Source: Shigella phage CWP003. From it: a DNA stretch of 64,000 bases. The stretch lies in sequence record OL856099; one strand, written 5' to 3'. Positions 1 to 64,000 of this stretch are shown here, one piece after another (the first letter of the stretch is position 1; the number at the start of each line of letters is the position of its first letter). The notes under the pieces are model-generated. The model did not search any database. It was not told the DNA's origin and saw only the letters and a list, made by a program, of their open reading frames with translations. Made by a program: the position numbers and the translations under genes.

Positions 1-327
1 AGGAATATGACGGTTGCTGTCATTATTTGGTTTAATAATGAGCATAAAAACGATTAGAAAGATGATGGCTGATATACTTAATTCAATCAGCGCGGCCTGA
101 GATATGGATTGATCTTCATGATACTGCTTTTGCATTTCTGCTTTCTTCTGAGCGCAAACTTCAGGCGATATATAATCGCCTTTTGAGTTGCCATAATAAA
201 TCTCGCCATTCTCAGAAATAAGTCTGCCGCAAATATCCGTTTCAGCCTTTGCGCTTGACATCATAATAACGGTGCCGATGATAGCCGCAATGGTCCAGAT
301 TAGCAGTTGCGATAAAGTGTTGTTCAT
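1..327 (-). CDS. Partial CDS (N-terminus in window, 3' end beyond window start); small membrane or secreted protein
   Basis: ATG at complement 327..325 preceded by AAAGAGG; open for 109 codons to the window edge by manual translation; hydrophobic N-terminal segment (LLIWTIAAIIGTVIMM) and a second hydrophobic stretch (AIIFLIVFMLII). Not in the ORF track because it has no stop in the window. Confidence 0.4.
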   Translation of the reverse strand, partial: MNNTLSQLLIWTIAAIIGTVIMMSSAKAETDICGRLISENGEIYYGNSKGDYISPEVCAQKKAEMQKQYHEDQSISQAALIELSISAIIFLIVFMLIIKPNNDSNRHIP

Positions 328-523
328 GATAACCTCTTTAAATTCCCTTCCCGATGTGGGAAGGGTGAATATTATTTTACGCGAAAGAATAAGCGCGTGC
401 CACACAGCGAGTCCCAACGGCCTTCACCATCCCATACCGACCCAATGCCAGCGGTGATTACACCAGCAGAATTGGCGGCATTGGCCCAGGCAAGTCGTTT
501 AAGCTTCCAACTGCACCAACGAT

Positions 524-787
524 TCACAGTTCGCCTCCAGACTTCAAAATTAATCCCGCATATATTATTGCCAGAGCTAAAGGCGCACCGTCGCCAGCCT
601 CTCTATTCTCTTTGATTTGAAGAGTATCTTTTAGGAATTGAAGTTGAACGTTAAACTCATTTTCGATTCCAAGCACAACAGCAAGTTCTTTTACAGAATC
701 TGCATATGCCTTGTCTAGCACTTCTTTTGGTAATGTTAAAGTCAATTCATTCGCCATTTTCTTTCCACTCCACAAATGTACTGCCAC
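524..787 (-). CDS. Hypothetical protein
   Basis: Track ORF; true start may be the internal Met (MANELT...). No recognised motif. Confidence 0.3.
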   Translation of the reverse strand: MAVHLWSGKKMANELTLTLPKEVLDKAYADSVKELAVVLGIENEFNVQLQFLKDTLQIKENREAGDGAPLALAIIYAGLILKSGGEL

Positions 788-968
788 TTGTTTCTCTATT
801 TAGCAGGTATCTGCCGCGCATTCCACGAAGGCTGAACTCAACCGTCGATGGATTAGATTTTGAAAGCCACATCACTTGACCGTCGAACGGTCCGCCAACG
901 CATGTGTATTTGGCCTTTGGCTCACTCCTTTTGGGCCGCTTTGCCCGCTCTTTGATTGATAGTCTCAT
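747..968 (-). CDS. Hypothetical protein
   Basis: Track ORF in a leftward tandem with neighbours. Confidence 0.3.
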   Translation of the reverse strand: MRLSIKERAKRPKRSEPKAKYTCVGGPFDGQVMWLSKSNPSTVEFSLRGMRGRYLLNRETSGSTFVEWKENGE

Positions 969-1183
969 CAGTCTTCACCTTGAGATTCAAGACAAGTAAG
1001 AACAAGCCACGTCATCGGAAGAATCAAAACCAGAGAAATAAGTGACCAAATGGACCAACACAAGATGACAGACTTGAATGTGTGAACGTCGCCAAACGCA
1101 GCAGTGAAACAAAATCCCATTACGAAAGCAATCGCTGTGGAGTGATTATCAATGGCTTTGATGGCGCGGTCGATGAGTTTCAT
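968..1183 (-). CDS. Small membrane protein (two predicted TM helices)
   Basis: Track ORF; hydrophobic stretches AIAFVMGFCFTAAF and LISLVLILPMTWLVL. Confidence 0.4.
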   Translation of the reverse strand: MKLIDRAIKAIDNHSTAIAFVMGFCFTAAFGDVHTFKSVILCWSIWSLISLVLILPMTWLVLTCLESQGED

Positions 1184-1331
1184 ATTACCTCCGGTTTTGA
1201 GTTAATATGATTATAATGCAGAATTTCAGAAAGGCAAACTTTTTGTGAATTTAAATTAAAAAAATGGCCAGAAATAATCTGGCCAAAAAGATCACCCTTT
1301 ATCCACTACTAAGCTGGAATCATAATTTTAC

Positions 1332-1361
1332 TTGATATAGCTGTCTCAAGCAAACTATAAT
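1332..1361 (+). promoter_or_regulatory. Sigma70-like promoter (TTGATA, 18 nt spacer, TATAAT) abutting the annotated terL ATG
   Basis: Read directly from sequence; the -10 ends 1 nt before ATG 1362. Confidence 0.3.
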
Positions 1362-2822
1362 ATGAATAAAATATTAACACATAATTGGAAAGTCATGTAC
1401 CAGTTGAATCCTGCTTTAAGAGAAGTCTGGAAGACGAAAGCGCGATACAAAGTCATATACGGCGGTCGTGCATCTTCCAAATCGCACGATGCCGCTGGTT
1501 TTGCTATTTATTTAGCGGCAAACTTCAAATTAAAATTCCTTTGCGTTCGACAATTCCAGAACAAGATTTCTGAATCAGTATATACGCTATTAAAAGATAA
1601 AATAGAGATTTCTGATTTTAAAGACGAGTTCAACTTATTAAAGAACTCTATCGAACACAAAAGAACAAAATCTGAATTTTTATTTTACGGTATCGCACGC
1701 AACGTTGACGAAATCAAATCAACAGAAGGTGTTGATGTTCTTTGGCTTGAAGAAGCGCATGCACTGACTGAAGAGCAATGGGACATTATTGAGCCGACAA
1801 TTCGTAAGGAAGGGTCCGAAATATGGATCATATTTAACCCTGATGAAGAGGCTGATTTCGTCTACCAGAACTTTGTCATGCGACCGCCGAAAAATGCCAT
1901 CGTTAAGAAGATTAACTGGCAGGACAATCCATTCTTGTCGCAAACAATGCTGGATGTTATCGCTGGCATGTATGAGCGCGACCCGAAAAAGGCAGAACAC
2001 GTTTATGGCGGAGTGCCGAAGACAGGCGGCGATAAGTCGGTCATCAACCGTGCATTCGTCAAAGCCGCGCTAAACCTCCACAAACACCCTACGCTGGGAT
2101 GGAGCTTGTCAGGGTCTAACCGTATAGGCTTCGACGTGGCGGACGACGGCGACGACTTAAACGCCACAGCATTTGTCACAGGCAACGTATTACGTGGCAT
2201 CAAGACATGGGAAGGTCTGGAAGATGAATTGCTTAAGTCCGCAAGCGGAGTCTGGAAAGACGCATTGACATTCGGCGCATCAATCACCTATGACGCCATC
2301 GGTGTTGGTGCATTTGCTGGTTCAAAATTTGATGAGCTTAATGAGTATGCAATCCATGAAAATCCAACATTCCCAAGAATCGAATTTAATGCGTTCAACG
2401 CGCAAGGTGCTGTTGATGATCCTGATGACGTTTTCCTTGAGTTACCACACGTTGAAATACTCAATAAAGACCATTTCGCAAACATAAAAGCGCAAAAATG
2501 GACTGAGATTGCCGAACGATTCAGAAAGACATATGAGTATGCGACAGGGCAGGCCGTATATCCGACTGATGAGTTGATTTCCATTGACACAGACGGCATC
2601 CCAGAACTTGGGATTCCTGCTTGGACTGCGGAAGAGATTGAGACGTTTCTTTTTGAGATGTCAGCGCCGCGCAAAGATACGTCTGTTCTTGGTAAGTTCA
2701 AAGTTGAATCGAAAAAAGATATGGCAAAGCGTGGAGTCAAATCGCCTAACAAAGCGGACGCAGCAATTATGGCATTGATGAAACCAATTGTTGCAGCATC
2801 CGGCTTCTTCTCTAACCTTTAA
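1362..2822 (+). CDS. terL: Terminase large subunit
   Basis: 486 aa; Walker A-like GGRASSKSHDA near the N-terminus, acidic ATPase-coupling region and C-terminal nuclease-like region typical of TerL; sits at the head of the structural module. Start may instead be Met12 (1395). Confidence 0.85.
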   Translation: MNKILTHNWKVMYQLNPALREVWKTKARYKVIYGGRASSKSHDAAGFAIYLAANFKLKFLCVRQFQNKISESVYTLLKDKIEISDFKDEFNLLKNSIEHKRTKSEFLFYGIARNVDEIKSTEGVDVLWLEEAHALTEEQWDIIEPTIRKEGSEIWIIFNPDEEADFVYQNFVMRPPKNAIVKKINWQDNPFLSQTMLDVIAGMYERDPKKAEHVYGGVPKTGGDKSVINRAFVKAALNLHKHPTLGWSLSGSNRIGFDVADDGDDLNATAFVTGNVLRGIKTWEGLEDELLKSASGVWKDALTFGASITYDAIGVGAFAGSKFDELNEYAIHENPTFPRIEFNAFNAQGAVDDPDDVFLELPHVEILNKDHFANIKAQKWTEIAERFRKTYEYATGQAVYPTDELISIDTDGIPELGIPAWTAEEIETFLFEMSAPRKDTSVLGKFKVESKKDMAKRGVKSPNKADAAIMALMKPIVAASGFFSNL

Positions 2823-2825
2823 CAA

Positions 2826-3065
2826 TTAAAGCATTCCGTGCTGAAGGTCGAGCTTTCTTGCGGCAAACGACCTGGCACGGAATCGCTTACCCGCCCTTAC
2901 TGCCTGTCGAATTTTCTTTTGCAAACACTTACGGTCAAAATCGTTGCGGTCGACGGCTTCGAGTAAATCGCGACGCAGTGCACCCAGTGTCGACTTTTCG
3001 GAGACTTCAACGCCCAGCGCGGCTGCAACATCTTTCAAAACATCGAGTTCGGTTAAAGTTCTCAT
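2826..3065 (-). CDS. Small basic protein with SAP/Rho-N-like helix motif
   Basis: 79 aa; LTELDVLKDVAAALGVEVSEKSTLGALRRDLL resembles SAP/Rho_N; lysine/arginine-rich C-terminus; overlaps the upstream gene by 4 nt. Confidence 0.45.
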   Translation of the reverse strand: MRTLTELDVLKDVAAALGVEVSEKSTLGALRRDLLEAVDRNDFDRKCLQKKIRQAVRAGKRFRARSFAARKLDLQHGML

Positions 3066-3478
3066 TTGATAATCCCCTTGATGTCCGATTCTGCCATAAA
3101 GATTGGAGTGCTGCCGCCAGGAACAATCGAGCGCGTGACCTTGTCAAACATATCGTTTTCTTCAACTTGAATACGATAAAATTTATTTTTGGATGAAGAT
3201 GGGCACAATCCCATAAATTTGCCGATGCCGCGAACGCATTCATCTTCAAAGTATACTGTTTCACCTTGAATGGAGTCGATGTCGTCTACTGGATAGACCT
3301 TGCGACCCAATAGCCACTCATCCAAAGTCGCCTGCAAGACGTTGCGCGCATCTAAAATCCACGGGTCAATAGTAGCACCTTCATATCGCGCAGCAGTGGC
3401 CTTTGCCAGTTCTTCATATTCGCATACGTTAACGACTTCGCCGTTGTGCAAGACGACAAATACAATTGTTGTGCTCAT
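3062..3478 (-). CDS. Hypothetical protein, first gene of a convergent two-gene cassette
   Basis: 138 aa track ORF on the opposite strand to flanking terL and portal; no recognised motif. Confidence 0.45.
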   Translation of the reverse strand: MSTTIVFVVLHNGEVVNVCEYEELAKATAARYEGATIDPWILDARNVLQATLDEWLLGRKVYPVDDIDSIQGETVYFEDECVRGIGKFMGLCPSSSKNKFYRIQVEENDMFDKVTRSIVPGGSTPIFMAESDIKGIIK

Positions 3479-3573
3479 TTCAATCTCCTTTCGTTTGGTT
3501 AACTAAAATATAACTCAAAATGATACAAAAGCAAAATATTTTATGAACTATTTATGATCACCATACATATCAT

Positions 3574-3602
3574 TTGCTTACAAACACATGAATATTTATA
3601 AT
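3574..3602 (+). promoter_or_regulatory. Sigma70-like promoter upstream of portal (TTGCTT, 17 nt spacer, TATAAT)
   Basis: Read from sequence in the divergent intergenic region 3479-3640. Confidence 0.4.
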
Positions 3603-3607
3603 ATAGA

Positions 3608-6016
3608 TTGATTCCCTTTCACTGTCAGGTGGCGTTAACAATGAAAATTCTTGGCATAAAACTCTGGGAGAAGACGCAACCAGAAGCCGAACCAGCGGAG
3701 ATGCCGCCAGGCGACCCATTGGCACCGTTTGAACGCCTTGAAAGGCGCGGCAGCGGTCAACGCTGGGAAAAGACTGAAAGCAATCGACCGACCTTTAAAA
3801 CGGTTGATGACTTCCCTTTATATGAGCCTGATATTAATGGCGATGGTGTTGCAATCATAAAAGGTCGTTCAGTCGATTCCGCAACAGTATCCAAAAAGGT
3901 TATGGATAATGCCTTAAAGAACATCAGTTCAGAAGGGCAAGTAAACCCATACACAGTACCTATTCAACTTCAAAACTGGTATTTGTCACAGTCATTCATC
4001 GGCTATCAAGCTTGTGCCATCATCGCACAGCATTGGCTGGTGAACAAGGCGTGTTCCATGGTAGGCCGCGATGCGGTCCGTAAAGGTTGGGAAGTAAAAT
4101 CCAGTTCTGAGTCAGAATTGTCAGTACAGGCAAGCGAACGCCTAAAGCAAATTGATAAAGAATTTAATATCAAAGAGCACTTAGTTGAAGCCGAACGATT
4201 CAAAAATATTTTTGGTATCCGCGTCATCATATTTGATGTGCGTAGCGATGACCCAGAATATTACAGCAAGCCTTTTAACATTGATGGCGTGACAAAGGGG
4301 TCTTATAAGGGAATCATTCAGGTTGACCCTTATTGGATGATGCCGTTTCTGACGTCTGAAAACACAGCAGACCCTGCATCACAGCACTTCTATGACCCAG
4401 AATATTGGGTAATCAGCGGACAACGTTATCATCGCAGCCACCTCATAATCTTGCGCAACGATGAGCCAGCTGATATTCTCAAGCCGACTTATATTTACGG
4501 CGGCATTCCTCTGACTCAGCAGATTTATGAACGCATCTATGCCGCTGAACGTACCGCCAACGAAGCGCCATTGCTGGCGATGTCCAAGCGTACAACGACG
4601 CTGCGGACCGACGTTGACAAGGCTATTGCCAATGAGCGGTCTTTTGCAGAACGTCTGATGATGTGGATCAAGTACCGCGACAACTATGCAGTCAAAGTGC
4701 TTGGCCAAAAAGAAGAGATGGACCAGTTTGACATCAACTTGTCAGACTTCGACAGCATCATCATGAACCAGTACCAGCTTGTGGCCGCAATCGCAAAAGT
4801 TCCGTCGACCAAACTGCTTGGGACTTCGCCAAAAGGCTTTAACGCCACTGGTGAATTCGAGATGGTCAGCTATCACGAAGAGTTGGAAACGTGCCAGCAG
4901 CATGACCTGACAAAAATTCTCGACCGCCATTACAAAATCCTTCTCAAATCAGAAGGGGTGAATGTCGATGTTAAGGTTGCATGGGAACCAGTTGGCTCAC
5001 TTACTGCTACTCAACTTGCAGAAATCAATGATAAGCGAGCCAACACTGGCAAAACTCTTATTGATGCTGGCGTCATTTCTCCTGATGAAGAGCGCGACCG
5101 CATCAAAGACGACAAAAACAGCGGCTACAACCGTCTGCCGGAAGACGCAGCAGAAGAAACCCCAGGGATGTCTCCAGAGAATATGGCATTGCTTGGCAAG
5201 TCTGCTGGTGAAGTCCTGCAAGGTAAGGCCGATATTGAACAGGCGAAAGCTGATGTCGTTAAGATGGGCGGCCAGTTCTATAGCGAAACAGGTATTATGC
5301 CAGAGGGTGCCGCGCGTGGTGAGTTGGCGGAAAACCCTGACAAAGCGCCTGTCGAAATCAACATGGACGATACCGATGATGAATCAAGCCATCAGGTTGA
5401 TGTCCTAACGCAGTTGAAAGAAGGGCTGGAGGGTATTGCGGATTACTACCTGAAAGAAGGTCAGGATGTGGATTTTGACCCTCAAAAAGATTCACGGTCG
5501 GTGCAACCGTCTACCCTTCCAAGCGTTAAAGGACACGTCGTCAACTTACGCCACAACGTGGGTAAAATGGACGCAGCATCATTACCTAAGATGAAGTTGC
5601 ACGGAATGATTCTTGGCATTGAGAATCCGCGAAACAGCATTCGTAGAGGAAACAGCCTTGACGGTGAATGGGCCGTGAAGATGCCGCACCACTACGGATT
5701 CATCAAGGGCACCAAGGGCGCAGACGGTGATGAAGTCGACTGTTTTGTGGGTCCAAATCTTAAGTCGCCGAAAGTCTTTATCGTGAACCAAAACGATAAC
5801 TACTCTGGCGAGTTTGATGAACACAAGTGTATGCTTGGATTCGATTCAGCAGAAGAAGCGAAAGAAGCTTATCAAGCATCATTTGGTAACGGTTGGAACG
5901 GATTCGACTCAATCCACGAATTAGATGTGAACTCATTCAAGGAGTGGTTGAAGGGTGATTGCTCTCAAGCATACGGAGCACTCAATAATCCTACTAATTC
6001 ACCGAAGCAAGGTTGA
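3608..6016 (+). CDS. Portal protein
   Basis: About 790-800 aa; position directly after terL and before a Mu F-like gene. Track start is TTG; a likelier start is ATG 3641 (MKILG) with AGGTGG upstream. Confidence 0.7.
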   Translation: MIPFHCQVALTMKILGIKLWEKTQPEAEPAEMPPGDPLAPFERLERRGSGQRWEKTESNRPTFKTVDDFPLYEPDINGDGVAIIKGRSVDSATVSKKVMDNALKNISSEGQVNPYTVPIQLQNWYLSQSFIGYQACAIIAQHWLVNKACSMVGRDAVRKGWEVKSSSESELSVQASERLKQIDKEFNIKEHLVEAERFKNIFGIRVIIFDVRSDDPEYYSKPFNIDGVTKGSYKGIIQVDPYWMMPFLTSENTADPASQHFYDPEYWVISGQRYHRSHLIILRNDEPADILKPTYIYGGIPLTQQIYERIYAAERTANEAPLLAMSKRTTTLRTDVDKAIANERSFAERLMMWIKYRDNYAVKVLGQKEEMDQFDINLSDFDSIIMNQYQLVAAIAKVPSTKLLGTSPKGFNATGEFEMVSYHEELETCQQHDLTKILDRHYKILLKSEGVNVDVKVAWEPVGSLTATQLAEINDKRANTGKTLIDAGVISPDEERDRIKDDKNSGYNRLPEDAAEETPGMSPENMALLGKSAGEVLQGKADIEQAKADVVKMGGQFYSETGIMPEGAARGELAENPDKAPVEINMDDTDDESSHQVDVLTQLKEGLEGIADYYLKEGQDVDFDPQKDSRSVQPSTLPSVKGHVVNLRHNVGKMDAASLPKMKLHGMILGIENPRNSIRRGNSLDGEWAVKMPHHYGFIKGTKGADGDEVDCFVGPNLKSPKVFIVNQNDNYSGEFDEHKCMLGFDSAEEAKEAYQASFGNGWNGFDSIHELDVNSFKEWLKGDCSQAYGALNNPTNSPKQG

Positions 6017-6017
6017 T

Positions 6018-6869
6018 ATGGCTTTTAAAGCTTCGAAAAAACGTGAACGCCGCGCACCCGATAGAGTCGGGCGCGGCAGTCCGATAATCCCATCAAACGC
6101 TATTGCGATGGCCTACCGTCGTGAGATGAAAGGTCTTTGCTATGCGATGATTGATGACTATCAGGCAGGAATTTCAGAGTGGCTTGAAAAGAAGCAGGTG
6201 CAGAAGTTCTTTGCGCAAGACTCTGCTGATTCAACATTCCAAACTCTTATGAAACGTCTGCAGCTGAAATGGGCAAAGGCGTTTGCTCGTGTTGGGTCGA
6301 AGATTGCCGCTGATTTTATCAAGTCGGTTGAAAAGGGGGCTACTTCTGCTACATTCGCCAGCCTTAAGTCCGCAGGCATAGAAGCGCCAAAGGCCACATA
6401 TAACAAATTCGTTGAGAACACTCTTAGAACAAGCGAGACGTTTAACACGACTCTAGTGACTAAGGTCGGCGAGGATATTCACAACAGAGTGTACGAAGCA
6501 GTCATGCTTTCGCTGACTTCGCCCGACCCAGCCCAGCAAGGCACGTCAGGCATTCAGGCGGCGCTGCGAAACGTAAAACACTTCTCTGCAAAGAGAGTCG
6601 ACTTAATCGCTAAAGACCAGACAAGCAAATTGTATTGCGTTCTAAGCGATGAAAGGATGCGCCAGAATGGAGTTGAAGAATTTGAATGGGCGCACTCAGG
6701 AGCAGGAAAGGAGCCGCGAATCTCTCATGAACATGTCGACGGAATGAGATTCAAACTTGATGACAAGCGTCTATGGGAAGTGGGCGGAGAGTTGAAGTTC
6801 AAAAAGGGTGACATCGGTCCTCCTGGATGGGCGATACACTGCAAGTGCAGAAAAATACCAATCATTTGA
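6018..6869 (+). CDS. Head morphogenesis protein (Mu gpF / SPP1 gp7 family)
   Basis: Start taken at ATG 6018 just after the portal stop; C-terminal region (...GPPGWAIHCKCRKIPII) resembles the conserved F-like C-terminus; portal-adjacent position. Confidence 0.7.
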   Translation: MAFKASKKRERRAPDRVGRGSPIIPSNAIAMAYRREMKGLCYAMIDDYQAGISEWLEKKQVQKFFAQDSADSTFQTLMKRLQLKWAKAFARVGSKIAADFIKSVEKGATSATFASLKSAGIEAPKATYNKFVENTLRTSETFNTTLVTKVGEDIHNRVYEAVMLSLTSPDPAQQGTSGIQAALRNVKHFSAKRVDLIAKDQTSKLYCVLSDERMRQNGVEEFEWAHSGAGKEPRISHEHVDGMRFKLDDKRLWEVGGELKFKKGDIGPPGWAIHCKCRKIPII

Positions 6870-6876
6870 GGTCATT

Positions 6877-7797
6877 ATGACGATACCAATCAGCACGTTT
6901 CCTCTATCTGGACAAACGCCAGTATTGCCTGCTGTATATGCTAACGGTTTGGCGATTGTTTCGGAATTCACATCCGATAAAAACCTGATTGTTCCATTGA
7001 GTCCGCCATTGGCGTCTGGATACAATTCAGTTGGCCAGTTCTTTATGATCGGTAATGATGGCGATTCTACCAGCAAGCCGAATCTGACACTTTCAGTTCC
7101 CAAAATGAACATAACAGACGTGCAGACTGGTTTAACTGCATCTACGATCACCATCGCTTTTGGAGAAGCAGTGATTATAGGCATGGAGTCTGGAGGGTCC
7201 AAGAATGCTGTCGCCGTTAAGGTAGTCAAATCCAGCAGCAACCAATACACACTACCAGCGGCAACGGCTTCTGTTCTTGGCGGCGTCAAAATAGGAAGTG
7301 GCATAAGCGTTGCAGGTGACGGTACAATTAGTGTGACTCAATACTCATTACCGATTGCATCAGCATCAACCTTGGGTGGCATAAAGGTAGGAACGACACT
7401 ATCAATTGATGGTTCTGGCGTCCTTAATGCTGCTGCAAGCACTGTGCAGAACGCAAGCAACAGCGTAAGCAATCCTCCGACAACTCTGGTGAATCTGGCA
7501 ACCTTAAACCTGCCTGCAGGGAAATGGCTTGTGACAGCAAGTCAGTTGACTGTCGCGACAGCAGGAGTTCAAGCGAATACCGGAATTACAGTCAAGCTGT
7601 CAACAAGTAATTCAGATATTACGGATGATGCATTTACAATGTCAGCTGGCATTCGGGCTGCAGGTCGTTTCGGCGGCAATATCCCAACAAAGATAATTAC
7701 TCTTGCCGCGCCTGGCAACGTGTATCTAAACTATCAATGCACAGACGCATTGACATCTACCGTTTACGGACAGATCACCGCAATTAAGTTGAACTAA
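6877..7797 (+). CDS. Structural protein of unknown role
   Basis: Start ATG 6877 (MTIPIST) in frame with track ORF 6808..7797; Ser/Thr/Gly/Val-rich. Confidence 0.45.
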   Translation: MTIPISTFPLSGQTPVLPAVYANGLAIVSEFTSDKNLIVPLSPPLASGYNSVGQFFMIGNDGDSTSKPNLTLSVPKMNITDVQTGLTASTITIAFGEAVIIGMESGGSKNAVAVKVVKSSSNQYTLPAATASVLGGVKIGSGISVAGDGTISVTQYSLPIASASTLGGIKVGTTLSIDGSGVLNAAASTVQNASNSVSNPPTTLVNLATLNLPAGKWLVTASQLTVATAGVQANTGITVKLSTSNSDITDDAFTMSAGIRAAGRFGGNIPTKIITLAAPGNVYLNYQCTDALTSTVYGQITAIKLN

Positions 7798-7807
7798 AGA
7801 GGAAGTT

Positions 7808-7945
7808 ATGCAAAAGATTATTCAGTCACGTTACGTTAAAGTGCGAAATATTAATTGCAACTCTTTGCTTTCTTGGAAATGGGCTGTTTACGACTCGATG
7901 CTGATTGGCGTTTTAGTTGCTGGAGTGCTTTTTAATATTCACTGA
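7808..7945 (+). CDS. Possible small membrane ORF (45 aa)
   Basis: ATG with AGAGGAAG upstream; hydrophobic stretch LIGVLVAGVLF; below the track length cut-off. Confidence 0.2.
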   Translation: MQKIIQSRYVKVRNINCNSLLSWKWAVYDSMLIGVLVAGVLFNIH

Positions 7946-7952
7946 ATCGCCT

Positions 7953-7966
7953 GGCAATGGATTGCC
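7953..7966. other. Perfect palindrome GGCAATGGATTGCC
   Basis: Seen in sequence downstream of the 6877..7797 operon; possible terminator stem or protein-binding site. Confidence 0.35.
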
Positions 7967-7988
7967 GCAGGATTTTACGCGTATAATG

Positions 7989-8256
7989 ACGTATCATCCG
8001 TATCAAGTAAGTAGTTGTTTTCAAAAGAATCTTACGGATGATACGGATGATACGCGTTGCCGCGATACTTTATAGGAATTCAAATAAATTAATTTAAAAT
8101 TATATATCTAATTTAATTTTATTTTTTTATAAACTCTTATATATGAAAAGTATCCGTATCATCCGTATCATCCGTAGCACACCAGTGATAGCGCGGCTTA
8201 TACACTGATACGGATAAAAATACGCCTCATTTTATCCGTATCATCCGTATCACACT
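7989..8256. repeat. Iteron locus 1: tandem and inverted 9-mers ATCCGTATC/GATACGGAT flanking an AT-rich core
   Basis: Seen directly: TATCATCCGTATCA (7991), CTTACGGATGATACGGATGATACG (8031), AT-rich 8080-8150, GTATCCGTATCATCCGTATCATCCGTAGC (8151), TGATACGGATAAAAATACG (8206), TTATCCGTATCATCCGTATCAC (8232). Confidence 0.65.
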
Positions 8257-8309
8257 AATTAAGGCGCGGCTATATCGGTTGTTATACATATTCAAACCAT
8301 AATTATTGT

Positions 8310-8338
8310 TTGCCTAAGTTTTTTTCATTAGATATAAT
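8310..8338 (+). promoter_or_regulatory. Sigma70-like promoter (TTGCCT, 17 nt spacer, TATAAT) for the scaffold/capsid operon
   Basis: Read from sequence about 25 nt upstream of ATG 8362. Confidence 0.45.
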
Positions 8339-8361
8339 ACACAATACTTATTTGAGGGTGG

Positions 8362-9780
8362 ATGCGAATGCAAACGGCACGCGAAATTGACAAAAATGGA
8401 TTCTTGACGATTGTGGGTTGTCCCATTTCGTCATTTGGCATTTTTGATTATTCTGCAGGTCAGGTTGGACTTGATGGTGATCCGAATCGCATCGTAAAAG
8501 TTTATCGCCCAGAGTCAGCGGTGAAAGACCCCGAAGCGATAGATTCATTCAAAAATATCCCTTTCATCGACAATCACGAAATGCTTTCTGGATTCGAAGG
8601 TGATGAGGATAACACAGCACCCGAAGAGTATGGCGTTGATGGCGTTCTAACTGGCAATGTTTATTATGACAAGCCATGGATGCGCGGCGACCTTAAAGTT
8701 TTTAGCCGTCGTCTGAAGAAAGCCATCGATTCTGGAAAGGTTGACTTGTCTTTGGGCTATGACTGTGAATTCATCATACAGTCTGGAGAGTTTGACGGGC
8801 AGCCGTATGAAGTGGTACAGACAACTCTTCGCGGCAACCACATTGCTCTCGTGGACGTTGGTCGAGTACCAGGTGCACGGGTGCTGGATGGTCGTTGCTT
8901 TGACCATCTTTGTTTGACGACTGTAACACCATCCAACGAGGATTTAGACATGCCAAAACCGTTAAAAGGTAAAGCGCGTGATAATGCTGTTGAACAGCTG
9001 AAATCACTGATCCCTGCGCTCGAACAATTTCTGAATGAAGAGAGCACCGAAGCTGCTCATCAGGACGAAGTTGAAGTGAAAGCAGAAGAGAAGGATTCAA
9101 CCGAAGAACGTGAAGAAGTGATGGTTGATCCAGAAGTTAAAGCAGAAGCTGAAGAGACTCCAGAAGGTGAAGAGAAGTTTGAAGTTGAATCTGAATCTCA
9201 CGCTGGCGGCGAGCTTCCGCAACTGATCAGCCAAATCGAAGCACTTATTGCAAAACTGAAAGGTGGCGCGGTAGGTGATGAAGAAGAAGTTGAAGCCGAA
9301 GTCAAAGACGAAGAAGTTGAAGTCAAGGCTGAAGATGTATCACCTTGCGACAAAGCTGAAGATGTGGTTAGCGGCCTGCAAAACAGCAACGTAAAGGGGG
9401 CTTCGGTCGAAAAAGATGACAAACCGACAAAAGCGGCGAAAGCGTCGCCAGGTCCAGCAAAAGGGGAACACTCAATGGCATCTGATTCAGCAGTTGCTGC
9501 TTTCTACGCTGATTCTGCTCGTAAGAATAGCCTCTACCAGCGCCTGTCTAAAGTTGTTGGTGCCTTTGATCATGCAACTATGGACTCCAAGTCCGTAGCG
9601 AAATATGGCGCTAAAAAGTTAGGCTTGAAGTGCGTTGATGGTGCTGAGTTTGACGTGGTGGATAATTATCTGCGCGGCGTTGAACACGGTCAAAAACAGC
9701 GTGTAGTCGCAAAACAAAAGGCCGCTGCGGATTCTGCAGCAACTGACGAAGCATTTGAAGCTTGGTTGAAAGGGGAATAA
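8362..9780 (+). CDS. Head scaffolding protein, possibly fused to an N-terminal protease-like domain
   Basis: 472 aa; globular N-terminal domain of about 200 aa followed by a highly acidic Glu/Lys/Ala-rich helical region; position between the F-like gene and the capsid gene. Confidence 0.55.
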   Translation: MRMQTAREIDKNGFLTIVGCPISSFGIFDYSAGQVGLDGDPNRIVKVYRPESAVKDPEAIDSFKNIPFIDNHEMLSGFEGDEDNTAPEEYGVDGVLTGNVYYDKPWMRGDLKVFSRRLKKAIDSGKVDLSLGYDCEFIIQSGEFDGQPYEVVQTTLRGNHIALVDVGRVPGARVLDGRCFDHLCLTTVTPSNEDLDMPKPLKGKARDNAVEQLKSLIPALEQFLNEESTEAAHQDEVEVKAEEKDSTEEREEVMVDPEVKAEAEETPEGEEKFEVESESHAGGELPQLISQIEALIAKLKGGAVGDEEEVEAEVKDEEVEVKAEDVSPCDKAEDVVSGLQNSNVKGASVEKDDKPTKAAKASPGPAKGEHSMASDSAVAAFYADSARKNSLYQRLSKVVGAFDHATMDSKSVAKYGAKKLGLKCVDGAEFDVVDNYLRGVEHGQKQRVVAKQKAAADSAATDEAFEAWLKGE

Positions 9781-9782
9781 AT

Positions 9783-10400
9783 ATGACTTTCCAAACTAGT
9801 GTAGGCCGTCAATATACAACTGGCTTTCCTGGCGACATCGTTCGCGACGGCCCACAGCGTGGGAAGCCAGGTCGAATCGTTAGCGCCAACGACGGTGCAA
9901 ACGTAAACGCCATCAGCCGTGTGTTTGGTTTTAAAGCTGACGTATCTTTAATGGGTACTGGCCAAACCAAAACTTTGGGCGCGCAGGACTTTGAAGTTGA
10001 GCTGGGCGGCACCAACTACTACGGCATCCTCGGCAATAGCAAGCGTTATGCGCTGTATGGCAACTCTACTGGTCCTTTGGGCGCCAGCATGGTTCTGCCT
10101 CAATATAGCGAAGGCGAGTTCTACGATATGTGCACGGGCCTCGTAGTTGAAGTATTCAACCCTGGCACCAGTCCGCAGACGCTGAACTACGGCGACCTGC
10201 TCGCTTATGTACCTAAAGGCATCTCAAGCGTGAACAACCCGAACAACTTGCCTATCGGTGCAATTATCGCCTATACTGGCTCACTGCCAACTGGCATGGT
10301 TGCCATTCCAGGCGGTATCGTGATTGACCCGACTGCTATTGCCCTTTCCGGCCCAAGCGTCCAGTCTTCCACTTATACCATTGTACAATTGACTCGTTAA
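9783..10400 (+). CDS. Capsid accessory or decoration protein (putative)
   Basis: Start ATG 9783 (MTFQT) right after the scaffold stop; placement between scaffold and capsid. Confidence 0.4.
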   Translation: MTFQTSVGRQYTTGFPGDIVRDGPQRGKPGRIVSANDGANVNAISRVFGFKADVSLMGTGQTKTLGAQDFEVELGGTNYYGILGNSKRYALYGNSTGPLGASMVLPQYSEGEFYDMCTGLVVEVFNPGTSPQTLNYGDLLAYVPKGISSVNNPNNLPIGAIIAYTGSLPTGMVAIPGGIVIDPTAIALSGPSVQSSTYTIVQLTR

Positions 10401-10414
10401 TAGGCAGGTGAATA

Positions 10415-11554
10415 ATGACTCGCATTAGCCAAACACACTCTCGCCTCCCAGCGAGCAAGGTGCGCCCTTTTGATATGCAATCCGTTACCGACGCGGCTGT
10501 TTCCCAGCTTGCTCGTATCGGTATTGTGTTTGATTCCGCGATTGTGCGTGATCAGATTGAGCACTTAAACCGTGCAGGCGCTTTCCGCGTAGGTGACGCC
10601 GCGTTTACCGCGCCGCAGACCACGCCATCAATCCCGACCCCGCTGCAGTTCCTGCAACAGTGGCTGCCTGGCTTCGTCAAAATCATGACCGCTGCCCGTA
10701 AAATTGACGAGCTGGTTGGTATTGACACCGTTGGTCAGTGGGAAGATGCAGAAATCGTTCAGGGCATCGTTGAACCAGCTGGCACCGCAGTTGAATATGG
10801 TGATTTCACCTCTATTCCTCTGGCAAGTTGGAACGTGAACTTTGAACGTCGTTCCATCGTTCGCGGTGAAATGGGCATGGCAGTCGGCATGCTGGAAGAA
10901 GGCCGCGCGTCTGCGATGCGTCTGAACTCCGCAGAGACCAAGCGCCAGCAGGCTGCTGTATCTCTGGAAATCATGCGTAACGCAATCGGCTTCTATGGTT
11001 GGTACAACGGGAACAACCGCACGTTCGGCTTCCTGAATGATCCAAACCTGCCAGCGGCGATGACTTCAAACACCACTTCCGGCTGGGCTACTGCGACCTT
11101 CCAACAGGTGACTGCAGACATCCGTTTGATGGTCCGTCAAATTCGTGTAAACTCTCAGGATCAGATTGATCCAGAGAAGGTTGACATGACTCTGGCGTTG
11201 CCGACCAACTCTATTGATTGGCTGTCAAACACCACCGACTTCGGTATTTCTGTACGTGACTGGATCACCCAGACTTATCCGAAGATGAAGATCAAATCTG
11301 CACCGGAACTCAACGGCGCACTTGGCAGTGACCCGACTTTCCTGAACGTGGCATATCTGTATGCTGATCACATCGATTCCTCGATTGATGGCTCAAGCGA
11401 TGATGGTTCCGTATTCAGTCAGCTGGTCCAGACTAAGTTCATGACTCTGGGCGTTGAGAAACGTGCTAAGAGCTACGTTGAAGACTACGCAAACGCAACA
11501 GCAGGCGTTCTGCTCAAGCGTCCTTTCGCAGTCGTCCGTATGACTGGTATCTAA
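10415..11554 (+). CDS. Major capsid protein (putative)
   Basis: 379 aa; AGGTGA RBS; follows scaffold and accessory genes; stem-loop GGGGCG...CGCCCC follows the stop (11580-11610). Confidence 0.55.
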
Positions 11555-11669
11555 TTGCTGTGATTACACAGTAAAACACATGGGGCGTGGTCGAAAGGCT
11601 TCGCCCCATATCAATAGACCTCAAGGGCTGTAGGGGCTTATCTGAGGCTTATATAAATAGGACTACAAA

Positions 11670-12134
11670 ATGCCAAAATACATCGTTTCAACTATGTCTA
11701 TGTCAGTCAACTACACTTTCTATACGGAAGTGAAAGAAAACCCGAACGCAAAAGCTGGTTCAGGCGCGCTTCCAAATATTCGCAAACAGATTCTGATTAA
11801 GGGCGGCGCTGGTCTTACTTCGGCAACTTCCGGCTTTGGTGAAATGGCAAAAGGCGCTGATGGGGCACCTTTGTGGACTCCTGAAGGAATCGTCACCGTT
11901 GTAAGCGATGCTGATTTTGAACATCTAAAAGATCATCACGTATTCAAGCAGCACCTTGAAAAAGGTCTGGTTAAAGTGGTTAACCACGACATCGTTGGCA
12001 ATCACAAAGCTGTTGCTAAAGAAGTGCGCAGCATGTCAGATGACCCGTTCGCACCTATGACGCGTGAAACTGCTGACAAGCGCATCAAGGTTAAATTGAG
12101 CGGCGAACAAGAAAATGATTTGTTCCGCGTTTAA
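11670..12134 (+). CDS. Virion structural protein (hypothetical)
   Basis: Track ORF in the structural operon. Confidence 0.4.
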   Translation: MPKYIVSTMSMSVNYTFYTEVKENPNAKAGSGALPNIRKQILIKGGAGLTSATSGFGEMAKGADGAPLWTPEGIVTVVSDADFEHLKDHHVFKQHLEKGLVKVVNHDIVGNHKAVAKEVRSMSDDPFAPMTRETADKRIKVKLSGEQENDLFRV

Positions 12135-12139
12135 ATAAG

Positions 12140-12604
12140 GTGAATGCCATGTCATTAGATTACGAAAAGTTCAGAATAAAATTTCCACAGTTTGCTGATC
12201 AGGTAAAATTCCCTGACACAACGCTTCAAGTATTCTATGACATGGCATGTGAATTTATTGAATCACAAGACAGTCCTTGTCGTGTTTTAAATGGCAGTAA
12301 ATTGGAGCTGGCATTGGAATATATGACGGCTCATCTTTTATGCATAGCCACAGACCAACAGGTGTCTGTGTCTTCTGGTGACGGAGTTGAACAAGGCGGC
12401 TTCGTGACTGGTGCAACAATCGGTGACATCACCGTGAATAAGGTAGCGCCGCCAGCAAGTGATGGTTGGGAATACTGGCTTTCAAGCACTCCTTATGGCA
12501 TGGCGCTTTGGGCGTTTCTGCAAGCACTGGCTGTCGGCGGCTTGTCGTTTGGCGGTCTTCCAGAGCGCGAAGGATTTCGTAAAATTGGTGGGGTATTCTG
12601 GTGA
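12140..12604 (+). CDS. Head-tail joining or completion protein (hypothetical)
   Basis: Track ORF; position only. Confidence 0.35.
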   Translation: MNAMSLDYEKFRIKFPQFADQVKFPDTTLQVFYDMACEFIESQDSPCRVLNGSKLELALEYMTAHLLCIATDQQVSVSSGDGVEQGGFVTGATIGDITVNKVAPPASDGWEYWLSSTPYGMALWAFLQALAVGGLSFGGLPEREGFRKIGGVFW

Positions 12605-12987
12605 GGATTCCTGGCGTAAACTTATATCGAGTTGCGACAAAGGTCATCGGTCGCCAACCGATTCAATATTACATGTACAAGGGGCGCACTCTTGATAAAA
12701 TGCGCAACTACGTTACAACTTATGAAGAACCAATCACGCTACTTGCTTCGGTGCAGGCTGTTCTTCGAAATCAATACGTCGAGCTTGGATTAGAGCTTCA
12801 AAAGAACTATGTCAAAATCTGGGTAGACAAAGACATTGTTGACCTTGACCGCGATGCTTCCGGCGACTATTTTGTGTTTGGTGGGAAAACGTATAAAATG
12901 GAAGATGAAACGACATGGTTTGACCAAGATGGTTGGACGTCTTGCCTTGCCGTGGAAGTAAAACAAAGCTTTCCAGTGTCTACTTGA
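12601..12987 (+). CDS. Head-tail joining or completion protein (hypothetical)
   Basis: Track ORF; 4-nt overlap with the previous gene. Confidence 0.35.
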   Translation: MRIPGVNLYRVATKVIGRQPIQYYMYKGRTLDKMRNYVTTYEEPITLLASVQAVLRNQYVELGLELQKNYVKIWVDKDIVDLDRDASGDYFVFGGKTYKMEDETTWFDQDGWTSCLAVEVKQSFPVST

Positions 12988-12988
12988 G

Positions 12989-13570
12989 GTGCATATGACA
13001 GATGTCGACCTGATTGACATGCTGGCAACGAGAATTGAAGAAGGTCTGGCGGCGTATAGTCGTGCAGACCTTTCTGCTGTTCCGGTCCAGAAAAAGTATC
13101 AACCGACTCAACAGGGCATTCCGACTGGTGATCAAATTTGGTTTAACCTTTTATTCTCAGTTCCTTTTGGATGGTCCATGAGGAAAAGTGAATTTGTCAA
13201 TGATGAGTCTCAATTCGTAAACGGCAAATTTAAAGATATTGAAGATCAGATATACGCAACACGTTTTCAAATCAGCGGCTTATTTCCAGAAGTTCCTGGC
13301 AATCCAGAAAAGCCTACTGCTAATGACGTGTTGACTTATTTGGCAAGATTCATAACTCATAAAGCTAATCTGAGAGATTGGTTCAAAAAGCATCAGGCAT
13401 CAGTATATCGAATCGACATGAATAATAATGAAAAGTTTTATGATGACATGTCACAATTCGAATCATTCCCTTCTTTTGATTTAGTAATACTTCACAGAAA
13501 CGCAATTTCAATTGATACTCCTGCAGTGGCAAGAGCTGTTAATAATGATTTGGGTGACGTTCCGGTGTAA
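12989..13570 (+). CDS. Structural protein (hypothetical)
   Basis: Track ORF. Confidence 0.35.
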   Translation: MHMTDVDLIDMLATRIEEGLAAYSRADLSAVPVQKKYQPTQQGIPTGDQIWFNLLFSVPFGWSMRKSEFVNDESQFVNGKFKDIEDQIYATRFQISGLFPEVPGNPEKPTANDVLTYLARFITHKANLRDWFKKHQASVYRIDMNNNEKFYDDMSQFESFPSFDLVILHRNAISIDTPAVARAVNNDLGDVPV

Positions 13571-13571
13571 T

Positions 13572-14057
13572 ATGACAAAATCAAAAATGATAGAAAAACA
13601 GATTAAGGCACTTCAATCTATGAAGGGTCTTACTGTTGAGGCAGGATGGTTTGATTCTACCAGATACCCTTCAGAAACTGGTGGAGAAGGCATGCTGGTG
13701 TCAGAAGTCGCGCGGCTTAACGAGTTTGGTCACATAGCCGTTTTGAACTTTGGACAAGGCCCAGTCAGGGTAGAAGTGCCACCCAGACCATTCATGAGAT
13801 ATGCCTATGAATTATTCGTTAGTGAGCGCAGTGAAATAGAGAATAAAATTGCTAAAAAGATTTTTTCCGGTAAAATAGACGCTAGACAGGCATTGGGTCA
13901 AATTGGGCTTGCGATGGAAGCAAAGATTGTCGAATCAATTAAAAACGGACCGTGGCAACCAAACGCCAGATATACTGTACGTGTGAAGGGATTCGACAAG
14001 CCTTTGATTCACACTAGCCTCATGTGGCAATCTGTCAGCAGCCAAGTCATTAAATAA
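13572..14057 (+). CDS. Structural protein (hypothetical)
   Basis: Start ATG 13572 (MTKSK) after the previous stop; in frame with track ORF 13512..14057. Confidence 0.35.
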   Translation: MTKSKMIEKQIKALQSMKGLTVEAGWFDSTRYPSETGGEGMLVSEVARLNEFGHIAVLNFGQGPVRVEVPPRPFMRYAYELFVSERSEIENKIAKKIFSGKIDARQALGQIGLAMEAKIVESIKNGPWQPNARYTVRVKGFDKPLIHTSLMWQSVSSQVIK

Positions 14058-14069
14058 GAGGACACCGAC

Positions 14070-15608
14070 GTGATCAGTCAATCTCGTTATATTAAAATTG
14101 TATCAGGGGTCGGAGCAGGCGCGGCTGTTGCAGTTCGCAAACTGTCGCTTCGCGTCATGACTTCTAATACAGTTCTGCCGCCAGGCATTGTAGCAGAATT
14201 TTCAACGGCTGATGCTGTTGGATCATATTTCGGTTATTCTTCCGAAGAATATAAGCGCGCAGCATTATATTTTGGATTCATCAGCAAGCAAATTAACTCG
14301 CCTGATTCAATCAGCTTCTCGCGTATTGTTTCAACTGCGATTCCAGCAATGGTCATCGGTGATACTGAGCCTAAAGTGCTTGCTACGTTCCAAGCATTCA
14401 CTGGCGCTATTTTAAGCATCACTTATGATGGCACAGACTACCTGACTGACGCAATTAACCTTTCAGCAGCAACAAGTCTGGCGAATGTGGCTGAACTTCT
14501 GGAAACGGCAATCAATACTAAATTTGCAGCAGAAGGGGGCACGTCGGTGCCTGCACTTGCTGATGCAGAAGTGTATTGGAACGCTAATACTCAGCAGTTC
14601 ACGCTGGAAGCAGCGCCGTCGACCGCTGGCGCAGGCAATCTGTCTATCAACGTCACAGGCCAACCGACCGACCCGTCTCAAGCATTAGGTTGGACCACCA
14701 CTGGCACCGTAACCGTTGCAGGCCAGGGCGTTTCAAGTCCGGTAGAAGCCATCGCGGCATCTGTGGAAATCTCCAACAACTTTGGCTCATTCCTTTTTGC
14801 TGGGGCTGACCGAACTCTGGAAGAAATTACCGCTGTGGCAGCGTGGACTCATTCGCAGAATAATATGTACATGTATTTATTCTCGACTTCGTTCGCTAAT
14901 ATCGGGTCATACTACACCGCTCTGAAAGGGTACTCAGGCGTTGGCATGATGATTCGCGCAACTAACCTTGCAAACGATTACATCGACCAAGCACCTGCTG
15001 AAATCCTCGCGGCGACAAACTATAATACTGTGAATGCGACTCAAAACTACATGTATTATCAGTTTGATACTCGCAACGTGACTGTTTCAACTGACTCTCG
15101 TGCAGACACTGCTGATCAAAACCGTGCTAACTACATCGGTGCAACTCAGCAGGCCGGACAAACCTTGGCATTCTTCCAGCGCGGCGTATTGATGGGCGGG
15201 TCTACCGCAGCAGTTGACATGAATACTTATGCCAACGAGATGTGGCTTAAATCTGCTATCACTTCTCAGCTGTTCAGCATGTTCTTGAATCTTGGTCGCG
15301 TGCCTGCAAACGAAGAAGGTAAAGCGACTGTACAAGCAATGATTCAAGTTGCTGTTGACAATGCGAAGGTTAACGGCACCATCTCTGTTGGCAAGGCGCT
15401 GACTGAGATTCAGAAACAATACATCACGCAAACTTCCGGTGACAGCACTGCTTGGCGGCAGGTTGAAACTATCGGTTACTGGCTGACTGTAGATTTTGAT
15501 ACTGAAACCACTTCCGATGGGCGCACCGAATACTATGCAACATACACGCTAATCTACTCTAAAGATGATGCTGTGCGTCGCGTTGAAGGTCGTGACGTCC
15601 TTATCTAA
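14070..15608 (+). CDS. Putative tail sheath protein
   Basis: 512 aa; GTG start with AAGAGGA RBS; immediately followed by a tube-like gene. Inference from size and order only. Confidence 0.4.
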   Translation: MISQSRYIKIVSGVGAGAAVAVRKLSLRVMTSNTVLPPGIVAEFSTADAVGSYFGYSSEEYKRAALYFGFISKQINSPDSISFSRIVSTAIPAMVIGDTEPKVLATFQAFTGAILSITYDGTDYLTDAINLSAATSLANVAELLETAINTKFAAEGGTSVPALADAEVYWNANTQQFTLEAAPSTAGAGNLSINVTGQPTDPSQALGWTTTGTVTVAGQGVSSPVEAIAASVEISNNFGSFLFAGADRTLEEITAVAAWTHSQNNMYMYLFSTSFANIGSYYTALKGYSGVGMMIRATNLANDYIDQAPAEILAATNYNTVNATQNYMYYQFDTRNVTVSTDSRADTADQNRANYIGATQQAGQTLAFFQRGVLMGGSTAAVDMNTYANEMWLKSAITSQLFSMFLNLGRVPANEEGKATVQAMIQVAVDNAKVNGTISVGKALTEIQKQYITQTSGDSTAWRQVETIGYWLTVDFDTETTSDGRTEYYATYTLIYSKDDAVRRVEGRDVLI

Positions 15609-15655
15609 ATAATTGCCGCCGTAACTGGCGGCCATCTCTCTGAGAGGAATCTGTA

Positions 15656-16123
15656 ATGATTAACGTTTCCGGTTTTGGCGCTTCGATTCGTTTAGTGGCA
15701 TCAAACACTTTTCCAAATGGTGTAACTCTTTCTGATTTCGCAGATGATGCTGATCCGATTGACGCGCCTGATCTTCAAATCTCTGAAGCGGCAATGGGAT
15801 TGAACGGTGACTTGGTAGTCTGGAACCGTGCCAACCCTCTTGAAGTAGGCGTCAACATCATCCCTACTTCTGAAAGCGATGTAAACTTAGATGTTCTGGC
15901 AGCGGCTAACCGTGTAGGCAAGCGCAAGAACTCTGCGAAAGACGTGATCACCCTTATTCTGACCTACCCTTCTGGCATGGTCATCACACTGAACAAGGGA
16001 ACTTTGACTACTGGTTCAGTGATTCCTGGCATCCAGTCTCAGGGTCGTGTAAAAACACGTCAATATCGCTTTAAGTTTGAGAACGTAGTCAAAACTGGCG
16101 TGAGCAACCAAGAGATTTTATAA
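15656..16123 (+). CDS. Putative tail tube protein
   Basis: 155 aa; follows the putative sheath; paralogous to 17074..17571 (shared MxNxSGFGxSIRxVA N-terminus and LITYPxG motif). Confidence 0.45.
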   Translation: MINVSGFGASIRLVASNTFPNGVTLSDFADDADPIDAPDLQISEAAMGLNGDLVVWNRANPLEVGVNIIPTSESDVNLDVLAAANRVGKRKNSAKDVITLILTYPSGMVITLNKGTLTTGSVIPGIQSQGRVKTRQYRFKFENVVKTGVSNQEIL

Positions 16124-16452
16124 TGTATCAAATACCACTTGACAGCGTACCTAACCAGAATATCAGCTTTAACGTTGACGGTGCTTATTGGCAGCTGCAC
16201 ATATTCGCCGCAATTGAGCACATGTGCGCAGATGTTTACCGCAATGGCGAATTGTTGATTCAGGGGGTACGTTGTTTTGGTGGTATACCAATGGTGCCTT
16301 ATAAATATCTCATGATTGGGTACGGCAACTTTATTTTTGACAGCGTACCCGATTATGAGCATTTTAACTCTGGCGGCTGTAATTTATATTACATGTCAGA
16401 ATCTGAGTTGGCTGAATTCCAGAAAACTGCTGAAGCGGAGTTTGCAATTTGA
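16123..16452 (+). CDS. Hypothetical tail protein
   Basis: Track ORF. Confidence 0.35.
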   Translation: MYQIPLDSVPNQNISFNVDGAYWQLHIFAAIEHMCADVYRNGELLIQGVRCFGGIPMVPYKYLMIGYGNFIFDSVPDYEHFNSGGCNLYYMSESELAEFQKTAEAEFAI

Positions 16453-16805
16453 CAACTCTAACGATTGAAGTTAATGATAACAATGACCTTTTTCTGCCTG
16501 ATGGAAGAAATTTGAATATTCTGTCAGGAGAAAAGGCCATGGTACAAGTTATCAAGGCGGCGCATCAAATGCGACTTGGTGAAGACTTGTACGATGTTGA
16601 AAACGGAGTCGATTATTTAGGCACTGTTTTCAAATCGCCCGTTGATGAAGACGGTGCGAGAAAGTCGATTGCAGATGCTATTCTGAAGAAAGCAGACGTT
16701 GCCGGAATCGACTCATTGACTGTCACCATCCAAAACGGTATTCTTGGATTCACCGCTGAAGTGGTGACTATTTATGGCGAACGTATAAAGGTGAGTAATC
16801 AATAA
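16449..16805 (+). CDS. Hypothetical tail protein
   Basis: Track ORF. Confidence 0.35.
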   Translation: MTTLTIEVNDNNDLFLPDGRNLNILSGEKAMVQVIKAAHQMRLGEDLYDVENGVDYLGTVFKSPVDEDGARKSIADAILKKADVAGIDSLTVTIQNGILGFTAEVVTIYGERIKVSNQ

Positions 16806-17071
16806 TGGCACAAGTAATTCATTTTGCTAATGGCGTCATGAAATTTGGCGAAAAATTTGAAGACGCATCGGAATTATTCAAAAAGACTTCAAACCCTGTT
16901 GCGGAGAAGAAAGAACAGGTTGAAGAGAAGGCAGTAGAATCGAAAGTTGATTTCGATTCAATGAGCGTCTCTGAATTGAAGGCTTATGCAAAGGAACATG
17001 AGATTGACATTAAAGGTCTTTCTTATAAGGATGAAATTCTTGCAGCAGTTAAATCTGCATCTGCGGAGTAA
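16805..17071 (+). CDS. Small protein with SAP/Rho_N-like motif
   Basis: 88 aa; MSVSELKAYAKEHEIDIKGLSYKDEILAAV matches the SAP/Rho-N helix-extended-helix pattern. Confidence 0.4.
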   Translation: MAQVIHFANGVMKFGEKFEDASELFKKTSNPVAEKKEQVEEKAVESKVDFDSMSVSELKAYAKEHEIDIKGLSYKDEILAAVKSASAE

Positions 17072-17073
17072 AC

Positions 17074-17571
17074 ATGGTCAATATTAGTGGATTTGGCACA
17101 AGCATTAGAATTGTCGCTCTCCAATCTTTTCCTGTTGGGCTGAATATCAGTTCTTTGTCTGATGACCAGGATTCGCTAATTATTGAGGAAGTTGAATCAG
17201 TAGGCTATCAACTTACTTATGACGGCGGCATTTGTATTTATGACAAGGCCGCCGTCGTTCGCGTATCCATTGCAGTGATCCCAAACACTGAAGACGACAT
17301 AAACCTAAAGCTTTTGCTTTCCGCTCGTAAAGGCGGATTCAAGTGGCTTCCTATACAGGATGTCACATCAATGCTTATTACATATCCTGATGGCGGCAGA
17401 GTAGCATTTTCGAACGGGACCATCATCAGCGGTCCGCTTGGCGACTCCATTGAGCAATCAGGTCGTCGCAAGACAAACAGATACACATTCGTGTTTGCCA
17501 GCTACGGCGGCGCACAGAGTACATCGCAAATTGCAAAAGGCGTGGTGCAGAGCATATTGGGGTCAATTTAA
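17074..17571 (+). CDS. Tail tube-like paralog (possible tube initiator)
   Basis: 165 aa; clear paralogy to 15656..16123. Confidence 0.45.
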   Translation: MVNISGFGTSIRIVALQSFPVGLNISSLSDDQDSLIIEEVESVGYQLTYDGGICIYDKAAVVRVSIAVIPNTEDDINLKLLLSARKGGFKWLPIQDVTSMLITYPDGGRVAFSNGTIISGPLGDSIEQSGRRKTNRYTFVFASYGGAQSTSQIAKGVVQSILGSI

Positions 17572-18104
17572 TGGCTATCGATTTATTGTCATATAGTCTT
17601 TCAAACAGAAGCTTCAAAATAAGAAGCTTCAACCTTGGGGAAGTGTCAACGCTTGGTTGGGCTATTGTTAACGTAAAAATAAGACTCCAAGCAAAGATAT
17701 TCAAAAACCAAAGGGAAGACGGAAGCTATATCGTCGATGGCAGAGTCAAAATGCCTAGAATATTGACTGTGACTGTAATAGCACAGACAAAAAGCGCGTC
17801 CGACGCAATCACAAAGATGTTGCAGAACAGGTCCACGATATACACAATAAATTCTCGTGGGCTAATATTTGAACGTATGGTGCTGCAAAATAACAATTTC
17901 AGCCAAGATGCTGACAATATAACTTCACAACCCATACAACTGGTATTCCACGAAATATTAACACAGCAGGATGTGTCTATTCAAACAGCGCAAGCAGCCG
18001 ACTCAACTGTCATCGAGCGCGGCATAGCTTATATAAAAGAAACCACTGCCAGCGTCACTGGCGTTGCAACAAAGGTGATGAATGGCATCAAGGGGATGTT
18101 CTGA
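17571..18104 (+). CDS. Hypothetical tail protein
   Basis: Track ORF. Confidence 0.35.
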   Translation: MAIDLLSYSLSNRSFKIRSFNLGEVSTLGWAIVNVKIRLQAKIFKNQREDGSYIVDGRVKMPRILTVTVIAQTKSASDAITKMLQNRSTIYTINSRGLIFERMVLQNNNFSQDADNITSQPIQLVFHEILTQQDVSIQTAQAADSTVIERGIAYIKETTASVTGVATKVMNGIKGMF

Positions 18105-18664
18105 TGGACTTTGTTTCGATTCTGCTCTCTGGTCAATCTTTGACCATAACGAATGAGTCAACAGGGATTTCTGTATGGACAAAGCTTTCTCCAGTATCTG
18201 CAGAAATAACATCACCAGCAGAAACCACTCAATTTCCACTTGCTGGAACGGCAATGCAGGTGGTGGAAGTATCAAGCACATCCTCAGTAAGCAATCTACA
18301 GGCGGCAAAAGTAATAATGCCAGCGCACATGGCGCTAAACGTAATTTGCAACGACCAATCGACTATTGAAAACATAATTAATACATTCGACAATGATGAA
18401 GTTACATTTTCAATAACTTCTCGAAGCATAATTGCAAGCAAAATGTCGATGTCTGATGTTGAAATAACTCAGTCAGAAGAAAACCTGAATGGAGTCTCAA
18501 TTGTAATAACATTTGAACAGACGTCATTTAGTATTCAAGGAAGCTTTGACCCTAAACAGTCCGCAGATGAATCGTCAAATGGCGTTGCCATTAAAGAGCC
18601 AGTCAGTTTGACTACAACTGTGAGTTCGTTATATAATAAAATAAAATCAACAGTAGGAATATAA
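18104..18664 (+). CDS. Hypothetical tail protein (possible assembly chaperone)
   Basis: Track ORF; position upstream of tape measure. Confidence 0.35.
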   Translation: MDFVSILLSGQSLTITNESTGISVWTKLSPVSAEITSPAETTQFPLAGTAMQVVEVSSTSSVSNLQAAKVIMPAHMALNVICNDQSTIENIINTFDNDEVTFSITSRSIIASKMSMSDVEITQSEENLNGVSIVITFEQTSFSIQGSFDPKQSADESSNGVAIKEPVSLTTTVSSLYNKIKSTVGI

Positions 18665-18665
18665 A

Positions 18666-19082
18666 ATGAAGATCACCAATAAACAAACTGGTCGTAAAGT
18701 AGAAATTAAAATCAGCAAAATGACTGCGATGGAAGGTTGGAACATACAGCGCCGATTCATCGAATTTGCAATGTCAAAAGACCCTGCATTTCGTTCAGAA
18801 TACACAATGGAAGTATTAAGCTTTGCAAAGGTTGAACTTGATGTAGGGCAAGAAATTCCTCTGAGCACTGGCGCACTTATTGACAACCATCTTGGCGACT
18901 GGGAAAACTTGAAATTGGTTTTCGAAGCGGTGTTGATGGAAAACGGAATAAACCCAGAGACTCATGCTGAACGTGAAGGATACTGGGAACAAGCTGGCGG
19001 CGAAATGGCTGCAGCATTCATTGGCGAATCGATGCGATTAATCGCGCCATTCCTCAGCGGCGAGACTCCAAACAAGGGGTAA
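18666..19082 (+). CDS. Hypothetical tail protein (possible assembly chaperone)
   Basis: Track ORF immediately upstream of tape measure. Confidence 0.35.
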   Translation: MKITNKQTGRKVEIKISKMTAMEGWNIQRRFIEFAMSKDPAFRSEYTMEVLSFAKVELDVGQEIPLSTGALIDNHLGDWENLKLVFEAVLMENGINPETHAEREGYWEQAGGEMAAAFIGESMRLIAPFLSGETPNKG

Positions 19083-19085
19083 ACT

Positions 19086-21266
19086 GTGTCTGACTCATTA
19101 GAAAAATTTGTTCTTCAATATACGGTGGACTTGAAAGAGTCCATCAATCGTCTTGAGCAATTGCAAGATAAGGTTGATCAGACAAATAAAAAGGCAAAGT
19201 CCGCTGGCAAAGACTTCACCGGAGCATTCAAAGATGTGTTCGGTGAGCTGAAGCCTCTCACAGCTGAACTGGGGTCTATTGACGGAATCCTTGCGCGGCT
19301 TACTTATCGCTTTGCCGCGCTCGTCCCTGTTGTCGCAGGATTGGCTGTCGTAGTCAAATCTATCGTTGATGTTCGAAAAGAATACGAAGCGCAAAGGAAG
19401 CTTGGATTTGAAGCAGGTCTTTCACCAATTGGCGTAGAGCAATTACAGCGGCAATTGAATGAAAGTTCAGGCGGAGTTCTTGGTGCGCAAGGGTCAAGGG
19501 ATTTAATCAGCAAGGCTTCTAATCTCGCATTCAATGCATACACCAACCCCGATGTGATGAACAAGGATAACTTGCTGCTGAACAAGATGGGGACCAGTCC
19601 TTTCAACAGTAACGGCGGCATCAAAGACACAAACCAGCTGCTTGATGAAATTGGCACAAAGCTGAGAAGTGTGAATGAGCAAACCGCTCGTGCTATTGGT
19701 GCTCTGGCAGGTTTTACCGCCGATGAAGTCCGTGCGCTTCGTGAGCGAAATCAATCAGTCAAAGAAAGCACCCGTATAAGCGACGAAGAAACGGCGAAGC
19801 TGCAAAGACAGCAGGCTGCGCTTGAAACGATACGAAACAGCATGGGCCAAATTCAAGAAGACTGGCGACGCATTGAACTGGTAATCGGCGAGAACGTGAT
19901 GCCAGCATTCTCGACGCTTGTCAGCAAGACTGCCGATACAGTCGAAGGATTCCAGATGATGTTCCAAAGAATGTCTGATGGATGGTCTGAATTTGTCGAC
20001 AATTTCATCGCTGACTTGAAGCACCCGTTTGATAAACAGGCGGCTGTCAACGAGCGCCACGAGCGTGCCGTTGACAGATGGATCACACAGATGGCAGACG
20101 GCGATGTGAAACGTCAGAGGAACCAGGAGCAAAACGCGGCTGAACAACGCTCTGCGCAAGCACTTTTCACTCGCGACATCAACCTGTTTTCAAGCGCCGT
20201 TTCAACCTTTGCTGGTGTTATTGATGAGCGACAAGCGTGGGCTGCATGGGCTGGTGAGATAGGACGAAGCGCAGGCCAATCCGCAATGCCTGGAACGCCA
20301 GCACTAAGCACTGGTGCGACCGTAGGTAACAACTTGGGGTCAGGCAATCCGACTGCATATGACTCAATCTATGAGGAAGCATCCAAGCGTTATGGAATCC
20401 CTGTTGCGATGATGAAGGCCGTAACAGAAGTCGAATCTGGATTCAACCCAAATGCCGTAAGCGGAGCAGGCGCGACCGGACTGATGCAAATAATGCCTTC
20501 CAACTTCAAGGGTCTTGGCATCACAGACGGTAACGACCCAAGACAAAACATTATGGGCGGCGCTCAACTTCTCAAGGAATATTTAACTGCTGCCAATGGC
20601 GATTGGAATCTTGCTCTGACGATGTATCACGGCGGATACGACCGCAGCGGATGGGGAAAGAACACCCGTGCATATCCTGGCAAGGTCATGGCTGCTCTCG
20701 AACGACAGGCGAATGGAGAATACGCCACGGGAGCGCCGCAAGGTGCACCAGTTACTCCAGTGCTTAGCGGTAGCGGAGCAGAAGCGCCGAAAGGAAGCTA
20801 TGCACCAGTACAAGGCCAATCCCGCCAAACGGTGCAATACAGACAGTTGCAAGAAGCCATTGCAGGATACCTAAACGTGCCAGTTGAGCAGCTGATGCAA
20901 GGGCAAGTTAACAAAGGTGATATTGACTTTGCTCAAACTTACCTTAAACTTGGAACGCAAAGGGATTATATTAAAAACATGCAGCTGGCTTCAACTCCAG
21001 GTGTAAGACCGAACATTCAGGCCGAAGCGATGAAGAATGCTCGTCTTGCGGCATTCCAGCTTGAGGCGTTCCAGAAATACGGCGGCGACCTCTCCGCGAA
21101 TAGTCGACCTGGTGGGCGTGATATTACTATGGGTCAGAAAAACGTTGTCATCAACGTCAACGGCGCTCAAGACCCACGAAGCACGGCTATTGAGACTAAG
21201 CGCGTGCTTGAACAAGATGATATCAACGACATAAACAACCTTACTGCTACACCTTTGAAGTGGTGA
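19086..21266 (+). CDS. Tail tape measure protein with C-terminal lytic transglycosylase (SLT) domain
   Basis: 726 aa; helical N-terminal part with a hydrophobic segment (ALVPVVAGLAVVV); C-terminal region contains SLT-type motifs (EVESGFNPNAVS...GLMQIMPSNF...YHGGY). Confidence 0.6.
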   Translation: MSDSLEKFVLQYTVDLKESINRLEQLQDKVDQTNKKAKSAGKDFTGAFKDVFGELKPLTAELGSIDGILARLTYRFAALVPVVAGLAVVVKSIVDVRKEYEAQRKLGFEAGLSPIGVEQLQRQLNESSGGVLGAQGSRDLISKASNLAFNAYTNPDVMNKDNLLLNKMGTSPFNSNGGIKDTNQLLDEIGTKLRSVNEQTARAIGALAGFTADEVRALRERNQSVKESTRISDEETAKLQRQQAALETIRNSMGQIQEDWRRIELVIGENVMPAFSTLVSKTADTVEGFQMMFQRMSDGWSEFVDNFIADLKHPFDKQAAVNERHERAVDRWITQMADGDVKRQRNQEQNAAEQRSAQALFTRDINLFSSAVSTFAGVIDERQAWAAWAGEIGRSAGQSAMPGTPALSTGATVGNNLGSGNPTAYDSIYEEASKRYGIPVAMMKAVTEVESGFNPNAVSGAGATGLMQIMPSNFKGLGITDGNDPRQNIMGGAQLLKEYLTAANGDWNLALTMYHGGYDRSGWGKNTRAYPGKVMAALERQANGEYATGAPQGAPVTPVLSGSGAEAPKGSYAPVQGQSRQTVQYRQLQEAIAGYLNVPVEQLMQGQVNKGDIDFAQTYLKLGTQRDYIKNMQLASTPGVRPNIQAEAMKNARLAAFQLEAFQKYGGDLSANSRPGGRDITMGQKNVVINVNGAQDPRSTAIETKRVLEQDDINDINNLTATPLKW

Positions 21267-21270
21267 TCAT

Positions 21271-22143
21271 TTGAAAAAGAGAATCCTTAAAGTCACCTTA
21301 TCCATGCCGGATGGCACAAGCCAAGTTCTTGATGAAGGATTGATGCTCAGATGCCGAATCAAAAAGGCAGCACTTTCCGTTCAGAATAAGGCCACGATTG
21401 AAGTCGCAGGATTGACAGGGTACTTGAGAGAGTACCTGCTTTCCAACTTCACGGCATTCAACAAACGTCTGCGTGATCAAGGTCAGTTGGCGGCGAACTA
21501 TGTTAACGTGACTATTGAAGCTGGATACAGAGAGGGGAGCGTAATCAGCAGCAACTTGGTATACAAGGGACAGGTGACGACGGTGGAGATAACAGCGCCG
21601 CCGCCGAATATCGTCATCAGAATCACGTGTTACACAAACCAAATAAACAGAACGAAGTTCATAACTCAAGCCGCGCCATCCAACCCGACTTTCAAAGAGT
21701 TTGTGGAATGGTCTGCAAAACAAATGGACATCGATACTGTTATTTGTGATACGTCGATTAACAATCAGCGACTTGTGAATCCAGGAAGGACGACATATGT
21801 TGCTGCTGCGCTGCTGCTTGAGATCCAGAACTATCAACGCAACTCCATCGCGGCATACATTGATGACGATACGTTAATTGTTAAGGATAAAGACAAAATT
21901 CTAAATCCAGACCAGATTACAGTCATTGAGGAATTTGTCGGAATACCGATGTGGAACGAGTGGGGTGCAGACTTCACTTGTATGTATAACGCAGATTTGA
22001 AGCTTGCACAAGGTGTTAAATTCAAATCAGTCTTAAACCCAAGCTTGAACGACACCACATTTGTCATCATGCAACTTGAATATGATTTAGCAAGTCGTGA
22101 TGATATATTTACGGTGACGGGCGGCGTTGCACCATCGGCATAA
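21271..22143 (+). CDS. Baseplate or tail-tip protein (hypothetical)
   Basis: Track ORF (TTG start per track); position after tape measure. Confidence 0.35.
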   Translation: MKKRILKVTLSMPDGTSQVLDEGLMLRCRIKKAALSVQNKATIEVAGLTGYLREYLLSNFTAFNKRLRDQGQLAANYVNVTIEAGYREGSVISSNLVYKGQVTTVEITAPPPNIVIRITCYTNQINRTKFITQAAPSNPTFKEFVEWSAKQMDIDTVICDTSINNQRLVNPGRTTYVAAALLLEIQNYQRNSIAAYIDDDTLIVKDKDKILNPDQITVIEEFVGIPMWNEWGADFTCMYNADLKLAQGVKFKSVLNPSLNDTTFVIMQLEYDLASRDDIFTVTGGVAPSA

Positions 22144-22145
22144 AT

Positions 22146-22667
22146 ATGAGAAAGAATAAAGTAATTGACTTGTTTGGCGTTACTTATGAAATTCATCAAT
22201 TCAGCGCAATAGATGCATTCGAAATGGTGGACGACATAAGCATATTAACTCCACTTGAATTATTGAGTGAATGTTATGTCATCAAATATGACGGGTCCAA
22301 AGTAAGGCTTAATTCTGAAAAAGTAATTAGTGAGGAAGTGAAAAGCATACCTAATCACTTGCCGCCTAATCTTGTGTTGAAAGTATTAATGGAAGCCGTT
22401 AAAAAGCACAACTTTGGATTCCTTAGCGATTGGAAAGGCACCAAGATTCCAAATAGATTCTTGGCGGATGCACCGACAGTAGAGCCTAATTATCTTGAGC
22501 CAATGGTTGCAAGTCTAATAAATAACGGCCTTGCCTCTTTAAAGGAGTTGGAAGAATACTATTCATTGCGTGATGCATTTGCCATGTTTGATGGTTTAAT
22601 AGCAAAATCACTTAATGAAGCCTACTCAAACGAAGCTGCCATTAAAGAATCAAAGTCAAATCGCTAA
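22146..22667 (+). CDS. Baseplate-associated protein (hypothetical)
   Basis: Track ORF. Confidence 0.35.
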   Translation: MRKNKVIDLFGVTYEIHQFSAIDAFEMVDDISILTPLELLSECYVIKYDGSKVRLNSEKVISEEVKSIPNHLPPNLVLKVLMEAVKKHNFGFLSDWKGTKIPNRFLADAPTVEPNYLEPMVASLINNGLASLKELEEYYSLRDAFAMFDGLIAKSLNEAYSNEAAIKESKSNR

Positions 22668-22724
22668 AATATTGCTTATAGACTCCTTATAGATTATAAT
22701 TTGTTGATCAGATATAAGGAGTCT

Positions 22725-23453
22725 ATGATGGCAGAAAAGTTAACCCAACTTACAAGCCCCAACCAAACTGACAAATCAAGTATGTTTGCCGCGCTTCAGG
22801 GAATGCTGGACCGTGGCAAGTATACCACTGATGGTATGATTCCTGCGCAAGTAATATCTTATGACCGCAAGAAAAATTTAGCAGTCATAAAACCTGTTAT
22901 TCATTTCGTAAGTCTTGATGATAAGCCAGTGGAGCGTCAACCTTTGGTGTCAATTCCGGTACTGGCAATCGGCGGCGGCGGATTCGTGATCAACTTCCCT
23001 TTGAAGGAAGGGGACTTGGGCTGGATATTCGCTGGCGACCGCGAGTTGTCGACATTCCTTGAAGAATTGAAGCCGACTGCGCCTACCAATGGCCGTGTAA
23101 AAACTTTCGCTGATGGACTGTTCATACCGGATGTATTCCGAAAATACACCATAAGCGGAGAGGATGCAGGGTCAATGGTAATTCAATCCCTCAGCGGCGC
23201 TGTGAGAATTGCACTAAGCGATGACTCAATAAACATAACTGCGTCTGCTGGAGTAAACGTCAAGACCCCGATAACCACTATCGATCAACAATTGATAGTA
23301 AATGGAAAGGCAACATTCAATGGTGGGATAGAAGGCAAAGAAGGAACGACGGCAACGCTTCCGACTGGTACAACGGTCGGCGGCATTGATGTATCCACTC
23401 ACGGGCATATCGGTAACGGGCCTGGAAACAGAACTGGGAATATGATAGAATGA
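22725..23453 (+). CDS. Baseplate central spike protein (gpV-like)
   Basis: Start ATG 22725 after an AAGGA RBS; C-terminal ...GIDVSTHGHIGNGPG is an HxH-type spike-tip motif. Confidence 0.45.
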   Translation: MMAEKLTQLTSPNQTDKSSMFAALQGMLDRGKYTTDGMIPAQVISYDRKKNLAVIKPVIHFVSLDDKPVERQPLVSIPVLAIGGGGFVINFPLKEGDLGWIFAGDRELSTFLEELKPTAPTNGRVKTFADGLFIPDVFRKYTISGEDAGSMVIQSLSGAVRIALSDDSINITASAGVNVKTPITTIDQQLIVNGKATFNGGIEGKEGTTATLPTGTTVGGIDVSTHGHIGNGPGNRTGNMIE

Positions 23454-24721
23454 GTGCACAATATTCTTACATAGTAAGCACTGGTGTGATCACCATTGAC
23501 ACGGCAGATTTATTGGCTGATGTTCAAGGTGAATGGATTGAGTCTTTAGGGGTCGGGCTTGATGTTGATGCTTCGACGCCGCAAGGCACGCTAATCGCAA
23601 CAGAAACGTTGGCAAGAACTTCAGTGATGAAGAACAATGCCGAATTGGGAAGTCTCATCAACCCTAACTACTCATATGGAGTATATCTTGATGCAATCGC
23701 GGCGCTTCTTGGTATCGAGCGCACAAAGAACGTAAGCACGATGTTGAAAGGTGTGACTGCAGAGGGAACGCCGCTGCTGGAAATTCCTGCTGGAAGTCTT
23801 CTTACTGATTCAAATGGTACATACTGGTATGTTCTGGAAGACGTTCAAATCACTTCGACTGGCAAGACAAGCAATATGACTCTTGCGTCAAAAGATTATG
23901 GATCATTCACTGTTACGCCTGATGAAGAGTTTACAGTGGTGCAAGGTTATGATGTCATCGGATGGTCAAGAACTTATTCAACGTCGGCAACAACGACCGT
24001 GCCAGGAACACAATACATGAGCGACGGAGCATTAAAGGCCGCTCGTGTTAAGCGTCTTTACCAGCAGGGCATTGCATCGCTTGGTGCCATTCGCGCTCGC
24101 GCCATGTCGGTCGACGGTGTAGAATCTGTGATGGTCGTTGAGAACGACACAGGAGCGCCTGGAACGGTGCGCGGCATCACCTTCTCAACGCCTAACGGTG
24201 TTTGGGTGTGCGCAAGCGGAACATTTGACAAGCAAGTGTTTGCGGAGACGATATTCAAGGCGAAGATGGGCGGTCAACCTTGGGACTTTGGCGCTGCTAA
24301 TCAAGGTGATCCGGTAAACTCGCCTGATGGAATCGAAGTGGTCGATGCAGAATCACAACTGTCTTATTTCGTCAAATTCAACACTGCAGTGATATATGAT
24401 TTGTATGTTGATATAACCGTTTCAAGAGGAACGGCTACCGCTGATGCTGAGTCTATTATTGCCGCTGTACTGAATTACGGCAATGGCAATTTTAACGGTG
24501 AGCAGGGGTATACAGTAGGGCAATCTCAATCTTCTTTTGAAATTGCTTCAGCAGTATCCTGCGAATATCCAGGACTTTACATCAAAGATTGCAAAATTGC
24601 AGCAGTCAAAAGCGGACAGGCAGCGCCAACTTATCCTTCCGATTATGGCAGCGAGTGGATTGCCAATCCATGGGATAAGGCCAATACCATGCGCGGCTTC
24701 ATCAACGTTAAATTTGTGTGA
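23450..24721 (+). CDS. Baseplate wedge protein (J-like, putative)
   Basis: 423 aa; follows the spike gene with a 4-nt overlap; position-based. Confidence 0.4.
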   Translation: MSAQYSYIVSTGVITIDTADLLADVQGEWIESLGVGLDVDASTPQGTLIATETLARTSVMKNNAELGSLINPNYSYGVYLDAIAALLGIERTKNVSTMLKGVTAEGTPLLEIPAGSLLTDSNGTYWYVLEDVQITSTGKTSNMTLASKDYGSFTVTPDEEFTVVQGYDVIGWSRTYSTSATTTVPGTQYMSDGALKAARVKRLYQQGIASLGAIRARAMSVDGVESVMVVENDTGAPGTVRGITFSTPNGVWVCASGTFDKQVFAETIFKAKMGGQPWDFGAANQGDPVNSPDGIEVVDAESQLSYFVKFNTAVIYDLYVDITVSRGTATADAESIIAAVLNYGNGNFNGEQGYTVGQSQSSFEIASAVSCEYPGLYIKDCKIAAVKSGQAAPTYPSDYGSEWIANPWDKANTMRGFINVKFV

Positions 24722-24727
24722 GGAACT

Positions 24728-27466
24728 ATGCAAAAGTTTGACACAAACCTGTTGCAAAACCTTAAGTGGATGCAGAACAACGCGCCAAACATCACATCTT
24801 TGGTTCAGAAGAAGAGTGACTGGTATGAGCGATATCAAGATCAGTTTTGGATTGACTGGTACAAGAACATATTCAACATTGATACTTGTGATGCAATGGG
24901 CATCTATATTTGGTGTGACATCCTATGCATACCAAGGGATTTTGTTGACTTAAGCAACTATGAGCACAACTGGGCGTTTGGACCCACACGCGACAACTTC
25001 GAAGGGCCGGACAATATCGGCGGCAACTTCTTTGGTGCTGGCGGAAAGGTTGTGAAAAACATCGAAGAAGCCCGCATCCTTCTGAAGCTTCGTTATCTGA
25101 CGCTTACAAGTGATGGCCGCATAGAAAGCATCAACCGTATGCTTAAGTGGATTTTCAACCGTGGAGAAGATTGGGATTACTCTTCATCGCGCTACGCATA
25201 TGTGACAGATAATACTCAAGGCGCGGTGTCTTCTTCTGAAGCAACAAACGGCTCATTCCTTCTGTACGACTGGCAGGGGTCAACTGAGATTCAGCACGAT
25301 TATAAACAAGTTCTTTTGAGCCACGGCAACAACGCAGGACTTACCATAAGTGGGGTGGCAGGGACCGTTTCGCGAATGGCACACCCAGACTGGTATTCAT
25401 GGGGCAATGGTTCCGGCGCTGGTATTGTCGGCGGCGATACACGACAATATGGCGGCCCTGACTATTACGGCCAACTGTGCGGTGACTACCCAGGAGAGGC
25501 CATAGAGAATTTCGCCAACGCAGTACGGGTCATCAAGACCGCTTCCAGCGGCGAGCCTGTGTATTCTTTGGCCAATAATCCAAGCGCCCAATCTATTGCG
25601 CTTCCTTCTCAGGCTGGTGTCAACGTTTGCTATAGCTTCTACATAAAAGTGCTTTCTGAAAACGTGGCTTCTGTTTCCGTAACAGAGAACAGTGATGCAT
25701 CGAGTAATGGAAAACTTTTCGACCCAGTGACTGGGCAGTTCAATCTTGACTCTTCTTTGAGTTATTTCATCACAGGCAAGTTCGACGGTGTGAGAAGGGA
25801 ATCAAACCGTGGTGGCATCAAGGCAATCGGCGGCGATTGGTACAGAATCTGGATTGTAGAGCAAACTGCAAACGCTACGGCTGGGGTGAAAACAAGCTTT
25901 TCAATTGAGTTGAAAGCAACTGCCGCTGGATCAACCCAGACTCGCGAATTGCCTGAAGGGTCTGATGCGCTTCTTTTTGGATACTCCATTTGTGTTTGCG
26001 ACCCTGTTCAAAATCCTAATGGGCCTGAGCCTTATTTCTATGGGACTCAAAATCCTCCTGCAGATGGAACGGCAATCCTGTCTGTTACGGCAGGAACGCT
26101 CAACAACATATCTTGCGCAAACGGTCCGTTGACCACAAGGGATGGCGTGGTAGGTGAATCATTCATGCAGCCTGGTTCATCGCTTGCATACTCTGGTTCA
26201 ATCGGCGGCTACCCGTACCCAGGAAACGCAACATTGATTGCAGAGACAGATGGAATCAGACGCTCATGGAACGTTAGCCGACTGGACGGCGTACCGCCGC
26301 CGCCGACCGCTGACTATTACATGGAATATGTCATCGGGCCTTATTTCGCCAACAACTTATCCGACAACTTTAAGACGCTAGTTGGCGACAGGAATGAAGG
26401 ATTCTTGCCAGCAAATGCCGGAATACGTTGGCAGCTTTACCAAGAAGTCGCAGACTTATCTGATATTGATTTGACCGTCAGCAACATAACAGACACGCGA
26501 GTAGGATTCGAAACGGAAGGTGTCGCATGGATTAACACTGACGGCATCATCAGAGTTGGCGGCATAAACGAGTGGCCGTTGAACAACTTCAAAGGTGTTA
26601 TACGACAGCTTGAATCTTTGAAAGGTGTGAACCAAGTTATCGACGGCGCACTTGTCAACGACTATTCAATCTCAAAAGCATCAAGAGATGACTTTGGTCG
26701 TGAAATCCCACGTGCTGCGATCACAAACTACTGGCGATACACACAGCCCAATGACGGCACATCTTTTGGAAATATCGTCAAGGACGGAGATAACACGGTA
26801 ACGGCGACGCCAATCAGCGGTGTGCCCAACCAGTTCCCATCATTCAAGCTTTCCGCTACAATAGGGACTGTGCCAGCGTCCGGCTATGCACGTGCTGTAC
26901 TTGCTACTAAATACACTGGCAACCTGACTGGTCCTTTGTCATTTATCGCAATAGTTAAAAACAACACGGTAAACGGTCAAAAACTTTTCGTAACCGTACC
27001 GGATGGTATGGGCGGCTATATCCCTAAATTCTACAGCATAGGCGCAGGTGATTTGCAACGCATCGAAATTGACCTTGCCGCTGAGATTGTTGCAGGAACG
27101 ACTTGGGATGGTTCGACAGGTGGAATCAGCATTGGTTTGATATCAGGGAAAGACTTGCCGACCGAAGTCGGTACGACTCTTGAACTTGATATTTTAAGCT
27201 TGATGCTTGTTTCTGGTAATACGATGAATGCGCTTGCGATTTCAACAAGCGAAGACTTTGCAAAGAAAACTGCAACTTCTATATACATCAAAAACCCAGG
27301 GTCACTGGCGACTGGAGTTCAATTGATAGCTTCGAATGGGGATGTTGTAGCGACAGTAAACTTTCCAAGAAGTGCTGCTGGCGGTTATGTTTCAAGCATG
27401 AATATAACTGACTCAACTGGTGATTGGGCATCAACCCTTTTATCAAAAATTAAATACATCGTGTAG
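24728..27466 (+). CDS. Large tail fibre or baseplate protein
   Basis: 912 aa; Gly/Ser/Thr-rich; precedes the distal tail fibre gene. Confidence 0.45.
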   Translation: MQKFDTNLLQNLKWMQNNAPNITSLVQKKSDWYERYQDQFWIDWYKNIFNIDTCDAMGIYIWCDILCIPRDFVDLSNYEHNWAFGPTRDNFEGPDNIGGNFFGAGGKVVKNIEEARILLKLRYLTLTSDGRIESINRMLKWIFNRGEDWDYSSSRYAYVTDNTQGAVSSSEATNGSFLLYDWQGSTEIQHDYKQVLLSHGNNAGLTISGVAGTVSRMAHPDWYSWGNGSGAGIVGGDTRQYGGPDYYGQLCGDYPGEAIENFANAVRVIKTASSGEPVYSLANNPSAQSIALPSQAGVNVCYSFYIKVLSENVASVSVTENSDASSNGKLFDPVTGQFNLDSSLSYFITGKFDGVRRESNRGGIKAIGGDWYRIWIVEQTANATAGVKTSFSIELKATAAGSTQTRELPEGSDALLFGYSICVCDPVQNPNGPEPYFYGTQNPPADGTAILSVTAGTLNNISCANGPLTTRDGVVGESFMQPGSSLAYSGSIGGYPYPGNATLIAETDGIRRSWNVSRLDGVPPPPTADYYMEYVIGPYFANNLSDNFKTLVGDRNEGFLPANAGIRWQLYQEVADLSDIDLTVSNITDTRVGFETEGVAWINTDGIIRVGGINEWPLNNFKGVIRQLESLKGVNQVIDGALVNDYSISKASRDDFGREIPRAAITNYWRYTQPNDGTSFGNIVKDGDNTVTATPISGVPNQFPSFKLSATIGTVPASGYARAVLATKYTGNLTGPLSFIAIVKNNTVNGQKLFVTVPDGMGGYIPKFYSIGAGDLQRIEIDLAAEIVAGTTWDGSTGGISIGLISGKDLPTEVGTTLELDILSLMLVSGNTMNALAISTSEDFAKKTATSIYIKNPGSLATGVQLIASNGDVVATVNFPRSAAGGYVSSMNITDSTGDWASTLLSKIKYIV

Positions 27467-27476
27467 AGGAACGGCA

Positions 27477-29261
27477 ATGCCAACACTTATTAACAGACCT
27501 TTCGCGCAAAGCGGTGATGTATCCGTGGTGCCGGATGCAAGCCCAAGCGGTTACGTGAACTTCCAGCGCGGCTACACACCTGACTATGCGCTTGCCCTGG
27601 AGGCTGGAAACGTCGCCGCGAAAGCTGTTGAGCGCGAATCCATGAACTGGTTGCTGAATTTGATTACAGACAACCTTATGTTTATTCAAGATCATGGCGC
27701 TCAACAATATTTCTCTTCTGACTTGAAGCCGGATGGATACCCGAAAAACGCCATCGTAGTAAGCAACTCTGGAACGCCTTCAGCGCCTGAGTGGCGCATC
27801 TTTCAAAGCGTGGTCGACGGCAACACAAGCGCCGTACCAGCCAACGGAGAAACGGAATCTTGGCAGGAATTAACGCTGCCCAGCGAAGCGCGAAAATACA
27901 TTCCGATGCCTGCTGGCGGCGATGCGCAAAACCCGTACTTTGTTCGTGGATTGATTTCAAGTTTTGTGGACTTCGATAATATCACGACTTCCACAACTAT
28001 CGTGATTCAATCCGATTCCGTCGCCGCTCTGTGCTCTAACATCCCGAATGCGGTTGGCGCAACGAAGGTTGCAGGTCGGCTGCAGGTCTGCGCTTGGCAG
28101 GTCGATGCGCAGACCTTTGCCTTGCAGCAATATACATCAATGAATGGCTATTTGTTTACTCGCTCTTATGCTTCTGGTGCTTGGAGTGCTTGGATTCAAA
28201 ATGCCACTGTTCAAGACGTGCAAATTGGAACGCCGAATCTTGCATCAGGTAAAGGAGCGCAAGACATAATCCTTACCGTCCCAGCAGGTTATTCATGGCC
28301 TCCGTCAGCAGGTAGTCGCCTGACAATCGTCAATGATGTAACGACTACCGGACCTGTCACAGTGACCATTGGTGTAAACAAAGTTGCCGTTCTTGGATTC
28401 GACGGCAGCGAGTTGCCAGCTGGCGCTATCGTAGGCCTGTTGCCATTCACCATCATCTATGACGGCACTGTTTGGCGTCTTCTTCAGGCATTCGGCGCGG
28501 CGCAAATCGGCGTTGATGCTACGGAGCCGCAGCAGTTTGTTACCAAAAGGCAACTTGACGCGCTTGCCGCGAAGTTGATTACCATGGGCGACGTATTCGA
28601 AGTTGGTGAGACTCGATTCCTTACCAACGGTACTAACCCAAACACTAAACTGGGCGCTTACGGTCAGGTATGGACAAGGTTGCCTGATAACATGGTGATT
28701 CGCACGTCTGGCACGGCGCGAAACGGTCTTGATACAGGCGGTGCAGACTCTGTTACTCTTACCGCTGCAATGCTTCCACTCCACAATCACAGTGTGAACA
28801 TTACCACGCGACAAAGTGGTCCATGGTCAAATACCACTGGAGACGCAGGCAACCATAACCATATAGGTGATACAAGCCAAAACGGTGCTCACTCTCACGG
28901 TATGGATGCGGCTGGCAACCACCATCACGACAGTGGATGGGGCGAGGCGTTTGCCGACCAAGCTCGATACGGAGTTTATGATGGAACAAACAACAACATT
29001 GGAAGCAGAAAGACGGATTATGATAACTACAAGTTCAACACTTCAACTAACGGCAACCATGTCCACAATATTCAATCTTCTGGTTCACACACCCATGGCT
29101 TGAATATTCAATTTTCCGGCAATCACAGCCACAGCTATACACTTCCCGCTCACACTCACGATGTGGTCGGTAACACTGGCGATGCAGGACAGTCCGTGCC
29201 GACGGCTGTTGCTACTTTGCCGCGATACGTTGTTTTGAATGGCTGGTACAGAAGCGCATAA
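27477..29261 (+). CDS. Tail fibre protein with His-rich HxH repeat tip
   Basis: Start ATG 27477 (AGAGGA RBS) after the previous stop; C-terminus carries repeated HxH motifs (HNHS, GNHNHIG, AHSHG, NHHHD, NHVHN, SHTHG, NHSHS, AHTHD) like metal-binding fibre tips. Confidence 0.6.
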   Translation: MPTLINRPFAQSGDVSVVPDASPSGYVNFQRGYTPDYALALEAGNVAAKAVERESMNWLLNLITDNLMFIQDHGAQQYFSSDLKPDGYPKNAIVVSNSGTPSAPEWRIFQSVVDGNTSAVPANGETESWQELTLPSEARKYIPMPAGGDAQNPYFVRGLISSFVDFDNITTSTTIVIQSDSVAALCSNIPNAVGATKVAGRLQVCAWQVDAQTFALQQYTSMNGYLFTRSYASGAWSAWIQNATVQDVQIGTPNLASGKGAQDIILTVPAGYSWPPSAGSRLTIVNDVTTTGPVTVTIGVNKVAVLGFDGSELPAGAIVGLLPFTIIYDGTVWRLLQAFGAAQIGVDATEPQQFVTKRQLDALAAKLITMGDVFEVGETRFLTNGTNPNTKLGAYGQVWTRLPDNMVIRTSGTARNGLDTGGADSVTLTAAMLPLHNHSVNITTRQSGPWSNTTGDAGNHNHIGDTSQNGAHSHGMDAAGNHHHDSGWGEAFADQARYGVYDGTNNNIGSRKTDYDNYKFNTSTNGNHVHNIQSSGSHTHGLNIQFSGNHSHSYTLPAHTHDVVGNTGDAGQSVPTAVATLPRYVVLNGWYRSA

Positions 29262-29269
29262 GGTGATTT

Positions 29270-29914
29270 ATGATTAATGCAAACGTAATATCTAAAGGGA
29301 CCGGATGCAGCATGGATGTTGCAGAGAAATGGGTGGACCATTTCAAGCAGGCTTGTGAGCACTACGGAATCAAAAGCAAGAATGCCATCGCGGCATTCCT
29401 TGCAAACGTAGGAGTAGAGACGGGCAGCTTGAAGACCTTTGTGGAAAATCTCAACTACTCTGCTCAAGGTCTTGCCAATACATGGCCTAGTCGTTACAGC
29501 GTCAACGGTCGCTCTGGAAGTGCCCCGAACTCATTGGCCCTGTCGATTGCCCGTAAACCTGTGGAAATCGCCAATAATACATATGCAAACCGCATGGGCA
29601 ACGGTTCAGTAGCATCTGGCGACGGTTGGAAGTACCGTGGCCGTGGTGCCATTCAGCTGACTGGAAAGGCCAACTATGCGGAATATACGCGTCAATCAGG
29701 CTATGATGCATTGAACAATCCTGATATTCTGACTGAACCAAAATACATTGCTGACAGCGCGGCATGGTTCTTTAAGAATAGCGGCTGTATTCCTCTTGCG
29801 GATGCAGGAAATTTTGATTCAACCGTTAAGCGGATTAACGGGGCCGCGCCGAACGCAGCAAACCACGGCGAGTTGCGAAGAAAGCGTTACAAGGATGCAT
29901 TAGCAGTTATGTAA
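29270..29914 (+). CDS. Endolysin, glycoside hydrolase family 19-like lysozyme
   Basis: 214 aa; motifs FLANVGVETGSL, NLNYSAQGL, DGWKYRGRGAIQLTGKANY, SAAWFF match GH19 phage endolysins as recalled from memory (no search run). Confidence 0.8.
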   Translation: MINANVISKGTGCSMDVAEKWVDHFKQACEHYGIKSKNAIAAFLANVGVETGSLKTFVENLNYSAQGLANTWPSRYSVNGRSGSAPNSLALSIARKPVEIANNTYANRMGNGSVASGDGWKYRGRGAIQLTGKANYAEYTRQSGYDALNNPDILTEPKYIADSAAWFFKNSGCIPLADAGNFDSTVKRINGAAPNAANHGELRRKRYKDALAVM

Positions 29915-29915
29915 G

Positions 29916-29946
29916 AAAAAGGCCCATATGGGCCTTTGTTTATTTT
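29916..29946. terminator. Bidirectional intrinsic terminator (AAAAAGGCCCATATGGGCCTTTGTTTATTTT)
   Basis: Perfect 6-bp GC stem with 2-nt loop flanked by an A-run and a T-run; lies between convergent genes. Confidence 0.55.
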
Positions 29947-30170
29947 ACGGCTTCAACTTGGACGGGCGGAGCGGAACTTGTATCAATGTCTGGCAAGTCG
30001 AAGTAATACCCCGCCATACCAATTGCACCCACAATCGCGGCCCGTGCCACCTTGTTGCTAATTGACTCCCCAATAAGCTTTACCAACAGGGATAAGATTT
30101 GAGACGTCAAAGCCTTTTTCAGCCTTTTGTTTTCTTCCAAATCTTTCTGCATAACTACCACCCATGTCAA
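29940..30170 (-). CDS. Small membrane protein, holin-like candidate
   Basis: 76 aa; hydrophobic segment AAIVGAIGMAGYYF; convergent with the endolysin. Confidence 0.3.
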   Translation of the reverse strand: MTWVVVMQKDLEENKRLKKALTSQILSLLVKLIGESISNKVARAAIVGAIGMAGYYFDLPDIDTSSAPPVQVEAVK

Positions 30171-30709
30171 CGCACTTCCTGTGTCTTAACATTACCTGAA
30201 GCATCTCTCAAGGGCAGTGGATAGTAGGCCATTTGGTAGTCTGATACGCCTTCAATGTGATAAAACACGATTACGTCTTTGCTGTTGATGAGCATGTTAA
30301 CGACATCTGATTTATCTTCTGGAGTGAGTATTAGTGCGCCGCCTGTCCTGCTGTCTACTGCAACAGGGTATGTCTTGTCGACAAGGCCGCTGTCCAATGT
30401 ATTATACCTGACAACGATTTCAGGGGCATCAACTTTTGCCATTGACATTCCGAACACAAACGACACGACCTGCCGACCGCGATCATTCATTACGCACATC
30501 TTTTCTTTGTCAAATCTTTCTTTTATTACGTCGTATTTATTCCAGCAAAACTCAAATGACTGCCCATTGTTAAAATATCTTGTCAAAACTTTTGCACTTC
30601 CATTCGGCGGCGTAAACATATTTTCAGCCGATGCAGTCTTGGTGAAGAATATAACTGTCAGCATAGCCATGATGATGATCAAAACAATCTTTAATTTGTT
30701 CGCTTTCAT
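30167..30709 (-). CDS. Secreted or periplasmic protein with N-terminal signal peptide
   Basis: 180 aa; N-terminus MKANKLKIVLIIIMAMLTVIFFTKTASAEN fits a signal peptide with an A-x-A cleavage site. Confidence 0.5.
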   Translation of the reverse strand: MKANKLKIVLIIIMAMLTVIFFTKTASAENMFTPPNGSAKVLTRYFNNGQSFEFCWNKYDVIKERFDKEKMCVMNDRGRQVVSFVFGMSMAKVDAPEIVVRYNTLDSGLVDKTYPVAVDSRTGGALILTPEDKSDVVNMLINSKDVIVFYHIEGVSDYQMAYYPLPLRDASGNVKTQEVR

Positions 30710-30780
30710 TATAATTCACCTTTTGATTATGAATATTAATAGTATAGGCTTAAGGTTTTGAAAGTAAATACGCCGAAAGT

Positions 30781-30813
30781 AAATAAAAGAAAAGCCGGAA
30801 ATTTCCGGCTTTA
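30781..30813 (-). terminator. Intrinsic terminator after the ligase gene (AGCCGGAAATTTCCGGCT hairpin)
   Basis: Perfect hairpin; on the minus strand it is followed by a U-rich tract. Confidence 0.5.
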
Positions 30814-30884
30814 TGTATACACTGTATATTAAATTCTAGAAAACGGCGCGATAGATTATACGCAACAATTATTTATCCAGTGTG

Positions 30885-31862
30885 TTAAAAATACTCCATA
30901 TCGGTAATATCACGGAAGCACTTATACAAGGCAGAGCGCGGCACGTCAACTATGCCAAAGTTAAAGAATTTATATGTCAAATACTTGTTTCGATAATTCT
31001 CGCGATTCTCCCAAAGCATTTTTCTCTCTGCCATAGGCATTGAACCAGCGGAGACGCGGAAGGGAATCATTTCACCTTTCTCATCAACATATTTTGGATT
31101 GACAACCACAAATGATCCAAGGTATCCTTTTGCAACTAAGCCTTCAGCCTCTTTCGAACGCTTAGTGCGACCCAACTCATCAATGAATGCTTCGTTGTTA
31201 TTCTCCATCATCTCAACGAAGTCTATGATCAGTCCTTCTTCATCGGTCCACGGCTTGTCCTTCCACACATCACGTGACTTTGGCGTCGCGCGGCCATGCT
31301 TGTATTTGCCCGTCCAAGACTTGCCATACAAGCCTTCATAGCCAAGCTGGTCTGCTTCGATTTGCATCGCCGCGTACTGTTCCATATTTTCGATGTTTCG
31401 ATATTCGAGAGCGCGAAGGAATGGGCGTCGACCATGGTTGATGAGGTGCTGATTGACTTCAGCAACTCTAGCGCGATAGTTTGCATAACGCTTTTCAAAA
31501 GGCAAATCAGGGTCGCTGAAGTCATCAAACACCCACCATGTAAAGTTAGTGATTGCATCAGTGTTCATGCATGCAGTATAGGCCTGTTGCATGACGTTCT
31601 TGTCATTCGGATTACCGTCAATTAGCTCTCCATCAAGTCCGTGAATCAATTCACCCAAGAATAGGAACTCTTTTTTGATTTGAATGTTGCGCAGTGCCAT
31701 GCCGGATGTGCCCATTGGCAAGTTGTCATACGCCATCGCGCGTATTCCATCGACCTTGAAGGATAATCCGCAAGGCAGCGGCACATCTTCGCCGCGCTCG
31801 ATGATTTGTTTACGCTGGCAACCTTTCATTGGTTTTAATGCTTTGATTTCTCCTGCCATCAC
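30885..31862 (-). CDS. ATP-dependent DNA ligase
   Basis: 325 aa; nucleotidyltransferase motif I KVDGIRA (KxDGxR); size typical of phage ligases. Confidence 0.75.
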   Translation of the reverse strand: MMAGEIKALKPMKGCQRKQIIERGEDVPLPCGLSFKVDGIRAMAYDNLPMGTSGMALRNIQIKKEFLFLGELIHGLDGELIDGNPNDKNVMQQAYTACMNTDAITNFTWWVFDDFSDPDLPFEKRYANYRARVAEVNQHLINHGRRPFLRALEYRNIENMEQYAAMQIEADQLGYEGLYGKSWTGKYKHGRATPKSRDVWKDKPWTDEEGLIIDFVEMMENNNEAFIDELGRTKRSKEAEGLVAKGYLGSFVVVNPKYVDEKGEMIPFRVSAGSMPMAERKMLWENRENYRNKYLTYKFFNFGIVDVPRSALYKCFRDITDMEYF

Positions 31863-32452
31863 TCAAACTCCTTATTCATCACTTGTTCCAGCGCATAGGC
31901 ATAAGCCTGATCAGTCGATTTAATAAACGTTCCGTTGTACATCACACCTTTACGGTCCTTGATGTCTTCATAGGCGGCTTGAGCGCAATCAGACAGTCGA
32001 AGTCCATAATCATGCGCTACGCCGGAAAGATAATCGACTGCGGCCATGATAGTGACATCAATATCCATGCTTTGATTTTTAGCAATGGCGTCACCAAGCC
32101 GTCCGAGAGTCTTCGCCAAGCGAAGGATAAAGGAATGAGGGTGAGCGCCTTTGTCAGCGCAACCGCCTCCGTTGATGTCTTCGATTTTTGCACCATTTTG
32201 CGCGGCAAGAATAGTTAACACAACAAGGCAATCACCGATGTCGTCCTTGATTGCGGCTTGCAAATCACAAATGGCCTGCTCTGTATATCCGATTTCAGGG
32301 TCAAAGAACACAAGGTCATGGAGTTGATCCACGTGGTCGGTCAACTCCCCAAACTCGCTAATAAGCTTCGGGTATTGGTCTTTAAGGCCGCAACCTTTGA
32401 TGATGTTACGGTCAGAAGCCCATTGGCGAATGTTTGCATAAATCTGGTTCAT
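31859..32452 (-). CDS. mazG: MazG-like nucleotide pyrophosphohydrolase
   Basis: 197 aa all-helical protein; recalled similarity to phage MazG-family proteins; adjacent to ligase. Confidence 0.6.
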   Translation of the reverse strand: MNQIYANIRQWASDRNIIKGCGLKDQYPKLISEFGELTDHVDQLHDLVFFDPEIGYTEQAICDLQAAIKDDIGDCLVVLTILAAQNGAKIEDINGGGCADKGAHPHSFILRLAKTLGRLGDAIAKNQSMDIDVTIMAAVDYLSGVAHDYGLRLSDCAQAAYEDIKDRKGVMYNGTFIKSTDQAYAYALEQVMNKEFE

Positions 32453-32967
32453 TTATTTTCCTTTGATGCGTTGAATTGGTCGATTTTAATTTTAGCCTGA
32501 TTATAAGTATCAATCAAGCTATTAACTTTCTCTTTTAATCGGTTCGTTTCTGCGGCGAACTGAACAAGAAATCGGACATCCTCTTCTGATAGTCCACAGT
32601 TTCCTTCTGGGATAGAGAGGCGTCCAGTGGTCGCAGAGTAGGGCACACTCCTGAGTAATTCACGGGAACAGCTGAGTTGCTCGCGCAGCTTGATATTCCC
32701 AGACTTGTAACGAGCAATAGTGTCATCAGCAACCAGTTGCGCTTCCTGGCGACCCTTCTCATATGCCGATGCCGATTCAACCTGTAAAGATGCAATTTGC
32801 TCTTCGAGTGCATTTATCTTGTCCTTACGCTCATTAAGCGATGTCAGATATTGATTGTCCTTGGCCAGTGATGCGTTGGTTTGCTGAAGGTCTTCAACGT
32901 ATGATCCAGCGGCGAACGCGCCAACAAGGGCCAGAATCTTCAGTAGCGGTACAATTCTTTCTATCAT
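32449..32967 (-). CDS. i-spanin (Rz-like)
   Basis: 172 aa; N-terminal TM helix (IVPLLKILALVGAFAAGSYV) followed by coiled-coil; fully contains an out-of-frame lipoprotein ORF. Confidence 0.55.
   Translation of the reverse strand: MIERIVPLLKILALVGAFAAGSYVEDLQQTNASLAKDNQYLTSLNERKDKINALEEQIASLQVESASAYEKGRQEAQLVADDTIARYKSGNIKLREQLSCSRELLRSVPYSATTGRLSIPEGNCGLSEEDVRFLVQFAAETNRLKEKVNSLIDTYNQAKIKIDQFNASKENK
32535..32762 (-). CDS. o-spanin (Rz1-like) embedded in the +1 frame of the i-spanin
   Basis: Within track ORF 32535..32813; from internal Met: MRRVARKRNWLLMTLLLVTSLGISSC with a lipobox-like ISSC, then a short proline-containing mature region. Confidence 0.45.
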   Translation of the reverse strand: MRRVARKRNWLLMTLLLVTSLGISSCASNSAVPVNYSGVCPTLRPLDASLSQKETVDYQKRMSDFLFSSPQKRTD

Positions 32968-33024
32968 GATGCACCAGATAAATAAAAGGCCGCCAATCGG
33001 CAGCCTTGTTGATTTGATTGTCGA

Positions 33025-33885
33025 TTAAAACTCTTCTGCGTCGGTCGGAGTTTCATTGACAGGACCAGCGGCACCACTTGCTTCTTCCTGCTTGCTGCGG
33101 TCAATGTTAACGTTGCCGCCAACCACGTCGTTGTGGAATGCTTTGGCGACTTCGTACAGGCCTTTGTCCTGCACCAGACCTTCCAGCTCAAACTTCAGGA
33201 CGGACCAGGTGTTGCCGTCTTTGGACTGAGACGCAGTACCCATGCGAACGATGTTCATGAAGGTCGGCGGCGTTTTCAGGCCCTGCGGAGTCTGAACTTT
33301 CTTCTGCTGCAGAGCGGTCATCAGCATGCGAGACGGCTTGATCATGGAAGAAGTCAGAGACAGCATTGCACTACCAAATTCACCAGTTTCTTCGTTCAAC
33401 AGAATCACGAAGTGGTTACGTGTATCTGCGTAGTAAGGTGATTTCTTCTCGTGCACCTTGCCGTTTTCGTCTGGCACAAACACCTTACCGTTGATCTCAA
33501 CAGCGCGGCCTGCCGCGACTTCTGCATCAACGTGCTCTTTGGTGAATTCACCTTTAAAGCCTTTATCGTCGGACTCGCGACCGCCCCAAAGGATGAAGGT
33601 GCGTTTGAATGCGCAAGGGATGATCTGCACGCCCTTCTTGCCGTCATACAATTCACCAGTAACGGTGTTGTACAGCATACCAGCTTTTGCGCCAGGAACG
33701 TGTTTTGGATCATCTTCGTCGACCATCGGAGACATCTTTTGCAGTACGACGATAAAAGGAATGGCATAAGCGTCGGCATCGGCACCTTCAAAACCAGCGC
33801 CAAAATCGGTCATATCGACAAAATCAGCCATAGCGGACATCTGGGTGTTTTTTGCTGCAACTTCGGTAGTTTCTTTCTTAGACAT
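33025..33885 (-). CDS. Putative ssDNA-binding protein (T7 gp2.5-like architecture)
   Basis: 286 aa; acidic C-terminal tail ending in Phe (...ETPTDAEEF); sits in the replication operon. Architecture-based inference only. Confidence 0.35.
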   Translation of the reverse strand: MSKKETTEVAAKNTQMSAMADFVDMTDFGAGFEGADADAYAIPFIVVLQKMSPMVDEDDPKHVPGAKAGMLYNTVTGELYDGKKGVQIIPCAFKRTFILWGGRESDDKGFKGEFTKEHVDAEVAAGRAVEINGKVFVPDENGKVHEKKSPYYADTRNHFVILLNEETGEFGSAMLSLTSSMIKPSRMLMTALQQKKVQTPQGLKTPPTFMNIVRMGTASQSKDGNTWSVLKFELEGLVQDKGLYEVAKAFHNDVVGGNVNIDRSKQEEASGAAGPVNETPTDAEEF

Positions 33886-33944
33886 TTGGTGTTTTCCTAT
33901 AGTATCAAGTTTCGTGGCAACCTGATTTCAAGATAAAGGTTAAA

Positions 33945-34502
33945 TTACTTTTTGCTTTTAGGCAAGGTTATTTTAGCTTCTTTATACTCAAAAACGCTAA
34001 TATCTTCACTAACTGGATTACCCGCTTCCAGCTGTTCTTTAACAAATGACTTCAGTGTAGCAGAATGAACGCCTTGTTTCAACGTGGCTTCAACACCGTC
34101 TTCACGCAGCGCGGCAACAATCTCTTGCGCTTGCTCGATTTCTTCGCGACCGAACTCAGCCGTGACGCTGGACTTGATCAAGCCGCCGTAACCGTTGTTG
34201 ACGAGCCAATCGAATACCTTCAATTCATTTTCTTTCTTGATTGAAGCATTTACTTTTGACTCGACCTTGATTTTGGTCTTGTCTTCAAGCTTGATTTCGG
34301 ACACGCCAAGCTCATCCATGACGCCAGGAAGCAGAACAGTTTTGATTTCACTGATGCGCTGCTTTTGCATATCAGCTTCATCTTCAAGCTCTGTCAAAGC
34401 TTCTTGGCGTTCTGCCAATTCCGATACTAAGCGCGCAAGGCGCTCTTGAATGCTCTCAGGAGCGACCTGCGGCAAATCATCTTCCCAATTAATATTGCTC
34501 AT
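33945..34502 (-). CDS. Hypothetical acidic protein
   Basis: Track ORF; position in the replication/recombination block. Confidence 0.4.
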   Translation of the reverse strand: MSNINWEDDLPQVAPESIQERLARLVSELAERQEALTELEDEADMQKQRISEIKTVLLPGVMDELGVSEIKLEDKTKIKVESKVNASIKKENELKVFDWLVNNGYGGLIKSSVTAEFGREEIEQAQEIVAALREDGVEATLKQGVHSATLKSFVKEQLEAGNPVSEDISVFEYKEAKITLPKSKK

Positions 34503-34762
34503 ATTTTACCTTCTTGCATTAGCCCTTCAACACGGGTCATTTGATAACGTTCAGGTTTCCAAGCCGCCAAAGCCTTCTCAGCGCCTTTTAAAGTCTTATA
34601 TGCCTTGATGCCAGGCATAATTACGGTATTCACCCCAGCACCGTTGCCATAATCAAACTCTTTTACAACGCGGAACATGCCGTCAATTTCTTTGACCAAA
34701 AGACGTTTGAACGCGATTGCGCCAGTAGCTTCATTTTTGTAACGTTCAAGGATGCGTACCAT
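34499..34762 (-). CDS. Hypothetical protein
   Basis: Track ORF, overlapping the downstream gene by 4 nt. Confidence 0.4.
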   Translation of the reverse strand: MVRILERYKNEATGAIAFKRLLVKEIDGMFRVVKEFDYGNGAGVNTVIMPGIKAYKTLKGAEKALAAWKPERYQMTRVEGLMQEGKI

Positions 34763-34836
34763 TTTGTATTCCTCTATTTCGTTTCGATGAAGTAATTATG
34801 ACTCATCTTCCGTGACAAGTCAAATTATTTTTGATA

Positions 34837-36360
34837 TTAATTCATCTTTTTGCCGTCGAGGATGTGATCAGCAAGCATTGACTTCATACTGAGTGAACGC
34901 TGAATTTCTTCGTCGATGGTATCAACACCAATAAAATCAACATACAACACGCTTGATTTGGTGCCGATGCGGTGATTTCGGTCTTCGGATTGTTTGCGCA
35001 GCTCGTTGTCGTAGTTGCAAGAATAATAAATTGCCAAGTCAGCGGCGGTAAGCGTGATGCCGATGCCTGCCGCTGCAGCGTGGCAAACCAATACCTGTGT
35101 TCCACCATTCGCGACTGTGTTCTTCTGGAAGTCATCAATTAAGAACTCGCGCTGCTCTTTGGACGTTTCACCGTTGTATACACCAGTGACCACGCCTTCA
35201 GACTCAAGCCAGTCCTTAATCTGGTTCATCTCTTCCTTAAAGATGGCCCAAACGATGAATTTGCGCTCTGGGTCGTCTTCCAGCACCCCTTCCACATAAT
35301 CCTTAAAGGCCGTGAATCGTGGGTTGTCTTCCATGTAGACCATCTCATCATACACCTTAACAAAACCGGATGTCACCTGCTTCATCTTAGTGCGCGACGC
35401 GATCATCTCAAACTTGACGTTTTCTTCTTCGCCCTTGTATTCCATCAAATAGTTGTACTCATTCTTGAGTTCATCGTAAACATCGCGTTGTTTAGGCGAC
35501 AACTCGAAGTCAATAAACTTGTACACCTTCTCTGGAAGGTCAGGCAAGTATTCTGCTTTTGTTGCACGAAAATAGTGCGGTTCCATCAGCCGGATAAGCT
35601 TGTCAAGGTTCTTGTACATCGGTCGGCCAAACTGGTCTTTGCGCGGCACTTGCGGAATCCCATAGCCATTGCCGCCGATTTTCTTGAGGATGGCTTGCAT
35701 CTCTGGGTCGTGCGCTTCAAGCAGCACAGTGAATTCAGAGTTAAAGGCACGGAATGATTTGGTGCCGAGCAATCCTGCTTCAAGGAAGTGGTATTGCATG
35801 TAAATATCCGCAGGCGAGCGCGGCAACGGCGTGCCAGAAAGGATTCGACGGGCCTTTGCCAGCCGTCCCAATTCCACAACCTTGATGGAGCGTTTGGCTG
35901 TGTTATTCTTGATGCGCGTTGATTCGTCGATGATCATCAGGCAGCGGTACTTCTTCAAGACCGACTCGATGTGTTGATAACCGACTGGTGTGTTGACAGT
36001 ATCGATGTTGAATGAGAAGATGCGCGCAGGCACTTCGCCTTCGGGGTAGTGATCAGCAAACATCTTCTCCCAAAGCGCCTTGCCCTTTTTAGTTTTCATC
36101 TTGTCGTTGCCGCGCCAGTAGTGCCCAATCCACTTGATGGAAAGGTGCTCTGGCGCTTCACGACGAATCCAGTTTGAGTGGACACCGTTTGGAGCGATGA
36201 CTACCATGGCATCGAACGCGCCAGCGGTGAAGTGCTTTTCAAACTCTGCCAAAGCGGTCCAAGTTTTACCAAGACCCTGTTCCATGAAATAGGCAAAGTA
36301 TTTTCTGCGGCCTGCTTTATCAAGCGCCAGAAGCTGGTGGCGCATCCCTTGTGTTTTCAT
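34837..36360 (-). CDS. SNF2-family helicase / DNA-dependent ATPase
   Basis: 507 aa; Walker A-like GLGKT, DExx-like MIIDESTRIKN, SNF2-type ILSGTPLPRSPADIY. Confidence 0.8.
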   Translation of the reverse strand: MKTQGMRHQLLALDKAGRRKYFAYFMEQGLGKTWTALAEFEKHFTAGAFDAMVVIAPNGVHSNWIRREAPEHLSIKWIGHYWRGNDKMKTKKGKALWEKMFADHYPEGEVPARIFSFNIDTVNTPVGYQHIESVLKKYRCLMIIDESTRIKNNTAKRSIKVVELGRLAKARRILSGTPLPRSPADIYMQYHFLEAGLLGTKSFRAFNSEFTVLLEAHDPEMQAILKKIGGNGYGIPQVPRKDQFGRPMYKNLDKLIRLMEPHYFRATKAEYLPDLPEKVYKFIDFELSPKQRDVYDELKNEYNYLMEYKGEEENVKFEMIASRTKMKQVTSGFVKVYDEMVYMEDNPRFTAFKDYVEGVLEDDPERKFIVWAIFKEEMNQIKDWLESEGVVTGVYNGETSKEQREFLIDDFQKNTVANGGTQVLVCHAAAAGIGITLTAADLAIYYSCNYDNELRKQSEDRNHRIGTKSSVLYVDFIGVDTIDEEIQRSLSMKSMLADHILDGKKMN

Positions 36361-36779
36361 GACAATTCCTCTAAATACTTGATGATGTGATGAATAGTGC
36401 CCTTCACGATTATCTCACGTTGAACGTCTGCAATATTATAACGCTTTAATTCAATCGAAGGGTGGACTAAATAAAACATCTTCTCAGAATCGACTTTAAG
36501 CAAAACAAATGATGGGTATTTCCAATCATTCCACGAAGAAAGAAAGCTGCACTGACCTTTCTCAAATGCATTTCTGAAAGGTGCAGTGGTGGCCCTTGCA
36601 GGCCACGATTCAAAGAACTTCATTTCAAGCCAAAAGCCGCGCCCTTTCCGGTTGGTGCCGATTACGTCCGGCACACCATCACCCGTCATTGATTCGATTC
36701 TTTGAAGCTTCAAGATTGATTCTGAATGCTTCTTCAAAGGCACGAATATGTATTTCTGTTCACGGTTATTTGTTGCCAT
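36357..36779 (-). CDS. VRR-NUC domain nuclease
   Basis: 140 aa; GVPDVIG...GFWLEMKF matches the PD-(D/E)xK-like VRR-NUC core; coupled to SNF2 as is typical. Confidence 0.65.
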   Translation of the reverse strand: MATNNREQKYIFVPLKKHSESILKLQRIESMTGDGVPDVIGTNRKGRGFWLEMKFFESWPARATTAPFRNAFEKGQCSFLSSWNDWKYPSFVLLKVDSEKMFYLVHPSIELKRYNIADVQREIIVKGTIHHIIKYLEELS

Positions 36780-39663
36780 CTGGATACACCTGTTTGATCA
36801 CGTCGACGATAAACATGTCAATACCTTCAAGCTTGCGGCCTTTCATCAGAAAGAATGCGCCGTTCCCGACGTTCTCTGCAATGTACTTACCGTATTTCTG
36901 GAACTTCTCTGGGCGAATCCTGAAGCGCATTGGCGAGTCGGTCGAATCGTCCTTGCACATAAGGTCAATGAACTGAGTCTCAAGCTTGTTTCCATACTGG
37001 TCAAACTCTGCGTAGCGGCCATCAGCTTGAAGACCCTTTTTAAGTTTGCCGTGCTTTGTATAAATGCCGCGCTCAAGACGTTTACGGATGCGTGTCGCTT
37101 CGTTCTCGTCAGCCAGCACTTTCTTGGTCAACTTGCCGATTACTATTGCACGCTCGTCATCGCCGACTTCCTTCATCTGGCGTATTGAAGCACCGGAAGT
37201 AACGCCAATCAGATAGGGGTCATTATACGCCCAGCCAAACTTGGTGTGCATCTCTGTAAGGTCGCCGTATTTGACTTCAGCATTGGCCAATGCATCCTTT
37301 TGTTTTTGCGTTAAGGTTCCGGCTTCACGCGCTTCGATGTACTTCATCGCCTTCACCATTCCGTACCCTTTGGCATTCATTATGCCGCCGATTAGCTTTC
37401 CGTTAGCGATGGTCCAGTTCATTGAAGAGTGATCAGGGTCGATTGGCACATAATCCACGCCTTCCTTTGCAAGTTCACGTAATATCGCAATCGTCTGGTC
37501 TTCGTCCTTAGCAGCGCGTAAGCAAGCAGCGGCAAATTCCAACGGGTAGTGTCGTTTAAGCCACAAGGTCCAGTAAGTCACGACCGCGTATGACACGGAG
37601 TGTGACTTGTTAAAGCCCCATGACCCGAACGTCGCCATCGCCTGCCAAAGCTTTCTTGCATCCGCTTCCGGTACGCCGTTATTTATTGCGCCTGCAACGA
37701 AGTCTTCGCCAAGCTTGTTAAAGTATTCCTCACCCTTACGACCTGACATCGCCTTACGCACAGCTGACGTTTTCGCCCAGTCGAATGAACCAATCTCTTT
37801 AACCACGGCCATGATTTGCTCTTGGTAAAGAAACACGCCATAAGTCTCTTTTAAGTACGGCTCAAGCTGCGGCACGTCGTACTCAATCGGCGCACGTCCT
37901 GCCGCGCGTTCAATGTATTTCTGGGCCATACCGGACGACAACGGGCCAGGTCGGCCAAGTGCTGTCAGGTTATCGATTTTGTTAAAGTTATCAACGTGCA
38001 CAAAGTTGGTCACTGAGCGTACAGCGTCGCCTTCAAACTGGAAGATGCCTGACATCTTGTTTTCGTTAAGGATGTCAAGGACGCTTTGGTCATCAAGCTT
38101 GATTCCGTACAGCGTTTCAGCATCTATCACGCCAGTATCAGAAATGATTCCGAGGGTGCGAAGACCCAATGCATCAAGCTTCAAAAGGTTAAGGTATTCG
38201 CTGTCAGGCTTATCAATTTGTGCAATCCCTTCCGCCGTTACCGTACAGTAATCAGAGATTGGGTCATTACAAACGATGATTCCCGCTGCGTGAACGCCAG
38301 TGTGGGAAGGGTGAATCTCAAGGTCACCCATGCATCGCGCGGCATCGGGATATTTAGCCACAAACTCTTGGCCCGTGGTCGTTGTTGCAAAGGTGTCCTC
38401 CAGGCCGTGGCCATAACGGGCGTCACCGGATGAGTATTCAAGCAATGCGTTTTTAATGTTGGCCGTTTCGTGATATCCAATGTTGAATTTCTTACCAACC
38501 TGAGCCATTACTGAGTTGGCCTTAAGCGTGTTGATGTTGCCAAGTTTTGCAACGTTCATTTCGCCGTATTTTTCTTTAAGGTAATCAAACACCATATAGC
38601 GTTTGGTATCCTCAAAGTCAATATCAATATCAGGAAGGTCTGCGCGGCTTACGTCAATGAATCGGGCAAACAGTAGCTTATACGGGATTGGGTCGACCTC
38701 CGTGATGCCGAGGCAATAACAAACCAGTGAACCAGCCGATGAGCCGCGAGCGGGTCCGACGAGCATTTTTGTTTTTGCGAATCGTACAAGGTCCGCTACC
38801 ACCAGAAAGTATGAGTCGAAATCTTTCAGCTGAATCTGGTGAATCTCTTCGTTGAATCGGTCCTCATATTCCTGAGTCCATTCTTTGATGTGACCTGCCT
38901 TAAGGCGGTACTCCATCCCCTCACGAGCAAGCTTTACCATGTCACCAGCAAGGTGGATAATCGGTGCCTTGCGCAGCTTCAGGTCAAGCCCAACGATTCC
39001 ATTTGCAATATCAACCGCATTGGCCGTTGCTTGATTCAACTCGTCTTCGGTCAGGATTCCTTTAAGCTGTTTGCGCAAGTCTTCCGCGTCAACGATGCAG
39101 TGCGGCTTAACCGTGTCTCGAACTTCCCATGCATAAGCAAAGTCAACGTGCTCAGGTGAAGGCATGTGGTTGTATCCGGTTAAAACCAGCGGCCTTCCGT
39201 TGCTGCGGTGAGCCAATACCTGGCGCTTGGCCAAAAGGAACGATGATGGGTTGACGTCTATATAATCATAGTCCTCTGGCCGCAGCAGCTCCACGGCCCC
39301 GCCACAGAATTTAACGACGCCATCGAGCGCCCCGAACTCTGCACGGGTCAGTCCGCCGCGCTGTGTTGCAAGCGTGGTCGCGTTGTAAAAGGATTTCAGG
39401 TCAAGCGCCAATATCCAAGCCTTCGGTTTGAATCCCTTTTTCGGGTCCGCATCAGGGTCAATGATTGGAATCTCCATACCGAACATAGGCTTGATATCAT
39501 TCTTCTGACATTCCTTTTCCCATCGAACGTGACCCCATGTATTGTTATCAACTAATGCCGCGACTTCGCAGCCCAACTCTTTGAGCCGTGCTATAATTTC
39601 AGGATGCCGTCCATATACTTCTTTGAACGTGTAACCGCTGCGAACTCTCAATTGTGGAAACAT
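36766..39663 (-). CDS. dnaE: DNA polymerase III alpha-like replicative polymerase (DnaE family, PHP domain)
   Basis: 965 aa; N-terminal PHP-like region (VRSGYTFKEVYGRH) and overall DnaE-like core. Confidence 0.8.
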   Translation of the reverse strand: MFPQLRVRSGYTFKEVYGRHPEIIARLKELGCEVAALVDNNTWGHVRWEKECQKNDIKPMFGMEIPIIDPDADPKKGFKPKAWILALDLKSFYNATTLATQRGGLTRAEFGALDGVVKFCGGAVELLRPEDYDYIDVNPSSFLLAKRQVLAHRSNGRPLVLTGYNHMPSPEHVDFAYAWEVRDTVKPHCIVDAEDLRKQLKGILTEDELNQATANAVDIANGIVGLDLKLRKAPIIHLAGDMVKLAREGMEYRLKAGHIKEWTQEYEDRFNEEIHQIQLKDFDSYFLVVADLVRFAKTKMLVGPARGSSAGSLVCYCLGITEVDPIPYKLLFARFIDVSRADLPDIDIDFEDTKRYMVFDYLKEKYGEMNVAKLGNINTLKANSVMAQVGKKFNIGYHETANIKNALLEYSSGDARYGHGLEDTFATTTTGQEFVAKYPDAARCMGDLEIHPSHTGVHAAGIIVCNDPISDYCTVTAEGIAQIDKPDSEYLNLLKLDALGLRTLGIISDTGVIDAETLYGIKLDDQSVLDILNENKMSGIFQFEGDAVRSVTNFVHVDNFNKIDNLTALGRPGPLSSGMAQKYIERAAGRAPIEYDVPQLEPYLKETYGVFLYQEQIMAVVKEIGSFDWAKTSAVRKAMSGRKGEEYFNKLGEDFVAGAINNGVPEADARKLWQAMATFGSWGFNKSHSVSYAVVTYWTLWLKRHYPLEFAAACLRAAKDEDQTIAILRELAKEGVDYVPIDPDHSSMNWTIANGKLIGGIMNAKGYGMVKAMKYIEAREAGTLTQKQKDALANAEVKYGDLTEMHTKFGWAYNDPYLIGVTSGASIRQMKEVGDDERAIVIGKLTKKVLADENEATRIRKRLERGIYTKHGKLKKGLQADGRYAEFDQYGNKLETQFIDLMCKDDSTDSPMRFRIRPEKFQKYGKYIAENVGNGAFFLMKGRKLEGIDMFIVDVIKQVYPDGNK

Positions 39664-40205
39664 TATTTACTCCAGATGTCATATACGCCAATTTGTTGGC
39701 AGACTTTGTGCAGTAATATTACGTCGTCTAATGCACGGTGTTTCTGTTCATATTTTCCGAAATATAATTCATACAGCTCTTGAAGCTTAACTCTTCGGCC
39801 AAAAATAGGCAAGGTTTGCTCGACTGTACAAATGTTTATTTCTGGAAAATTAACATCACCAAGTGTAAGACCTTCGCGCTGTAGTGCATAATCAAGAATG
39901 TTCTTATCGAACGCATGGTTGTGCGCGATAGTTGCATCAGTCTTCTTGAAGATTTCTTTTAGCTGCGGAACGAAATGGATGAATGGTGGATTGCACTCAA
40001 GGTCTTCATTTGTTAATCCGGTAATCTTTGTGATGATTTCTTCAATCACAATTTCAGGATTAATTATGAACTCGAAAGTTTCAAGAATCTCTTTTCCATC
40101 CGTCAACAGGCCTGCAAATTCAATAGGGCGCGGCTGCATCCCAAGCGGCGCTTTCGGGTGCACGGTTAATCCGGTTGTTTCGAAGTCATAAGGGAGAAAT
40201 AACAC
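39663..40205 (-). CDS. DnaQ-like 3'-5' exonuclease (epsilon-like proofreader)
   Basis: 180 aa; Exo I motif LPYDFETTGL, later ...HNHAFDKNILD and ...HRALDDV; stop overlaps the dnaE start by 1 nt. Confidence 0.75.
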   Translation of the reverse strand: MLFLPYDFETTGLTVHPKAPLGMQPRPIEFAGLLTDGKEILETFEFIINPEIVIEEIITKITGLTNEDLECNPPFIHFVPQLKEIFKKTDATIAHNHAFDKNILDYALQREGLTLGDVNFPEINICTVEQTLPIFGRRVKLQELYELYFGKYEQKHRALDDVILLHKVCQQIGVYDIWSK

Positions 40206-40259
40206 ATTAGCCTCCTACAAAAAGGCCGCCCATTAGGACGGCCACAGATTCACGATTCG

Positions 40260-40811
40260 TTATACAGTGTACGGAGTACCGTCTTGATTCAACCGCACGA
40301 TGAACTTAAGGTCGACACCAATGATTTCACGCGTATCAAAGATCACATAGTTGTAACGACGCTGACCAGCAATGTTTGGGTTGGTGTGAGAGTCGGTCAC
40401 AACTTCCTGCGCAACCTGAATGCCTTCTTCTTTAAAGAACTTGCGCCATTCAGCAAGTTCAGCGGCAGTCACGTGCATACCAAGATGGCTAACCTGATTG
40501 TCGTGCGCATCGATGTATTCGATGTTTTCGTGAATCCAGTTGCAACCTTTTGTATAGTCAAGAATTTCAAGCTCAAGAGGCTTACCAGCTCCGCCATCGG
40601 TGCCGTTGCCAGCCTGATAGTTGAAGCGCAAGTCAGCTTCGTTGGTGCAATCGCCGCGCTGACCCTTAAAGACATCAGCTTCAAATACGCGACCAGTAGC
40701 AACAACGTGATCATGGAACCATTCTGTCAGGCCGATTTTAGCCAGGAAATTCTGTGCGCGCTGAGCACCTGGAATTGACAGGGCGATTTGTTCAATTTTA
40801 AAATGTGGCAT
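40260..40811 (-). CDS. Hypothetical protein (possible small-molecule-binding enzyme)
   Basis: 183 aa track ORF at the edge of the enzyme cluster; no confident motif. Confidence 0.4.
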   Translation of the reverse strand: MPHFKIEQIALSIPGAQRAQNFLAKIGLTEWFHDHVVATGRVFEADVFKGQRGDCTNEADLRFNYQAGNGTDGGAGKPLELEILDYTKGCNWIHENIEYIDAHDNQVSHLGMHVTAAELAEWRKFFKEEGIQVAQEVVTDSHTNPNIAGQRRYNYVIFDTREIIGVDLKFIVRLNQDGTPYTV

Positions 40812-40901
40812 TTTGTTTCCTTAATTAAATATTATTGATTAATTACTGTGTTGTCTTCGTCCTGTTTTTCAGGAGCAGCGACAACTTCAAATGTTCTTGA
40901 T

Positions 40902-41585
40902 TTATTTACCAAATGGAATATCAGTACCAGACATAAAGCGCCATGCGCCCGTAATTAAGATATGGCGAATGAAGTCAGCAATTACTTGCGGCTCAGTCTC
41001 CAATCCATTCATCAGCGCCTTTTTCTGGTATTCAGCAGCATACTCAGGAGTCCAGCCGCGAGTCGCGCAAACAGCATCTTCAATCTGTTTGGACATGCCA
41101 GTACCACGTAGCTTGTTAGGACTAATAGAGAATACCGTGATCCCGTATTTAGGCGTAAGCTCGTGAGCCATCTGCTTGCTAATCATGAGCGCAGCAGCCT
41201 TGGAAGCATTATAACACAAGCTGGACGTCATAGGAATATGCGCAGCGTTGGAAACGATGTTGATCACAAAACCTTTGTTGTCAATAAGACTTTTCAGCGC
41301 GGCCTGAGTCGTGTTGACGAAAGAGAAGGCGTTGGTGTGCATAACGCGATTGAACTCTTCGTAGTTAACATCTTCGAACCAGTTGTTGGAGTTGACGCCA
41401 GCGCAGTTGATCAAGCCTTCTACGTCGTATTGAGAGAGAAGCTCTTTCATCTGTTTCGCGTTACGGATGTCATAGCCGTTCTCCAAATCAATACCGACAA
41501 CTTCATGACCGTAAGCGCCAAGGGTGTCAAAAATGGATTTACCAAGACCGGAATTGCAGCCAGTTACAACAATTACTTTTTTCAT
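40902..41585 (-). CDS. Short-chain dehydrogenase/reductase (SDR)
   Basis: 227 aa; cofactor-binding TGCNSGLGKSI (TGxxxGxG) and catalytic YNASKAA (YxxxK). Confidence 0.75.
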   Translation of the reverse strand: MKKVIVVTGCNSGLGKSIFDTLGAYGHEVVGIDLENGYDIRNAKQMKELLSQYDVEGLINCAGVNSNNWFEDVNYEEFNRVMHTNAFSFVNTTQAALKSLIDNKGFVINIVSNAAHIPMTSSLCYNASKAAALMISKQMAHELTPKYGITVFSISPNKLRGTGMSKQIEDAVCATRGWTPEYAAEYQKKALMNGLETEPQVIADFIRHILITGAWRFMSGTDIPFGK

Positions 41586-41650
41586 TTATTTATCCTTTTT
41601 GGACTTCGTTTCGATGAGATAAATATAACTCATCGAAACGCACAAGTAAA

Positions 41651-42523
41651 CTATTTATTGAAATTAATATTATGGGTGTTGACAAGACGTTCACACATGG
41701 CGCTGTAAACACCATCATCGTGTATTGAGTCTTCGTGCTTCAGGCCGCTGATTGCGAAGCGTGTAAGCTTGACAATCTTAAGCTCGAACAGATGCCACAT
41801 GTGGTAGTCTTCCGGCGTTTTCAACGTCACGCCATTAGGGAAAAGCACCTGCATAACCTGACCTACCATCACAGCGTTATCGCCATAGACCGCGTTGCGC
41901 TCACGGAAGGTTGCTGCCATCGCATCAAGAATATCGGCGGCAGTTGCCGGAGATTGTTCAACTTCCACAGCCTTAGTCTCTTCTTGCCCTGTTGCACTTG
42001 GATCAATTGCTAATTGTTGCACCACTTCACCTGCCTTGCAAAGATTAAATGTAAAAGCGATTTTATTTTGAGCAACGGAATTATAATACAATGCTTCATC
42101 TTGCATCCGCGCGAGTACGTCTTGTCGGTCGTCGAATACATTGATGATTCGATAATCGCCGTGCCGCAATGCGTGCGACAGCCATGCAGATTTCATAATA
42201 GTTGATGGACGTTTGTCGCCATAGTCTCTCATCTTGATTGTAAATTCATCAAAAGGGAAAACATTGTCCAGACGTTCAAAAGTCACTTGTCTGTATTTTT
42301 CTGGCCTTGCAGTCCAATATTCAACCGCCTCACCGCGAAGAGAGGCCGACTCTACTGCTGATGCAATGTGAGGATAGAACTGATCATAACCAATACCGCT
42401 GTGATAATCATCATAGTCTGACAACGGACCTGCCACCTTGATGCGGTCTAAGCGCCAACGGTCATCAAACAGCGTTCCGTCAAGGTCGAATACGTTTAAG
42501 ATTTCGCTGTTTTTAATGCTCAT
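41651..42523 (-). CDS. HAD-superfamily phosphatase
   Basis: 290 aa; motif I VFDLDGTLFDD (DxDGT) near the N-terminus. Confidence 0.6.
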   Translation of the reverse strand: MSIKNSEILNVFDLDGTLFDDRWRLDRIKVAGPLSDYDDYHSGIGYDQFYPHIASAVESASLRGEAVEYWTARPEKYRQVTFERLDNVFPFDEFTIKMRDYGDKRPSTIMKSAWLSHALRHGDYRIINVFDDRQDVLARMQDEALYYNSVAQNKIAFTFNLCKAGEVVQQLAIDPSATGQEETKAVEVEQSPATAADILDAMAATFRERNAVYGDNAVMVGQVMQVLFPNGVTLKTPEDYHMWHLFELKIVKLTRFAISGLKHEDSIHDDGVYSAMCERLVNTHNINFNK

Positions 42524-43323
42524 CCTTTTGATACTCCATCTTTAGCAACTGGATTGTTGGTGATTGGCATCGCACTCCAAAACTGGATGCGCAACTCTTC
42601 TTGCTGTGCCGTGGTATCCATCCAATCACGATACCAAGGGCAATGGGCTTTACCGTGACGAGGAAATGCGCACTTACCCATACCAATGCATTGCGGCTGC
42701 AGTAATGGATTCGCCCAAGGGTGCACCTTGAGGACTTCCGCAACCATTGCGCGGAATACTTCTTGATACTCTCCTTGCGTGCGCGTGCACAAGCGGTTTG
42801 ACGCCATCTGCTGCAGCGTGCGCAAGTTGAACTTTGCCATGATATGCGTTTGCATATTAGAAGGCAACACGGCACGTGCATCTTGAATCTCTGCGCCAGC
42901 CGCGCGAAGCTCTTGATACAAAGCGTCGATAGTCGCCATCGCATCATCCCACTTCTCTGCCAGTTCAGCTGCCTTCTCGTCATGGCGAGTCCATCCCTTT
43001 GGATCATCCTCTGGGTAAGTGAATTTAGCAGGACGAATCGCATCAAATGCAGACGACTCCTGAGCGCGGCTGGTGCGTTCTTGATATGCGCCTGTGCGTG
43101 TGCGTACCATCTGATGGGTCATGTTCTTTGATACAGCTGTGATATCAAAGATATAGTCCACAAAGTCAAAAGGCGACTTGATTGTATCAAGCATGTAGCG
43201 CCAATGCTCTTGCTTCTCTGATTCCGTCATCTCAGAGACAGGCTTACCAGTCATGCGCGTGTTCTTTGTTTCCAGCAAAAGGTCAAGTGCATCTTGGGTG
43301 TATCGAATTAATTCAACTTTCAT
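42520..43323 (-). CDS. ThyX-like flavin-dependent thymidylate synthase homolog with divergent signature
   Basis: 267 aa; VRTRTGAYQERTSRAQ aligns to the ThyX signature RHR-x7-S-x-R with His-to-Thr and Ser-to-Thr changes; a second ThyX-like stretch LRTLQQMASNRLCTRTQGEYQEVFRAM. From memory of the family, not a search. Confidence 0.55.
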   Translation of the reverse strand: MKVELIRYTQDALDLLLETKNTRMTGKPVSEMTESEKQEHWRYMLDTIKSPFDFVDYIFDITAVSKNMTHQMVRTRTGAYQERTSRAQESSAFDAIRPAKFTYPEDDPKGWTRHDEKAAELAEKWDDAMATIDALYQELRAAGAEIQDARAVLPSNMQTHIMAKFNLRTLQQMASNRLCTRTQGEYQEVFRAMVAEVLKVHPWANPLLQPQCIGMGKCAFPRHGKAHCPWYRDWMDTTAQQEELRIQFWSAMPITNNPVAKDGVSKG

Positions 43324-43336
43324 TTTAATTGTCCTA

Positions 43337-43783
43337 TTAACGGTAATTCACTAGTTGCTGATCACCAGAGAAGGTGCAATGATAAACGAATTGTGCGTTA
43401 TAAAGCAACTGAAAACTTTTCTTTGGTTCATTATTAGAACTCATTGATGTAAAGATTTCTGCACCAGAACGGTTTTCACCAATCAGATTGATAAAGCCGC
43501 CAGTTGAACGAGGTTGAACGAAAGTGAAACGTTGCATCCACGGAGTCCGGTTGACACCTTTTCCGGTGAATCCTTGAATCTGAATATTCAGACCTTCTTG
43601 CTCATTCACACCGATGTAAGTGGTAATCTTCGCACCAGTCGTTGCTGCGGTCTTACCGTCCATCGCTTCGCAATCGTAAACAGCGATTGAATCGGAAGTA
43701 CGGATGGCGGCTTCAGTCGCTTCCATATACATGGTGCCGAGAATAGCAGTTGCGGCAAGCGCGATTCCAGTGATTCGTTTCAT
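43337..43783 (-). CDS. Secreted protein with signal peptide (function unknown)
   Basis: 148 aa; N-terminus MKRITGIALAATAILGTMYMEA; no enzyme motif recognised. Confidence 0.5.
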   Translation of the reverse strand: MKRITGIALAATAILGTMYMEATEAAIRTSDSIAVYDCEAMDGKTAATTGAKITTYIGVNEQEGLNIQIQGFTGKGVNRTPWMQRFTFVQPRSTGGFINLIGENRSGAEIFTSMSSNNEPKKSFQLLYNAQFVYHCTFSGDQQLVNYR

Positions 43784-43848
43784 TTTCGTTTCCTCTATGA
43801 GTTCTGCTTCAATGATTAAAGTATACGCCCATTGAAGCAGAAAGCAAA

Positions 43849-44844
43849 TTATTTATTAGCAATATAAGCAAATTTTTGATAGTTATTTGCTTTGATGAGT
43901 TTTTCGACTTCAACAAGGTCATGAGCGACGTCATCAAGCAAGATATTGCGCCAGGTCGCGAATCGACCGACACTAAACACGTTTAAATCCATAGTCAGCT
44001 GCAGGAGTAGGGCGTGTCGCAAGTCTTTCGGAATGTCGACAATCTTGCCATATTTCTGGTCGACCTTTTCAACTTCTTCAAGAGCAATGTCACTCCATGA
44101 AAGGCCAAAGGCCGTCAACACTTCGTCGACTTCTGCGCGCAGCTTCATGTCACGGTAACGAGTGATGCCGCCTGCGGCTTCAACTGCAGCTTCACTCACG
44201 CTGACCAAAGGAATTGTTTCAATGATAAGCGTGTCACCAGTAATTGATGCGCGGTAAGTTCTGACGGAGTAGTCAGGGAAGTAAATTGTCTGATACAAAT
44301 CACACTTACGTTTAATCTTAAAGCGGTAAACGCGAATGTTTGCTTTATCAAATGAGAAATCAAGCTTTTGATCAATTCCAGCAAGCTTCATCATGACTGG
44401 CAGCGGCGACGTGTTGATGATTGGCGTCTCGCTATAGCCGCAAAGAGTATCAACCGGAGTATTAAAGAATATGCGGTCACCCAGTTTGTCGACAAGCTGA
44501 TCATAAAAGTCATCAGGCGCAATATAACGCGTTGCAGTCTTAAGCTTCATGATTGAACGGCTGCCAAATTGATTGGTGACCTTCATGGAATACATATTGG
44601 CAAGGTTGATTGGGCAATGGTCGTGATAGTAGTTGCCGCGAAAATACACAGCCTTGTCAACTGTCACGGCCTTAAAAGGGATTCCGGTAATACGGCTTAC
44701 TTCTTCGCCGCGAAAGCGTAGCAGCGCCTTGTGCTGTTGCGCTCGTTCCCCTGCTTCGTACACAATAGAGTTCGGGAAGTGACACGCGGTGATAAGTCCT
44801 GCCAATCCGCCGCCGATAATCATTACAGGTTGTTTCATGTTCAT
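43849..44844 (-). CDS. FAD/NAD(P)-binding Rossmann-fold oxidoreductase
   Basis: 331 aa; N-terminal dinucleotide-binding motif VMIIGGGLAGL (GxGxxG). Confidence 0.6.
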   Translation of the reverse strand: MNMKQPVMIIGGGLAGLITACHFPNSIVYEAGERAQQHKALLRFRGEEVSRITGIPFKAVTVDKAVYFRGNYYHDHCPINLANMYSMKVTNQFGSRSIMKLKTATRYIAPDDFYDQLVDKLGDRIFFNTPVDTLCGYSETPIINTSPLPVMMKLAGIDQKLDFSFDKANIRVYRFKIKRKCDLYQTIYFPDYSVRTYRASITGDTLIIETIPLVSVSEAAVEAAGGITRYRDMKLRAEVDEVLTAFGLSWSDIALEEVEKVDQKYGKIVDIPKDLRHALLLQLTMDLNVFSVGRFATWRNILLDDVAHDLVEVEKLIKANNYQKFAYIANK

Positions 44845-44976
44845 TTGTCCTTTGTGGGTGATATGAGAAGTATAATAGCTAAATTATTTTACAGCAACAA
44901 GTCATTTTATTTAGTACAGATGAAAAAAGACCCACAACAAGTGTGGGTCAATTACCGCTGCATAACCGTCCTAAGG

Positions 44977-45822
44977 TTATTCCGCTTGATCACCGTCTTC
45001 GGCATCTTCGTTGGGTTCAACATCGACAAACTCGATGTGGCCCATCTCTTCCAGCTTGCTCAGGTAGGAGCGAACGGAAGCGCCAAACAGTTGATCTTTA
45101 ACTTTTTCGCCCAGCTCATCGATAGACTGCGCCACGCCAACTTCGCCTTCTTTGATCGCCGCCAGAACGCGTCCACGGGTGGAATGCTCTTGCGGCTGGC
45201 TCAGGCCATTGCCAGTGTAGATGAAGTGAGTAGCTTTTGCACGACGTTGACCGTTTGCCTTTTTAGCGGCCTTACGTTCTGCGATGGCTTTGCGACGTTC
45301 TTCAGCTTCTTTCTTACGCTGTTCTTTCTGTTGTTCTGCAGCTTCTTTCGCCGCAATCTTAGCAGCTTCACGCTCTGCCTTGCGTTTCGCTTTAGCTTCT
45401 TCTTTGGCCTTCTCTTTTTCGGCCTTCGCTGCAGCACGGGCTTGATCACGCTCTGCTTTCTTAGCAGCAGCTTGTTCAGCTTTCAGGCGCTTGGCTTCTT
45501 CTTTAGCCTTTGCCTTTTCGATTTCTTTTGCTGCTTTAGCGGCTTCACGCTCTGCTTTCTTAGCAGCAGCCTTTTCTGCACGCTCTTTAGCTTTCTTAGC
45601 TGCTTCTTCAGCACGCTTCTGAGCCTTCTCATCAGCAGCCTGCTTGCGTTTCAGGGCAGCTTCTTCACGCTTGGCTTGTTTTTCCTGCTCACGCTTCTGG
45701 CGTTTTTCTTCGGCTTCTTTCTTTTTAGCCAGACGTTTTTCTTCAGCCACGCGACGGCGTTCTGCTGCAGCTGCTTGCTTTTCTTCTTTAGATAATACTT
45801 TGATTGCTTCGGCCATATTCAC
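44977..45822 (-). CDS. Lys/Ala/Glu-rich histone H1-like protein with globular C-terminal domain
   Basis: 281 aa; about 180 residues of KAAE/KAKE-type repeats, then a globular C-terminal region and an acidic tail (EDAEDGDQAE). Confidence 0.55.
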   Translation of the reverse strand: MNMAEAIKVLSKEEKQAAAAERRRVAEEKRLAKKKEAEEKRQKREQEKQAKREEAALKRKQAADEKAQKRAEEAAKKAKERAEKAAAKKAEREAAKAAKEIEKAKAKEEAKRLKAEQAAAKKAERDQARAAAKAEKEKAKEEAKAKRKAEREAAKIAAKEAAEQQKEQRKKEAEERRKAIAERKAAKKANGQRRAKATHFIYTGNGLSQPQEHSTRGRVLAAIKEGEVGVAQSIDELGEKVKDQLFGASVRSYLSKLEEMGHIEFVDVEPNEDAEDGDQAE

Positions 45823-45975
45823 AGTCCTTAAATAAATTAGTTTATTTTATATTCCCCGTTTGGGATAACTTAATTATGCCTTCAGTCGCCGCCAGTAGCA
45901 ACTAAAAACTCTGGCGGCAATGCCACTTTAATTAAACTGATTTTCAGTTTTATTTTTCGTAAATTTACGTCAACA

Positions 45976-47160
45976 TTAACGCGCTTTCAAATCACGGTAC
46001 ACGGTCAGATTCTTCTTAGCGCGGGTGATGGCTGTGTACATCATCTTGGCATACGGAACGCCGCGCAAGATTTCTTCTAGCACGCACACATTGTCCCACT
46101 CGCTGCCTTGCGATTTGTGCACCGTTATGACATAGCCATAGTCCATGCCTCCAACAGCGCGTTGAGCCTCTTTGCGCACTTCCTGATCAGTAGAGAAGGA
46201 AAGAGGATTTATCTTCACCTTTATATCTTTGCCATCGGTAAGCGAGCGCAAATTGACATACATGATTTCATTAGACTCGTCTTCATCCCTTTCAAAGTCC
46301 GGTACTGGCTCATAACTAATAACAATCCCTTGCTCGCCATTACAGAATCCTGGACCGTGTTGATTGAATGTGCAAATAACTTTCTCGCCGATTCCTGGCA
46401 TTGGCGTTATACGTCCGCTCACTTGGCGCAATAATGAATTCCATTTATCTTTGGTGCTATTATAAGAGCAAATAATTTGATCATCTTCGCCCATGAATTT
46501 CTTCAGTGCGGTAACGCGCGGCGATTCAGCCAACACCTTTACGTCATCGTATTCACGCGGAGGAAGTCGGTTGCCCTGTCGCACGAAGAAGGAAGCGCGG
46601 ATTATGTTTGACTCTTTCCCCTGCCGCATGATTTCGGTTAACAGTACGTCAACGGCATCTTCAGTGAAGTAGGCGGCGGCTTTTACCGGAGGGACTTGTC
46701 CAATGTCGCCTAATGCCAGGACAGGGATGCGGTGATCAAGAAGGCGCTCTGTGTCCCACTCACCGACCATTGAAGCTTCATCAAGGACGACAAGGTGCGG
46801 CCTTTCATCAAGCGTTGACTTTCTTGCGAAGATTGGTTCATTGTCATCGTTAACGCCGCGCACGTTATAGATGAACTGGTGAAGGGTCTTAGCGCCACGA
46901 CAACCTTTTTGCTTTAATCGGCTGGCGGCCTTTCCGGTCGGCGCAATATAAATGGCACCGTACTCACCGACACAACGGCGCACAATCTCACGCGCAATAG
47001 AGGTTTTACCTGTTCCTGCATAGCCAGCGATGAAAAACACGCGCTTCGTCGTTTTACCGTCCTGCAATCGCTTGTACCATGCAACGGCCTTTTCGATGGC
47101 ATCAATCTGTTGCGCGTTGAACTGAATCACTGGCTCATTATTAAATTCTGGAATGTTCAT
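45976..47160 (-). CDS. SF1 DNA helicase (RecD/Dda/Pif1-like)
   Basis: 394 aa; Walker A GYAGTGKTS, Walker B-like VVLDEASMV. Confidence 0.75.
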   Translation of the reverse strand: MNIPEFNNEPVIQFNAQQIDAIEKAVAWYKRLQDGKTTKRVFFIAGYAGTGKTSIAREIVRRCVGEYGAIYIAPTGKAASRLKQKGCRGAKTLHQFIYNVRGVNDDNEPIFARKSTLDERPHLVVLDEASMVGEWDTERLLDHRIPVLALGDIGQVPPVKAAAYFTEDAVDVLLTEIMRQGKESNIIRASFFVRQGNRLPPREYDDVKVLAESPRVTALKKFMGEDDQIICSYNSTKDKWNSLLRQVSGRITPMPGIGEKVICTFNQHGPGFCNGEQGIVISYEPVPDFERDEDESNEIMYVNLRSLTDGKDIKVKINPLSFSTDQEVRKEAQRAVGGMDYGYVITVHKSQGSEWDNVCVLEEILRGVPYAKMMYTAITRAKKNLTVYRDLKAR

Positions 47161-47486
47161 TATAACTCCACTACGCTTTCAAGGTCCAGATATACTGGAA
47201 TAAAATGGCAATCTTCTTTTCGTTCAAACATCTCACCGTCAACGTGACTGAAGAAAACAGTCGTGTTTGGTATCTTCCACCCTTTCTCGTCGCGCACCAG
47301 GTACGCCATGGATTCAACAGGGATGTAAAGCGATACCGGATTTGCGGCAAAGATGAATTTGATTCTGTCTGGTTGACCCAGGAATCGCATAATTGTAAGA
47401 CTTGAATTCAGTCTTGTATTAAGGAAGGACTCAACGATTCCGACGTGTGTCGCACGTTCGCGTTGCTTCGTATCTTTTTCGTTCAT
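47160..47486 (-). CDS. Hypothetical protein, first gene of the leftward replication operon
   Basis: 108 aa track ORF directly downstream of a leftward promoter. Confidence 0.45.
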   Translation of the reverse strand: MNEKDTKQRERATHVGIVESFLNTRLNSSLTIMRFLGQPDRIKFIFAANPVSLYIPVESMAYLVRDEKGWKIPNTTVFFSHVDGEMFERKEDCHFIPVYLDLESVVEL

Positions 47487-47524
47487 TTCAGGCGACCTTT
47501 GTTAGTGCGGAAATATTTTCTGAT

Positions 47525-47553
47525 AGTATAATTGCAGATATAGTATAAAGCAA
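47525..47553 (-). promoter_or_regulatory. Leftward sigma70-like promoter (TTGCTT, 17 nt spacer, TATACT on the minus strand)
   Basis: Read from the reverse complement of the divergent intergenic region. Confidence 0.4.
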
Positions 47554-47589
47554 AGTAAATCGAAATTGTGAACTAAATGGTAAATATTG

Positions 47590-47617
47590 TTGACTTTGTA
47601 TCACTCAATATTATACT
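47590..47617 (+). promoter_or_regulatory. Rightward sigma70-like promoter (TTGACT, 16 nt spacer, TATACT)
   Basis: Read from sequence about 30 nt upstream of ATG 47647, with AAGGAAAG RBS. Confidence 0.45.
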
Positions 47618-47646
47618 GCAGGTATTGATCACCGAAGGAAAGAAAG

Positions 47647-48729
47647 ATGGCTAGTTTAAGAGAAGAAGCAAAAATAATCGAAGAGTTTTTGACGGAACTC
47701 CAAAGAGGCATTCCAGAAGATGAACGCGTCATGACCGTGTTTGCTCCTGAAGCAACAGTGCAGACTGACGAGCGCGGCAAAAAGATTAACAGCAGCTTCT
47801 GGCCTAAGCCTTGGAAGCTTGGCAAGCCGCTGATGCAACATCAGAACGGTTACGCCTGCATAAGTTCAATGCGTAAGTCTCCCAACCCAAAGACAGGCGA
47901 GATGCGATACTGGCGCACGGAATCGGCTTTCGGTCATGGCATGGCGATGATGGTCGACGACATCGGACACGGTAAAGGGTCCAAAGGCGATTTGGATTTG
48001 GAGTTCTTTTTCGAGCGCCTAAAACCAACCGTCATTGTCGAGACTTCGCCGAACAACCACCAGCTGTGGTACTTCTTTAAAGACCCGATTGACCATCTTA
48101 TCCAGTTCAAGGCATTTCTTGGGTCTTTCGTAAACATGGTACTCAAGAAGGGCGGCGACAACACGATTAAAGATGTGACGCGCGTTGGCCGTGTTCCTGG
48201 GTGTATCAACAACAAACGTGTGACTCACGACGGACCTTACAAATATGTCGATGAGAACGGCGACCCGTTCCGCTGCCGACTTGTTCATGCAGACTACTCT
48301 TTGCGCTACACAATCGAAGAGATTTGCCAAGCCTTCGGTTTCCACGTCGTTATGCCGCAAAAGCGTGAAATTCAAATCGACGTTGACGAATACAAATATG
48401 ACGCTGTTTGGTATAAGATAGCCCAGCAAATCCTTGCGCGCAATAAGATGGGCGAAGGGTCCGATGGCGATGTGGTTGAAAACATGTCAGGTAAATGCCG
48501 CATCATCTGTCCTTGGGGTGAAGAGCACACCAACGGCGACCCATACGGCGCTTATTTTCGCGGCCCAATCCCTGGCGCTGAACATGAATTCGTTTTCGGT
48601 TGCGCTCACGACTGCCACCGGAAAGGGGAAGGCAAGAAAGGATGGACCGCTTTTGTTGAAGCAGTAGTTATGCCTTATATTGAGAATCAACTTGATATGA
48701 TAAATCGTCGCGCAGGTGGCATAAAATAG
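47647..48729 (+). CDS. Primase-polymerase (archaeo-eukaryotic primase-like) with C-terminal zinc-binding region
   Basis: 360 aa; MMVDDIGHG (hhhDxD-like), SPNNHQLWYFF (sxH-like), C-terminal Cys/His cluster (CRIICPWGEEH...CAHDCH). From memory of AEP motifs. Confidence 0.5.
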   Translation: MASLREEAKIIEEFLTELQRGIPEDERVMTVFAPEATVQTDERGKKINSSFWPKPWKLGKPLMQHQNGYACISSMRKSPNPKTGEMRYWRTESAFGHGMAMMVDDIGHGKGSKGDLDLEFFFERLKPTVIVETSPNNHQLWYFFKDPIDHLIQFKAFLGSFVNMVLKKGGDNTIKDVTRVGRVPGCINNKRVTHDGPYKYVDENGDPFRCRLVHADYSLRYTIEEICQAFGFHVVMPQKREIQIDVDEYKYDAVWYKIAQQILARNKMGEGSDGDVVENMSGKCRIICPWGEEHTNGDPYGAYFRGPIPGAEHEFVFGCAHDCHRKGEGKKGWTAFVEAVVMPYIENQLDMINRRAGGIK

Positions 48730-48787
48730 TTTGCTTTTATTTTTCTAGCAACTATAATCATTTTATGAACTGAAGCAGAGGTGATTT

Positions 48788-48934
48788 ATGCAAAGCGAAG
48801 AATTGAACATCGAGCTTGAAGGTCTGTTAAATTCGTTAGAACCTAAGCACGTAGAGCTTCCCACCCTTGAAGGTGTCATGGCTCACCACCAATCGGCTGC
48901 GGCCAAACACTACTCTGAATTTGTTAAGGAATAA
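48788..48934 (+). CDS. Small hypothetical protein (48 aa)
   Basis: ATG with GAGGTGA RBS; below the track cut-off. Confidence 0.3.
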   Translation: MQSEELNIELEGLLNSLEPKHVELPTLEGVMAHHQSAAAKHYSEFVKE

Positions 48935-48936
48935 AA

Positions 48937-49227
48937 ATGAACGAACCAAAAATGATGACCACTGAAGAAGCACAAAAACTTCGCGTGGAGAACGAGCTGA
49001 AGCTTGTCAATGAAATTCTTCCTCTGTTTAAAGGCTATGCGGTTGAAGAAGTCGTTGGCGCAATCCTTAATGTGTCGACTCACGTGGCGATGAATCTGAA
49101 TGCAGAGCGTTTCAATACTTTGCTGACGATCAACAACTTTACTGTCAGTGCGACATTTACCGTTGAGCCAGTCAATTTTGAAGAGGCTGCAGCCGCGATT
49201 CAACAACAGAGAAATCAAGAGGTGTAG
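48937..49227 (+). CDS. Hypothetical early protein
   Basis: Track ORF. Confidence 0.45.
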   Translation: MNEPKMMTTEEAQKLRVENELKLVNEILPLFKGYAVEEVVGAILNVSTHVAMNLNAERFNTLLTINNFTVSATFTVEPVNFEEAAAAIQQQRNQEV

Positions 49228-49492
49228 CATGGGCGCTTTCCGCAACGAGTTCATTTGGAACGTTACAAGCAGTCTTTCGACTTGTCCTAACTGTACGAGC
49301 GATGTTATCAAGGTGCGGCAGCATCGCAATGCAGAGGAAGGTGCCTGGGAGGACGGCGACCTTGTAGAGTGCCAGTGCTGCTCTCACGAAGGCGTGGTGG
49401 AGCTTTACGCCGGAGAAGGTTGCCCACCAGCAGACCGTTCAGCACGCGTTGAATGGGATGCGACAGACTCCATCGGTGATACTCAACAGTAA
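49228..49492 (+). CDS. Small zinc-ribbon protein
   Basis: Start ATG 49228 (MGAFRNE) in frame with track ORF 49148..49492; CPNC...CQCC cysteine pairs. Confidence 0.4.
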
Positions 49493-49611
49493 ATTTAGGT
49501 ATAGATACATATGAAAGCCGTAAAGAAATACACATTAATCATTTCCCTTGTAATCATCCTGGGGCTATTATATGTATTGGATATGGCATATTATTTGGCA
49601 GGGGTGAGTAA

Positions 49612-49902
49612 ATGAATATTGTAATTCTTTATGGTGAGAATATCAGCGATGACGACATCGAAGTTGCCGTTGATGTTTACGGTATCGATGAGGTGAAACG
49701 TGTTGAAGAAATTAATGGCTCAAATCTTAATGAGATTGCCAAAGAAGCTGGTTGCCCTTCTGAAGAGATTCTGGTGGTTACTAACGATGACCTGTCTTCT
49801 ATGGATTGTTTGCGTCGCATCTTCACCGATTGCCAATACCTTCATTCTGTTCAGTCAGTAAACAAATTGAGAAAGGCATACGCTGACCAATTTCCTTGCT
49901 GA
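49612..49902 (+). CDS. Hypothetical early protein
   Basis: Track ORF with GGGGTGAG upstream. Confidence 0.45.
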   Translation: MNIVILYGENISDDDIEVAVDVYGIDEVKRVEEINGSNLNEIAKEAGCPSEEILVVTNDDLSSMDCLRRIFTDCQYLHSVQSVNKLRKAYADQFPC

Positions 49903-50038
49903 TAGTTCACCAGTTATATTGCTTTAAACTGAGTTTTACTATATTAATATACAACGCCAGATTTCTGGCGTTTATTTACCGCACCCTGAAAGGATATATC
50001 CATGCAACAATATAACAAAGCCGTATCAGGAGGATTAA

Positions 50039-51709
50039 ATGTCAATTGAACATGACAATCTTCCAGAGGATACAGGTGATGAATTTGGTGCAATCTTTGA
50101 CGAAATTCAAGACGCTGGTGTTTCAGAAGAAATGCAAGCGGCAGAGCAGCAAGGCACCAGAGCTAAAATCAGCCTACAGCACAAGGCTGTTGAGAAAGAT
50201 GCAGAGCGCATGGAATGCTACGGTGAAGAAGACTTGGTTGAAAGAGCACGTTTGCTCGCCTCACTTCAGGTAATCAAGTTCCCTCATTATAAACCGACGA
50301 AAGATGATTTTGTTCTTCAGGCGGACCGGACGAGTGACATGAACCGTTATGCGGTTTTCGACGCGTTGTTTGATAAGGGAAGCGGCATCGTCCCATTCCC
50401 TCACAAAGATACTTTTCGTGGACGCTTAGTCGACCATCGCGGCGAAACATTCACCGACCGGACGTTGGAAGTCACAGAGATAGTTGCCGCTGTCGATGCA
50501 GCAGGCCTGTCCAACCCAAACTCACGTCAGGTCGCTCAATCCTATAAGGAATGGGCCATGCGTTATCAGCGCGACGACCTGATGGACTTCTTCTACAAGA
50601 AGCTTCCTGAATGGGACGGTACTGCGCGCATTGAGAAATACCTTATCGAGCTATTCCGACCGTTCGATACAGAGTTAAACCGACAAATCGGTGTGTATTT
50701 TTGGCTATCGCTCTATAACCGCCTGACCAACCCTGGCTGTCAAGCGCCAATCTCCATCGCGCTCATCGGCGGCCAGAACGCAGGGAAGAGTTATTTTAGT
50801 AAGCTGCTTTGCGAAGCTATTATGAACGACCGCCACGCAACACCGATTCCGTTGAACTTGGCCGCGCAGAACTTCAACCCGTTCTTGCGAGCTATTACGG
50901 GTCGCTCAATTATCGCGAACGTTGGCGAGATGACGGGCTTTAAAAAGGCCGACATCGAAAACATGAAGGCATTCCTGACTAAGACGGAAGATGACCTGGA
51001 CTTCAAATTTGAAGACACGCAGGTCAAACCACGCCAGTGGATTGCTATCATGGACGGCAACGAATACGCAGGCATGCAGCGTGACGATACGGGCAACCGT
51101 CGTGTGTATCCTATCTTTGTTGGCCAACTCGCCGACAAGGACGGGCAACCGAACTGGTCAAAAGACTTCCAAGCTGACCTTTCCACTTTGAAAGAAGACG
51201 TTTGGCAACTGATGGCTGAGTGTGCTGCGTGGATGGAGAAGCACGGCGAAGCAGGTTACAACGCGTTTGTCGGTGAAACGTCTCGCATGCTTACTGAGTT
51301 CAGTAAGAACGAAATGGAACGCGCTCGCGGCGTTATCCGTGATGAGATGGTCGACAACGACCTTGTTGAAGTCGTCATTACCGCGCCTTATGACCGACAT
51401 CACAGCGGACGCTGGCACATCACCAGTGGTGCAATCGCTATGGGATTCAGAGCTAAGTGCGGCAAGTCGCCTTTCTCACGTACCCTTGCGCCGCACATGT
51501 CGAAGCTTGGATTTGAGCCTGCAACCTATCGCAACCAGCGCGGCTACTTTACGCCGCTGATTAAGAATGAAGCAGGGGAATACATTTCTGACTTGATGAC
51601 TATCTTAGCGTATCTTATTCGCGACGAGTCTGACCCTGAAGATATTGAATTCTTGAAGAAGGTTATTGAACGCAAACGTTCTTTAGGAAGAGATAAGGAT
51701 GAATTCTGA
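50039..51709 (+). CDS. VirE/D5-like P-loop NTPase (primase-associated helicase)
   Basis: 556 aa; central Walker A IGGQNAGKS with a downstream acidic Walker B-like stretch. Confidence 0.65.
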   Translation: MSIEHDNLPEDTGDEFGAIFDEIQDAGVSEEMQAAEQQGTRAKISLQHKAVEKDAERMECYGEEDLVERARLLASLQVIKFPHYKPTKDDFVLQADRTSDMNRYAVFDALFDKGSGIVPFPHKDTFRGRLVDHRGETFTDRTLEVTEIVAAVDAAGLSNPNSRQVAQSYKEWAMRYQRDDLMDFFYKKLPEWDGTARIEKYLIELFRPFDTELNRQIGVYFWLSLYNRLTNPGCQAPISIALIGGQNAGKSYFSKLLCEAIMNDRHATPIPLNLAAQNFNPFLRAITGRSIIANVGEMTGFKKADIENMKAFLTKTEDDLDFKFEDTQVKPRQWIAIMDGNEYAGMQRDDTGNRRVYPIFVGQLADKDGQPNWSKDFQADLSTLKEDVWQLMAECAAWMEKHGEAGYNAFVGETSRMLTEFSKNEMERARGVIRDEMVDNDLVEVVITAPYDRHHSGRWHITSGAIAMGFRAKCGKSPFSRTLAPHMSKLGFEPATYRNQRGYFTPLIKNEAGEYISDLMTILAYLIRDESDPEDIEFLKKVIERKRSLGRDKDEF

Positions 51710-52356
51710 TGAATAAAGCAATCAACATCGCTAAATTCTTTCAACATCTCGGTGAACTGAACAAAGAGAGTGACGTTCACGGAGAAGAAATGAACCGGAT
51801 GATTTCAACCGTGTTGCGTGGTTTTGGTTACGATAAGGACTCAATCACCTGTAAGCGCACGAAGCTTGTCGATGAGACATACCTTTACTACGTTGAATTG
51901 CGCGTAGGCAAAGATTTGATGATCATCGACCCTAAATTGGAAGGGGCGCACTGTTTTGGCGCTCACCCTCGTGCGAGTGAATTCAAGGGTCGCGGTCGCA
52001 ACCGACTCCAGAAGCTTGATGATGCAGGCGACCTGAACATCTCGATGTTCCTCAAAGAGTTCCTTGCTCTGCCGAAGGTTGCATCTTCAACGGGCCGTGA
52101 TGACCTGTGCAAGATTGGATTCAGAACTAAAGATTTGCGCAATGCGCTACGCAAGAAGGGATTTGTGCCTTCTTATGATAACGTCGCCGCGCTGATGGCT
52201 TCCATGGAGGAAGCTGAAGCAATGGACAAGGTGCGCGGCTATTTCCTGAATACAGGCTACACAATGTATGAGTGGCACACCAAAGGATTGACGGTCGCCG
52301 ACTTCATCTATTCATTAGAGCAGAAGTATGTACGCAATATGCAGGCCACAGGATAA
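51709..52356 (+). CDS. Hypothetical early protein
   Basis: Track ORF, overlapping the upstream stop. Confidence 0.45.
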   Translation: MNKAINIAKFFQHLGELNKESDVHGEEMNRMISTVLRGFGYDKDSITCKRTKLVDETYLYYVELRVGKDLMIIDPKLEGAHCFGAHPRASEFKGRGRNRLQKLDDAGDLNISMFLKEFLALPKVASSTGRDDLCKIGFRTKDLRNALRKKGFVPSYDNVAALMASMEEAEAMDKVRGYFLNTGYTMYEWHTKGLTVADFIYSLEQKYVRNMQATG

Positions 52357-52395
52357 TTATCATCAAAATATTTGCTTTTCTGACGAGGTGATATT

Positions 52396-52620
52396 ATGAT
52401 TAATTTAGACAGGATTGAGTTAGCACTTAGTACCTTAATCAAATATTACCAGTTTGCTTTTAAGGCTAGTTTATTTGGCTTGTTCAATCCTCATCAAGCA
52501 GCAAAGGCGCGAAGCAATGCCAACCGCCTGCGCTGCACTGGTATAGTCATCCACGACCGGATATTGACAGAGGGTAGATTCAGCCATGAATACACAAGGG
52601 AGAATAACAAAGCAACGTAG
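52396..52620 (+). CDS. Hypothetical small protein
   Basis: Track ORF; GAGGTGA RBS. Confidence 0.4.
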   Translation: MINLDRIELALSTLIKYYQFAFKASLFGLFNPHQAAKARSNANRLRCTGIVIHDRILTEGRFSHEYTRENNKAT

Positions 52621-52791
52621 AGCTTTACAAGTCCTCATCCACTACCTGACACGCCTTTATCCAACGGCGCACGAGCAGAATCCATCAACTGGTCACCTGT
52701 TTAAGCGCCGTAACCTTTCGTTGAAAACATTCGCTTTAATCCAATACGACCGCTACCTGGACGGGCGCTACTGTGGCCCGAAGGACTCACT

Positions 52792-53070
52792 ATGATTACT
52801 ACATACAAAGTGTTCTTTGTCAAGTGCACATCATCGATTGATGACCAGTTTACTGCTGGAAAGAATTATCCCGTGATTTCTGAGTCAAGACTAGATATAA
52901 TCTTGAACGATCATGAAATCTATGAGCCGATGCCAGCAACTGCGTTTGATGTTATCGGTCACGTTCGGATTAAGACGAATATTGAAACGATGCATGACCC
53001 GTTGTTCAAGAAGCAGATTAAGAATGCCATGCAAGACTTTTGCGCAGCAATGTTTAAATACTATAAGTGA
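52792..53070 (+). CDS. Hypothetical small protein
   Basis: Track ORF. Confidence 0.4.
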   Translation: MITTYKVFFVKCTSSIDDQFTAGKNYPVISESRLDIILNDHEIYEPMPATAFDVIGHVRIKTNIETMHDPLFKKQIKNAMQDFCAAMFKYYK

Positions 53071-53447
53071 GTTGAAGATGAGAAAGAAAACTCTTAAGGC
53101 TGGGGACCGCATCCGTTGGATGTCAGGACAGAATATGCGCGCAGGCACCATCCTTGAGCTGGATCAATACCTTACTGATTCGCGTGGTCGCAATCACTAT
53201 CGCGTTCGAATCGATACGGTAAAAGAAGATGACAAGTCACTGGTTGGTGAAGTGGTCATCGTTACTCCACGTCAAATTAAGGCGGCTTGCGAAGCATGAA
53301 TAAATTTCAGTTCAAAGATAACAAGATCAGTAAAGCAGACGCAATCAAGCAGCTTCGCCGCGTACTTGAAGCCAGCGGCCATACAAAAGAGCGTGCACGC
53401 GTCTTAGCCAAAGAACATTATAAACGTTTTGTGTCACAAATCAGAGG

Positions 53448-53801
53448 TTGACCATGGCTCATGTTAAAGATGAAACGCTGTATGGCGCAGAGATTAAGAA
53501 GCGCGTGCGTGAGATGGCTGAAGGCGGTACGTTGATACCGTCGCGAGTCCGCTGCGACCACGTGATTGGCGTGTCCGGTACGAAGGAGATGGGCGTGTTG
53601 GTAAAAGACATTCGCGTTGGCGATGTCATGGTCATCGACCGACAAGCGCGAGTTGTTATCCAGGTGCAACCGAACGATGATGAAGGATGTGTCCTATTGA
53701 AGCTGAAGAAGCTTTCATCCAGCCCAGCAAAGGCCGTCATCAAGAAGGTCTGGCCCGAAGGATTACGCAAACTCATTCGTCGACCAGTGGAGAATGCATA
53801 A
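53448..53801 (+). CDS. Hypothetical small protein
   Basis: Track ORF; the real start may be an internal ATG. Confidence 0.4.
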   Translation: MTMAHVKDETLYGAEIKKRVREMAEGGTLIPSRVRCDHVIGVSGTKEMGVLVKDIRVGDVMVIDRQARVVIQVQPNDDEGCVLLKLKKLSSSPAKAVIKKVWPEGLRKLIRRPVENA

Positions 53802-54079
53802 TGAATAAAGATACCTTCAACGAAAGATTGGCGAAATTTGAAAAAGAGCAAGGTGAAAGGCCGTTAAAAGTACGTTTGAATGTTGATAGAAATTACGGTT
53901 TGGACATTCAGACTTATAGCTTGTGGCTGGTAGGTCGTTCGAGCTTTGACGATGCATTAATAATGGGAGTTGACACGCTTTTCTTAGAAAGATTTAAAAG
54001 CAATAAAAAGGCTATCGATTGCTTATCACGATATGAAAAATGGCTTGTTAAGTATTATAAAGAACGGGAGAATGTATAA
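53801..54079 (+). CDS. Hypothetical small protein
   Basis: In frame with track ORF 53687..54079; start placed at the ATG overlapping the upstream stop. Confidence 0.4.
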   Translation: MNKDTFNERLAKFEKEQGERPLKVRLNVDRNYGLDIQTYSLWLVGRSSFDDALIMGVDTLFLERFKSNKKAIDCLSRYEKWLVKYYKERENV

Positions 54080-54315
54080 TGGAAGATTATATTAATTCTA
54101 TGTACATGGCATTCTATGTCGTGCAACTTCCCAATGGCGCGGTATTTTATGGCGAGTATACCTTTGACGTTCAATATGACGTCTCAGAGCGTACAGTGTT
54201 AACAAGGGAGTTGATTGCGGACCTTAAGGACGACATCAAGCGCGTCGCGCGGCAGCAGTTCAATTTGGATGACACCGTCATCGTTCGAATTACCGGAATA
54301 ACAGAGGTGCAGTGA
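54079..54315 (+). CDS. Hypothetical small protein
   Basis: Track ORF. Confidence 0.4.
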   Translation: MEDYINSMYMAFYVVQLPNGAVFYGEYTFDVQYDVSERTVLTRELIADLKDDIKRVARQQFNLDDTVIVRITGITEVQ

Positions 54316-54644
54316 TGACCCGTGATCAGATACTCGCCGCGCATGAGCGTGGGTTGATAAAGGAAGTGTGGAAGAAGGCCAATGCCTTTGCTGATTCTTA
54401 TTACTTCTTAAAGAAGTGCATCAAGCAAAACGCAAAGATGGATAACACTGTATTGACATTCAACCTTTTGTCTAACGGAGCGAAGCTTGATGCAATATGC
54501 GGTTGCAGAATTGCCAGTGTGATGTTTGAACGAGGTGCTCACAAAGACTCTTTCTTCTATCAATTCTCTCACCGGACGGGTGATACAAAGATAACAAGGA
54601 CGCGTGAAGAGCTGGAGATTGACCTACTCCACTATGTAAAATGA
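54312..54644 (+). CDS. Hypothetical small protein
   Basis: Track ORF, followed by a terminator. Confidence 0.45.
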   Translation: MMTRDQILAAHERGLIKEVWKKANAFADSYYFLKKCIKQNAKMDNTVLTFNLLSNGAKLDAICGCRIASVMFERGAHKDSFFYQFSHRTGDTKITRTREELEIDLLHYVK

Positions 54645-54650
54645 ATATCA

Positions 54651-54683
54651 AAAAGGTGAGCTAAATGCTTGCCTTTTCTTTTA
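54651..54683 (+). terminator. Intrinsic terminator (AAGGUGAGC stem, UAAAU loop, U-run), copy 1 of a repeated terminator-promoter cassette
   Basis: 9-bp stem with two G-U wobbles followed by TTTTCTTTT; near-identical copy at 56164. Confidence 0.55.
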
Positions 54684-54697
54684 TCAATACTTATACT
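54669..54697 (+). promoter_or_regulatory. Promoter overlapping the terminator (TTGCCT, 17 nt spacer, TATACT)
   Basis: -35 lies inside the terminator 3' stem; same TTGCCT -35 as the scaffold promoter at 8310. Confidence 0.4.
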
Positions 54698-54729
54698 CTT
54701 TTCATCAAGACTAACAAGCGAGGTGAATT

Positions 54730-54978
54730 ATGGAACGTTATATAGATGCAGAGTGCTTGATAAGTGCAGGTTTGAATGAGGCTGTAGAAGGAAGTAAATA
54801 TGCCATCTGTCAATCTGATTATCCGTACAAAGATACTTTTTGGATTGAATTTGGATCAAAAGGGAGTAAGCACCACGTCACTTATGACGTTTGGAAAGCA
54901 CCAAGCGGACTTTTTTACATTTTAAAACGTCATTGCCAGCCAGAGTCAGGCGCATTGGCCATATTCAAGGAGGTGTGA
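54730..54978 (+). CDS. Hypothetical small protein
   Basis: Track ORF with GAGGTGA RBS. Confidence 0.45.
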   Translation: MERYIDAECLISAGLNEAVEGSKYAICQSDYPYKDTFWIEFGSKGSKHHVTYDVWKAPSGLFYILKRHCQPESGALAIFKEV

Positions 54979-54980
54979 TT

Positions 54981-55298
54981 ATGATTTACTTAGGCATCGA
55001 CAAGGAACAAGACGAGCGGTTAGGAAGCGTATTAAACGTGGACTTAAACACATCTGTACACATCAAGCCTTGGCCAGAGGCGCACCCCGACGTAGTTGTA
55101 CCCGTTGCGCCTTGGGCGCGTTACGTTGCCATTGACAATGATGGACTTGTCCATTGTTACTCAGAAAAGCCGACATACTTCGAAAAGTATCACCAATGGC
55201 TTATGACTGGATGGGCATTGGTGCGCTGTTGCGGCGAAGTCGGTCTGGAAGGCTGGAGCTTCGAGGCCAGTGAATCGTGTGTCGAGGTGCAATTATGA
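54981..55298 (+). CDS. Hypothetical small protein
   Basis: Start ATG 54981 (AAGGAGGTG RBS) in frame with track ORF 54891..55298. Confidence 0.45.
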   Translation: MIYLGIDKEQDERLGSVLNVDLNTSVHIKPWPEAHPDVVVPVAPWARYVAIDNDGLVHCYSEKPTYFEKYHQWLMTGWALVRCCGEVGLEGWSFEASESCVEVQL

Positions 55299-55513
55299 AT
55301 GCCGCGCTGGGTAAGTTGTCTTTTAACAAGCGCAATGAGCTGCGCATGGTATCGCGCTTTCAACAAACGCATTTATCACTAATCAAGATTGCAAACAAGG
55401 CCTACTCTCTAAATTGTCCTGAAGAAGAATGGAAAGAATTGAATGAGCGTCGTAAACAATTACAAAAGGCTGCATTCAAGCTGCAGCAATATGCTATGGA
55501 GTATGCAAAATGA
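55295..55513 (+). CDS. Hypothetical small protein
   Basis: Start ATG 55295 in frame with track ORF 55277..55513. Confidence 0.4.
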   Translation: MNAALGKLSFNKRNELRMVSRFQQTHLSLIKIANKAYSLNCPEEEWKELNERRKQLQKAAFKLQQYAMEYAK

Positions 55514-55902
55514 GAATGAAACGTTGCCCGTATTGCCACGATGTGATGCGTCTATCACACGAAGGATTTGTTAATCACATGAATGGCTGTGATAAGAATC
55601 CTAGAAATGAAAGCAACCTTGAAGAAAGAATGTTTCTGGTGTCATTCAAGTATTCAGCTTATGACGCGCAACTGGCTTACGGTGCGAGCGGTGCACCAAG
55701 TGCTATTAACTGCCCAACGACATTGAGAAGTGACATCGACTCAATCCAACTTGCGGCTTGGATTAACGTTAAGGAAGGAATCACGCCGCACTTTATCGCG
55801 CGCATCCAATCCCAGATTCTACAAATCAAGCGCGAATACAACCGTGACATCACTGAAGTGAAGGTGCTTTCCATTACGCCGATGAATAAGGAGTTGCCGT
55901 GA
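55510..55902 (+). CDS. Small protein with N-terminal zinc-finger-like motif
   Basis: CPYCHDV...HMNGC near the N-terminus. Confidence 0.4.
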   Translation: MRMKRCPYCHDVMRLSHEGFVNHMNGCDKNPRNESNLEERMFLVSFKYSAYDAQLAYGASGAPSAINCPTTLRSDIDSIQLAAWINVKEGITPHFIARIQSQILQIKREYNRDITEVKVLSITPMNKELP

Positions 55903-56159
55903 ACAAGGGTCCGATGACTAAGTTAGCCGTTGCCGCGCGGAAGCTTCGACAAGCCGTTAATGGGTCGCGGCCCGTGGTGTTAACACTCGACGATGCAAAG
56001 GCACTGGTAGAGCTACTCGACGAGCACAACCGACGCAAGAATCTGGAGAACACATTACGCTGGCGCGTCACTCCAGCCGGGCGGGAGAGCGAGAAGAAAG
56101 CTTACTTGCGACGCAAACTAAGGTCAGTCGGCCTCCACGAAGAGGCGAAGAAGATTTGA
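55899..56159 (+). CDS. Hypothetical small basic protein
   Basis: Track ORF followed by terminator copy 2. Confidence 0.4.
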   Translation: MNKGPMTKLAVAARKLRQAVNGSRPVVLTLDDAKALVELLDEHNRRKNLENTLRWRVTPAGRESEKKAYLRRKLRSVGLHEEAKKI

Positions 56160-56163
56160 TTCA

Positions 56164-56196
56164 AAAAGGTGAGCTAAATGCTTGCCTTTTTATTTA
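56164..56196 (+). terminator. Intrinsic terminator, copy 2 of the repeated cassette
   Basis: Same stem-loop as 54651..54683 followed by TTTTTATTT. Confidence 0.55.
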
Positions 56197-56209
56197 CCTG
56201 TATTATACT
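56182..56209 (+). promoter_or_regulatory. Promoter overlapping terminator copy 2 (TTGCCT, 16 nt spacer, TATACT)
   Basis: Read from sequence. Confidence 0.4.
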
Positions 56210-56237
56210 TATTTCATCAAGCAAAGGAGAATTGATT

Positions 56238-56543
56238 ATGAGTTATGACGAAAGGTTTGGCAGAAGCGGATTATTTCATGACGCTGTACACAAAGACAGC
56301 CAAGATGTTGTCTGCGTAGCATTTAATGAATCTTATTACGGCGTGTTCAAGCCGTTTAAGGTCGGTGAGACATACGAATTGTTTCACGGCTGGTTGACGC
56401 GTCGCAACAACTTGCCTGATATGGAAGTATGGTGGATAGAATACAAGGGTCAGGCTCATCGGTGCAAAGTTGTAGAGATGCACGGCGTCAAATACTATCA
56501 ATCTATTATCAGCGGCTTTGTTTTTAAAGAGGGTGAGCTATGA
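56238..56543 (+). CDS. Hypothetical small protein
   Basis: Start ATG 56238 (AAGGAGA RBS); track ORF 56178..56543 begins inside the terminator loop and is probably too long. Confidence 0.45.
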   Translation: MSYDERFGRSGLFHDAVHKDSQDVVCVAFNESYYGVFKPFKVGETYELFHGWLTRRNNLPDMEVWWIEYKGQAHRCKVVEMHGVKYYQSIISGFVFKEGEL

Positions 56544-56845
56544 GTACAGAAGCAATGAAGAAAAAGGTTTTGAACGCTTTGCAAGAAGCCGTGAACTGTG
56601 GTGCCATTAAAACGTTCACAGAAAGGAACGTCGGTGAAGTGACGGTGCACGGATTTAACAATAACAAAAATGGAATTGCAGCCATCATGCTTTTAAAGAA
56701 TAGCGATGACACATTCATCCTTTACGTTGGCGGATATGAGCTTATCGTTGATGATTTGTTTATCACTTGCGCTGACGGCCTTAACCCGATGTTAACGTTC
56801 GAGCGTCGCGGCATCCGTGTTGCAACATTTGGAGGGAAGTTATGA
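56540..56845 (+). CDS. Hypothetical small protein
   Basis: Track ORF. Confidence 0.4.
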   Translation: MSTEAMKKKVLNALQEAVNCGAIKTFTERNVGEVTVHGFNNNKNGIAAIMLLKNSDDTFILYVGGYELIVDDLFITCADGLNPMLTFERRGIRVATFGGKL

Positions 56846-57027
56846 GTACCGAAGTCCACAACGCATCAGCCTTGGTAAGCTTTTACCGTAACAAAGGCGT
56901 GTCGCTCGTTAAAACGCCGCAAGGGATGTTGTTCTTTGGCACGCGATTCCTGAAAGCATCGGAGCGTGAAACGCTGTCCAAGTTCGACCAGAAAACATTA
57001 CACGCAGTTTGGAGAAGACAACAATGA
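56842..57027 (+). CDS. Hypothetical small protein
   Basis: Track ORF. Confidence 0.35.
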   Translation: MSTEVHNASALVSFYRNKGVSLVKTPQGMLFFGTRFLKASERETLSKFDQKTLHAVWRRQQ

Positions 57028-57317
57028 GACTAAGCCTAGCGCAAATTCAAACATTGTACCGAATGGAAGATGGAACGCCATACATGCTGCGCGGCGACCG
57101 CAAGAAGGCTTATGAAAAGCGGCCATCACTGTTCCACGACATCAATGCGCCGTCAATCCCTGTCTTATTCCGGTTGGGCCTTGTTGATTGGGCAGCGCCA
57201 GGAGAGAAAGACCCGACGCGCTATTCATCCGTGGTGATGACAAAAGCAGGTCGCGCGGCATTAAAAGAAATTAAAGAGAGTATGGCTGGAGGTAAATATT
57301 ATGGCATCAAATCTTAA
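57024..57317 (+). CDS. Hypothetical small protein
   Basis: In frame with track ORF 57009..57317. Confidence 0.4.
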   Translation: MRLSLAQIQTLYRMEDGTPYMLRGDRKKAYEKRPSLFHDINAPSIPVLFRLGLVDWAAPGEKDPTRYSSVVMTKAGRAALKEIKESMAGGKYYGIKS

Positions 57318-57537
57318 AGCCCGTTTATTATTCATCAAGCCGCATGTGCCGTATAAGATTAGCAAACGCACCTGGCTTAATATTTACAACCGCAGCGGCG
57401 ACCGTTGCTTGTACAAGGCGAAGCGACGCAAGAAGGTATATTTAAAAGCGGTGATGTCGAAGCCCGTCGATGCATTCACCATCGGCGAAAATGAATTGTC
57501 AATCGGCTATCAAATTGAACTCGGAGTAAAGAAATGA
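57301..57537 (+). CDS. Hypothetical small basic protein
   Basis: Track ORF. Confidence 0.35.
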   Translation: MASNLKARLLFIKPHVPYKISKRTWLNIYNRSGDRCLYKAKRRKKVYLKAVMSKPVDAFTIGENELSIGYQIELGVKK

Positions 57538-58043
57538 AAATCGAACAACTCGAAGCAGTATTGGAAATGGCCGTAAAGGCAGGCGCAATCAAAAGCTATC
57601 GTCGCGAGAAGTCAGATAGCGACAGGGTGTTTTGTCGCAACTTCTATATCGTCGGCAACCTTAACGACCACTACGCCATCGAGTGGTATATTAACATAAT
57701 GACCCTTAAGTCGCGCACAATGGAGCTTTGGTGCGATGACATCTGTCTTTCGAATACTCACCCAAGCTATGATGTCGCCCTGGCATTCTATCACGGAAGC
57801 CGTCAACCTGTCGCCCACATCGGTGAGAAGCATGAGCATCTTAAGGCGCAACCAGAGGAATCAATGGAAGGCTGGATTGAATGGGCTGGCGGCGAGAATC
57901 CGGTGCCTGGTAAGAAGGTCAAGTATAAGTTGCGCGACGGCGATGAATCAAGAAAGCCTGTTCTTTCAGATGATTTGAGATGGGAGATGGTTGACGATTC
58001 TTATGCAGCTGACATCATCGCTTATCGCGTCGTGGAGGAATGA
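57534..58043 (+). CDS. Early protein with conserved C-terminal W-x2-W-GGENPVPG...DIIAYRVV module
   Basis: Shares a C-terminal module of about 55 aa with 58927..59502. Confidence 0.5.
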   Translation: MKIEQLEAVLEMAVKAGAIKSYRREKSDSDRVFCRNFYIVGNLNDHYAIEWYINIMTLKSRTMELWCDDICLSNTHPSYDVALAFYHGSRQPVAHIGEKHEHLKAQPEESMEGWIEWAGGENPVPGKKVKYKLRDGDESRKPVLSDDLRWEMVDDSYAADIIAYRVVEE

Positions 58044-58384
58044 TGGAAGAGCAAGAAGGCCGTGAACTAACGTTCGACGAGCAAATGAAAGAGCTTCAGC
58101 GCACATCGCCTCTGCGCGGTAAGGTTGTTGACATTGAGGCGAGCGAATCCAATCTCACCAAGTGGCGGCTCAAGTGCACCAGCACAAGCAAGGATATGTT
58201 AAGCTTCAAAGTCGGTCAGACTTATTTGCTTTATGAGGCAAAAGGACTTATTATTGATGGAAGGCAAATTGTCTTCACGGTCGTCAACGGGATGCGTTGG
58301 TTCGTGAAGCGTGATGTCGAGGGTCGTGACATGTTTGTCGCAGGCTTTCCAGAAGCAAGATTCCAATTGGAGAAGATTAAATGA
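58040..58384 (+). CDS. Hypothetical small protein
   Basis: Track ORF. Confidence 0.4.
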   Translation: MMEEQEGRELTFDEQMKELQRTSPLRGKVVDIEASESNLTKWRLKCTSTSKDMLSFKVGQTYLLYEAKGLIIDGRQIVFTVVNGMRWFVKRDVEGRDMFVAGFPEARFQLEKIK

Positions 58385-58713
58385 AATTGAAATGGTATGT
58401 GGACCCTGAGCCAACAGGCCAATACAGGTCATTCCAACGTCGCGGCTGGCCGACTTGTTACAACGGTAATCCCGATAAAGAAGATTGCGAGCTGCTTGCC
58501 GCCATCGTAAGCCTCGACCATCACGGCTATGAAGGCCACTACGCGAGAGCAACCAACCTTCGGCTCAAGGTGCGCATCCATTTCAAGGTCGCAGGCGAGG
58601 ACCGCACCGGACTCTCCAAGGAAGAGTTCAGCAGCATCGCTGAAGCAAAGGCATGGCTCAAGGCATTCTATAAGAACAACCCTAAATTCTATCCAACTAA
58701 GGATGCGTCATGA
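58381..58713 (+). CDS. Hypothetical small protein
   Basis: Track ORF. Confidence 0.4.
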   Translation: MKLKWYVDPEPTGQYRSFQRRGWPTCYNGNPDKEDCELLAAIVSLDHHGYEGHYARATNLRLKVRIHFKVAGEDRTGLSKEEFSSIAEAKAWLKAFYKNNPKFYPTKDAS

Positions 58714-58943
58714 CCGATAAACAATACGCAGTCGGGCAGCGTGACATCGAGCAACTCGACGAGGGCGGCTATTATACGCGCCACATCTATGCCATGACGC
58801 ATGAAGGACTTTACAGCAAGTCTGACATCGCTGCTGAACTGGCCCATCGTGACTTGCAAATTGACATGTTGCGTCTTGCTCTTGAGAAGCAAACACAAAT
58901 CGCCATCGAAATTTTGGAGAAGTTAAATGATACAACGTTATGA
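58710..58943 (+). CDS. Hypothetical small protein
   Basis: Track ORF. Confidence 0.4.
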   Translation: MTDKQYAVGQRDIEQLDEGGYYTRHIYAMTHEGLYSKSDIAAELAHRDLQIDMLRLALEKQTQIAIEILEKLNDTTL

Positions 58944-59502
58944 TGTTGATTATTGCACGCAGCACGCTTGCACATGCGAAGTTGTAAAGGATGATGAAGG
59001 CGGCTATGTTGAATATGAGGACTATGCCGCGTTGGAAGCGAAATACAGTGAAGTAAAAAGTCGCGTCGAGCTGGAAGCGAAACATAGTGAAGTTAAAACG
59101 TATGCAGTAAACTGCAACGACGCGTGGCTTAATACAAAGGGTGATGACACCTCTGGTTCATATGTCAAGTTTTCTGATTATGCCGCGCTGGAAGCGAAAT
59201 ATAGTGAAGCGCAACGCGAGTTGGTTGCATTACGCTCACAGGTCCGTGATGCATCGGCGCTCGTTAAGCAGTTGCACGATGTTGTTGCTACTATAGTCGT
59301 GGATGTTGATGCGCCGAAGGAAGAAGCGTGGACCGTGTGGCACGGTGGAGAGAATCCGGTGCCTGGGGAAATGGTTGAATACAAGCTGCGCAATGGAGAA
59401 GATAAAGTGCTGTCAAGACTCTCTGACCATCTTCACTGGGGTCATATAGGCGCGTTAAAGGGCAGCGACATCATCGCTTATCGGGTCGTTAAGGAGGGGT
59501 GA
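58927..59502 (+). CDS. Early protein with internal DYAALEAKYSE repeats and the shared C-terminal module
   Basis: Three copies of (E/S)DYAALEAKYSE-like repeats; C-terminus WTVWHGGENPVPGEMVEYKLRNGED...DIIAYRVVKEG. Confidence 0.5.
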   Translation: MIQRYDVDYCTQHACTCEVVKDDEGGYVEYEDYAALEAKYSEVKSRVELEAKHSEVKTYAVNCNDAWLNTKGDDTSGSYVKFSDYAALEAKYSEAQRELVALRSQVRDASALVKQLHDVVATIVVDVDAPKEEAWTVWHGGENPVPGEMVEYKLRNGEDKVLSRLSDHLHWGHIGALKGSDIIAYRVVKEG

Positions 59503-60035
59503 TGGGTAACAATGCAGGATGGGGCAAGCCGCGATACTCCAAACTTGCCCACTACTTTGACAATGGCGAACAAATCAGCTTGTGCGGCAAATTCAATAAG
59601 GGCAATACGGAGTTGACCGACTCTCAAGAAATGGAGTCAAGTTTAACAATTGGTGATTGCGCGAAGTGTCGCAAGGCATTATATGAATTATTAACTCTAA
59701 AGGGATTGAAAGTTGCAAAATCAAGGGATGAATGGGTCATGAACGTCTGTGAAGGGAATACAGAATTAATGGATGAATGGCTAAAGACGGATGCGGTCAA
59801 TGCCATATTCAAAAGGAATTATAAGACCTGTATGCGTTACAAGATGAAAGATGATATTATTTTTATGGTATTATCTTATTCAAGGAACACAACGGACGTC
59901 AAAAAGCTTCGACAATATCGCCACAAGGTCATGTGTGAATTGCGCCGTTTAGGAGTGATTGTTGATAATAATGTCATTAAAACGGAGTTGGAGAAGCGGG
60001 ATAAAAGGAATGGTGACTGGAAGGTCAGCGGATAA
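59499..60035 (+). CDS. Hypothetical protein with N-terminal Cys pairs (possible zinc ribbon)
   Basis: Track ORF; ...LCGKF...DCAKCRKA. Confidence 0.4.
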   Translation: MMGNNAGWGKPRYSKLAHYFDNGEQISLCGKFNKGNTELTDSQEMESSLTIGDCAKCRKALYELLTLKGLKVAKSRDEWVMNVCEGNTELMDEWLKTDAVNAIFKRNYKTCMRYKMKDDIIFMVLSYSRNTTDVKKLRQYRHKVMCELRRLGVIVDNNVIKTELEKRDKRNGDWKVSG

Positions 60036-60300
60036 AGAACACTGTATTGCGTGTTTTGAATAATGGGATGTGTACAATTGGTCGCTTTACGCGGCCTTTT
60101 GTTGTTGTTTGGGTCGTGTTTCGTGATTGAATAATTATGAGGCGATGTTTTATTTATTAATTGTGCGGAAATATTTAGAAATATATATAGACAGGATTGT
60201 TAATATTTTAATAGTGTATGGCTATCGGTCCGTGGTGTTTGTTAGGAATTATCTATGGATTGAAATTTTAGTGTCGTGAAACGTGGTGTTTGAACATATT

Positions 60301-60660
60301 TGATACGCGTAAAATACGGCTAAAAATTAAGCGTATCATGGCTGCAGGCCGCGCCGTTCCTGGATTCCTCTTTTCCAAATTGGTACACCCTTACGTCATG
60401 ATACGTCATGGTTTTTTATCCGTATCAGTGTACAGCCCTTGCCGCGCCTGGCTTGTACATTAATCTTACGGATGATACGGATAAAACTGGGCATCGTTAT
60501 ATATATAATTTGAAAAATTAATTAACTCCATTTTGAATTAATTTAAATTAATTTTTTTCTACATCCTCATACTTATGTTAATTTATATATAACGTATTAT
60601 CCGTAAGATATAAGTAAAAACAAAGACTTGCGGCAATACGGATGATACGTCATGATACGC
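60301..60660. repeat. Iteron locus 2: GATACGGAT/ATCCGTATC and GATACGTCATG repeats around an AT-rich core; shares a 21-mer with locus 1
   Basis: Seen directly: ACGTCATGATACGTCATGG, TTTTATCCGTATCAG, AATCTTACGGATGATACGGAT (identical to 8029-8049), AT-rich 60490-60590, TTATCCGTAAGAT, CAATACGGATGATACGTCATGATACGC. Confidence 0.65.
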
Positions 60661-60806
60661 TTCAACCAGCCAGTAGCGGCTAAGTCATTGATTTGCATAA
60701 CAAGCGGCGAAAGGGATGGACTTCTTTTATACGTATCAAACAGTACACCACGCACCACGGTCCGATATTCATTCAGCACTATGATTTATGTACGTTTACA
60801 GCCAAT

Positions 60807-60835
60807 TTGAACATCAATCTGCACTTGAATATAAT
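60807..60835 (+). promoter_or_regulatory. Sigma70-like promoter (TTGAAC, 17 nt spacer, TATAAT)
   Basis: Read from sequence; followed by two tandem TTGCACTAT motifs overlapping the RBS and ATG of the downstream gene. Confidence 0.45.
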
Positions 60836-60887
60836 GTTCAATCATTATATAATTCACACTATTAATTTGCACTATGGGATTTGCACT

Positions 60888-61361
60888 ATGAGTCAAGATT
60901 ATGTAGCAATGCCTGAAGACTTTGAAGACCCGCGATTTGCAGAGCATAATCAGGCATTATTCGATGAGTTCATCGACCTTGTTATTCAGGGCCATGACAT
61001 GCGCGCAGCTTTTGCACTAGTATTTGGCATGGAGGTTGCGACCGATAACTACACTGGCCAGCGAATCCTGTGCACTCAGCGCAATCCGTACTACAAGATG
61101 CGCTACAAAAAGCGTATGGAAGAGATGCCATTGAAGGAATTGTGGAGCGTAAAGAGTTCCATTCACAATTTAGTGAAGCTTGTGCGTGATCCAGAAGTCG
61201 CAGCATCAGCCAAGCTTAATGCCATTCGTGAACTGAATATCATCTACGGCATTACGATGATTGATGAAAACGGCAATAGTAAAATGGGCCGTTCCATGGA
61301 TGATTTCTACAAGGATTTTGGAGAGGCGGCCAAAGAGGGTGAGCAATTCTCCCGCCACTAG
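60888..61361 (+). CDS. Small helical DNA-binding-like protein (possible regulator or small terminase-like protein)
   Basis: 157 aa from ATG 60888 in frame with track ORF 60693..61361; central stretch IDLVIQGHDMRAAFALVFGMEVATDNYTGQRIL reads as an HTH-like segment. Functional call speculative. Confidence 0.4.
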   Translation: MSQDYVAMPEDFEDPRFAEHNQALFDEFIDLVIQGHDMRAAFALVFGMEVATDNYTGQRILCTQRNPYYKMRYKKRMEEMPLKELWSVKSSIHNLVKLVRDPEVAASAKLNAIRELNIIYGITMIDENGNSKMGRSMDDFYKDFGEAAKEGEQFSRH

Positions 61362-61380
61362 CCAATTTGCACTATAAAAC

Positions 61381-61414
61381 GGCCCTAGAACACATTTTCT
61401 CCACTTCTAGGGCC
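61381..61414. other. Perfect 10-bp hairpin (GGCCCTAGAA...TTCTAGGGCC, 14-nt loop) just after a motif copy
   Basis: Seen in sequence; no U-run follows on the plus strand. Confidence 0.4.
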
Positions 61415-61475
61415 ATCGGTAATACGACGGGGAAGGCTGCAACCATAAACGCGTTAGAAAGTGTATTATTATAAG

Positions 61476-61739
61476 TCATCTTTTAGTCACTTTACGTAAC
61501 AATTTACGACCTTCCGCCGTCCAGTCGAACGACTCCACCAGCAAATTTGCACTATAACCTAAGACGATGCGCCCTTTCTCGTTATCTACCCGCCAACAAG
61601 TCTCAAATAGCATTCGATTTGCACTATTAACTATCGCCGCAACGCGCGTTGGGTAAGCGCAATTTGCACTATGGTCATAAAGGGATAAGGTGCGACCACT
61701 TCCGATGGACAACGTAGCGATGAGAATAAGCGTATTCAT
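61476..61739 (-). CDS. Possible small ORF overlapping three motif copies (each read as Ser-Ala-Asn)
   Basis: Track ORF; GGTGG RBS before the ATG; coding status uncertain because the repeated motif dominates. Confidence 0.3.
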   Translation of the reverse strand: MNTLILIATLSIGSGRTLSLYDHSANCAYPTRVAAIVNSANRMLFETCWRVDNEKGRIVLGYSANLLVESFDWTAEGRKLLRKVTKR

Positions 61740-61789
61740 AAGCCACCAATTTGCACTATGAAAAGCGACCCCGAAGGGCCGCCATTCGA

Positions 61790-62416
61790 TTAGATAATCT
61801 GGAAGGTGTAGGACTTGTTGCCGAACTCGAAGTTCAAGCGTCCCGCTTCTTTAAGCTTCATGCGGAAGCGAATGTGCTTGCTATCCGGTAAGCCCAGCGC
61901 GGCGAACGCTACGCGGACTGATTTGAACTCGCCTACACCCTCGACCATAACGGCGTTACGGGTGAGACGCTTTTGCGCCACTTCCTTGTTATCCCAACTT
62001 TTTGCAATACCTTCGCTATTCGAACGGCGATGGGAAGGAGTTCCATTTTGCACTACGCAACTTGCACTATCGTTTAGGCCGCTTTTAACGAAGGCTTCAT
62101 ACTCTTCGTCGGTCATCGCGTCGAGTTCTTCCTGGGTCGGCTCGGCCTTTTTGACGACCGCACGCGCCTTATGCGTTTTTACATCGCTGGACACTTCCTC
62201 GCGCGGCTTCGCGTCTGGGATGGGCGATTCGTTGGACGGCTCATCGAGCGCGTTTAAGGACTCGATTAACGCGATTACGCGAGTCTCGGCGGTCCGGCGG
62301 TCCGCAAACTTCTTAATCGGTTTTGAGCCGGAATTTGCATTATAGAATGCAACGAGGTCGGCGGTCTTAGTTGCGATAACGTCGCCGCTAGTAGAAAAGC
62401 GATTTAAGCTAACCAT
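61790..62416 (-). CDS. Hypothetical protein (basic/acidic mixed), CpG-rich codon usage
   Basis: 208 aa track ORF; TAGGAG RBS 7 nt before the ATG; contains motif copies at 62048, 62062 and 62335. Confidence 0.5.
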   Translation of the reverse strand: MVSLNRFSTSGDVIATKTADLVAFYNANSGSKPIKKFADRRTAETRVIALIESLNALDEPSNESPIPDAKPREEVSSDVKTHKARAVVKKAEPTQEELDAMTDEEYEAFVKSGLNDSASCVVQNGTPSHRRSNSEGIAKSWDNKEVAQKRLTRNAVMVEGVGEFKSVRVAFAALGLPDSKHIRFRMKLKEAGRLNFEFGNKSYTFQII

Positions 62417-62496
62417 AATAAACTCCTATTTGTTAGGGCGCTAGGCGCGAAAGAATTTTATTAAAGCGCCGCGCACGACGCTCTAAAAATCCTCTC

Positions 62497-62811
62497 TTAC
62501 TCTTCGTCGTCTTCGATTAATTCGAGGGCGAAGGCGTAAGCTTTGCTATCGTAATTAACTAAAACGGCGAGTTCGAACTCGTTAATAAACGCCGTTTTAC
62601 CGCATAAATTTAATTCCGCATCGACTTCGAAGAATCCGTTTTCGTCGCGCTCTAAGCGAGAAGCAGCGAGTTGCTCGATTACCGTCGCGTCGTTAATTTC
62701 TTCGCCTAAGCGAACGCCGGAGAATTTCGCGAGAATTTCGCCGTAAGTAAGCGTAACGCCCTGGACTTCGGCGGTTGCGTTTTCGAGGGTAAAGCGGGTA
62801 ACGATAGCCAT
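62497..62811 (-). CDS. Small acidic protein
   Basis: 104 aa; TAGGAG RBS; acidic C-terminus (ELIEDDEE). Confidence 0.5.
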   Translation of the reverse strand: MAIVTRFTLENATAEVQGVTLTYGEILAKFSGVRLGEEINDATVIEQLAASRLERDENGFFEVDAELNLCGKTAFINEFELAVLVNYDSKAYAFALELIEDDEE

Positions 62812-62951
62812 AACAAACTCCTAGTTGGGAGAGGCGTTAACGACCTATTCGTTAACTCATCCCGTCCCGATATGAGTACATTATAATATAGTGTAGAAAA
62901 AAGTAAAGCACTTTTTCGATAAAAATGCGATAAATTATTTTATCTTTTTTC

Positions 62952-62979
62952 TTTACTTCTTCGTACACTCGCGTATACT
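62952..62979 (+). promoter_or_regulatory. Promoter A (TTTACT, 16 nt spacer, TATACT) followed by conserved box GTTTATATCGAGACGGG
   Basis: Read from sequence; paralogous to promoter B. Confidence 0.45.
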
Positions 62980-63035
62980 TGTTTATATCGAGACGGGCGA
63001 TGGCCCTTTCTTCTACTAGCATCGGGAGCTTTATT

Positions 63036-63338
63036 ATGACTACTTTAATCTCTTCCATCCTTACTTACGACGAAGACCGCTTAACCGTTCGCTCTCTTAT
63101 CGCCGCCGTTAACGCGGAACTCGAAACTAGCATTATTAAAGCGCGCGCCGTCGCCTTCGTCGGCCTTTCCTTCGACGATATTAAGTATGCAGAGTATAGC
63201 GCCATTCGCGTCGTTACTACCGACGATAACGCCGTTACCCTTATCGAGACGGTTACGCCTCGCGGCGAAGCGTTAATTATCGTCGAGTATATCGACGTAG
63301 AAGGCGATAAAGCTTATAAATATTTTATCGCAGAATAA
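63036..63338 (+). CDS. Small hypothetical protein
   Basis: 100 aa from ATG 63036 in frame with track ORF 62979..63338; CpG-rich codons. Confidence 0.45.
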   Translation: MTTLISSILTYDEDRLTVRSLIAAVNAELETSIIKARAVAFVGLSFDDIKYAEYSAIRVVTTDDNAVTLIETVTPRGEALIIVEYIDVEGDKAYKYFIAE

Positions 63339-63350
63339 CGAAAAAAGTGC

Positions 63351-63379
63351 TTTACTTCTTCGTACACTAAGACTATAAT
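63351..63379 (+). promoter_or_regulatory. Promoter B (TTTACT, 17 nt spacer, TATAAT) followed by conserved box GTTTTATATCGAGAGGGG and a 5'-UTR hairpin
   Basis: Read from sequence; hairpin GGTAGCGA-ATAGG-TCGCTACC at 63412-63432. Confidence 0.45.
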
Positions 63380-63446
63380 GTTTTATATCGAGAGGGGATG
63401 AGGTAGCGAATAGGTCGCTACCCTCCCGACTAACTAGGAGAATATT

Positions 63447-63737
63447 ATGATTACTTTAGCCGCTATCCGTTCCGCTCGCGTCGAAACTTCCGAAAACTCT
63501 AACGTATTTGGCGAAAAACTTAAAAACGTTTATCTCTTTAACGTAGATGCGACTATCGAAGAGCTTCATAGTCCTATCGATTTTAGCGAATTTACGGAAC
63601 TCGAAGAGGAAGATATTACTACCTTCCGCGTTACTATCGAAGGTAAGGTTTATTTTGCTACGGAGTTCGGCGGCGAATATCTCGCGGTATCCGAAGGCGA
63701 AGGCCGTTACTCTTTCTTTAAAATCGTCTCCTTATAA
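63447..63737 (+). CDS. Small acidic hypothetical protein
   Basis: 96 aa track ORF with AGGAGAA RBS. Confidence 0.45.
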   Translation: MITLAAIRSARVETSENSNVFGEKLKNVYLFNVDATIEELHSPIDFSEFTELEEEDITTFRVTIEGKVYFATEFGGEYLAVSEGEGRYSFFKIVSL

Positions 63738-63901
63738 TACCCTTCCGTTACTAATAGGCCGCGCTTAGTCGCGGCTTTTCTTCGTCCCTATCTCGATGCG
63801 CTTCTCCGCGAAAACTCCTTTATCCTTCCCTTCTTCGTCGCATAATCTTCGTCGAGATGCGCCTTAGTTCGCATAACAGGTATTACGTTAAATGGAGAAC
63901 A

Positions 63902-63975
63902 TCGCGTAAGTCCTTGTTTTATATAGACACCTATATCGGACCGTTAGGGAGGGTCGCGTAAGTCGTTGTTTTATA
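63902..63975. repeat. Two direct 22-bp repeats TCGCGTAAGTC(C/G)TTGTTTTATA
   Basis: Seen directly at 63902-63923 and 63954-63975; contain the same GTTTTATA core as the boxes downstream of promoters A and B. Confidence 0.5.
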
Positions 63976-64000
63976 AAGGCGCAAAACTTTCCCTTCGTTC

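Follow-up and report, generated by a model that had tools for sequence, protein, structure and literature searches.

A repeated terminator-promoter element as candidate transcriptional punctuation in a Wifcevirus small-gene array

Two spacers in a rightward array of small genes of Shigella phage CWP003 (OL856099) carry the same short non-coding element, which raises the question of what such a unit does between genes that are otherwise unrelated. The stretch of DNA analysed here (the window, 64,000 nt) comes from the genome of about 68 kb of a Wifcevirus, an E. coli myovirus that is distantly related to Pbunavirus, has no T4-like affiliation and is placed in the family Lindbergviridae by one GenBank record. 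We consider it likely that both elements serve as compact marks of transcriptional punctuation, a terminator followed by a sigma-70 promoter, in an array that is presumably expressed early. Direct reading of both spacers located the two elements where the original prediction had placed them, and repeat searches and alignment delimited them as follows:

54645–54729, plus strand: cassette copy 1, the full intergenic spacer from TGA 54642–54644 to ATG 54730
56160–56237, plus strand: cassette copy 2, the full intergenic spacer from TGA 56157–56159 to ATG 56238

An exact 32-nt repeat (TCAAAAAGGTGAGCTAAATGCTTGCCTTTT) begins at 54648 and at 56161, and the 28-nt core of this repeat has two matches against 0.00 expected. 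The copies had been described as near-identical over about 80 bp, which is an overstatement: identity is about 84% from the hairpin to the start site, 64 of 88 aligned columns agree overall, and the 5′ leaders differ. Each copy contains a hairpin followed by a U-run:

54650–54682, plus strand: predicted terminator hairpin of copy 1, beginning with an A-tract; arms 54653–54661 and 54667–54675, loop 54662–54666, U-run 54674–54682
56163–56195, plus strand: predicted terminator hairpin of copy 2; arms 56166–56174 and 56180–56188, loop 56175–56179, U-run 56187–56195

The arms read AAGGTGAGC (5′) and GCTTGCCTT (3′) in both copies and enclose the 5-nt loop TAAAT, giving a core stem of 9 bp, or of 11–12 bp with A-U extension, and the U-runs directly 3′ of the stems are TTTTCTTTT in copy 1 and TTTTTATTT in copy 2. 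The plus-strand RNA folds at −13.7 kcal/mol (z = −4.98) in copy 1 and −14.7 kcal/mol (z = −4.46) in copy 2, and none of 200 shuffled controls folded as stably; the minus-strand folds are weaker (−9.3 and −9.7 kcal/mol) and hold an internal loop. A terminator scan lists the copy 1 hairpin and missed that of copy 2, because there the extended A-U pairing consumes the T-run, and ARNold terminators are annotated at both orthologous sites in the GenBank records of the relatives WFH and WFC. Both copies have the stem plus U-run by which intrinsic (Rho-independent) terminators are predicted; since the stem is of moderate strength (ARNold energy −10.1 kcal/mol), termination may be partial. An Rfam scan of 54400–56500 returned no known RNA family, the one match, to MicX, being at chance level (17.6 bits, where the gathering score is 75). 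Several GenBank records put start codons inside the hairpin loop.

The 3′ arm of each hairpin contains, as had been proposed, a TTGCCT hexamer (at 54669 and 56182) that reads as the −35 box of a promoter, with the following elements downstream:

54669–54697, plus strand: putative sigma-70-type promoter of copy 1; −35 TTGCCT 54669–54674, N17, −10 TATACT 54692–54697
54701–54709, plus strand: start block TTCATCAAG of copy 1, common to both copies; predicted start A54704, 7 nt past the −10 hexamer
54720–54732, plus strand: ribosome-binding site GAGGTG and ATG of the first gene past copy 1, read from the sequence
56182–56209, plus strand: putative sigma-70-type promoter of copy 2; −35 TTGCCT, N16, −10 TATACT from 56204
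56213–56240, plus strand: start block TTCATCAAG of copy 2 with predicted start A56216, ribosome-binding site AAGGAG 56224–56229 and ATG 56238

TTGCCT matches TTGACA at 4/6 positions and TATACT matches TATAAT at 5/6 (9/12 together), and the predicted starts at A54704 and A56216 lie 26 and 22 nt, respectively, ahead of an ATG with its ribosome-binding site. The hexamers, their spacing (17 and 16 nt, within the usual 16–18 nt), their placement and the conservation of the boxes over the spacer are those expected of a sigma-70 promoter. None of the inspected records of relatives marks these promoters, although the terminators are already annotated in WFH and WFC. Hairpin and promoter share bases at a cost: full complementarity to the 5′ arm would require GCTCACCTT, from which the actual 3′ arm differs at two positions, and these two changes yield the TTG of the −35 box at the price of two G·U wobbles. 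The arms are consequently non-complementary at 2 of 9 positions in DNA and pair there, as G·U, in the plus-strand RNA only; it is because of these wobble pairs that the 3′ arm is able to read TTG.

An alternative interpretation is that the elements are terminators and nothing else, with TTGCCT and TATACT fortuitous in an AT-rich spacer and the downstream genes expressed by read-through. A general consensus promoter scan of the region is indeed near background (34 promoter-like sites versus 28 expected), the annotators of WFH and WFC marked just terminators, and at least one other array terminator, at about 49955, is followed by no recognisable promoter, so read-through does occur. We nevertheless consider this interpretation highly improbable, because the specific pattern TTGCYT-N16-18-TATAMT, of which TTGCCT is one variant, occurs at 11 sites in the whole window against 0.09 expected, an enrichment of about 100-fold, and most of these sites are well placed, with a ribosome-binding site and ATG about 20–45 nt downstream. 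Moreover, TATACT and its spacing are invariant in 40/40 cassette copies while adjoining spacer bases vary, and TTCATCAAG, kept in both copies, recurs past TATACT in the promoters of another phage. The latter is represented by contig L090, which came from a viral-contig scan anchored on TATACTnnnTTCATCAAG that was too unspecific in itself (>120 matches); this contig bears two promoters of T5 style that have the −10/start module in common with the cassettes, and the phage collection contains no near relative of it. The canonical TTGACA version of the consensus has no site in the window, and the 11 sites are conserved in relatives (11/11 in WFH, 10/11 in Bas99).

This enrichment upholds part of the idea of a phage-specific promoter class. 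In the sense of a non-host class the idea is not supported, since the sites have the architecture of a host sigma-70 promoter. The consensus is also present ahead of structural genes such as those for the head protease and the baseplate spike, and is therefore no marker of an early class. One such site had served as the comparison for the prediction:

8310–8338, plus strand: TTGCCT-N17-TATAAT, candidate promoter ahead of the gene for the head maturation protease, from sequence and annotation

The sequence at 8310 is as had been described, but its designation as the scaffold promoter was wrong, since the gene downstream is annotated as the head maturation protease. Across 201 aligned bases (8230–8430) the window, WFH and Bas99 show four differences, none of them within this promoter. 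A reading of TTGCTT as a T4 MotA box was rejected on spacing: a MotA box is about 12 nt away from the −10 hexamer, and the equivalent distance here is about 14–16 nt. The order terminator, then promoter, recurs in the genome in five pairs, namely the two cassettes and three with unrelated hairpins, among them:

1210–1315, minus strand: separate pair; hairpin GGCCAGA...TCTGGCC plus T7 and, 27 nt later, TTGCCT-N16-TATAAT
44800–44979, minus strand: further pair; hairpin GACCCACA...TGTGGGTC plus T-run, then TTGCTG-N17-TATACT

The pair at 1210–1315, whose hairpin is unrelated to the cassettes, is conserved in WFH; the corresponding region of Bas99 is not homologous.

The original prediction had named absence from relatives as evidence against the elements; both copies were found in 28/28 Wifcevirus records, with two sequence-related copies, and two only, in every one. 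Copy 1 is 96–100% identical across all 28 records, and the nucleotide diversity of the cassettes is 3 to 10 times below that of neighbouring genes (copy 1, 0.005–0.05 versus 0.15–0.45 in upstream genes; copy 2, 0.02–0.04 versus 0.08–0.21 upstream), making them conservation peaks inside a highly mosaic region. In a footprint sample of 40 cassette copies, the −35 box, the −10 box and TTCATCAAG are unchanged in 40/40, and the variable parts are the loop, spacer, discriminator and leader; for copy 1, whose hexamers were compared in 20 genomes, both boxes are invariant in 20/20 while three spacer positions vary, each in one genome. The 18 core stem positions carry one substitution, an unpaired one in copy 2 of SP13, so that the stem is invariant in 39/40 copies; the A-tract is shorter by one base in three copies, and the loop variants TATAT and TAAGT occur in 5/40. 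Because the stem is too conserved for compensatory changes, its base pairing is supported by fold energy and by the difference in variation between stem and loop, and not by covariation. The terminator-plus-promoter reading is to this extent supported by the hairpin energies, the ARNold calls in WFH and WFC and the sigma-70-like footprint in 40 copies. Outside the genus, a search of IMG/VR viral contigs for the hairpin returned only known Wifcevirus genomes and one 68.5-kb metagenomic contig that aligns across this region, and a search of 5,426 E. coli genomes gave no match. The only non-Wifcevirus BLAST matches, in Asteriusvirus jumbo phages, are generic terminators with perfect stems, located where genes converge, and were rejected as homologues.

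The 32-nt block is so close to invariant that a protein-binding site would fit as well, and we therefore considered that the imperfect palindrome AAAAAGGTGAGC-TAAAT-GCTTGCCTTTTT, which covers the −35 box, is an operator at which a dimeric regulator of phage or host switches both promoters, the RNA hairpin being incidental. The block is nearly invariant in the 40 copies even at most loop bases and at non-complementary positions, which exceeds what a hairpin needs; overlap with the −35 box is a classic repressor position, and two copies would permit coordinated control. We regard an operator as very unlikely all the same, because the mismatched arm positions pair in plus-strand RNA and not in DNA, because a terminator-like U-run directly follows the palindrome and because the loop does vary. 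Much of the invariance is already accounted for by the double duty of stem and −35 box together with short divergence times. No candidate regulator was identified, and the neighbouring genes belong to no known family.

The anatomy of the sequence, its fold, the pattern of conservation and the enriched consensus are direct results; under the preferred reading of terminator then promoter, we infer from them termination, initiation, their efficiencies and their timing. Polymerase arriving from upstream would transcribe the hairpin and U-run, and a fraction would terminate inside the DNA spacer of the next promoter; host sigma-70 RNA polymerase would then initiate about 20 nt further on, at A54704 or A56216, by way of TTGCCT and TATACT. 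The same bases would thereby serve as −35 hexamer and as 3′ arm of the stem, and the gene blocks 54730–56159 and 56238 to about 60080 would each receive their own short-leader mRNAs. By analogy with T5 P33/PN25 and with the promoters of Pbunavirus 14-1, the host holoenzyme probably initiates without phage factors.

How the array acquired two copies is a further question, and it involves the genes that the cassettes frame:

54730–56159, plus strand: module of five small genes between the two cassettes, from the ORF list
54733–54965, plus strand: inserted small gene (ORF 54730–54978, 82 aa), from genome comparison and junction sequences

The module has a single PHROG match, itself of unknown function, and among relatives its length ranges from 1252 to 2700 nt, with gene replacements found at both cassettes. 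The inserted gene separates the cassette-1 promoter from the usual first gene, and its edges are a repeated ribosome-binding-site/ATG motif; the 82-aa ORF is missing in 19/19 compared relatives, EC150 being its only carrier. The proteins flanking copy 1 are unrelated, and not paralogous, to those flanking copy 2. Duplication of the cassette along with adjoining genes was rejected on this ground, and the cassette would, for the same reason, have been duplicated as an intergenic unit.

Such an origin invites the interpretation that, besides its regulatory part, the cassette is a preferred crossover point for the insertion, loss and swapping of small modules between co-infecting Wifceviruses, possibly through a circular intermediate that might form between the two direct copies. 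Several junctions agree with it. A 195-nt gene in WFC, SP13 and Bas100 has on both sides a 21-nt direct repeat (AAATGAATATCAAAAAGGTGA) equal to the 5′ edge of cassette 1, and in RCIP0319 a 1.4-kb insert of three genes has a hairpin-arm look-alike (GGTGAGGTAAAT) on one side and a full cassette 2 on the other. These two independent insertions in relatives begin at the hairpin 5′ arm, and partial cassettes form their bounds. Past cassette 2, at least four different genes are present across genomes, with homology breaking at 56241–56243, no more than 5 nt from the start codon, and in comparisons of the window with WFH and OZ035737 identity is 100% in the gene ahead of cassette 1, against 10% divergence in the gene past it. 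The duplication is limited to the intergenic element, without flanks, and the crossover mechanism is documented for PeSLs (promoter-early stem-loop cassettes) of T4-type phages (PMC2839356, PMC4122927). Yet the mosaicism extends beyond the cassettes: almost all gene boundaries have breakpoints, the distance matrices of neighbouring genes show no correlation at any cassette-free junction (r = −0.06 to 0.28), and the highest such correlation (0.68) is the one across cassette 2. The window's own insertion used the ribosome-binding-site/ATG repeat instead of the hairpin, the inter-cassette module is lost in none of 28 records, and there are only two sequence-related copies where T4-like phages have dozens. 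As a test for a recombination hot spot, the distance-matrix correlations gave no cassette-specific signal, and mosaicism occurs at every gene junction; we regard the crossover-point interpretation as possible though doubtful. A stronger version is, in our judgement, unlikely: that the cassette is a portable regulatory linker and preferred crossover site whose AAGGTGA 5′ arm, a Shine-Dalgarno look-alike, recombines with incoming ribosome-binding sites, and which spread as an intergenic unit, as the duplication of the spacer alone between unrelated genes would imply. If true, it would carry PeSL-type shuffling of mobile cassettes beyond T4-like phages into a myovirus lineage unrelated to them.

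Whatever their origin, the elements offer a clean case of one DNA stretch that encodes both the arm of a terminator and a −35 box, the compromise being G·U wobbles, and within the accessory-gene array they would delimit two short units of transcription. The literature searched contained no Wifcevirus transcript data and no promoter or transcriptome work, and TTGCYT-N16-18-TATAMT, often followed by TTCAT, is to that extent a first promoter consensus for these phages, a genus of phage-therapy interest for which very fast replication has been reported.

Among known systems, Pbunavirus 14-1, a distant relative, has 26 sigma-70-like promoters mapped by ONT-cappable-seq; reporter assays in E. coli and P. 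aeruginosa showed activity for the ones that were tested (PMC10914365). The T5 early promoter PN25, annotated as 'putative early promoter T5P33' and as a repeated element ('repeat c') at AY587007.1:63117-63186, reads TTGCTT-N17-TATAAT-AGA-TTCAT in the T5 genome record, the same layout as in the cassette promoters; however, the sequence read has no terminator hairpin over the −35 box and no homology past the consensus boxes. A literature search on TTGCTT with 'T5 promoter' found nothing. Asteriusvirus terminators (AAAAGGAGAGC-loop-GCTCTCCTTTT) resemble the cassette hairpin in their A-tract, 9-bp G+C-containing stem, 5-nt loop and T-run, but they are perfect palindromes between convergent genes and lack a promoter, whereas here two wobble positions give the 3′ arm its −35 hexamer and the hairpin its strand specificity.

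The closest analogue is the PeSL cassette of T4-like phages described by Arbiol et al. (2010; PMC2839356) and Comeau et al. (2014; PMC4122927). There, as here, a stem-loop and an early sigma-70-like promoter fill the spacer from the stop codon to the Shine-Dalgarno sequence and ATG (PMC4122927, PMC2839356), among small variable genes of unknown function; the PeSL stem may likewise overlap promoter boxes and hold G-T pairs, indels are bounded by whole or half cassettes, and the nt-1/KVP40 version combines an A3-4G3...C3T3-4 stem with a −35 box, TTGYVH, that TTGCCT fits. The differences are that the present phage is a Wifcevirus and not T4-like, that it carries two sequence-related copies and three unrelated pairs in place of dozens, and that its recombination is not demonstrably concentrated at the cassettes. 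Current understanding is left intact by these findings; the locus is a tidy PeSL-like example, resembling the known T4-like cassettes, and it suggests that punctuation of this kind extends past the T4-like phages.

The stretch at 54000-57000 matched 28 phage records by megablast, all of them Wifcevirus at 85-95% identity (including ECML-117, WFH, WFC, FEC19, vB_Eco4M-7 and BASEL Bas98-101), a genus of E. coli myoviruses of ~68 kb with ~3.7-kb terminal repeats, to which Pseudomonas Pbunavirus is distant kin. It lies in a rightward array of primase genes and numerous small genes of unknown function, running from a divergent promoter region near 47550-47620 to a terminator near 60080, and this array holds two cassettes that each make up a whole intergenic spacer, with a TGA directly before it:

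54645-54729, plus strand, cassette 1, terminator hairpin and putative promoter
56160-56237, plus strand, cassette 2, terminator hairpin and putative promoter

The two repeated elements of the original prediction were borne out by an exact 32-nt repeat, TCAAAAAGGTGAGCTAAATGCTTGCCTTTT, starting at 54648 and 56161, whose 28-nt core gave 2 matches where 0.00 were expected. Both copies carry, as predicted, a hairpin with a U-run: stem arms AAGGTGAGC and GCTTGCCTT enclose the loop TAAAT, with TTTTCTTTT (copy 1) or TTTTTATTT (copy 2) directly 3' of the stem, and the folding energies of -13.7 and -14.7 kcal/mol (z = -5.0 and -4.5) were equalled by 0 of 200 shuffled controls. The claimed TTGCCT -35 was likewise found within the 3' arm, at 54669 and 56182, followed after 17 (copy 1) or 16 (copy 2) bases by TATACT and, 3 bases downstream of this -10 hexamer, by TTCATCAAG, common to both copies. 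The position of TTCATCAAG places predicted purine starts at A54704 and A56216, 26 and 22 nt upstream of ribosome-binding-site/ATG pairs. Describing the copies as near-identical over 80 bp was somewhat generous, since 64 of 88 aligned spacer columns are common to both, with strong agreement from hairpin to start site and weak agreement in the leaders.

The stem and the -35 share bases. The perfect complement of AAGGTGAGC is GCTCACCTT, from which the real 3' arm differs at two positions, and from these differences arises TTG, the most important portion of the -35 hexamer. Both positions form G·U wobbles in plus-strand RNA and C·A mismatches in minus-strand RNA, where the fold contains an internal loop and weakens to -9.3 and -9.7 kcal/mol. 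The hairpin is thus specific to one strand, which favours a function in the transcribed RNA over a symmetric DNA site. An operator for a DNA-binding regulator would account for the extreme sequence invariance and the overlap with the -35, but we disfavour it because the pairing is strand-specific and a U-run is present; no candidate regulator was found for an operator reading.

Far from being absent from relatives, the outcome named as counting against the original prediction, the elements occupy both places in all 28 Wifcevirus records: a 96-nt cassette 1 query found 2 sites in each, at 96-100% identity compared with 85-90% for neighbouring genes. The region was retrieved from 19 relatives, both copies were located in every one, and the resulting footprint comprises 40 cassettes. 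Nucleotide diversity in cassette 1 was 0.005-0.05, compared with 0.15-0.45 for the genes upstream of it, and in cassette 2 it was 0.02-0.04, compared with 0.08-0.21. The 18 core stem positions showed a single substitution (SP13 copy 2), the A-tract was one base shorter in 3/40 cassettes, and the -35, the -10 and TTCATCAAG were invariant; the variable parts were the loop (TATAT, TAAGT; 5/40 copies), spacer, discriminator and leader. Judged from sequence, this is the footprint expected for a hairpin joined to a sigma-70 promoter. The 40 cassettes offer no covariation, as no stem change is matched by a compensating one. In GenBank, the WFH and WFC records list a terminator at each of the two hairpins (ARNold, -10.1 kcal/mol); the relatives' records inspected carry no promoter annotation at these sites, and the papers we found do not mention one either.

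In some GenBank records, open reading frames have been called from these spacers. The copy 2 hairpin loop holds an ATG (56178), and its equivalent is where kaset_CDS0079 and vBEco4M7_08 start the post-cassette-2 gene, ~60 nt upstream of the ATG paired with the conserved ribosome-binding site; Bas98_0076 and Bas99_0075 are 93-nt ORFs called across cassette 1. If the cassette promoter is real, transcription would begin downstream of these start codons, which have then probably been annotated wrongly.

A pattern search like that proposed earlier found TTGCCT-N15-18-TATAMT at 5 sites in the window against 0.06 expected. TTGNNN-N16-18-TATAMT occurred at 20 sites, TTGCTG accounting for 1 and TTGCYT for 11 (0.09 expected); the canonical TTGACA version occurred at 0 sites in the window. 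This roughly 100-fold enrichment, together with stronger conservation of the boxes than of the spacer between them, leads us to disfavour the view that the cassettes are terminators only. The appearance of such an element as a terminator alone is shown by Asteriusvirus jumbo phage hairpins (AAAAGGAGAGC-loop-GCTCTCCTTTT), which look alike but are perfect palindromes between convergent genes, without a promoter. A ribosome-binding site and ATG lie roughly 20-45 nt downstream of most TTGCYT sites, which are kept in WFH (11/11) and Bas99 (10/11). The genes that follow serve both replication and structure (portal/minor head protein, head maturation protease, baseplate spike), so the consensus does not mark early genes; the TTGCCT at 8310 is present, although the gene after this supposed scaffold promoter encodes the head maturation protease. 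We regard as weak candidates site 10248, within a coding region and without independent support, and site 14291, inside a plus-strand structural-gene block:

14264-14291, minus strand, TTGCTT-N16-TATAAT, matching Bas99 12896 within the tail sheath gene, kept in WFH and Bas99

The latter may promote antisense transcription, or else have arisen by chance and been kept by coding constraint. What stands of the suggested phage-specific promoter class is a phage-characteristic -35 flavour; the geometry is that of sigma-70, not of a non-host class. In the distantly related Pbunavirus 14-1, ONT-cappable-seq identified 26 sigma-70-like promoters and a second class of 11 with a phage-specific motif, and those sigma-70-like promoters that were tested were active in E. 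coli (PMC10914365).

Similar and further motifs were noted elsewhere. An unrelated 111-kb phage contig with a tRNA gene (IMGVR_UViG_3300020109_000007; L090), for which the phage collection held no close relative, has two promoters, at 494-511 and 824-841, reading TTGACT-N17-TATACT-GAG-TTCATCAAGA, the same -10/start module as in the Wifcevirus cassettes. The window itself also holds:

60863-62343, minus strand, 10 clustered copies of ATAGTGCAAATTG (<=2 mismatches; 11 in the window against 2.9 expected)
7987-8251, both orientations, six 18-nt double units of the 9-mer iterons GATACGGAT / ATCCGTATC (7 against 0.02 expected)
60465-60482, the seventh iteron unit

Several ATAGTGCAAATTG copies lie directly 3' of annotated terminators, and in WFH the stretch falls within a ~3.5-kb sequence duplicated at both record ends; by analogy with the non-sigma-70 class of 14-1, it is a candidate second, phage-specific promoter or regulatory motif. 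The six iteron units occupy a 420-bp intergenic region that adjoins, upstream, the head protease promoter TTGCCT-N17-TATAAT, and may serve either as binding sites for a regulator or as origin-like repeats.

We infer termination and initiation at the cassettes, their efficiencies and the 'early' timing. Upstream transcripts would stop at the hairpin and U-run, probably in part only, the release point would fall inside the next promoter's spacer, and host RNA polymerase would begin a fresh short-leader mRNA for the following gene block. Other terminators stand with or without promoters, their hairpins unrelated in the three pairs:

1315-1210, minus strand, terminator-promoter pair
~30839-30664, minus strand, terminator-promoter pair
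44979-44800, minus strand, terminator-promoter pair
~49955-50040, terminator-like hairpin CGCCAGATTTCTGGCG and T-run immediately before the large primase gene

At least one terminator, that at ~49955, is thus followed by no recognisable promoter, so read-through must occur; primase expression would rely on it, which suggests that the array terminators are attenuators. The cassette pair is special in that the stem overlaps the -35 and that, since the proteins flanking the two copies are unrelated, it was duplicated as an intergenic unit.

In T4-like phages, hyperplastic regions contain promoter-early stem-loops (PeSLs), spacers that combine a terminator with a promoter, mediate indels and give rise to mini-circles (PMC2839356, PMC4122927). 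The Wifcevirus cassettes might likewise be crossover sites, and several observations agree with this. WFC, SP13 and Bas100 have a 195-nt gene that lies between 21-nt direct repeats formed by the 5' edge of cassette 1, and at its left junction the hairpin arm AAGGTGA is joined to TTTATG, so that the arm acts as its Shine-Dalgarno sequence; RCIP0319 has a 1.4-kb insert flanked by GGTGAGGTAAAT and a complete cassette 2; at least 4 different genes follow cassette 2, with a homology break at 56241-56243; window and WFH are 100% identical upstream of cassette 1 and 10% divergent downstream; and an extra gene directly follows cassette 1 in the window and EC150, the second of two small insertions relative to the 19 relatives aligned:

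53804-54066, first insertion
54733-54965, 82-aa ORF common only to EC150 (96% amino-acid identity), lying after the cassette-1 promoter and ahead of the gene that usually comes first, its edges a repeated ribosome-binding-site/ATG motif

However, adjacent-gene distance matrices were uncorrelated at all cassette-free junctions (r = -0.06 to 0.28), the top correlation (0.68) spans cassette 2, and breakpoints fall at almost all gene boundaries; on sequence comparison, the array is a gene-by-gene mosaic in which no preference of crossovers for the cassettes is evident. Farther downstream, at 57867-57946 / 59323-59402, 58011-58039 / 59467-59495 and 59005-59209, diverged direct repeats of 70-90% identity, 1456 nt apart, and a 49-nt repeat family suggest paralogous gene duplication inside the array.

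The observation is confirmed and its interpretation partly supported. The terminator annotation was already known; the promoter half, the wobble-pair dual coding, the spacer-only duplication and the genus-wide consensus are new, and are modest additions. The T5 early promoter PN25 (annotated T5P33, 'repeat c'), checked in the T5 record, reads TTGCTT-N17-TATAAT-AGA-TTCAT, and the nearest described system is the PeSL cassette. By analogy, the Wifcevirus cassette appears to work as the terminator/promoter cassettes of the PeSL type do, with a sigma-70 promoter in the style of T5, although its copy number and host lineage set it outside the PeSL family of T4 phages.

What the first reader, a model, noticed from the sequence alone, without database searches (positions are those of the whole stretch)
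57534..59502. Two early proteins share a conserved C-terminal module; one also carries internal tandem repeats
57534..58043 and 58927..59502 end in the same module of about 55 aa (W-x2-W-GGENPVPG-x-V-x-YKLR-D/N-G...DIIAYRVV-E/K-E) on unrelated N-terminal parts. The second has three DYAALEAKYSE repeats. A shared module on variable heads is typical of anti-defence or host-takeover families that diversify their targeting domain.
Basis: seen in the sequence. Interest (0 to 1): 0.5.

Follow-up and report, generated by a model that had tools for sequence, protein, structure and literature searches.

The report
Shuffled small phage domain, function unknown
Two small proteins of an E. coli Wifcevirus phage each end in one copy of a widespread 58-residue phage domain that no curated database or paper describes, and related phages swap this domain like a cassette; what it binds or does is unknown.

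Summary
ORFs 57534..58043 (p1, 169 aa) and 58927..59502 (p2, 191 aa) share a 58-aa C-terminal module (53% identity, E=3e-18) on unrelated N-terminal parts.

The module is an autonomous domain, not a recent duplication.
- It has a confident beta-rich AlphaFold model (pLDDT 83), and a disordered linker precedes it in p1.
- It occurs free-standing, in tandem arrays of 2-8, and N-terminal, internal or C-terminal to many partners.
- An exhaustive profile search finds 10,262 cluster representatives.
- The recurrent identifiable partners are MazG-like NTP pyrophosphohydrolase domains. There is also an amidoligase fusion and adjacency.

The head is conserved (90% identity, dN/dS about 0.1-0.2). The module exists as discrete, deeply diverged alleles exchanged at the linker. 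p2 is fully combinatorial: three heads, two coiled-coil linkers, one or two modules, and an optional 52-aa insert that creates the "repeats".

Best guess, which is inferred: a non-catalytic, multivalent binding module. An anti-defence role is untested.

The parts
57534..58043 (+). p1 gene (169 aa): genus-restricted head + linker + module
   Evidence: ORF list; ribosome-binding site GGAG upstream of the ATG; 61 relatives, almost all on ~68-kb Wifcevirus-size contigs
57534..57842 (+). p1 head domain (aa 1-103): one helix plus eight beta-strands, phrog_21861
57843..57866 (+). p1 inter-domain linker (aa 104-111), disordered; recombination breakpoint
   Evidence: pLDDT <50 for residues 104-111. Linker identity among orthologues is 59.7%. 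Head dS 0.18 versus module dS 1.13 for window vs phage kaset. Head-only orthologues end here.
57867..58040 (+). module copy 1 (p1 aa 112-169)
   Evidence: BLASTP E=3e-18 to copy 2; PHROGs 9174/11995/16943/26870, E 1e-6 to 1e-10
58927..59502 (+). p2 gene (191 aa): hairpin head + repeated linker/insert + coiled coil + module
   Evidence: ORF list; ribosome-binding site GGAGAA 6 nt upstream; 881 relatives at E<=1e-3
58927..59052 (+). p2 head type 'a' (MIQRYDVDYCTQHACTCEVVKDDEGGYVEYE) plus first DYAALEAKYSE
   Evidence: One of three alternative heads among relatives. PHROG hits 23083 (5.9e-9), 29624 (7.5e-6), 22955 (1.5e-4); weak 3592 'Lar-like' E=5e-5.
59053..59208 (+). 52-aa insertion (aa 43-94) absent from the 139-aa orthologues; it carries a second hairpin head plus DYAALEAKYSE
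   Evidence: P0209 (139 aa) is collinear with p2 minus these residues. The insert is present in about 15 of 120 relatives and combines with head a or head b.
59005..59053 (+). 49-nt repeat unit, copy 1 (reference)
   Evidence: the repeat finder family D1
59044..59092 (+). 49-nt repeat unit, copy 2 (61% identity, overlaps copy 1)
   Evidence: the repeat finder family D1
59161..59209 (+). 49-nt repeat unit, copy 3 (80% identity)
   Evidence: the repeat finder family D1
59209..59295 (+). p2 helical linker (aa 95-123) with a 3-4-3-4 heptad pattern (L99, L102, V106, A109, V113, L116, V120, I123): probable short coiled coil
   Evidence: Read directly from the sequence. Weak matches to coiled-coil Pfam families DivIC and TPR. 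An alternative linker 'coil 2' replaces it in about 20 of 120 relatives.
59323..59499 (+). module copy 2 (p2 aa 133-191)
   Evidence: PHROG hits; AlphaFold model pLDDT 83.1 with four short beta-strands
60080..60096 (+). terminator-like hairpin plus T-run that closes the gene string
   Evidence: consensus scan; sequence; the same position is an ~850-bp gene-free gap in phage WFC

Best explanation
SHOWN. The shared segment is one copy of a widespread, uncurated, roughly 58-residue beta-rich phage domain. Its consensus is GWIxWxGGxxPV..V.V..R.G...A....WxH.....DI[IV]AYR. It folds on its own and is shuffled freely. It occurs as a free-standing 57-75-aa protein, as tandem arrays of 2-8 copies, and on either side of many unrelated partners. 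In Wifcevirus phages the two loci that carry it are recombination mosaics. p1 is a conserved head joined through a flexible linker to one of several deeply diverged module alleles. p2 is built combinatorially from three heads, two coiled-coil linkers, one or two modules and an optional 52-aa insert. INFERRED. The module is most likely a non-catalytic binding (adaptor or recognition) domain. Fixed scaffold residues (the three Trp, GG, P, DIIAYR) hold up a variable surface, namely the beta2-beta3 hairpin and the loop after the third Trp. Avidity matters: it is achieved by tandem copies in other phages and, in p2, by the coiled-coil linker. The module would dock its carrier (p1's head, NTP pyrophosphohydrolases, amidoligases, HTH domains) onto an intracellular ligand. 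p1 and p2 are then accessory proteins of the replication-proximal gene string whose binding specificity is varied by cassette exchange. The ligand is unknown.
For: Pairwise similarity is E=3e-18 and only two copies exist in the window. Four PHROGs hold the module at different profile positions. Placement varies among deposited phages: rV5 gp228 carries it C-terminal, phiM12_419 is two tandem modules and nothing else, ACF1_53 carries it N-terminal, and PEi21 gp05 and KcrB gp028 carry it internally. There are 39 mostly free-standing relatives. The exhaustive profile search gives 10,262 representatives at E<=1e-3 and 3,453 at 1e-10, and the top 150 all have 2-8 copies. The module model has pLDDT 83, and the p1 model has a disordered linker at residues 104-111. 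Partners are diverse (112 non-module segments, largest cluster 5) and lie on either side of the modules. The recurrent identifiable partners are dGTP_diPhyd_N, DUF3310, DUF6378, dATP-dGTP_PPHyd and HD. An amidoligase is fused to the module in P0053 and is adjacent to the 8-module protein P0072. In the genus, the p1 head is 89.8% identical versus 60.6% for the module. Variation concentrates in beta2-beta3 and the post-Trp loop while scaffold residues are fixed. dN/dS is 0.05-0.23 within a module type, which means purifying selection and a functional protein. Between types dS is 0.6-2.8, against a head dS of 0.13-0.9, which means allele replacement at the linker. The p2 combinations are tabulated.
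Against: No ligand, partner or phenotype is known for any member. All annotated members are 'hypothetical' and no paper mentions the motif or its PHROGs. The fold has no informative PDB neighbour, so 'binding domain' rests on behaviour (promiscuity, repetition, variable surface), not on homology. Conserved polar residues (R, H, D, Y, R) could equally mark a small-molecule pocket or even a catalytic site. The fusion statistics come from the 150 best-scoring representatives, which are biased toward multi-copy proteins. The coiled coil of p2 is inferred from a heptad pattern only. Mosaicism in phage accessory regions can also be largely neutral.
Confidence: 0.45

Rival explanations
1. One reading: p1 and p2 are anti-defence or host-takeover proteins in which the shared module is the constant functional part and the N-terminal heads are diversifying targeting domains.
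For: They sit in a string of small unknown genes after the replication genes, as accessory genes often do. Family members sit in comparable accessory regions of temperate and lytic phages, sometimes near Lar-like, methyltransferase, NADAR or HNH genes. There is strong mosaic diversification within one genus. Wifcevirus phages are blocked by E. coli K-12 cryptic prophages, so defence interactions matter for them. The p2 head weakly hits phrog_3592 'Lar-like restriction alleviation' (E=5e-5).
Against: There is no significant hit to any characterised anti-defence or defence-related family. The Lar hit has no stretch that passes on its own, and Pfam Lar_restr_allev is not matched. In p1 it is the module, not the head, that varies. 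Across the family the module behaves as the appended, repeated adaptor of enzymes rather than as an effector. No experimental data exist.
Confidence: 0.2
2. The module is a small-molecule (nucleotide-type) binding domain. Fused to enzymes it would act as a sensor or regulatory unit, as CBS or ACT domains do. As a free-standing or multimerised protein it would act as a sponge.
Confidence: 0.15
3. The module is a homotypic assembly unit. Proteins that carry it (p1 with p2, or copies within arrays) associate through module-module contacts, possibly forming a closed multi-blade structure.
For: Two proteins of one phage carry it. Copy numbers of 2-8 occur with very short inter-module linkers. Each module is a small four-stranded sheet.
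Confidence: 0.1
4. The similarity is only a recent local duplication, or a chance resemblance, without a true domain boundary.
For: The two genes lie 0.9 kb apart on the same strand. The last 29 nt of the two copies are 90% identical.
Against: Identity is 53% in protein and about 70% in DNA at the 5' part, and no repeat family covers the middle of the module. The same module occurs in thousands of unrelated phage proteins. There is a disordered linker at the junction. Head-only orthologues and free-standing modules exist.
Confidence: 0.01

Closest known systems
PHROG families phrog_9174, phrog_11995, phrog_16943, phrog_26870 (all 'unknown function')
   Same: They contain the same module. Both window copies match at E 1e-6 to 1e-11, and all 150 top family representatives match phrog_9174.
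   Different: These are automatic whole-protein clusters, not a domain definition. The module sits at different positions in each profile (17-77/157, 76-129/131, 111-162/166, 109-165/236). No function, structure or name is attached.
Uncharacterised phage proteins rV5 gp228, Sinorhizobium phiM12_419, Acidovorax ACF1_53, Edwardsiella PEi21 gp05, Caulobacter KcrB gp028
   Same: They carry the same module at 33-53% identity to the window copies. Their BFVD models superpose on the window model with TM 0.75-0.9.
   Different: The architectures differ (C-terminal, double, N-terminal, internal) and the non-module parts are unrelated. None has been studied.
SaV-like / DUF3310, dGTP_diPhyd_N and DUF6378 proteins (all-alpha, MazG-like NTP pyrophosphohydrolase superfamily)
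   Same: They are the most frequent identifiable fusion partners of the module in other phages.
   Different: p1 and p2 contain none of these domains. The module itself is beta-rich and unrelated to them. PHROG labels such as 'nucleotide kinase' or 'endolysin; inhibits RNA polymerase' on these fusions trace back to the DUF3310 and dGTP_diPhyd_N parts.
Small repeat-forming accessory binding or sensor domains (CBS pairs, ACT, SH3b, LysM). Analogy from general knowledge, not homology.
   Same: The behaviour is alike: about 60 aa, occurring free-standing, in tandem, or appended to either end of unrelated enzymes.
   Different: There is no sequence or fold similarity and the ligand is unknown.
Lar-like restriction alleviation proteins (Pfam PF14354, phrog_3592)
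   Same: The p2 N-terminus (residues 3-43) gives a weak hit to phrog_3592 (E=5e-5). A Lar_restr_allev gene lies 1.2 kb downstream of a free-standing module gene in L007/L008.
   Different: There is no Pfam match and no stretch passing on its own. The p2 head has C-x2-H-x-C-x-C rather than the paired CxxC zinc ribbon (the Lar pattern is recalled from memory).

Membership tests
Uncurated 'W-x2-W-x-GG-x2-P ... W-x-H ... DI[IV]AYR' phage module (PHROGs 9174/11995/16943/26870) | Significant match of the segment alone to the family profiles | tested here: met
   The isolated 58-59-aa segments hit four PHROGs at E 1.5e-5 to 7.6e-11. A profile built from them retrieves 10,262 representatives.
Uncurated 'W-x2-W-x-GG-x2-P ... 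W-x-H ... DI[IV]AYR' phage module (PHROGs 9174/11995/16943/26870) | Conserved scaffold residues (W, W, GG, P, V, R, W, D-I-x-A-Y-R) | tested here: met
   All are present in both window copies. Family frequencies are 0.77-0.99.
Uncurated 'W-x2-W-x-GG-x2-P ... W-x-H ... DI[IV]AYR' phage module (PHROGs 9174/11995/16943/26870) | Autonomous domain (folds alone, occurs free-standing and in tandem, flanked by a linker) | tested here: met
   Module model pLDDT 83. Free-standing 57-75-aa proteins. Two to eight tandem copies. Disordered linker in p1. Head-only p1 orthologues.
Lar-like restriction alleviation proteins | Match to Pfam Lar_restr_allev (PF14354) at or near its gathering score | tested here: not met
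   No PF14354 hit for p2 even at E<=1.
Lar-like restriction alleviation proteins | Match to phrog_3592 | tested here: inconclusive
   Whole-protein E=5e-5, 24.7 bits, but no stretch passes on its own; it covers only residues 3-43 against positions 5-45 of a 182-position profile.
Known defence or anti-defence components | Homology to a catalogued family | tested here: not met
   No PADLOC hit for p1, p2 or eight neighbours, and no Pfam or NCBIfam hit. No dedicated anti-defence library was available, so absence from such a catalogue is not fully tested.
Anti-defence / host-takeover function | A phenotype: toxicity, restriction alleviation, or rescue from a defence system | not testable with these tools
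   Requires experiments. The BASEL Wifcevirus isolates Bas98-101 carry orthologues.
Tandem-repeat protein | Head-to-tail array of a repeat unit | tested here: not met
   Tandem Repeats Finder finds none. The three 49-nt copies are spaced 39 and 117 nt apart. The arrangement is explained by a 52-aa insertion relative to 139-aa orthologues.
All-alpha NTP pyrophosphohydrolases (DUF3310 / dGTP_diPhyd_N / MazG-like) | Presence of the catalytic all-alpha domain in p1 or p2 | tested here: not met
   No such Pfam hit in p1, p2 or their neighbours. The domain occurs only in other members of the module family.
Coiled-coil oligomerisation segment (p2 aa 95-123) | Heptad a/d hydrophobic pattern over at least 4 heptads | tested here: met
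   L99, L102, V106, A109, V113, L116, V120 and I123 are spaced 3-4-3-4 (sequence). Weak DivIC and TPR coiled-coil matches. The oligomeric state was not tested.

The most novel reading that the evidence does not exclude
The module is a previously undescribed intracellular recognition fold used by thousands of phages of Proteobacteria. A fixed Trp/Gly/Pro scaffold would present a hypervariable hairpin-and-loop surface that determines which host (for example defence) or phage factor is bound. Phages would exchange module alleles and copy number the way they exchange receptor-binding domains, so that attached heads and enzymes (NTP pyrophosphohydrolases, amidoligases) are retargeted. p1 and p2 of Wifcevirus would then be a tractable example of such a programmable adaptor locus.
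Probability: 0.2. Interest if true: 0.75.

Novelty: new member of a known kind. Interest (0 to 1): 0.5.

Why it matters
The domain is abundant: more than 10,000 clusters at 50% identity. Yet it has no Pfam or NCBIfam model, no solved structure, no fold neighbour and no literature. Defining it would annotate part of thousands of 'hypothetical' phage proteins.

The Wifcevirus loci add an evolutionary signal. Functional module alleles under purifying selection are swapped at a linker onto a conserved head. That pattern is typical of specificity determinants.

Orthologues exist in cultivable BASEL phages (Bas98-101), so the function is experimentally accessible. If the ligand turns out to be a host defence or replication factor, the recurrent fusions to nucleotide-pool enzymes and amidoligases would acquire a mechanistic meaning. 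If not, this remains an ordinary example of domain shuffling among phage accessory genes.

Tried and rejected
- Paralogy seen by eye between the p1 head and ORF 56540..56845, and between ORF 58040..58384 and ORF 56178..56543. BLASTP gave E=8.9 and a 12-residue patch at E=0.007. Rejected.
- Lar-like identity of the p2 head. Only a weak PHROG hit and no Pfam hit. Not accepted.
- Tandem repeat array. TRF was negative.
- Sequence search of solved structures with two module profiles, with p2 and with the p1 profile. Nothing at E<=10 except chance hits.
- The AFDB Foldseek library was unavailable.
- BFVD returned only uncharacterised family members.
- The PHROG partner labels 'nucleotide kinase', 'phosphofructokinase' and 'endolysin; inhibits RNA polymerase' turned out to be DUF3310, dGTP_diPhyd_N or related segments, not real kinase or lysin links.
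- DNA-binding role. Disfavoured because the module is acidic: median pI 5.1, and only 15% of copies have pI >8.
- Source names for cluster members. None were informative.
- Literature searches for the motif strings and for the PHROG ids. Zero papers.
- Alignment-based scan of bacterial genomes failed because no stretch was conserved enough. A single-sequence scan gave 9 prophage-like loci in alpha-, beta- and gamma-proteobacteria and one actinobacterial MAG.
- Single-linkage clustering of Wifcevirus modules at 70% identity merged nearly everything and was uninformative. It was replaced by distance to the two window copies and by dN/dS.
Full report
1. What the window is

The 5-kb stretch around the finding is 97.9% identical to Wifcevirus WFH and 87-93% identical to about 35 other Wifcevirus-type E. 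coli myophages. These have ~68-kb genomes and are distant relatives of Pbunavirus. They have been isolated on E. coli K-12 only after removal of its cryptic prophages.

The two ORFs belong to a + strand string of small, translationally coupled genes. The string follows a RepB-type primase (47647..48729) and a VapE-like primase/helicase (50039..51709). It ends at a hairpin plus T-run at 60080-60100. Every gene of the string is annotated 'hypothetical' in every deposited relative. Whether the genes are expressed early was not tested.

2. The observation

p1 (57534..58043, 169 aa) and p2 (58927..59502, 191 aa) exist as described and have ribosome-binding sites.

- The C-terminal 58 residues align without gaps at 53% identity, E=3e-18. 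The N-terminal parts do not align.
- There are only two copies in the window.
- At DNA level the copies are 70% identical over the first 80 nt and 90% over the last 29 nt, and no repeat family spans the stretch between. This is not a recent duplication.
- DYAALEAKYSE occurs exactly twice, 52 aa apart, plus a degenerate copy 13 aa after the first. The DNA shows three 49-nt units at 59005, 59044 and 59161.
- TRF finds no tandem array.

3. The module is an autonomous, widespread, uncurated domain

- Pfam, NCBIfam and PADLOC have nothing for either protein or for the isolated module.
- Four PHROGs of unknown function match it, each at a different place in its profile.
- tblastn finds it in 161 deposited phages: Wifcevirus, rV5-like, and Sinorhizobium, Caulobacter, Acidovorax and Edwardsiella phages. 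A second query from another branch of the family finds 126 more records: Klebsiella, Burkholderia, Pseudomonas, Aeromonas, Rhizobium and others.
- Its position varies. It is C-terminal in rV5 gp228, N-terminal in ACF1_53 and internal in PEi21 gp05 and KcrB gp028. phiM12_419 consists of two modules and nothing else.
- The word-indexed search returned 39 relatives, mostly free-standing proteins of 57-75 aa.
- An exhaustive profile search of 1.84 billion representatives found 10,262 at E<=1e-3 and 3,453 at E<=1e-10. The 150 best all carry 2-8 tandem copies.
- AlphaFold2 on a 40-sequence alignment gives a confident model (pLDDT 83.1) with four short beta-strands.
- No paper contains the motif or the PHROG ids.
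- Prophage-like copies occur in alpha-, beta- and gamma-proteobacteria and one actinobacterial MAG.

4. Partners and context

Among the 150 top representatives there are 112 non-module segments of 70 aa or more. They fall into many small clusters (largest 5) and lie N-terminal (67), C-terminal (38) or between modules (7). The same partner family can lie on either side.

The only recurrent identifiable partners belong to the all-alpha, MazG-like NTP pyrophosphohydrolase superfamily: dGTP_diPhyd_N x6, DUF3310 x6, DUF6378 x4, dATP-dGTP_PPHyd x1, plus HD x1. There are a few HTH/RHH domains and long coiled coils. PHROG labels such as 'nucleotide kinase' or 'endolysin; inhibits RNA polymerase' trace back to these same domains.

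A second enzyme link was found. P0072 (eight modules) is immediately followed by an Amidoligase_2 gene (E=8.6e-7) and a weak GATase gene. The long N-terminal part of P0053 (three modules) is homologous to that amidoligase (28% identity over 264 aa, E=4e-16).

Neighbourhoods of free-standing members are strings of small unknown ORFs. In temperate phages these lie between integrase and recombination or replication genes; in lytic phages they lie near replication genes. There is no fixed partner gene.

The module is acidic (median pI 5.1, net charge -3), which argues against simple DNA-backbone binding.

5. The heads

p2 has four parts:
- a short hairpin-like head;
- the DYAALEAKYSE element;
- a helix whose hydrophobic residues follow a 3-4-3-4 heptad pattern, so probably a short coiled coil (sequence; weak DivIC and TPR matches);
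- the module.

A metagenomic protein outside the genus (P0034) has the same head, helix and module layout.

6. Mosaicism in the genus

p1:
- 46 of 53 relatives carry the module. Seven are head-only or frameshifted at the junction.
- Among 45 full-length orthologues the head is 89.8% identical pairwise and the module 60.6%.
- Variation is concentrated in the beta2-beta3 hairpin and the loop after the third Trp, while scaffold residues are fixed.
- Nei-Gojobori estimates on eight phages give head dN/dS of 0.06-0.32.
- The modules fall into at least four types: window/EC150; WFC/SP13/Bas99; Bas100/kaset; ECO71P1.
- Within a type dN/dS is 0.05-0.23. Between types dS is 0.6-2.8, well above the head's dS. 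For window vs kaset the head dS is 0.18 and the module dS is 1.13.
- This is allele (cassette) replacement at the linker, with each allele under purifying selection. It is not in-place positive selection.

p2:
- Among 120 relatives there are three heads, two alternative helical linkers and one or two modules of several types.
- The 52-aa insert is present or absent, and it occurs in most combinations.
- The 139-aa form (P0209) equals the window protein minus residues 43-94. The 'repeats' are therefore the footprint of an inserted second head bounded by the repeated linker.
- p1-locus modules are nearly all of the p1 type. The p2 locus carries the p2 type plus others.

7. Interpretation

Shown:
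- The shared segment is a real, autonomous, promiscuous domain.
- The domain boundary is real.
- The loci are recombination mosaics.
- In p1 the module, not the head, is the variable element.

Inferred: the module is a non-catalytic binding or recognition unit. The behaviour that suggests this is:
- a fixed scaffold with a variable surface;
- multiplication in tandem, or by a coiled coil in p2;
- attachment to either end of unrelated enzymes and DNA-binding domains.

Confidence in this reading is 0.45. The ligand is unknown.

Rivals:
- a nucleotide-type small-molecule sensor or sponge (suggested by the partners and the conserved polar and aromatic residues, 0.15);
- a homotypic assembly unit (0.1);
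- a mere recent duplication (refuted).

8. Novelty and score

The two proteins are new members of an already clustered (PHROG) but undescribed family. The phenomenon, domain shuffling in phage accessory genes, is ordinary. The size of the family, the absence of any curated model, structure or paper, and the cassette-like allele exchange in cultivable phages make it moderately interesting (0.5).

Noticed in passing
window 7990-8252 and 60301-60738: The motif TGATACG (9-bp unit GATACGGAT / ATCCGTATC, often as back-to-back pairs 9 nt apart, in both orientations) occurs 21 times against 7.1 +/- 2.4 expected; 0 of 100 shuffles reach 21. Seventeen of the copies sit in two AT-rich intergenic gaps. 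These look like binding-site arrays for one regulator, or phage-specific promoter or origin elements.
   Followed up: partly
window 60100-60900: An ~800-bp AT-rich gap after the terminator-like hairpin has no convincing ORF, no Rfam family (E<=1) and no tRNA. It has several sigma-70-like promoter matches at 60807-60853 and many short inverted repeats. The equivalent ~850-bp gap exists in phage WFC.
   Followed up: partly
L017 4167-9077 (GCA_040384165.1 contig JAWVHB010005671.1); proteins P0053 and P0069: A protein with eight module copies is directly followed by an Amidoligase_2 gene and a weak GATase gene. In another lineage a homologous amidoligase region is fused to three modules (E=4e-16). 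This is a fusion plus adjacency link between the module and amidoligase systems.
   Followed up: partly
proteins P0006, P0002 and P0355 (other Wifcevirus-type contigs), corresponding to window 58381-58398 and 57534-58043: P0006 (70 aa) joins the first six residues of window ORF 58381..58713 (MKLKWY) to a p2-type module, which implies a ~0.9-kb deletion or fusion in that phage. P0355 (125 aa) and P0002 (59 aa), each with a longest contig of 2771 nt (so probably the same contig), look like p1 split by a frameshift exactly at the linker/module junction.
   Followed up: no
window 59499-60035: The last gene of the string (178 aa) matches phrog_2358 (E=1.5e-17, unknown function). It also gives a sub-threshold Pfam hit to Geminivirus AL3 (E=1.5e-4, 22.1 bits against a cut-off of 24.1), which is probably chance.
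   Followed up: no
phage records MG0656xx labelled 'Campylobacter phage' (e.g. MG065654, 135-143 kb): Sixteen records named Campylobacter phage carry a module at the same identity level to the query as rV5-like E. coli phages and have rV5-like genome sizes. Their host labels may be wrong.
   Followed up: no

Follow-up and report, generated by a model that had tools for sequence, protein, structure and literature searches.

The pac site of phage P1 consists of short repeated elements clustered on both sides of a centre of about 100 bp that is cut by the terminase; these are palindromic hexamers methylated by Dam, the site is located within pacA, packaging is by headful, and we know of no conserved second copy. 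T7 is a direct-terminal-repeat phage in which short-repeat arrays abut the repeat boundary and a hairpin-forming sequence has been implicated in end formation. Two distant loci with common initiator-binding repeats beside AT-rich DNA are found in SPP1 (oriL and oriR) and in P4 (ori and crr). The pac site of SPP1 (pacL-pacC-pacR) is bound by the TerS protein G1P. Its layout has been summarised as repeat arrays flanking a cleavage core (PMC9611059), and for T4 a 'twin-ring pac synapsis' model has been described with two homologous sequences, in gene 16 and gene 19, one of them at terS, and with TerS rings proposed on both (PMC9611059). The mechanism by which phages generate direct terminal repeats of kilobase length is poorly understood. 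There is disagreement in the literature over whether the family of the therapeutic Pseudomonas Pbunavirus phages has defined or permuted genome ends (PMC12390725), and the solved small terminase of phage E217 (PDB 7UXE) has no known DNA target (PMC9611059).

We analysed a stretch of 64,000 nucleotides from Shigella phage CWP003 (OL856099; hereafter the window), which belongs to Wifcevirus (E. coli myoviruses of the vB_EcoM_WFH / ECML-117 group, now in Lindbergviridae) and is 97.6-99.9% identical to its closest relative, the complete genome OZ035737.1. Two loci in the window, locus 1 and locus 2, can be compared with the systems above. Like P1 pac, locus 2 has repeats on both sides of a probable cleavage core and sits at the gene for the DNA-recognition subunit; unlike P1 pac, the repeats here are polar 9-bp units in inverted arrays with added GCCGC boxes, the cut marks one precise end of a 3.7-kb direct repeat, and a twin of the site exists. 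The likeness to SPP1 pac lies in the position at the start of the terS gene region and in the general plan, as TerS contact points in SPP1 flank the TerL cut and the intervening DNA, AT-rich in both cases, is bent in SPP1. SPP1 differs in its headful packaging with permuted ends, in boxes that are unlike on the two sides instead of being inverted copies, and in having no known paralogous second site. Lambda cos (cosQ-cosN-cosB) also has repeated small-terminase elements beside the cleavage site, adjoins the small-terminase gene and uses DNA bending as part of its mechanism, but its R elements lie on one side only, it makes 12-nt cohesive ends with no kilobase-scale repeat, and it is a single site. 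T7 has a 160-bp repeat with arrays at both boundaries, whereas here arrays are absent from the right boundary and a second module is found 16 kb into the genome. In T4 the homology extends over about 24 bp, the model is disputed and a unique cut site is absent, in contrast to the twin modules of 300-500 bp described here, which are conserved across genera. The SPP1 and P4 origin pairs were defined by replication assays and initiator binding; here the tie to replication is the look alone, and one locus holds the probable packaging cut.

Public records already contain the termini and the TerS annotation; for the paired modules, the lineage-specific 9-mers and the polar boxes we found no description in the searchable literature. 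The modules supply lineage-specific candidate TerS targets and a conserved sequence context of the cut, with a second conserved site as an unexpected addition, and a defined pac-type site bears on transduction risk.

Two similar loci in the window

Locus 1 lies after a small ORF downstream of the head-fibre gene and before the prohead protease gene; locus 2 is preceded by a block of small genes and followed by the ORF that we identify as terS (Table 1). The product of this ORF matches the TerS decamer of phage E217 (PDB 7UXE) over residues 3-147 (phmmer E = 9e-33), and its counterpart is annotated as terminase small subunit in the record of phage Mansfield; as a Pfam search with the protein gave no match, the identification rests on the PDB match. 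Sigma-70-like promoters with strong matches lie downstream of the modules, and none was found within either AT-rich core at the scan threshold.

Table 1. Positions of the modules, their parts and the adjoining genes in the 64-kb window. A slash marks the cut or, in rows on inverted repeats and palindromes, separates the two arms.
Feature	Position	Strand	Remarks
terL, large terminase subunit gene	1362-2822	+	Pfam PF04466 Terminase_3, E = 3.2e-37
Locus 1 left GCCGC box (7964) and distal left array	7964-8005		CGTATAATGACGTATCATCCGTATCA, three minus-strand units
Locus 1 proximal left array and box	8028-8063	+	21-mer extended to TACGGATGATACGGATGATACG, then TTGCCGCG with GCCGC at 8059
Locus 1 inverted repeat	8033-8054 / 8155-8176		perfect, 22 nt, around a 100-nt core
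Locus 1 AT-rich core	8058-8150		84% AT
Locus 1 right arrays and GCGGC boxes	8152-8270		ATCCGTATCATCCGTATCATCCGTAGCA (8152-8179), TGATACGGAT (8206-8215), TTTTATCCGTATCATCCGTATCA (8230-8252); GCGGC at 8193, 8266
Sigma-70-like promoter, upstream of prohead protease gene	8310-8338	+	TTGCCT-17-TATAAT; consensus match only
Prohead (head maturation) protease gene	8362-9780	+	annotation in WFH, Bas98, kaset, MTx
Locus 2 outer left repeats	60299-60340		TGATACGCGTAAAATACGGCT ... AAGCGTATCATG; strain-variable left flank
Locus 2 inverted repeats	60301-60312 / 60327-60338; 60329-60340 / 60651-60662
Locus 2 left polar boxes and distal left array	60348-60445	+	GCCGC at 60348, 60441, bracketing TTACGTCATGATACGTCATGG, then TTTTATCCGTATCA at 60414-60427
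Locus 2 inverted repeat	60453-60479 / 60593-60619		27 nt, 81% complementary, around a 113-nt core
Locus 2 proximal left array	60462-60482	+	21-mer AATCTTACGGATGATACGGAT; two 9-bp units facing the core
Locus 2 AT-rich core	60483-60593		82% AT; contains the probable packaging cut
Locus 2 palindrome arms	60513-60523 / 60546-60556		on either side of the cut
Locus 2 cut, from relatives' records	60529/60530		ACTCC/ATTTT; left end of direct terminal repeat; 358 bp upstream of terS ATG (60888)
Locus 2 proximal right array	60593-60607	-	CGTATTATCCGTAAG; inverted relative to the left array
Locus 2 right flank	60630-60738		GCGGC boxes at 60630, 60676, 60704; distal array AATACGGATGATACGTCATGATACGC (60634-60660); TTTTATACGTATCA (60725-60738)
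Two overlapping sigma-70-like promoters, upstream of terS	60807-60853	+	TTGAAC-17-TATAAT and TTGAAT-17-TATAAT, 10/12 consensus matches each; consensus match only
terS, small terminase subunit gene	60888-61361	+	157 aa

The initial annotation of this DNA had reported an identical 21-mer at 8029-8049 and 60463-60483, with an AT-rich core containing ATTAATTTAAA at both loci. We found the 21-mer AATCTTACGGATGATACGGAT exactly twice in the window, one base lower (8028-8048 in locus 1 and 60462-60482 in locus 2), and 0 of 100 shuffled sequences gave such a match. Both cores do contain ATTAATTTAAA, at 8088-8098 in locus 1 and at 60537-60547 in locus 2, where it also occurs at 60542-60552 on the minus strand (expected count: 0.10). 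The 10-mer TGATACGGAT, with up to one mismatch, has 13 matches as compared to 3.4 expected (about 4-fold over-representation), and 10 of the 13 fall within the two loci. In OZ035737.1, clusters of TACGGAT/ATCCGTA are found at locus 1 and locus 2 only, and this complete genome has no third copy of the module at the right repeat boundary or elsewhere.

A forward alignment of the two loci from the 21-mer through the core to the right arm has 96 identical columns out of 164. In strain WFH, the left arm of locus 2 matches locus 1 across about 45 nt, and this match marks the loci as true paralogues. Judged by their sequences, locus 1 and locus 2 are thus paralogous modules of about 300-500 bp each; that they are two copies of one module, as had been suggested, also holds across genera by k-mer sharing and synteny. 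Other parts of the early description need revision. The 52-kb separation of the loci applies to this linearisation, but across the genome end the distance is about 16.2 kb, and the loci are not at opposite ends of the gene map; locus 1 sits within the genome, about 16 kb in from its left end. The term 'iteron' is a loose label: repeats are present, but the units are 9 bp long and come in inverted arrays of two or three.

The 9-bp unit GATACGGAT (variants GATACGTCAT and GATACGCGT) forms short tandem arrays that flank each core as inverted repeats, and on each side of both loci a second array of opposite orientation is found about 30 nt farther out. No other 60-nt stretches in the 64 kb form duplexes as unstable as the two cores (-54.3 kcal/mol for locus 1 and -58.2 kcal/mol for locus 2; window mean -82.9, sd 5.8), and the module arms are predicted to form strong single-strand hairpins (z = -7.9 and -4.1). 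The GC-rich boxes are polar: among eight curated sites, all 20 boxes left of the core read GCCGC and all 22 right of it read GCGGC (Fisher p = 2e-12), with a weak extended consensus T(T/A)GCCGC(G/A)A oriented toward the core. Upstream of the protease gene in metagenomic relatives, where the core was defined solely as the least stable stretch, we counted 45 GCCGC versus 8 GCGGC on the left side and 5 versus 30 on the right. The pattern is absent at more distant proteases (identity of 41% or less).

Genome ends and conservation in Wifcevirus

Five Wifcevirus records (WFH, WFC, Ro157lw, SP13 and Mansfield), which come from at least three laboratories (Ro157lw from one in the US), begin at the base that equals window position 60530. 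The first base of WFH thus lies in the middle of the locus 2 core (...TTAATTAACTCC/ATTTTGAATTAATTTAAA...), and its record is linear with a terminal repeat of about 3.7 kb included (PMC6563267). The ends of WFH and WFC were set by their authors where most PacBio reads stop abruptly, and those of Mansfield were set by PhageTerm; the termini were therefore measured in close relatives and not in the isolate behind the window. The direct terminal repeat runs from 60530 for about 3.7 kb (3.5-3.9 kb) and its right end (...gggcatgggtcttt/tggtgcg...) is about 230 bp past the window edge. Because the right-end sequence is the same in WFH, Ro157lw and Mansfield (SP13 differs by one base), both ends are precise. 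An estimate of the WFC right end missed this common sequence; it was derived indirectly from blast offsets and is unreliable. The GATACGGAT motif is absent at the right repeat end.

No deposited record starts or ends at locus 1, and all terminus calls put the left end in locus 2, although low-frequency cutting at locus 1 may occur. Locus 2 very probably holds the packaging cut and the left genome end in Wifcevirus. Among the functions proposed in the initial annotation, that of a packaging site or physical end is supported for locus 2 by the left ends of the five relatives and by the adjoining terS. The proposal of a terminal redundancy, with one copy at each locus, does not hold, since the repeat runs from 60530 for about 3.7 kb to a right end without the motif, and locus 1 is internal.

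Conservation was compared among Wifcevirus genomes. Across 11 of them locus 1 hardly varies, while its flanking genes differ by up to 6%, and it is therefore more conserved than the flanking coding DNA. Every repeat unit matches among the 11 genomes, and the proximal left array with its box is identical in 10 of them; the exception is Eco4M-7, in which two bases are substituted between the final unit and the GCCGC box. In the core of locus 1, three left-edge columns vary between two subgroups, and two genomes have an insertion of 1-2 bases in a T-run. ACTCC is absent at the position of locus 1 that is homologous to the locus 2 cut. At locus 2, TAACTCC/ATTTT is invariant in all genomes aligned across the cut. 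To the right of the cut, the proximal right array is kept in all relatives and the right flank is highly conserved in the genus. The left flank comes in three unrelated sequence versions; the proximal left array is retained in all three, and the repeats appear to be under selection, since each version keeps GATACGG-type repeats beside the core.

Paired sites in related phages

Using blastn, matches to the module were found only in Wifcevirus, and single 16-mer matches in viral contigs were mostly chance, so that the wider distribution was detected only via synteny and k-mer analysis. TerS homologues were found in 358 phage records, including Pbunavirus, Pantoea phage PA1, Serratia phage MTx, and Burkholderia, Xanthomonas and Salmonella phages. 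As an unbiased test, we collected the 7-mers repeated at least three times at the terS-upstream site and searched each genome for clusters of them. In three genera, exactly one other cluster per genome was found. In the window, the terS site at 60376 has 32 counts and the second site at 7976 has 38 (background maximum: 5); the corresponding numbers are 15 at 42601 and 19 at 60201 for Pantoea PA1 (background maximum: 2), and 23 at 68451 and 17 at 16701 for Serratia MTx (background maximum: 5). The second sites of PA1 and MTx are immediately upstream of the prohead protease gene (for PA1, protease synteny was established by tblastn), and this gene is the one downstream of the locus 1 module in every lineage examined.

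The two-site arrangement also occurs in several metagenomic lineages as well as in Pantoea, Serratia and Pseudomonas relatives, with a repeat unit that is common to both sites of a lineage and differs from one lineage to the next: GATACGGAT in Wifcevirus, (A/T)AACCGTT in PA1, ACGAAAA in MTx and GGTAATTTG in E217. Cognate pairs of terS-side and protease-side sites have 30-49 nine-mers in common in six of eight lineages and 14 in a seventh, as compared to 4.2 on average (maximum: 14) for non-cognate pairs. The divergent Xanthomonas-like lineage u46381 has polar boxes at its terS-side site, yet only 4 cognate nine-mers in common. As far as the repeats can tell, their co-variation shows that both sites are bound by some lineage-specific factor, but not which one, and the identity between the two sites could partly be maintained by gene conversion instead of a common binding protein.

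The terS-proximal sites of other genera also coincide with reported ends. The PhageTerm terminus of MTx (...ACGAAAACGAAACC/ATAGTG...) lies inside the terS-proximal module, 376 bp upstream of terS. Of 161 long reads of the Pbunavirus JG024, 36 have their start at 59,376 +/-5, where a pac site was proposed by the authors (PMC10913387); this position maps within the core of the Pbunavirus module, and the Ab27 and Pa193 records begin there. In favour of packaging, Chi sites are concentrated just inside the left end, in the orientation that would protect it, in MTx (4 of 5 copies) and PA1 (7 of 7).

Packaging and competing explanations

We lean towards reading locus 2 as a pac-type site at which the terminase recognises and cleaves the DNA, with locus 1 as its conserved uncut twin. 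The packaging reading is favoured because measured ends fall in the core beside terS, because the module keeps with terS (250-760 bp upstream of it in about 20 lineages), and because P1 and SPP1 pac share the plan of repeat arrays around a cleavage core. The most economical inference, in which we have about even confidence, is that the repeats are TerS docking sites. The repeats would serve as docking sites for the phage's own packaging protein, most likely the ring-shaped TerS encoded next door, tandem 9-bp units would contact neighbouring TerS subunits, and the AT-rich core would be bent or wrapped, so that the TerS-bound complex could position the large terminase, the presumed nuclease, for the cut. 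From there, packaging would run rightward through terS and on into the next genome copy, stopping 3.7 kb inside it at a distinct, sequence-specific right-end site. Locus 1 would bind the same factor without being cut, and might coordinate or titrate the terminase relative to prohead production, or serve as a synapsis partner of the cut site; these roles (titration or regulation, and synapsis) are hypotheses only.

Some observations do not sit easily with this model. In vitro, recombinant E217 TerS did not appreciably bind the DNA with which it was tested (PMC9611059), which speaks against TerS as the binder. The inverted arrays do not fit a single cyclically symmetric ring, and a packaging site alone does not predict a conserved uncut second copy 16 kb off. 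Symmetric arrays around the most meltable DNA are also what a bidirectional origin classically looks like. Satellite or plasmid mimics of the site, which would have proved a packaging role, were looked for in 5,426 E. coli genomes and 72,556 plasmids, with 0 matches.

Paired origins, one of the options in the initial annotation, would account naturally for the existence of two equivalent sites and are a serious competitor of the packaging reading, although we consider them unlikely. Here the 9-bp arrays would be initiator sites and the AT-rich cores unwinding elements of two bidirectional origins per genome, in keeping with the cores being the least stable duplexes of the window and with arrays and polar boxes that are two-fold symmetric about them. 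Origins with oppositely oriented initiator sites around an unwinding element look similar, and SPP1 and P4 provide cases of two distant iteron sites; inverted arrays of 9-bp units are atypical of plasmid or lambda-type iterons and compatible with such symmetric origins, but units of 9 bp with two or three per array also differ from the usual iterons of 17-22 bp. The phage has genes for a VapE-like SF3 helicase (50039-51709) and a RepB-like primase (47647-48729), the hairpin-forming arms could act as primase entry sites can, and in MTx and Pbunavirus the helicase gene is directly upstream of the terS-proximal module. However, the module-to-helicase distance varies from 320 bp to more than 6 kb, the module keeps with terS when the two genes part, and the comparison of about 20 lineages gave no case in which the module follows the helicase gene while terS sits elsewhere; the second site, for its part, is tied to the protease gene at 200-290 bp. 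Cumulative GC skew tracks gene orientation, with turning points at about 30 and 47 kb and no inflection at either locus, and in Pbunavirus the skew minima fall elsewhere, within replication genes (PMC12390725); we note that skew follows transcription only, and we rejected it as an origin indicator. DnaA boxes (TTWTNCACA) were found in neither locus, and TTATCCGTA, tried as a candidate, has a resemblance only. The exact conserved cut inside the core requires an extra assumption under this explanation: either the pac site would have evolved inside an origin, or opening or re-replication there would serve to duplicate the terminal repeat. Overall, the AT-rich symmetric cores agree with paired origins, while skew, DnaA boxes and helicase linkage do not, and there is less support for them than for packaging.

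A bipartite packaging signal, which we regard as improbable, would consist of the cut site and its uncut twin brought together by the same ring-shaped terminase or some other factor specific to the lineage. In that case the cut, and perhaps also the duplication of the kilobase-long repeat, might be licensed only on properly replicated concatemers or during prohead production, which is likewise improbable. To our knowledge, such a mechanism has not been established for any tailed phage. If true, the long-missing DNA target of an E217-type small terminase would be identified.

We give little credence to the modules being common regulatory regions, in which one phage transcription regulator would co-control the terS and prohead-protease operons and the cut would be incidental. 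The modules are at a roughly fixed distance upstream of gene starts with a sigma-70-like promoter in between, both downstream operons serve head assembly and packaging, and TerS dosage matters in E217 (PMC9611059). But strong promoters were not found in the cores, the core-to-gene distance of about 200-760 bp is loose for an activator, and there are two sites only, yet several operons in the late region. With its 300-500 bp and polar boxes to the left and right, the module also far exceeds a typical operator, and the conserved cut is left unexplained.

It is hardly credible that locus 1 is a functionless duplicate of the packaging site whose similarity is upheld by gene conversion: the long identical stretches in both sites could be maintained by recombination, but at least four genera have the second copy in the same syntenic place, as do further metagenomic lineages with protein identities of only 31-57% (TerS) and 44-57% (protease), and locus 1 is better conserved in Wifcevirus than the flanking coding DNA and retains the polar-box symmetry.

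For practical use, synthetic rebooting or engineering of these phages must keep both sites. We also note that several genome records annotate small genes over what is most likely non-coding recognition DNA.

Sequence around the probable packaging module

Among the Wifcevirus strains compared, the stretch directly left of the repeats of locus 2 (the module upstream of terS) occurs in three unrelated sequence versions (a window/WFC type, a WFH/ECML-117 type and a Bas98 type), and the breakpoint between these versions is the start of the 21-mer shared with locus 1, the twin module upstream of the prohead protease gene. A recombination hot spot thus adjoins the packaging site. Outer inverted repeats carry the symmetry of locus 2 out to about ±300 bp (see the table for coordinates), and in Serratia phage MTx the module lies between a GT-rich left flank (GC skew +0.25) and a CA-rich right flank (GC skew -0.46).

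On its right side the terminal repeat stops about 230 bp past the right end of the window, within a 600-bp non-coding stretch of the WFH record that has its own repeats. These repeats are unrelated to the GATACGGAT module, and the stretch is presumably a separate right-end signal.

Features in and around the probable packaging module (window coordinates unless stated)
Feature	Genome	Position	Sequence or remark
Left flank, three versions	window	60036-60462	
Outer symmetry	window	60208-60297 and 60745-60865	
Outer inverted repeat	window		GGTCCGTGGTG / CACCACGGTCCG; 23 nt, 83%, spacing 515 nt
Additional outer repeat	window		CGTGGTGTTTG, 2 copies
Terminal-repeat right boundary	WFH	3500-3840 (record)	between ...gggcatgggtcttt and tggtgcg...
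Right-boundary repeats	WFH		AAATTTGCAGTACACT x2; CGAATCATT(A/C)...
Chi octamer	window	61535-61542	CCACCAGC orientation
Further Chi octamers	window	48057 and 49424	
Chi octamers	MTx	179, 930, 997, 1276 (record)	
Chi octamers	PA1	42964-44536 (record)	
Genes over module	Bas98		Bas98_0092-0095
Genes over module	kaset		CDS0090-0093
ORF over module	E217	675-1295 (segment L053 coordinates)	gp77
ORF over module	JG024		gp77
Tandem 14-bp repeat	window	60865-60891	ATTTGCACTATG x2
Mini-ORF, 5 codons	window	60874-60891	ATGGGATTTGCACTATGA
RepB-like primase (PF16793)	window	47647-48729	
VapE-like SF3 helicase (PF05272)	window	50039-51709	
Small-gene block	window	51709-60035	about 8.8 kb

Chi octamers at the left terminus

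Just inside the left terminus, MTx and Pantoea phage PA1 have a cluster of Chi octamers oriented CCACCAGC; about one such copy is expected per genome strand, and the cluster holds 4 of the 5 copies in MTx and all 7 in PA1. This orientation would block RecBCD coming in from the left genome end, and the cluster looks like a built-in protection of that end. The cluster is also an independent marker of the PA1 terminus. The window has a single Chi octamer 1 kb inside the left genome end.

Genes at and near the module

In several public records the terS-proximal module is overlaid with small genes annotated as hypothetical, and in the Pseudomonas phages E217 and JG024 one ORF of about 200 codons covers all of it, including the proposed pac cut. 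Such gene calls are probably spurious, or at minimum overlap recognition DNA.

At the terS start, the tandem repeat gives rise to a mini-ORF. Its stop codon and the start codon of terS (60888) overlap within the sequence ATGA, an arrangement that could serve for translational coupling or attenuation of a dosage-sensitive protein.

In most relatives the helicase gene is directly followed by the module and terS; in Wifcevirus a block of small genes has been inserted between them. Cumulative GC skew in the window peaks near 30 kb and reaches its minimum near 47 kb, matching the convergent and divergent switches in gene orientation (30000 and 47500). The divergent switch falls between the helicase and primase genes and, if an origin is sought, is a candidate origin region.
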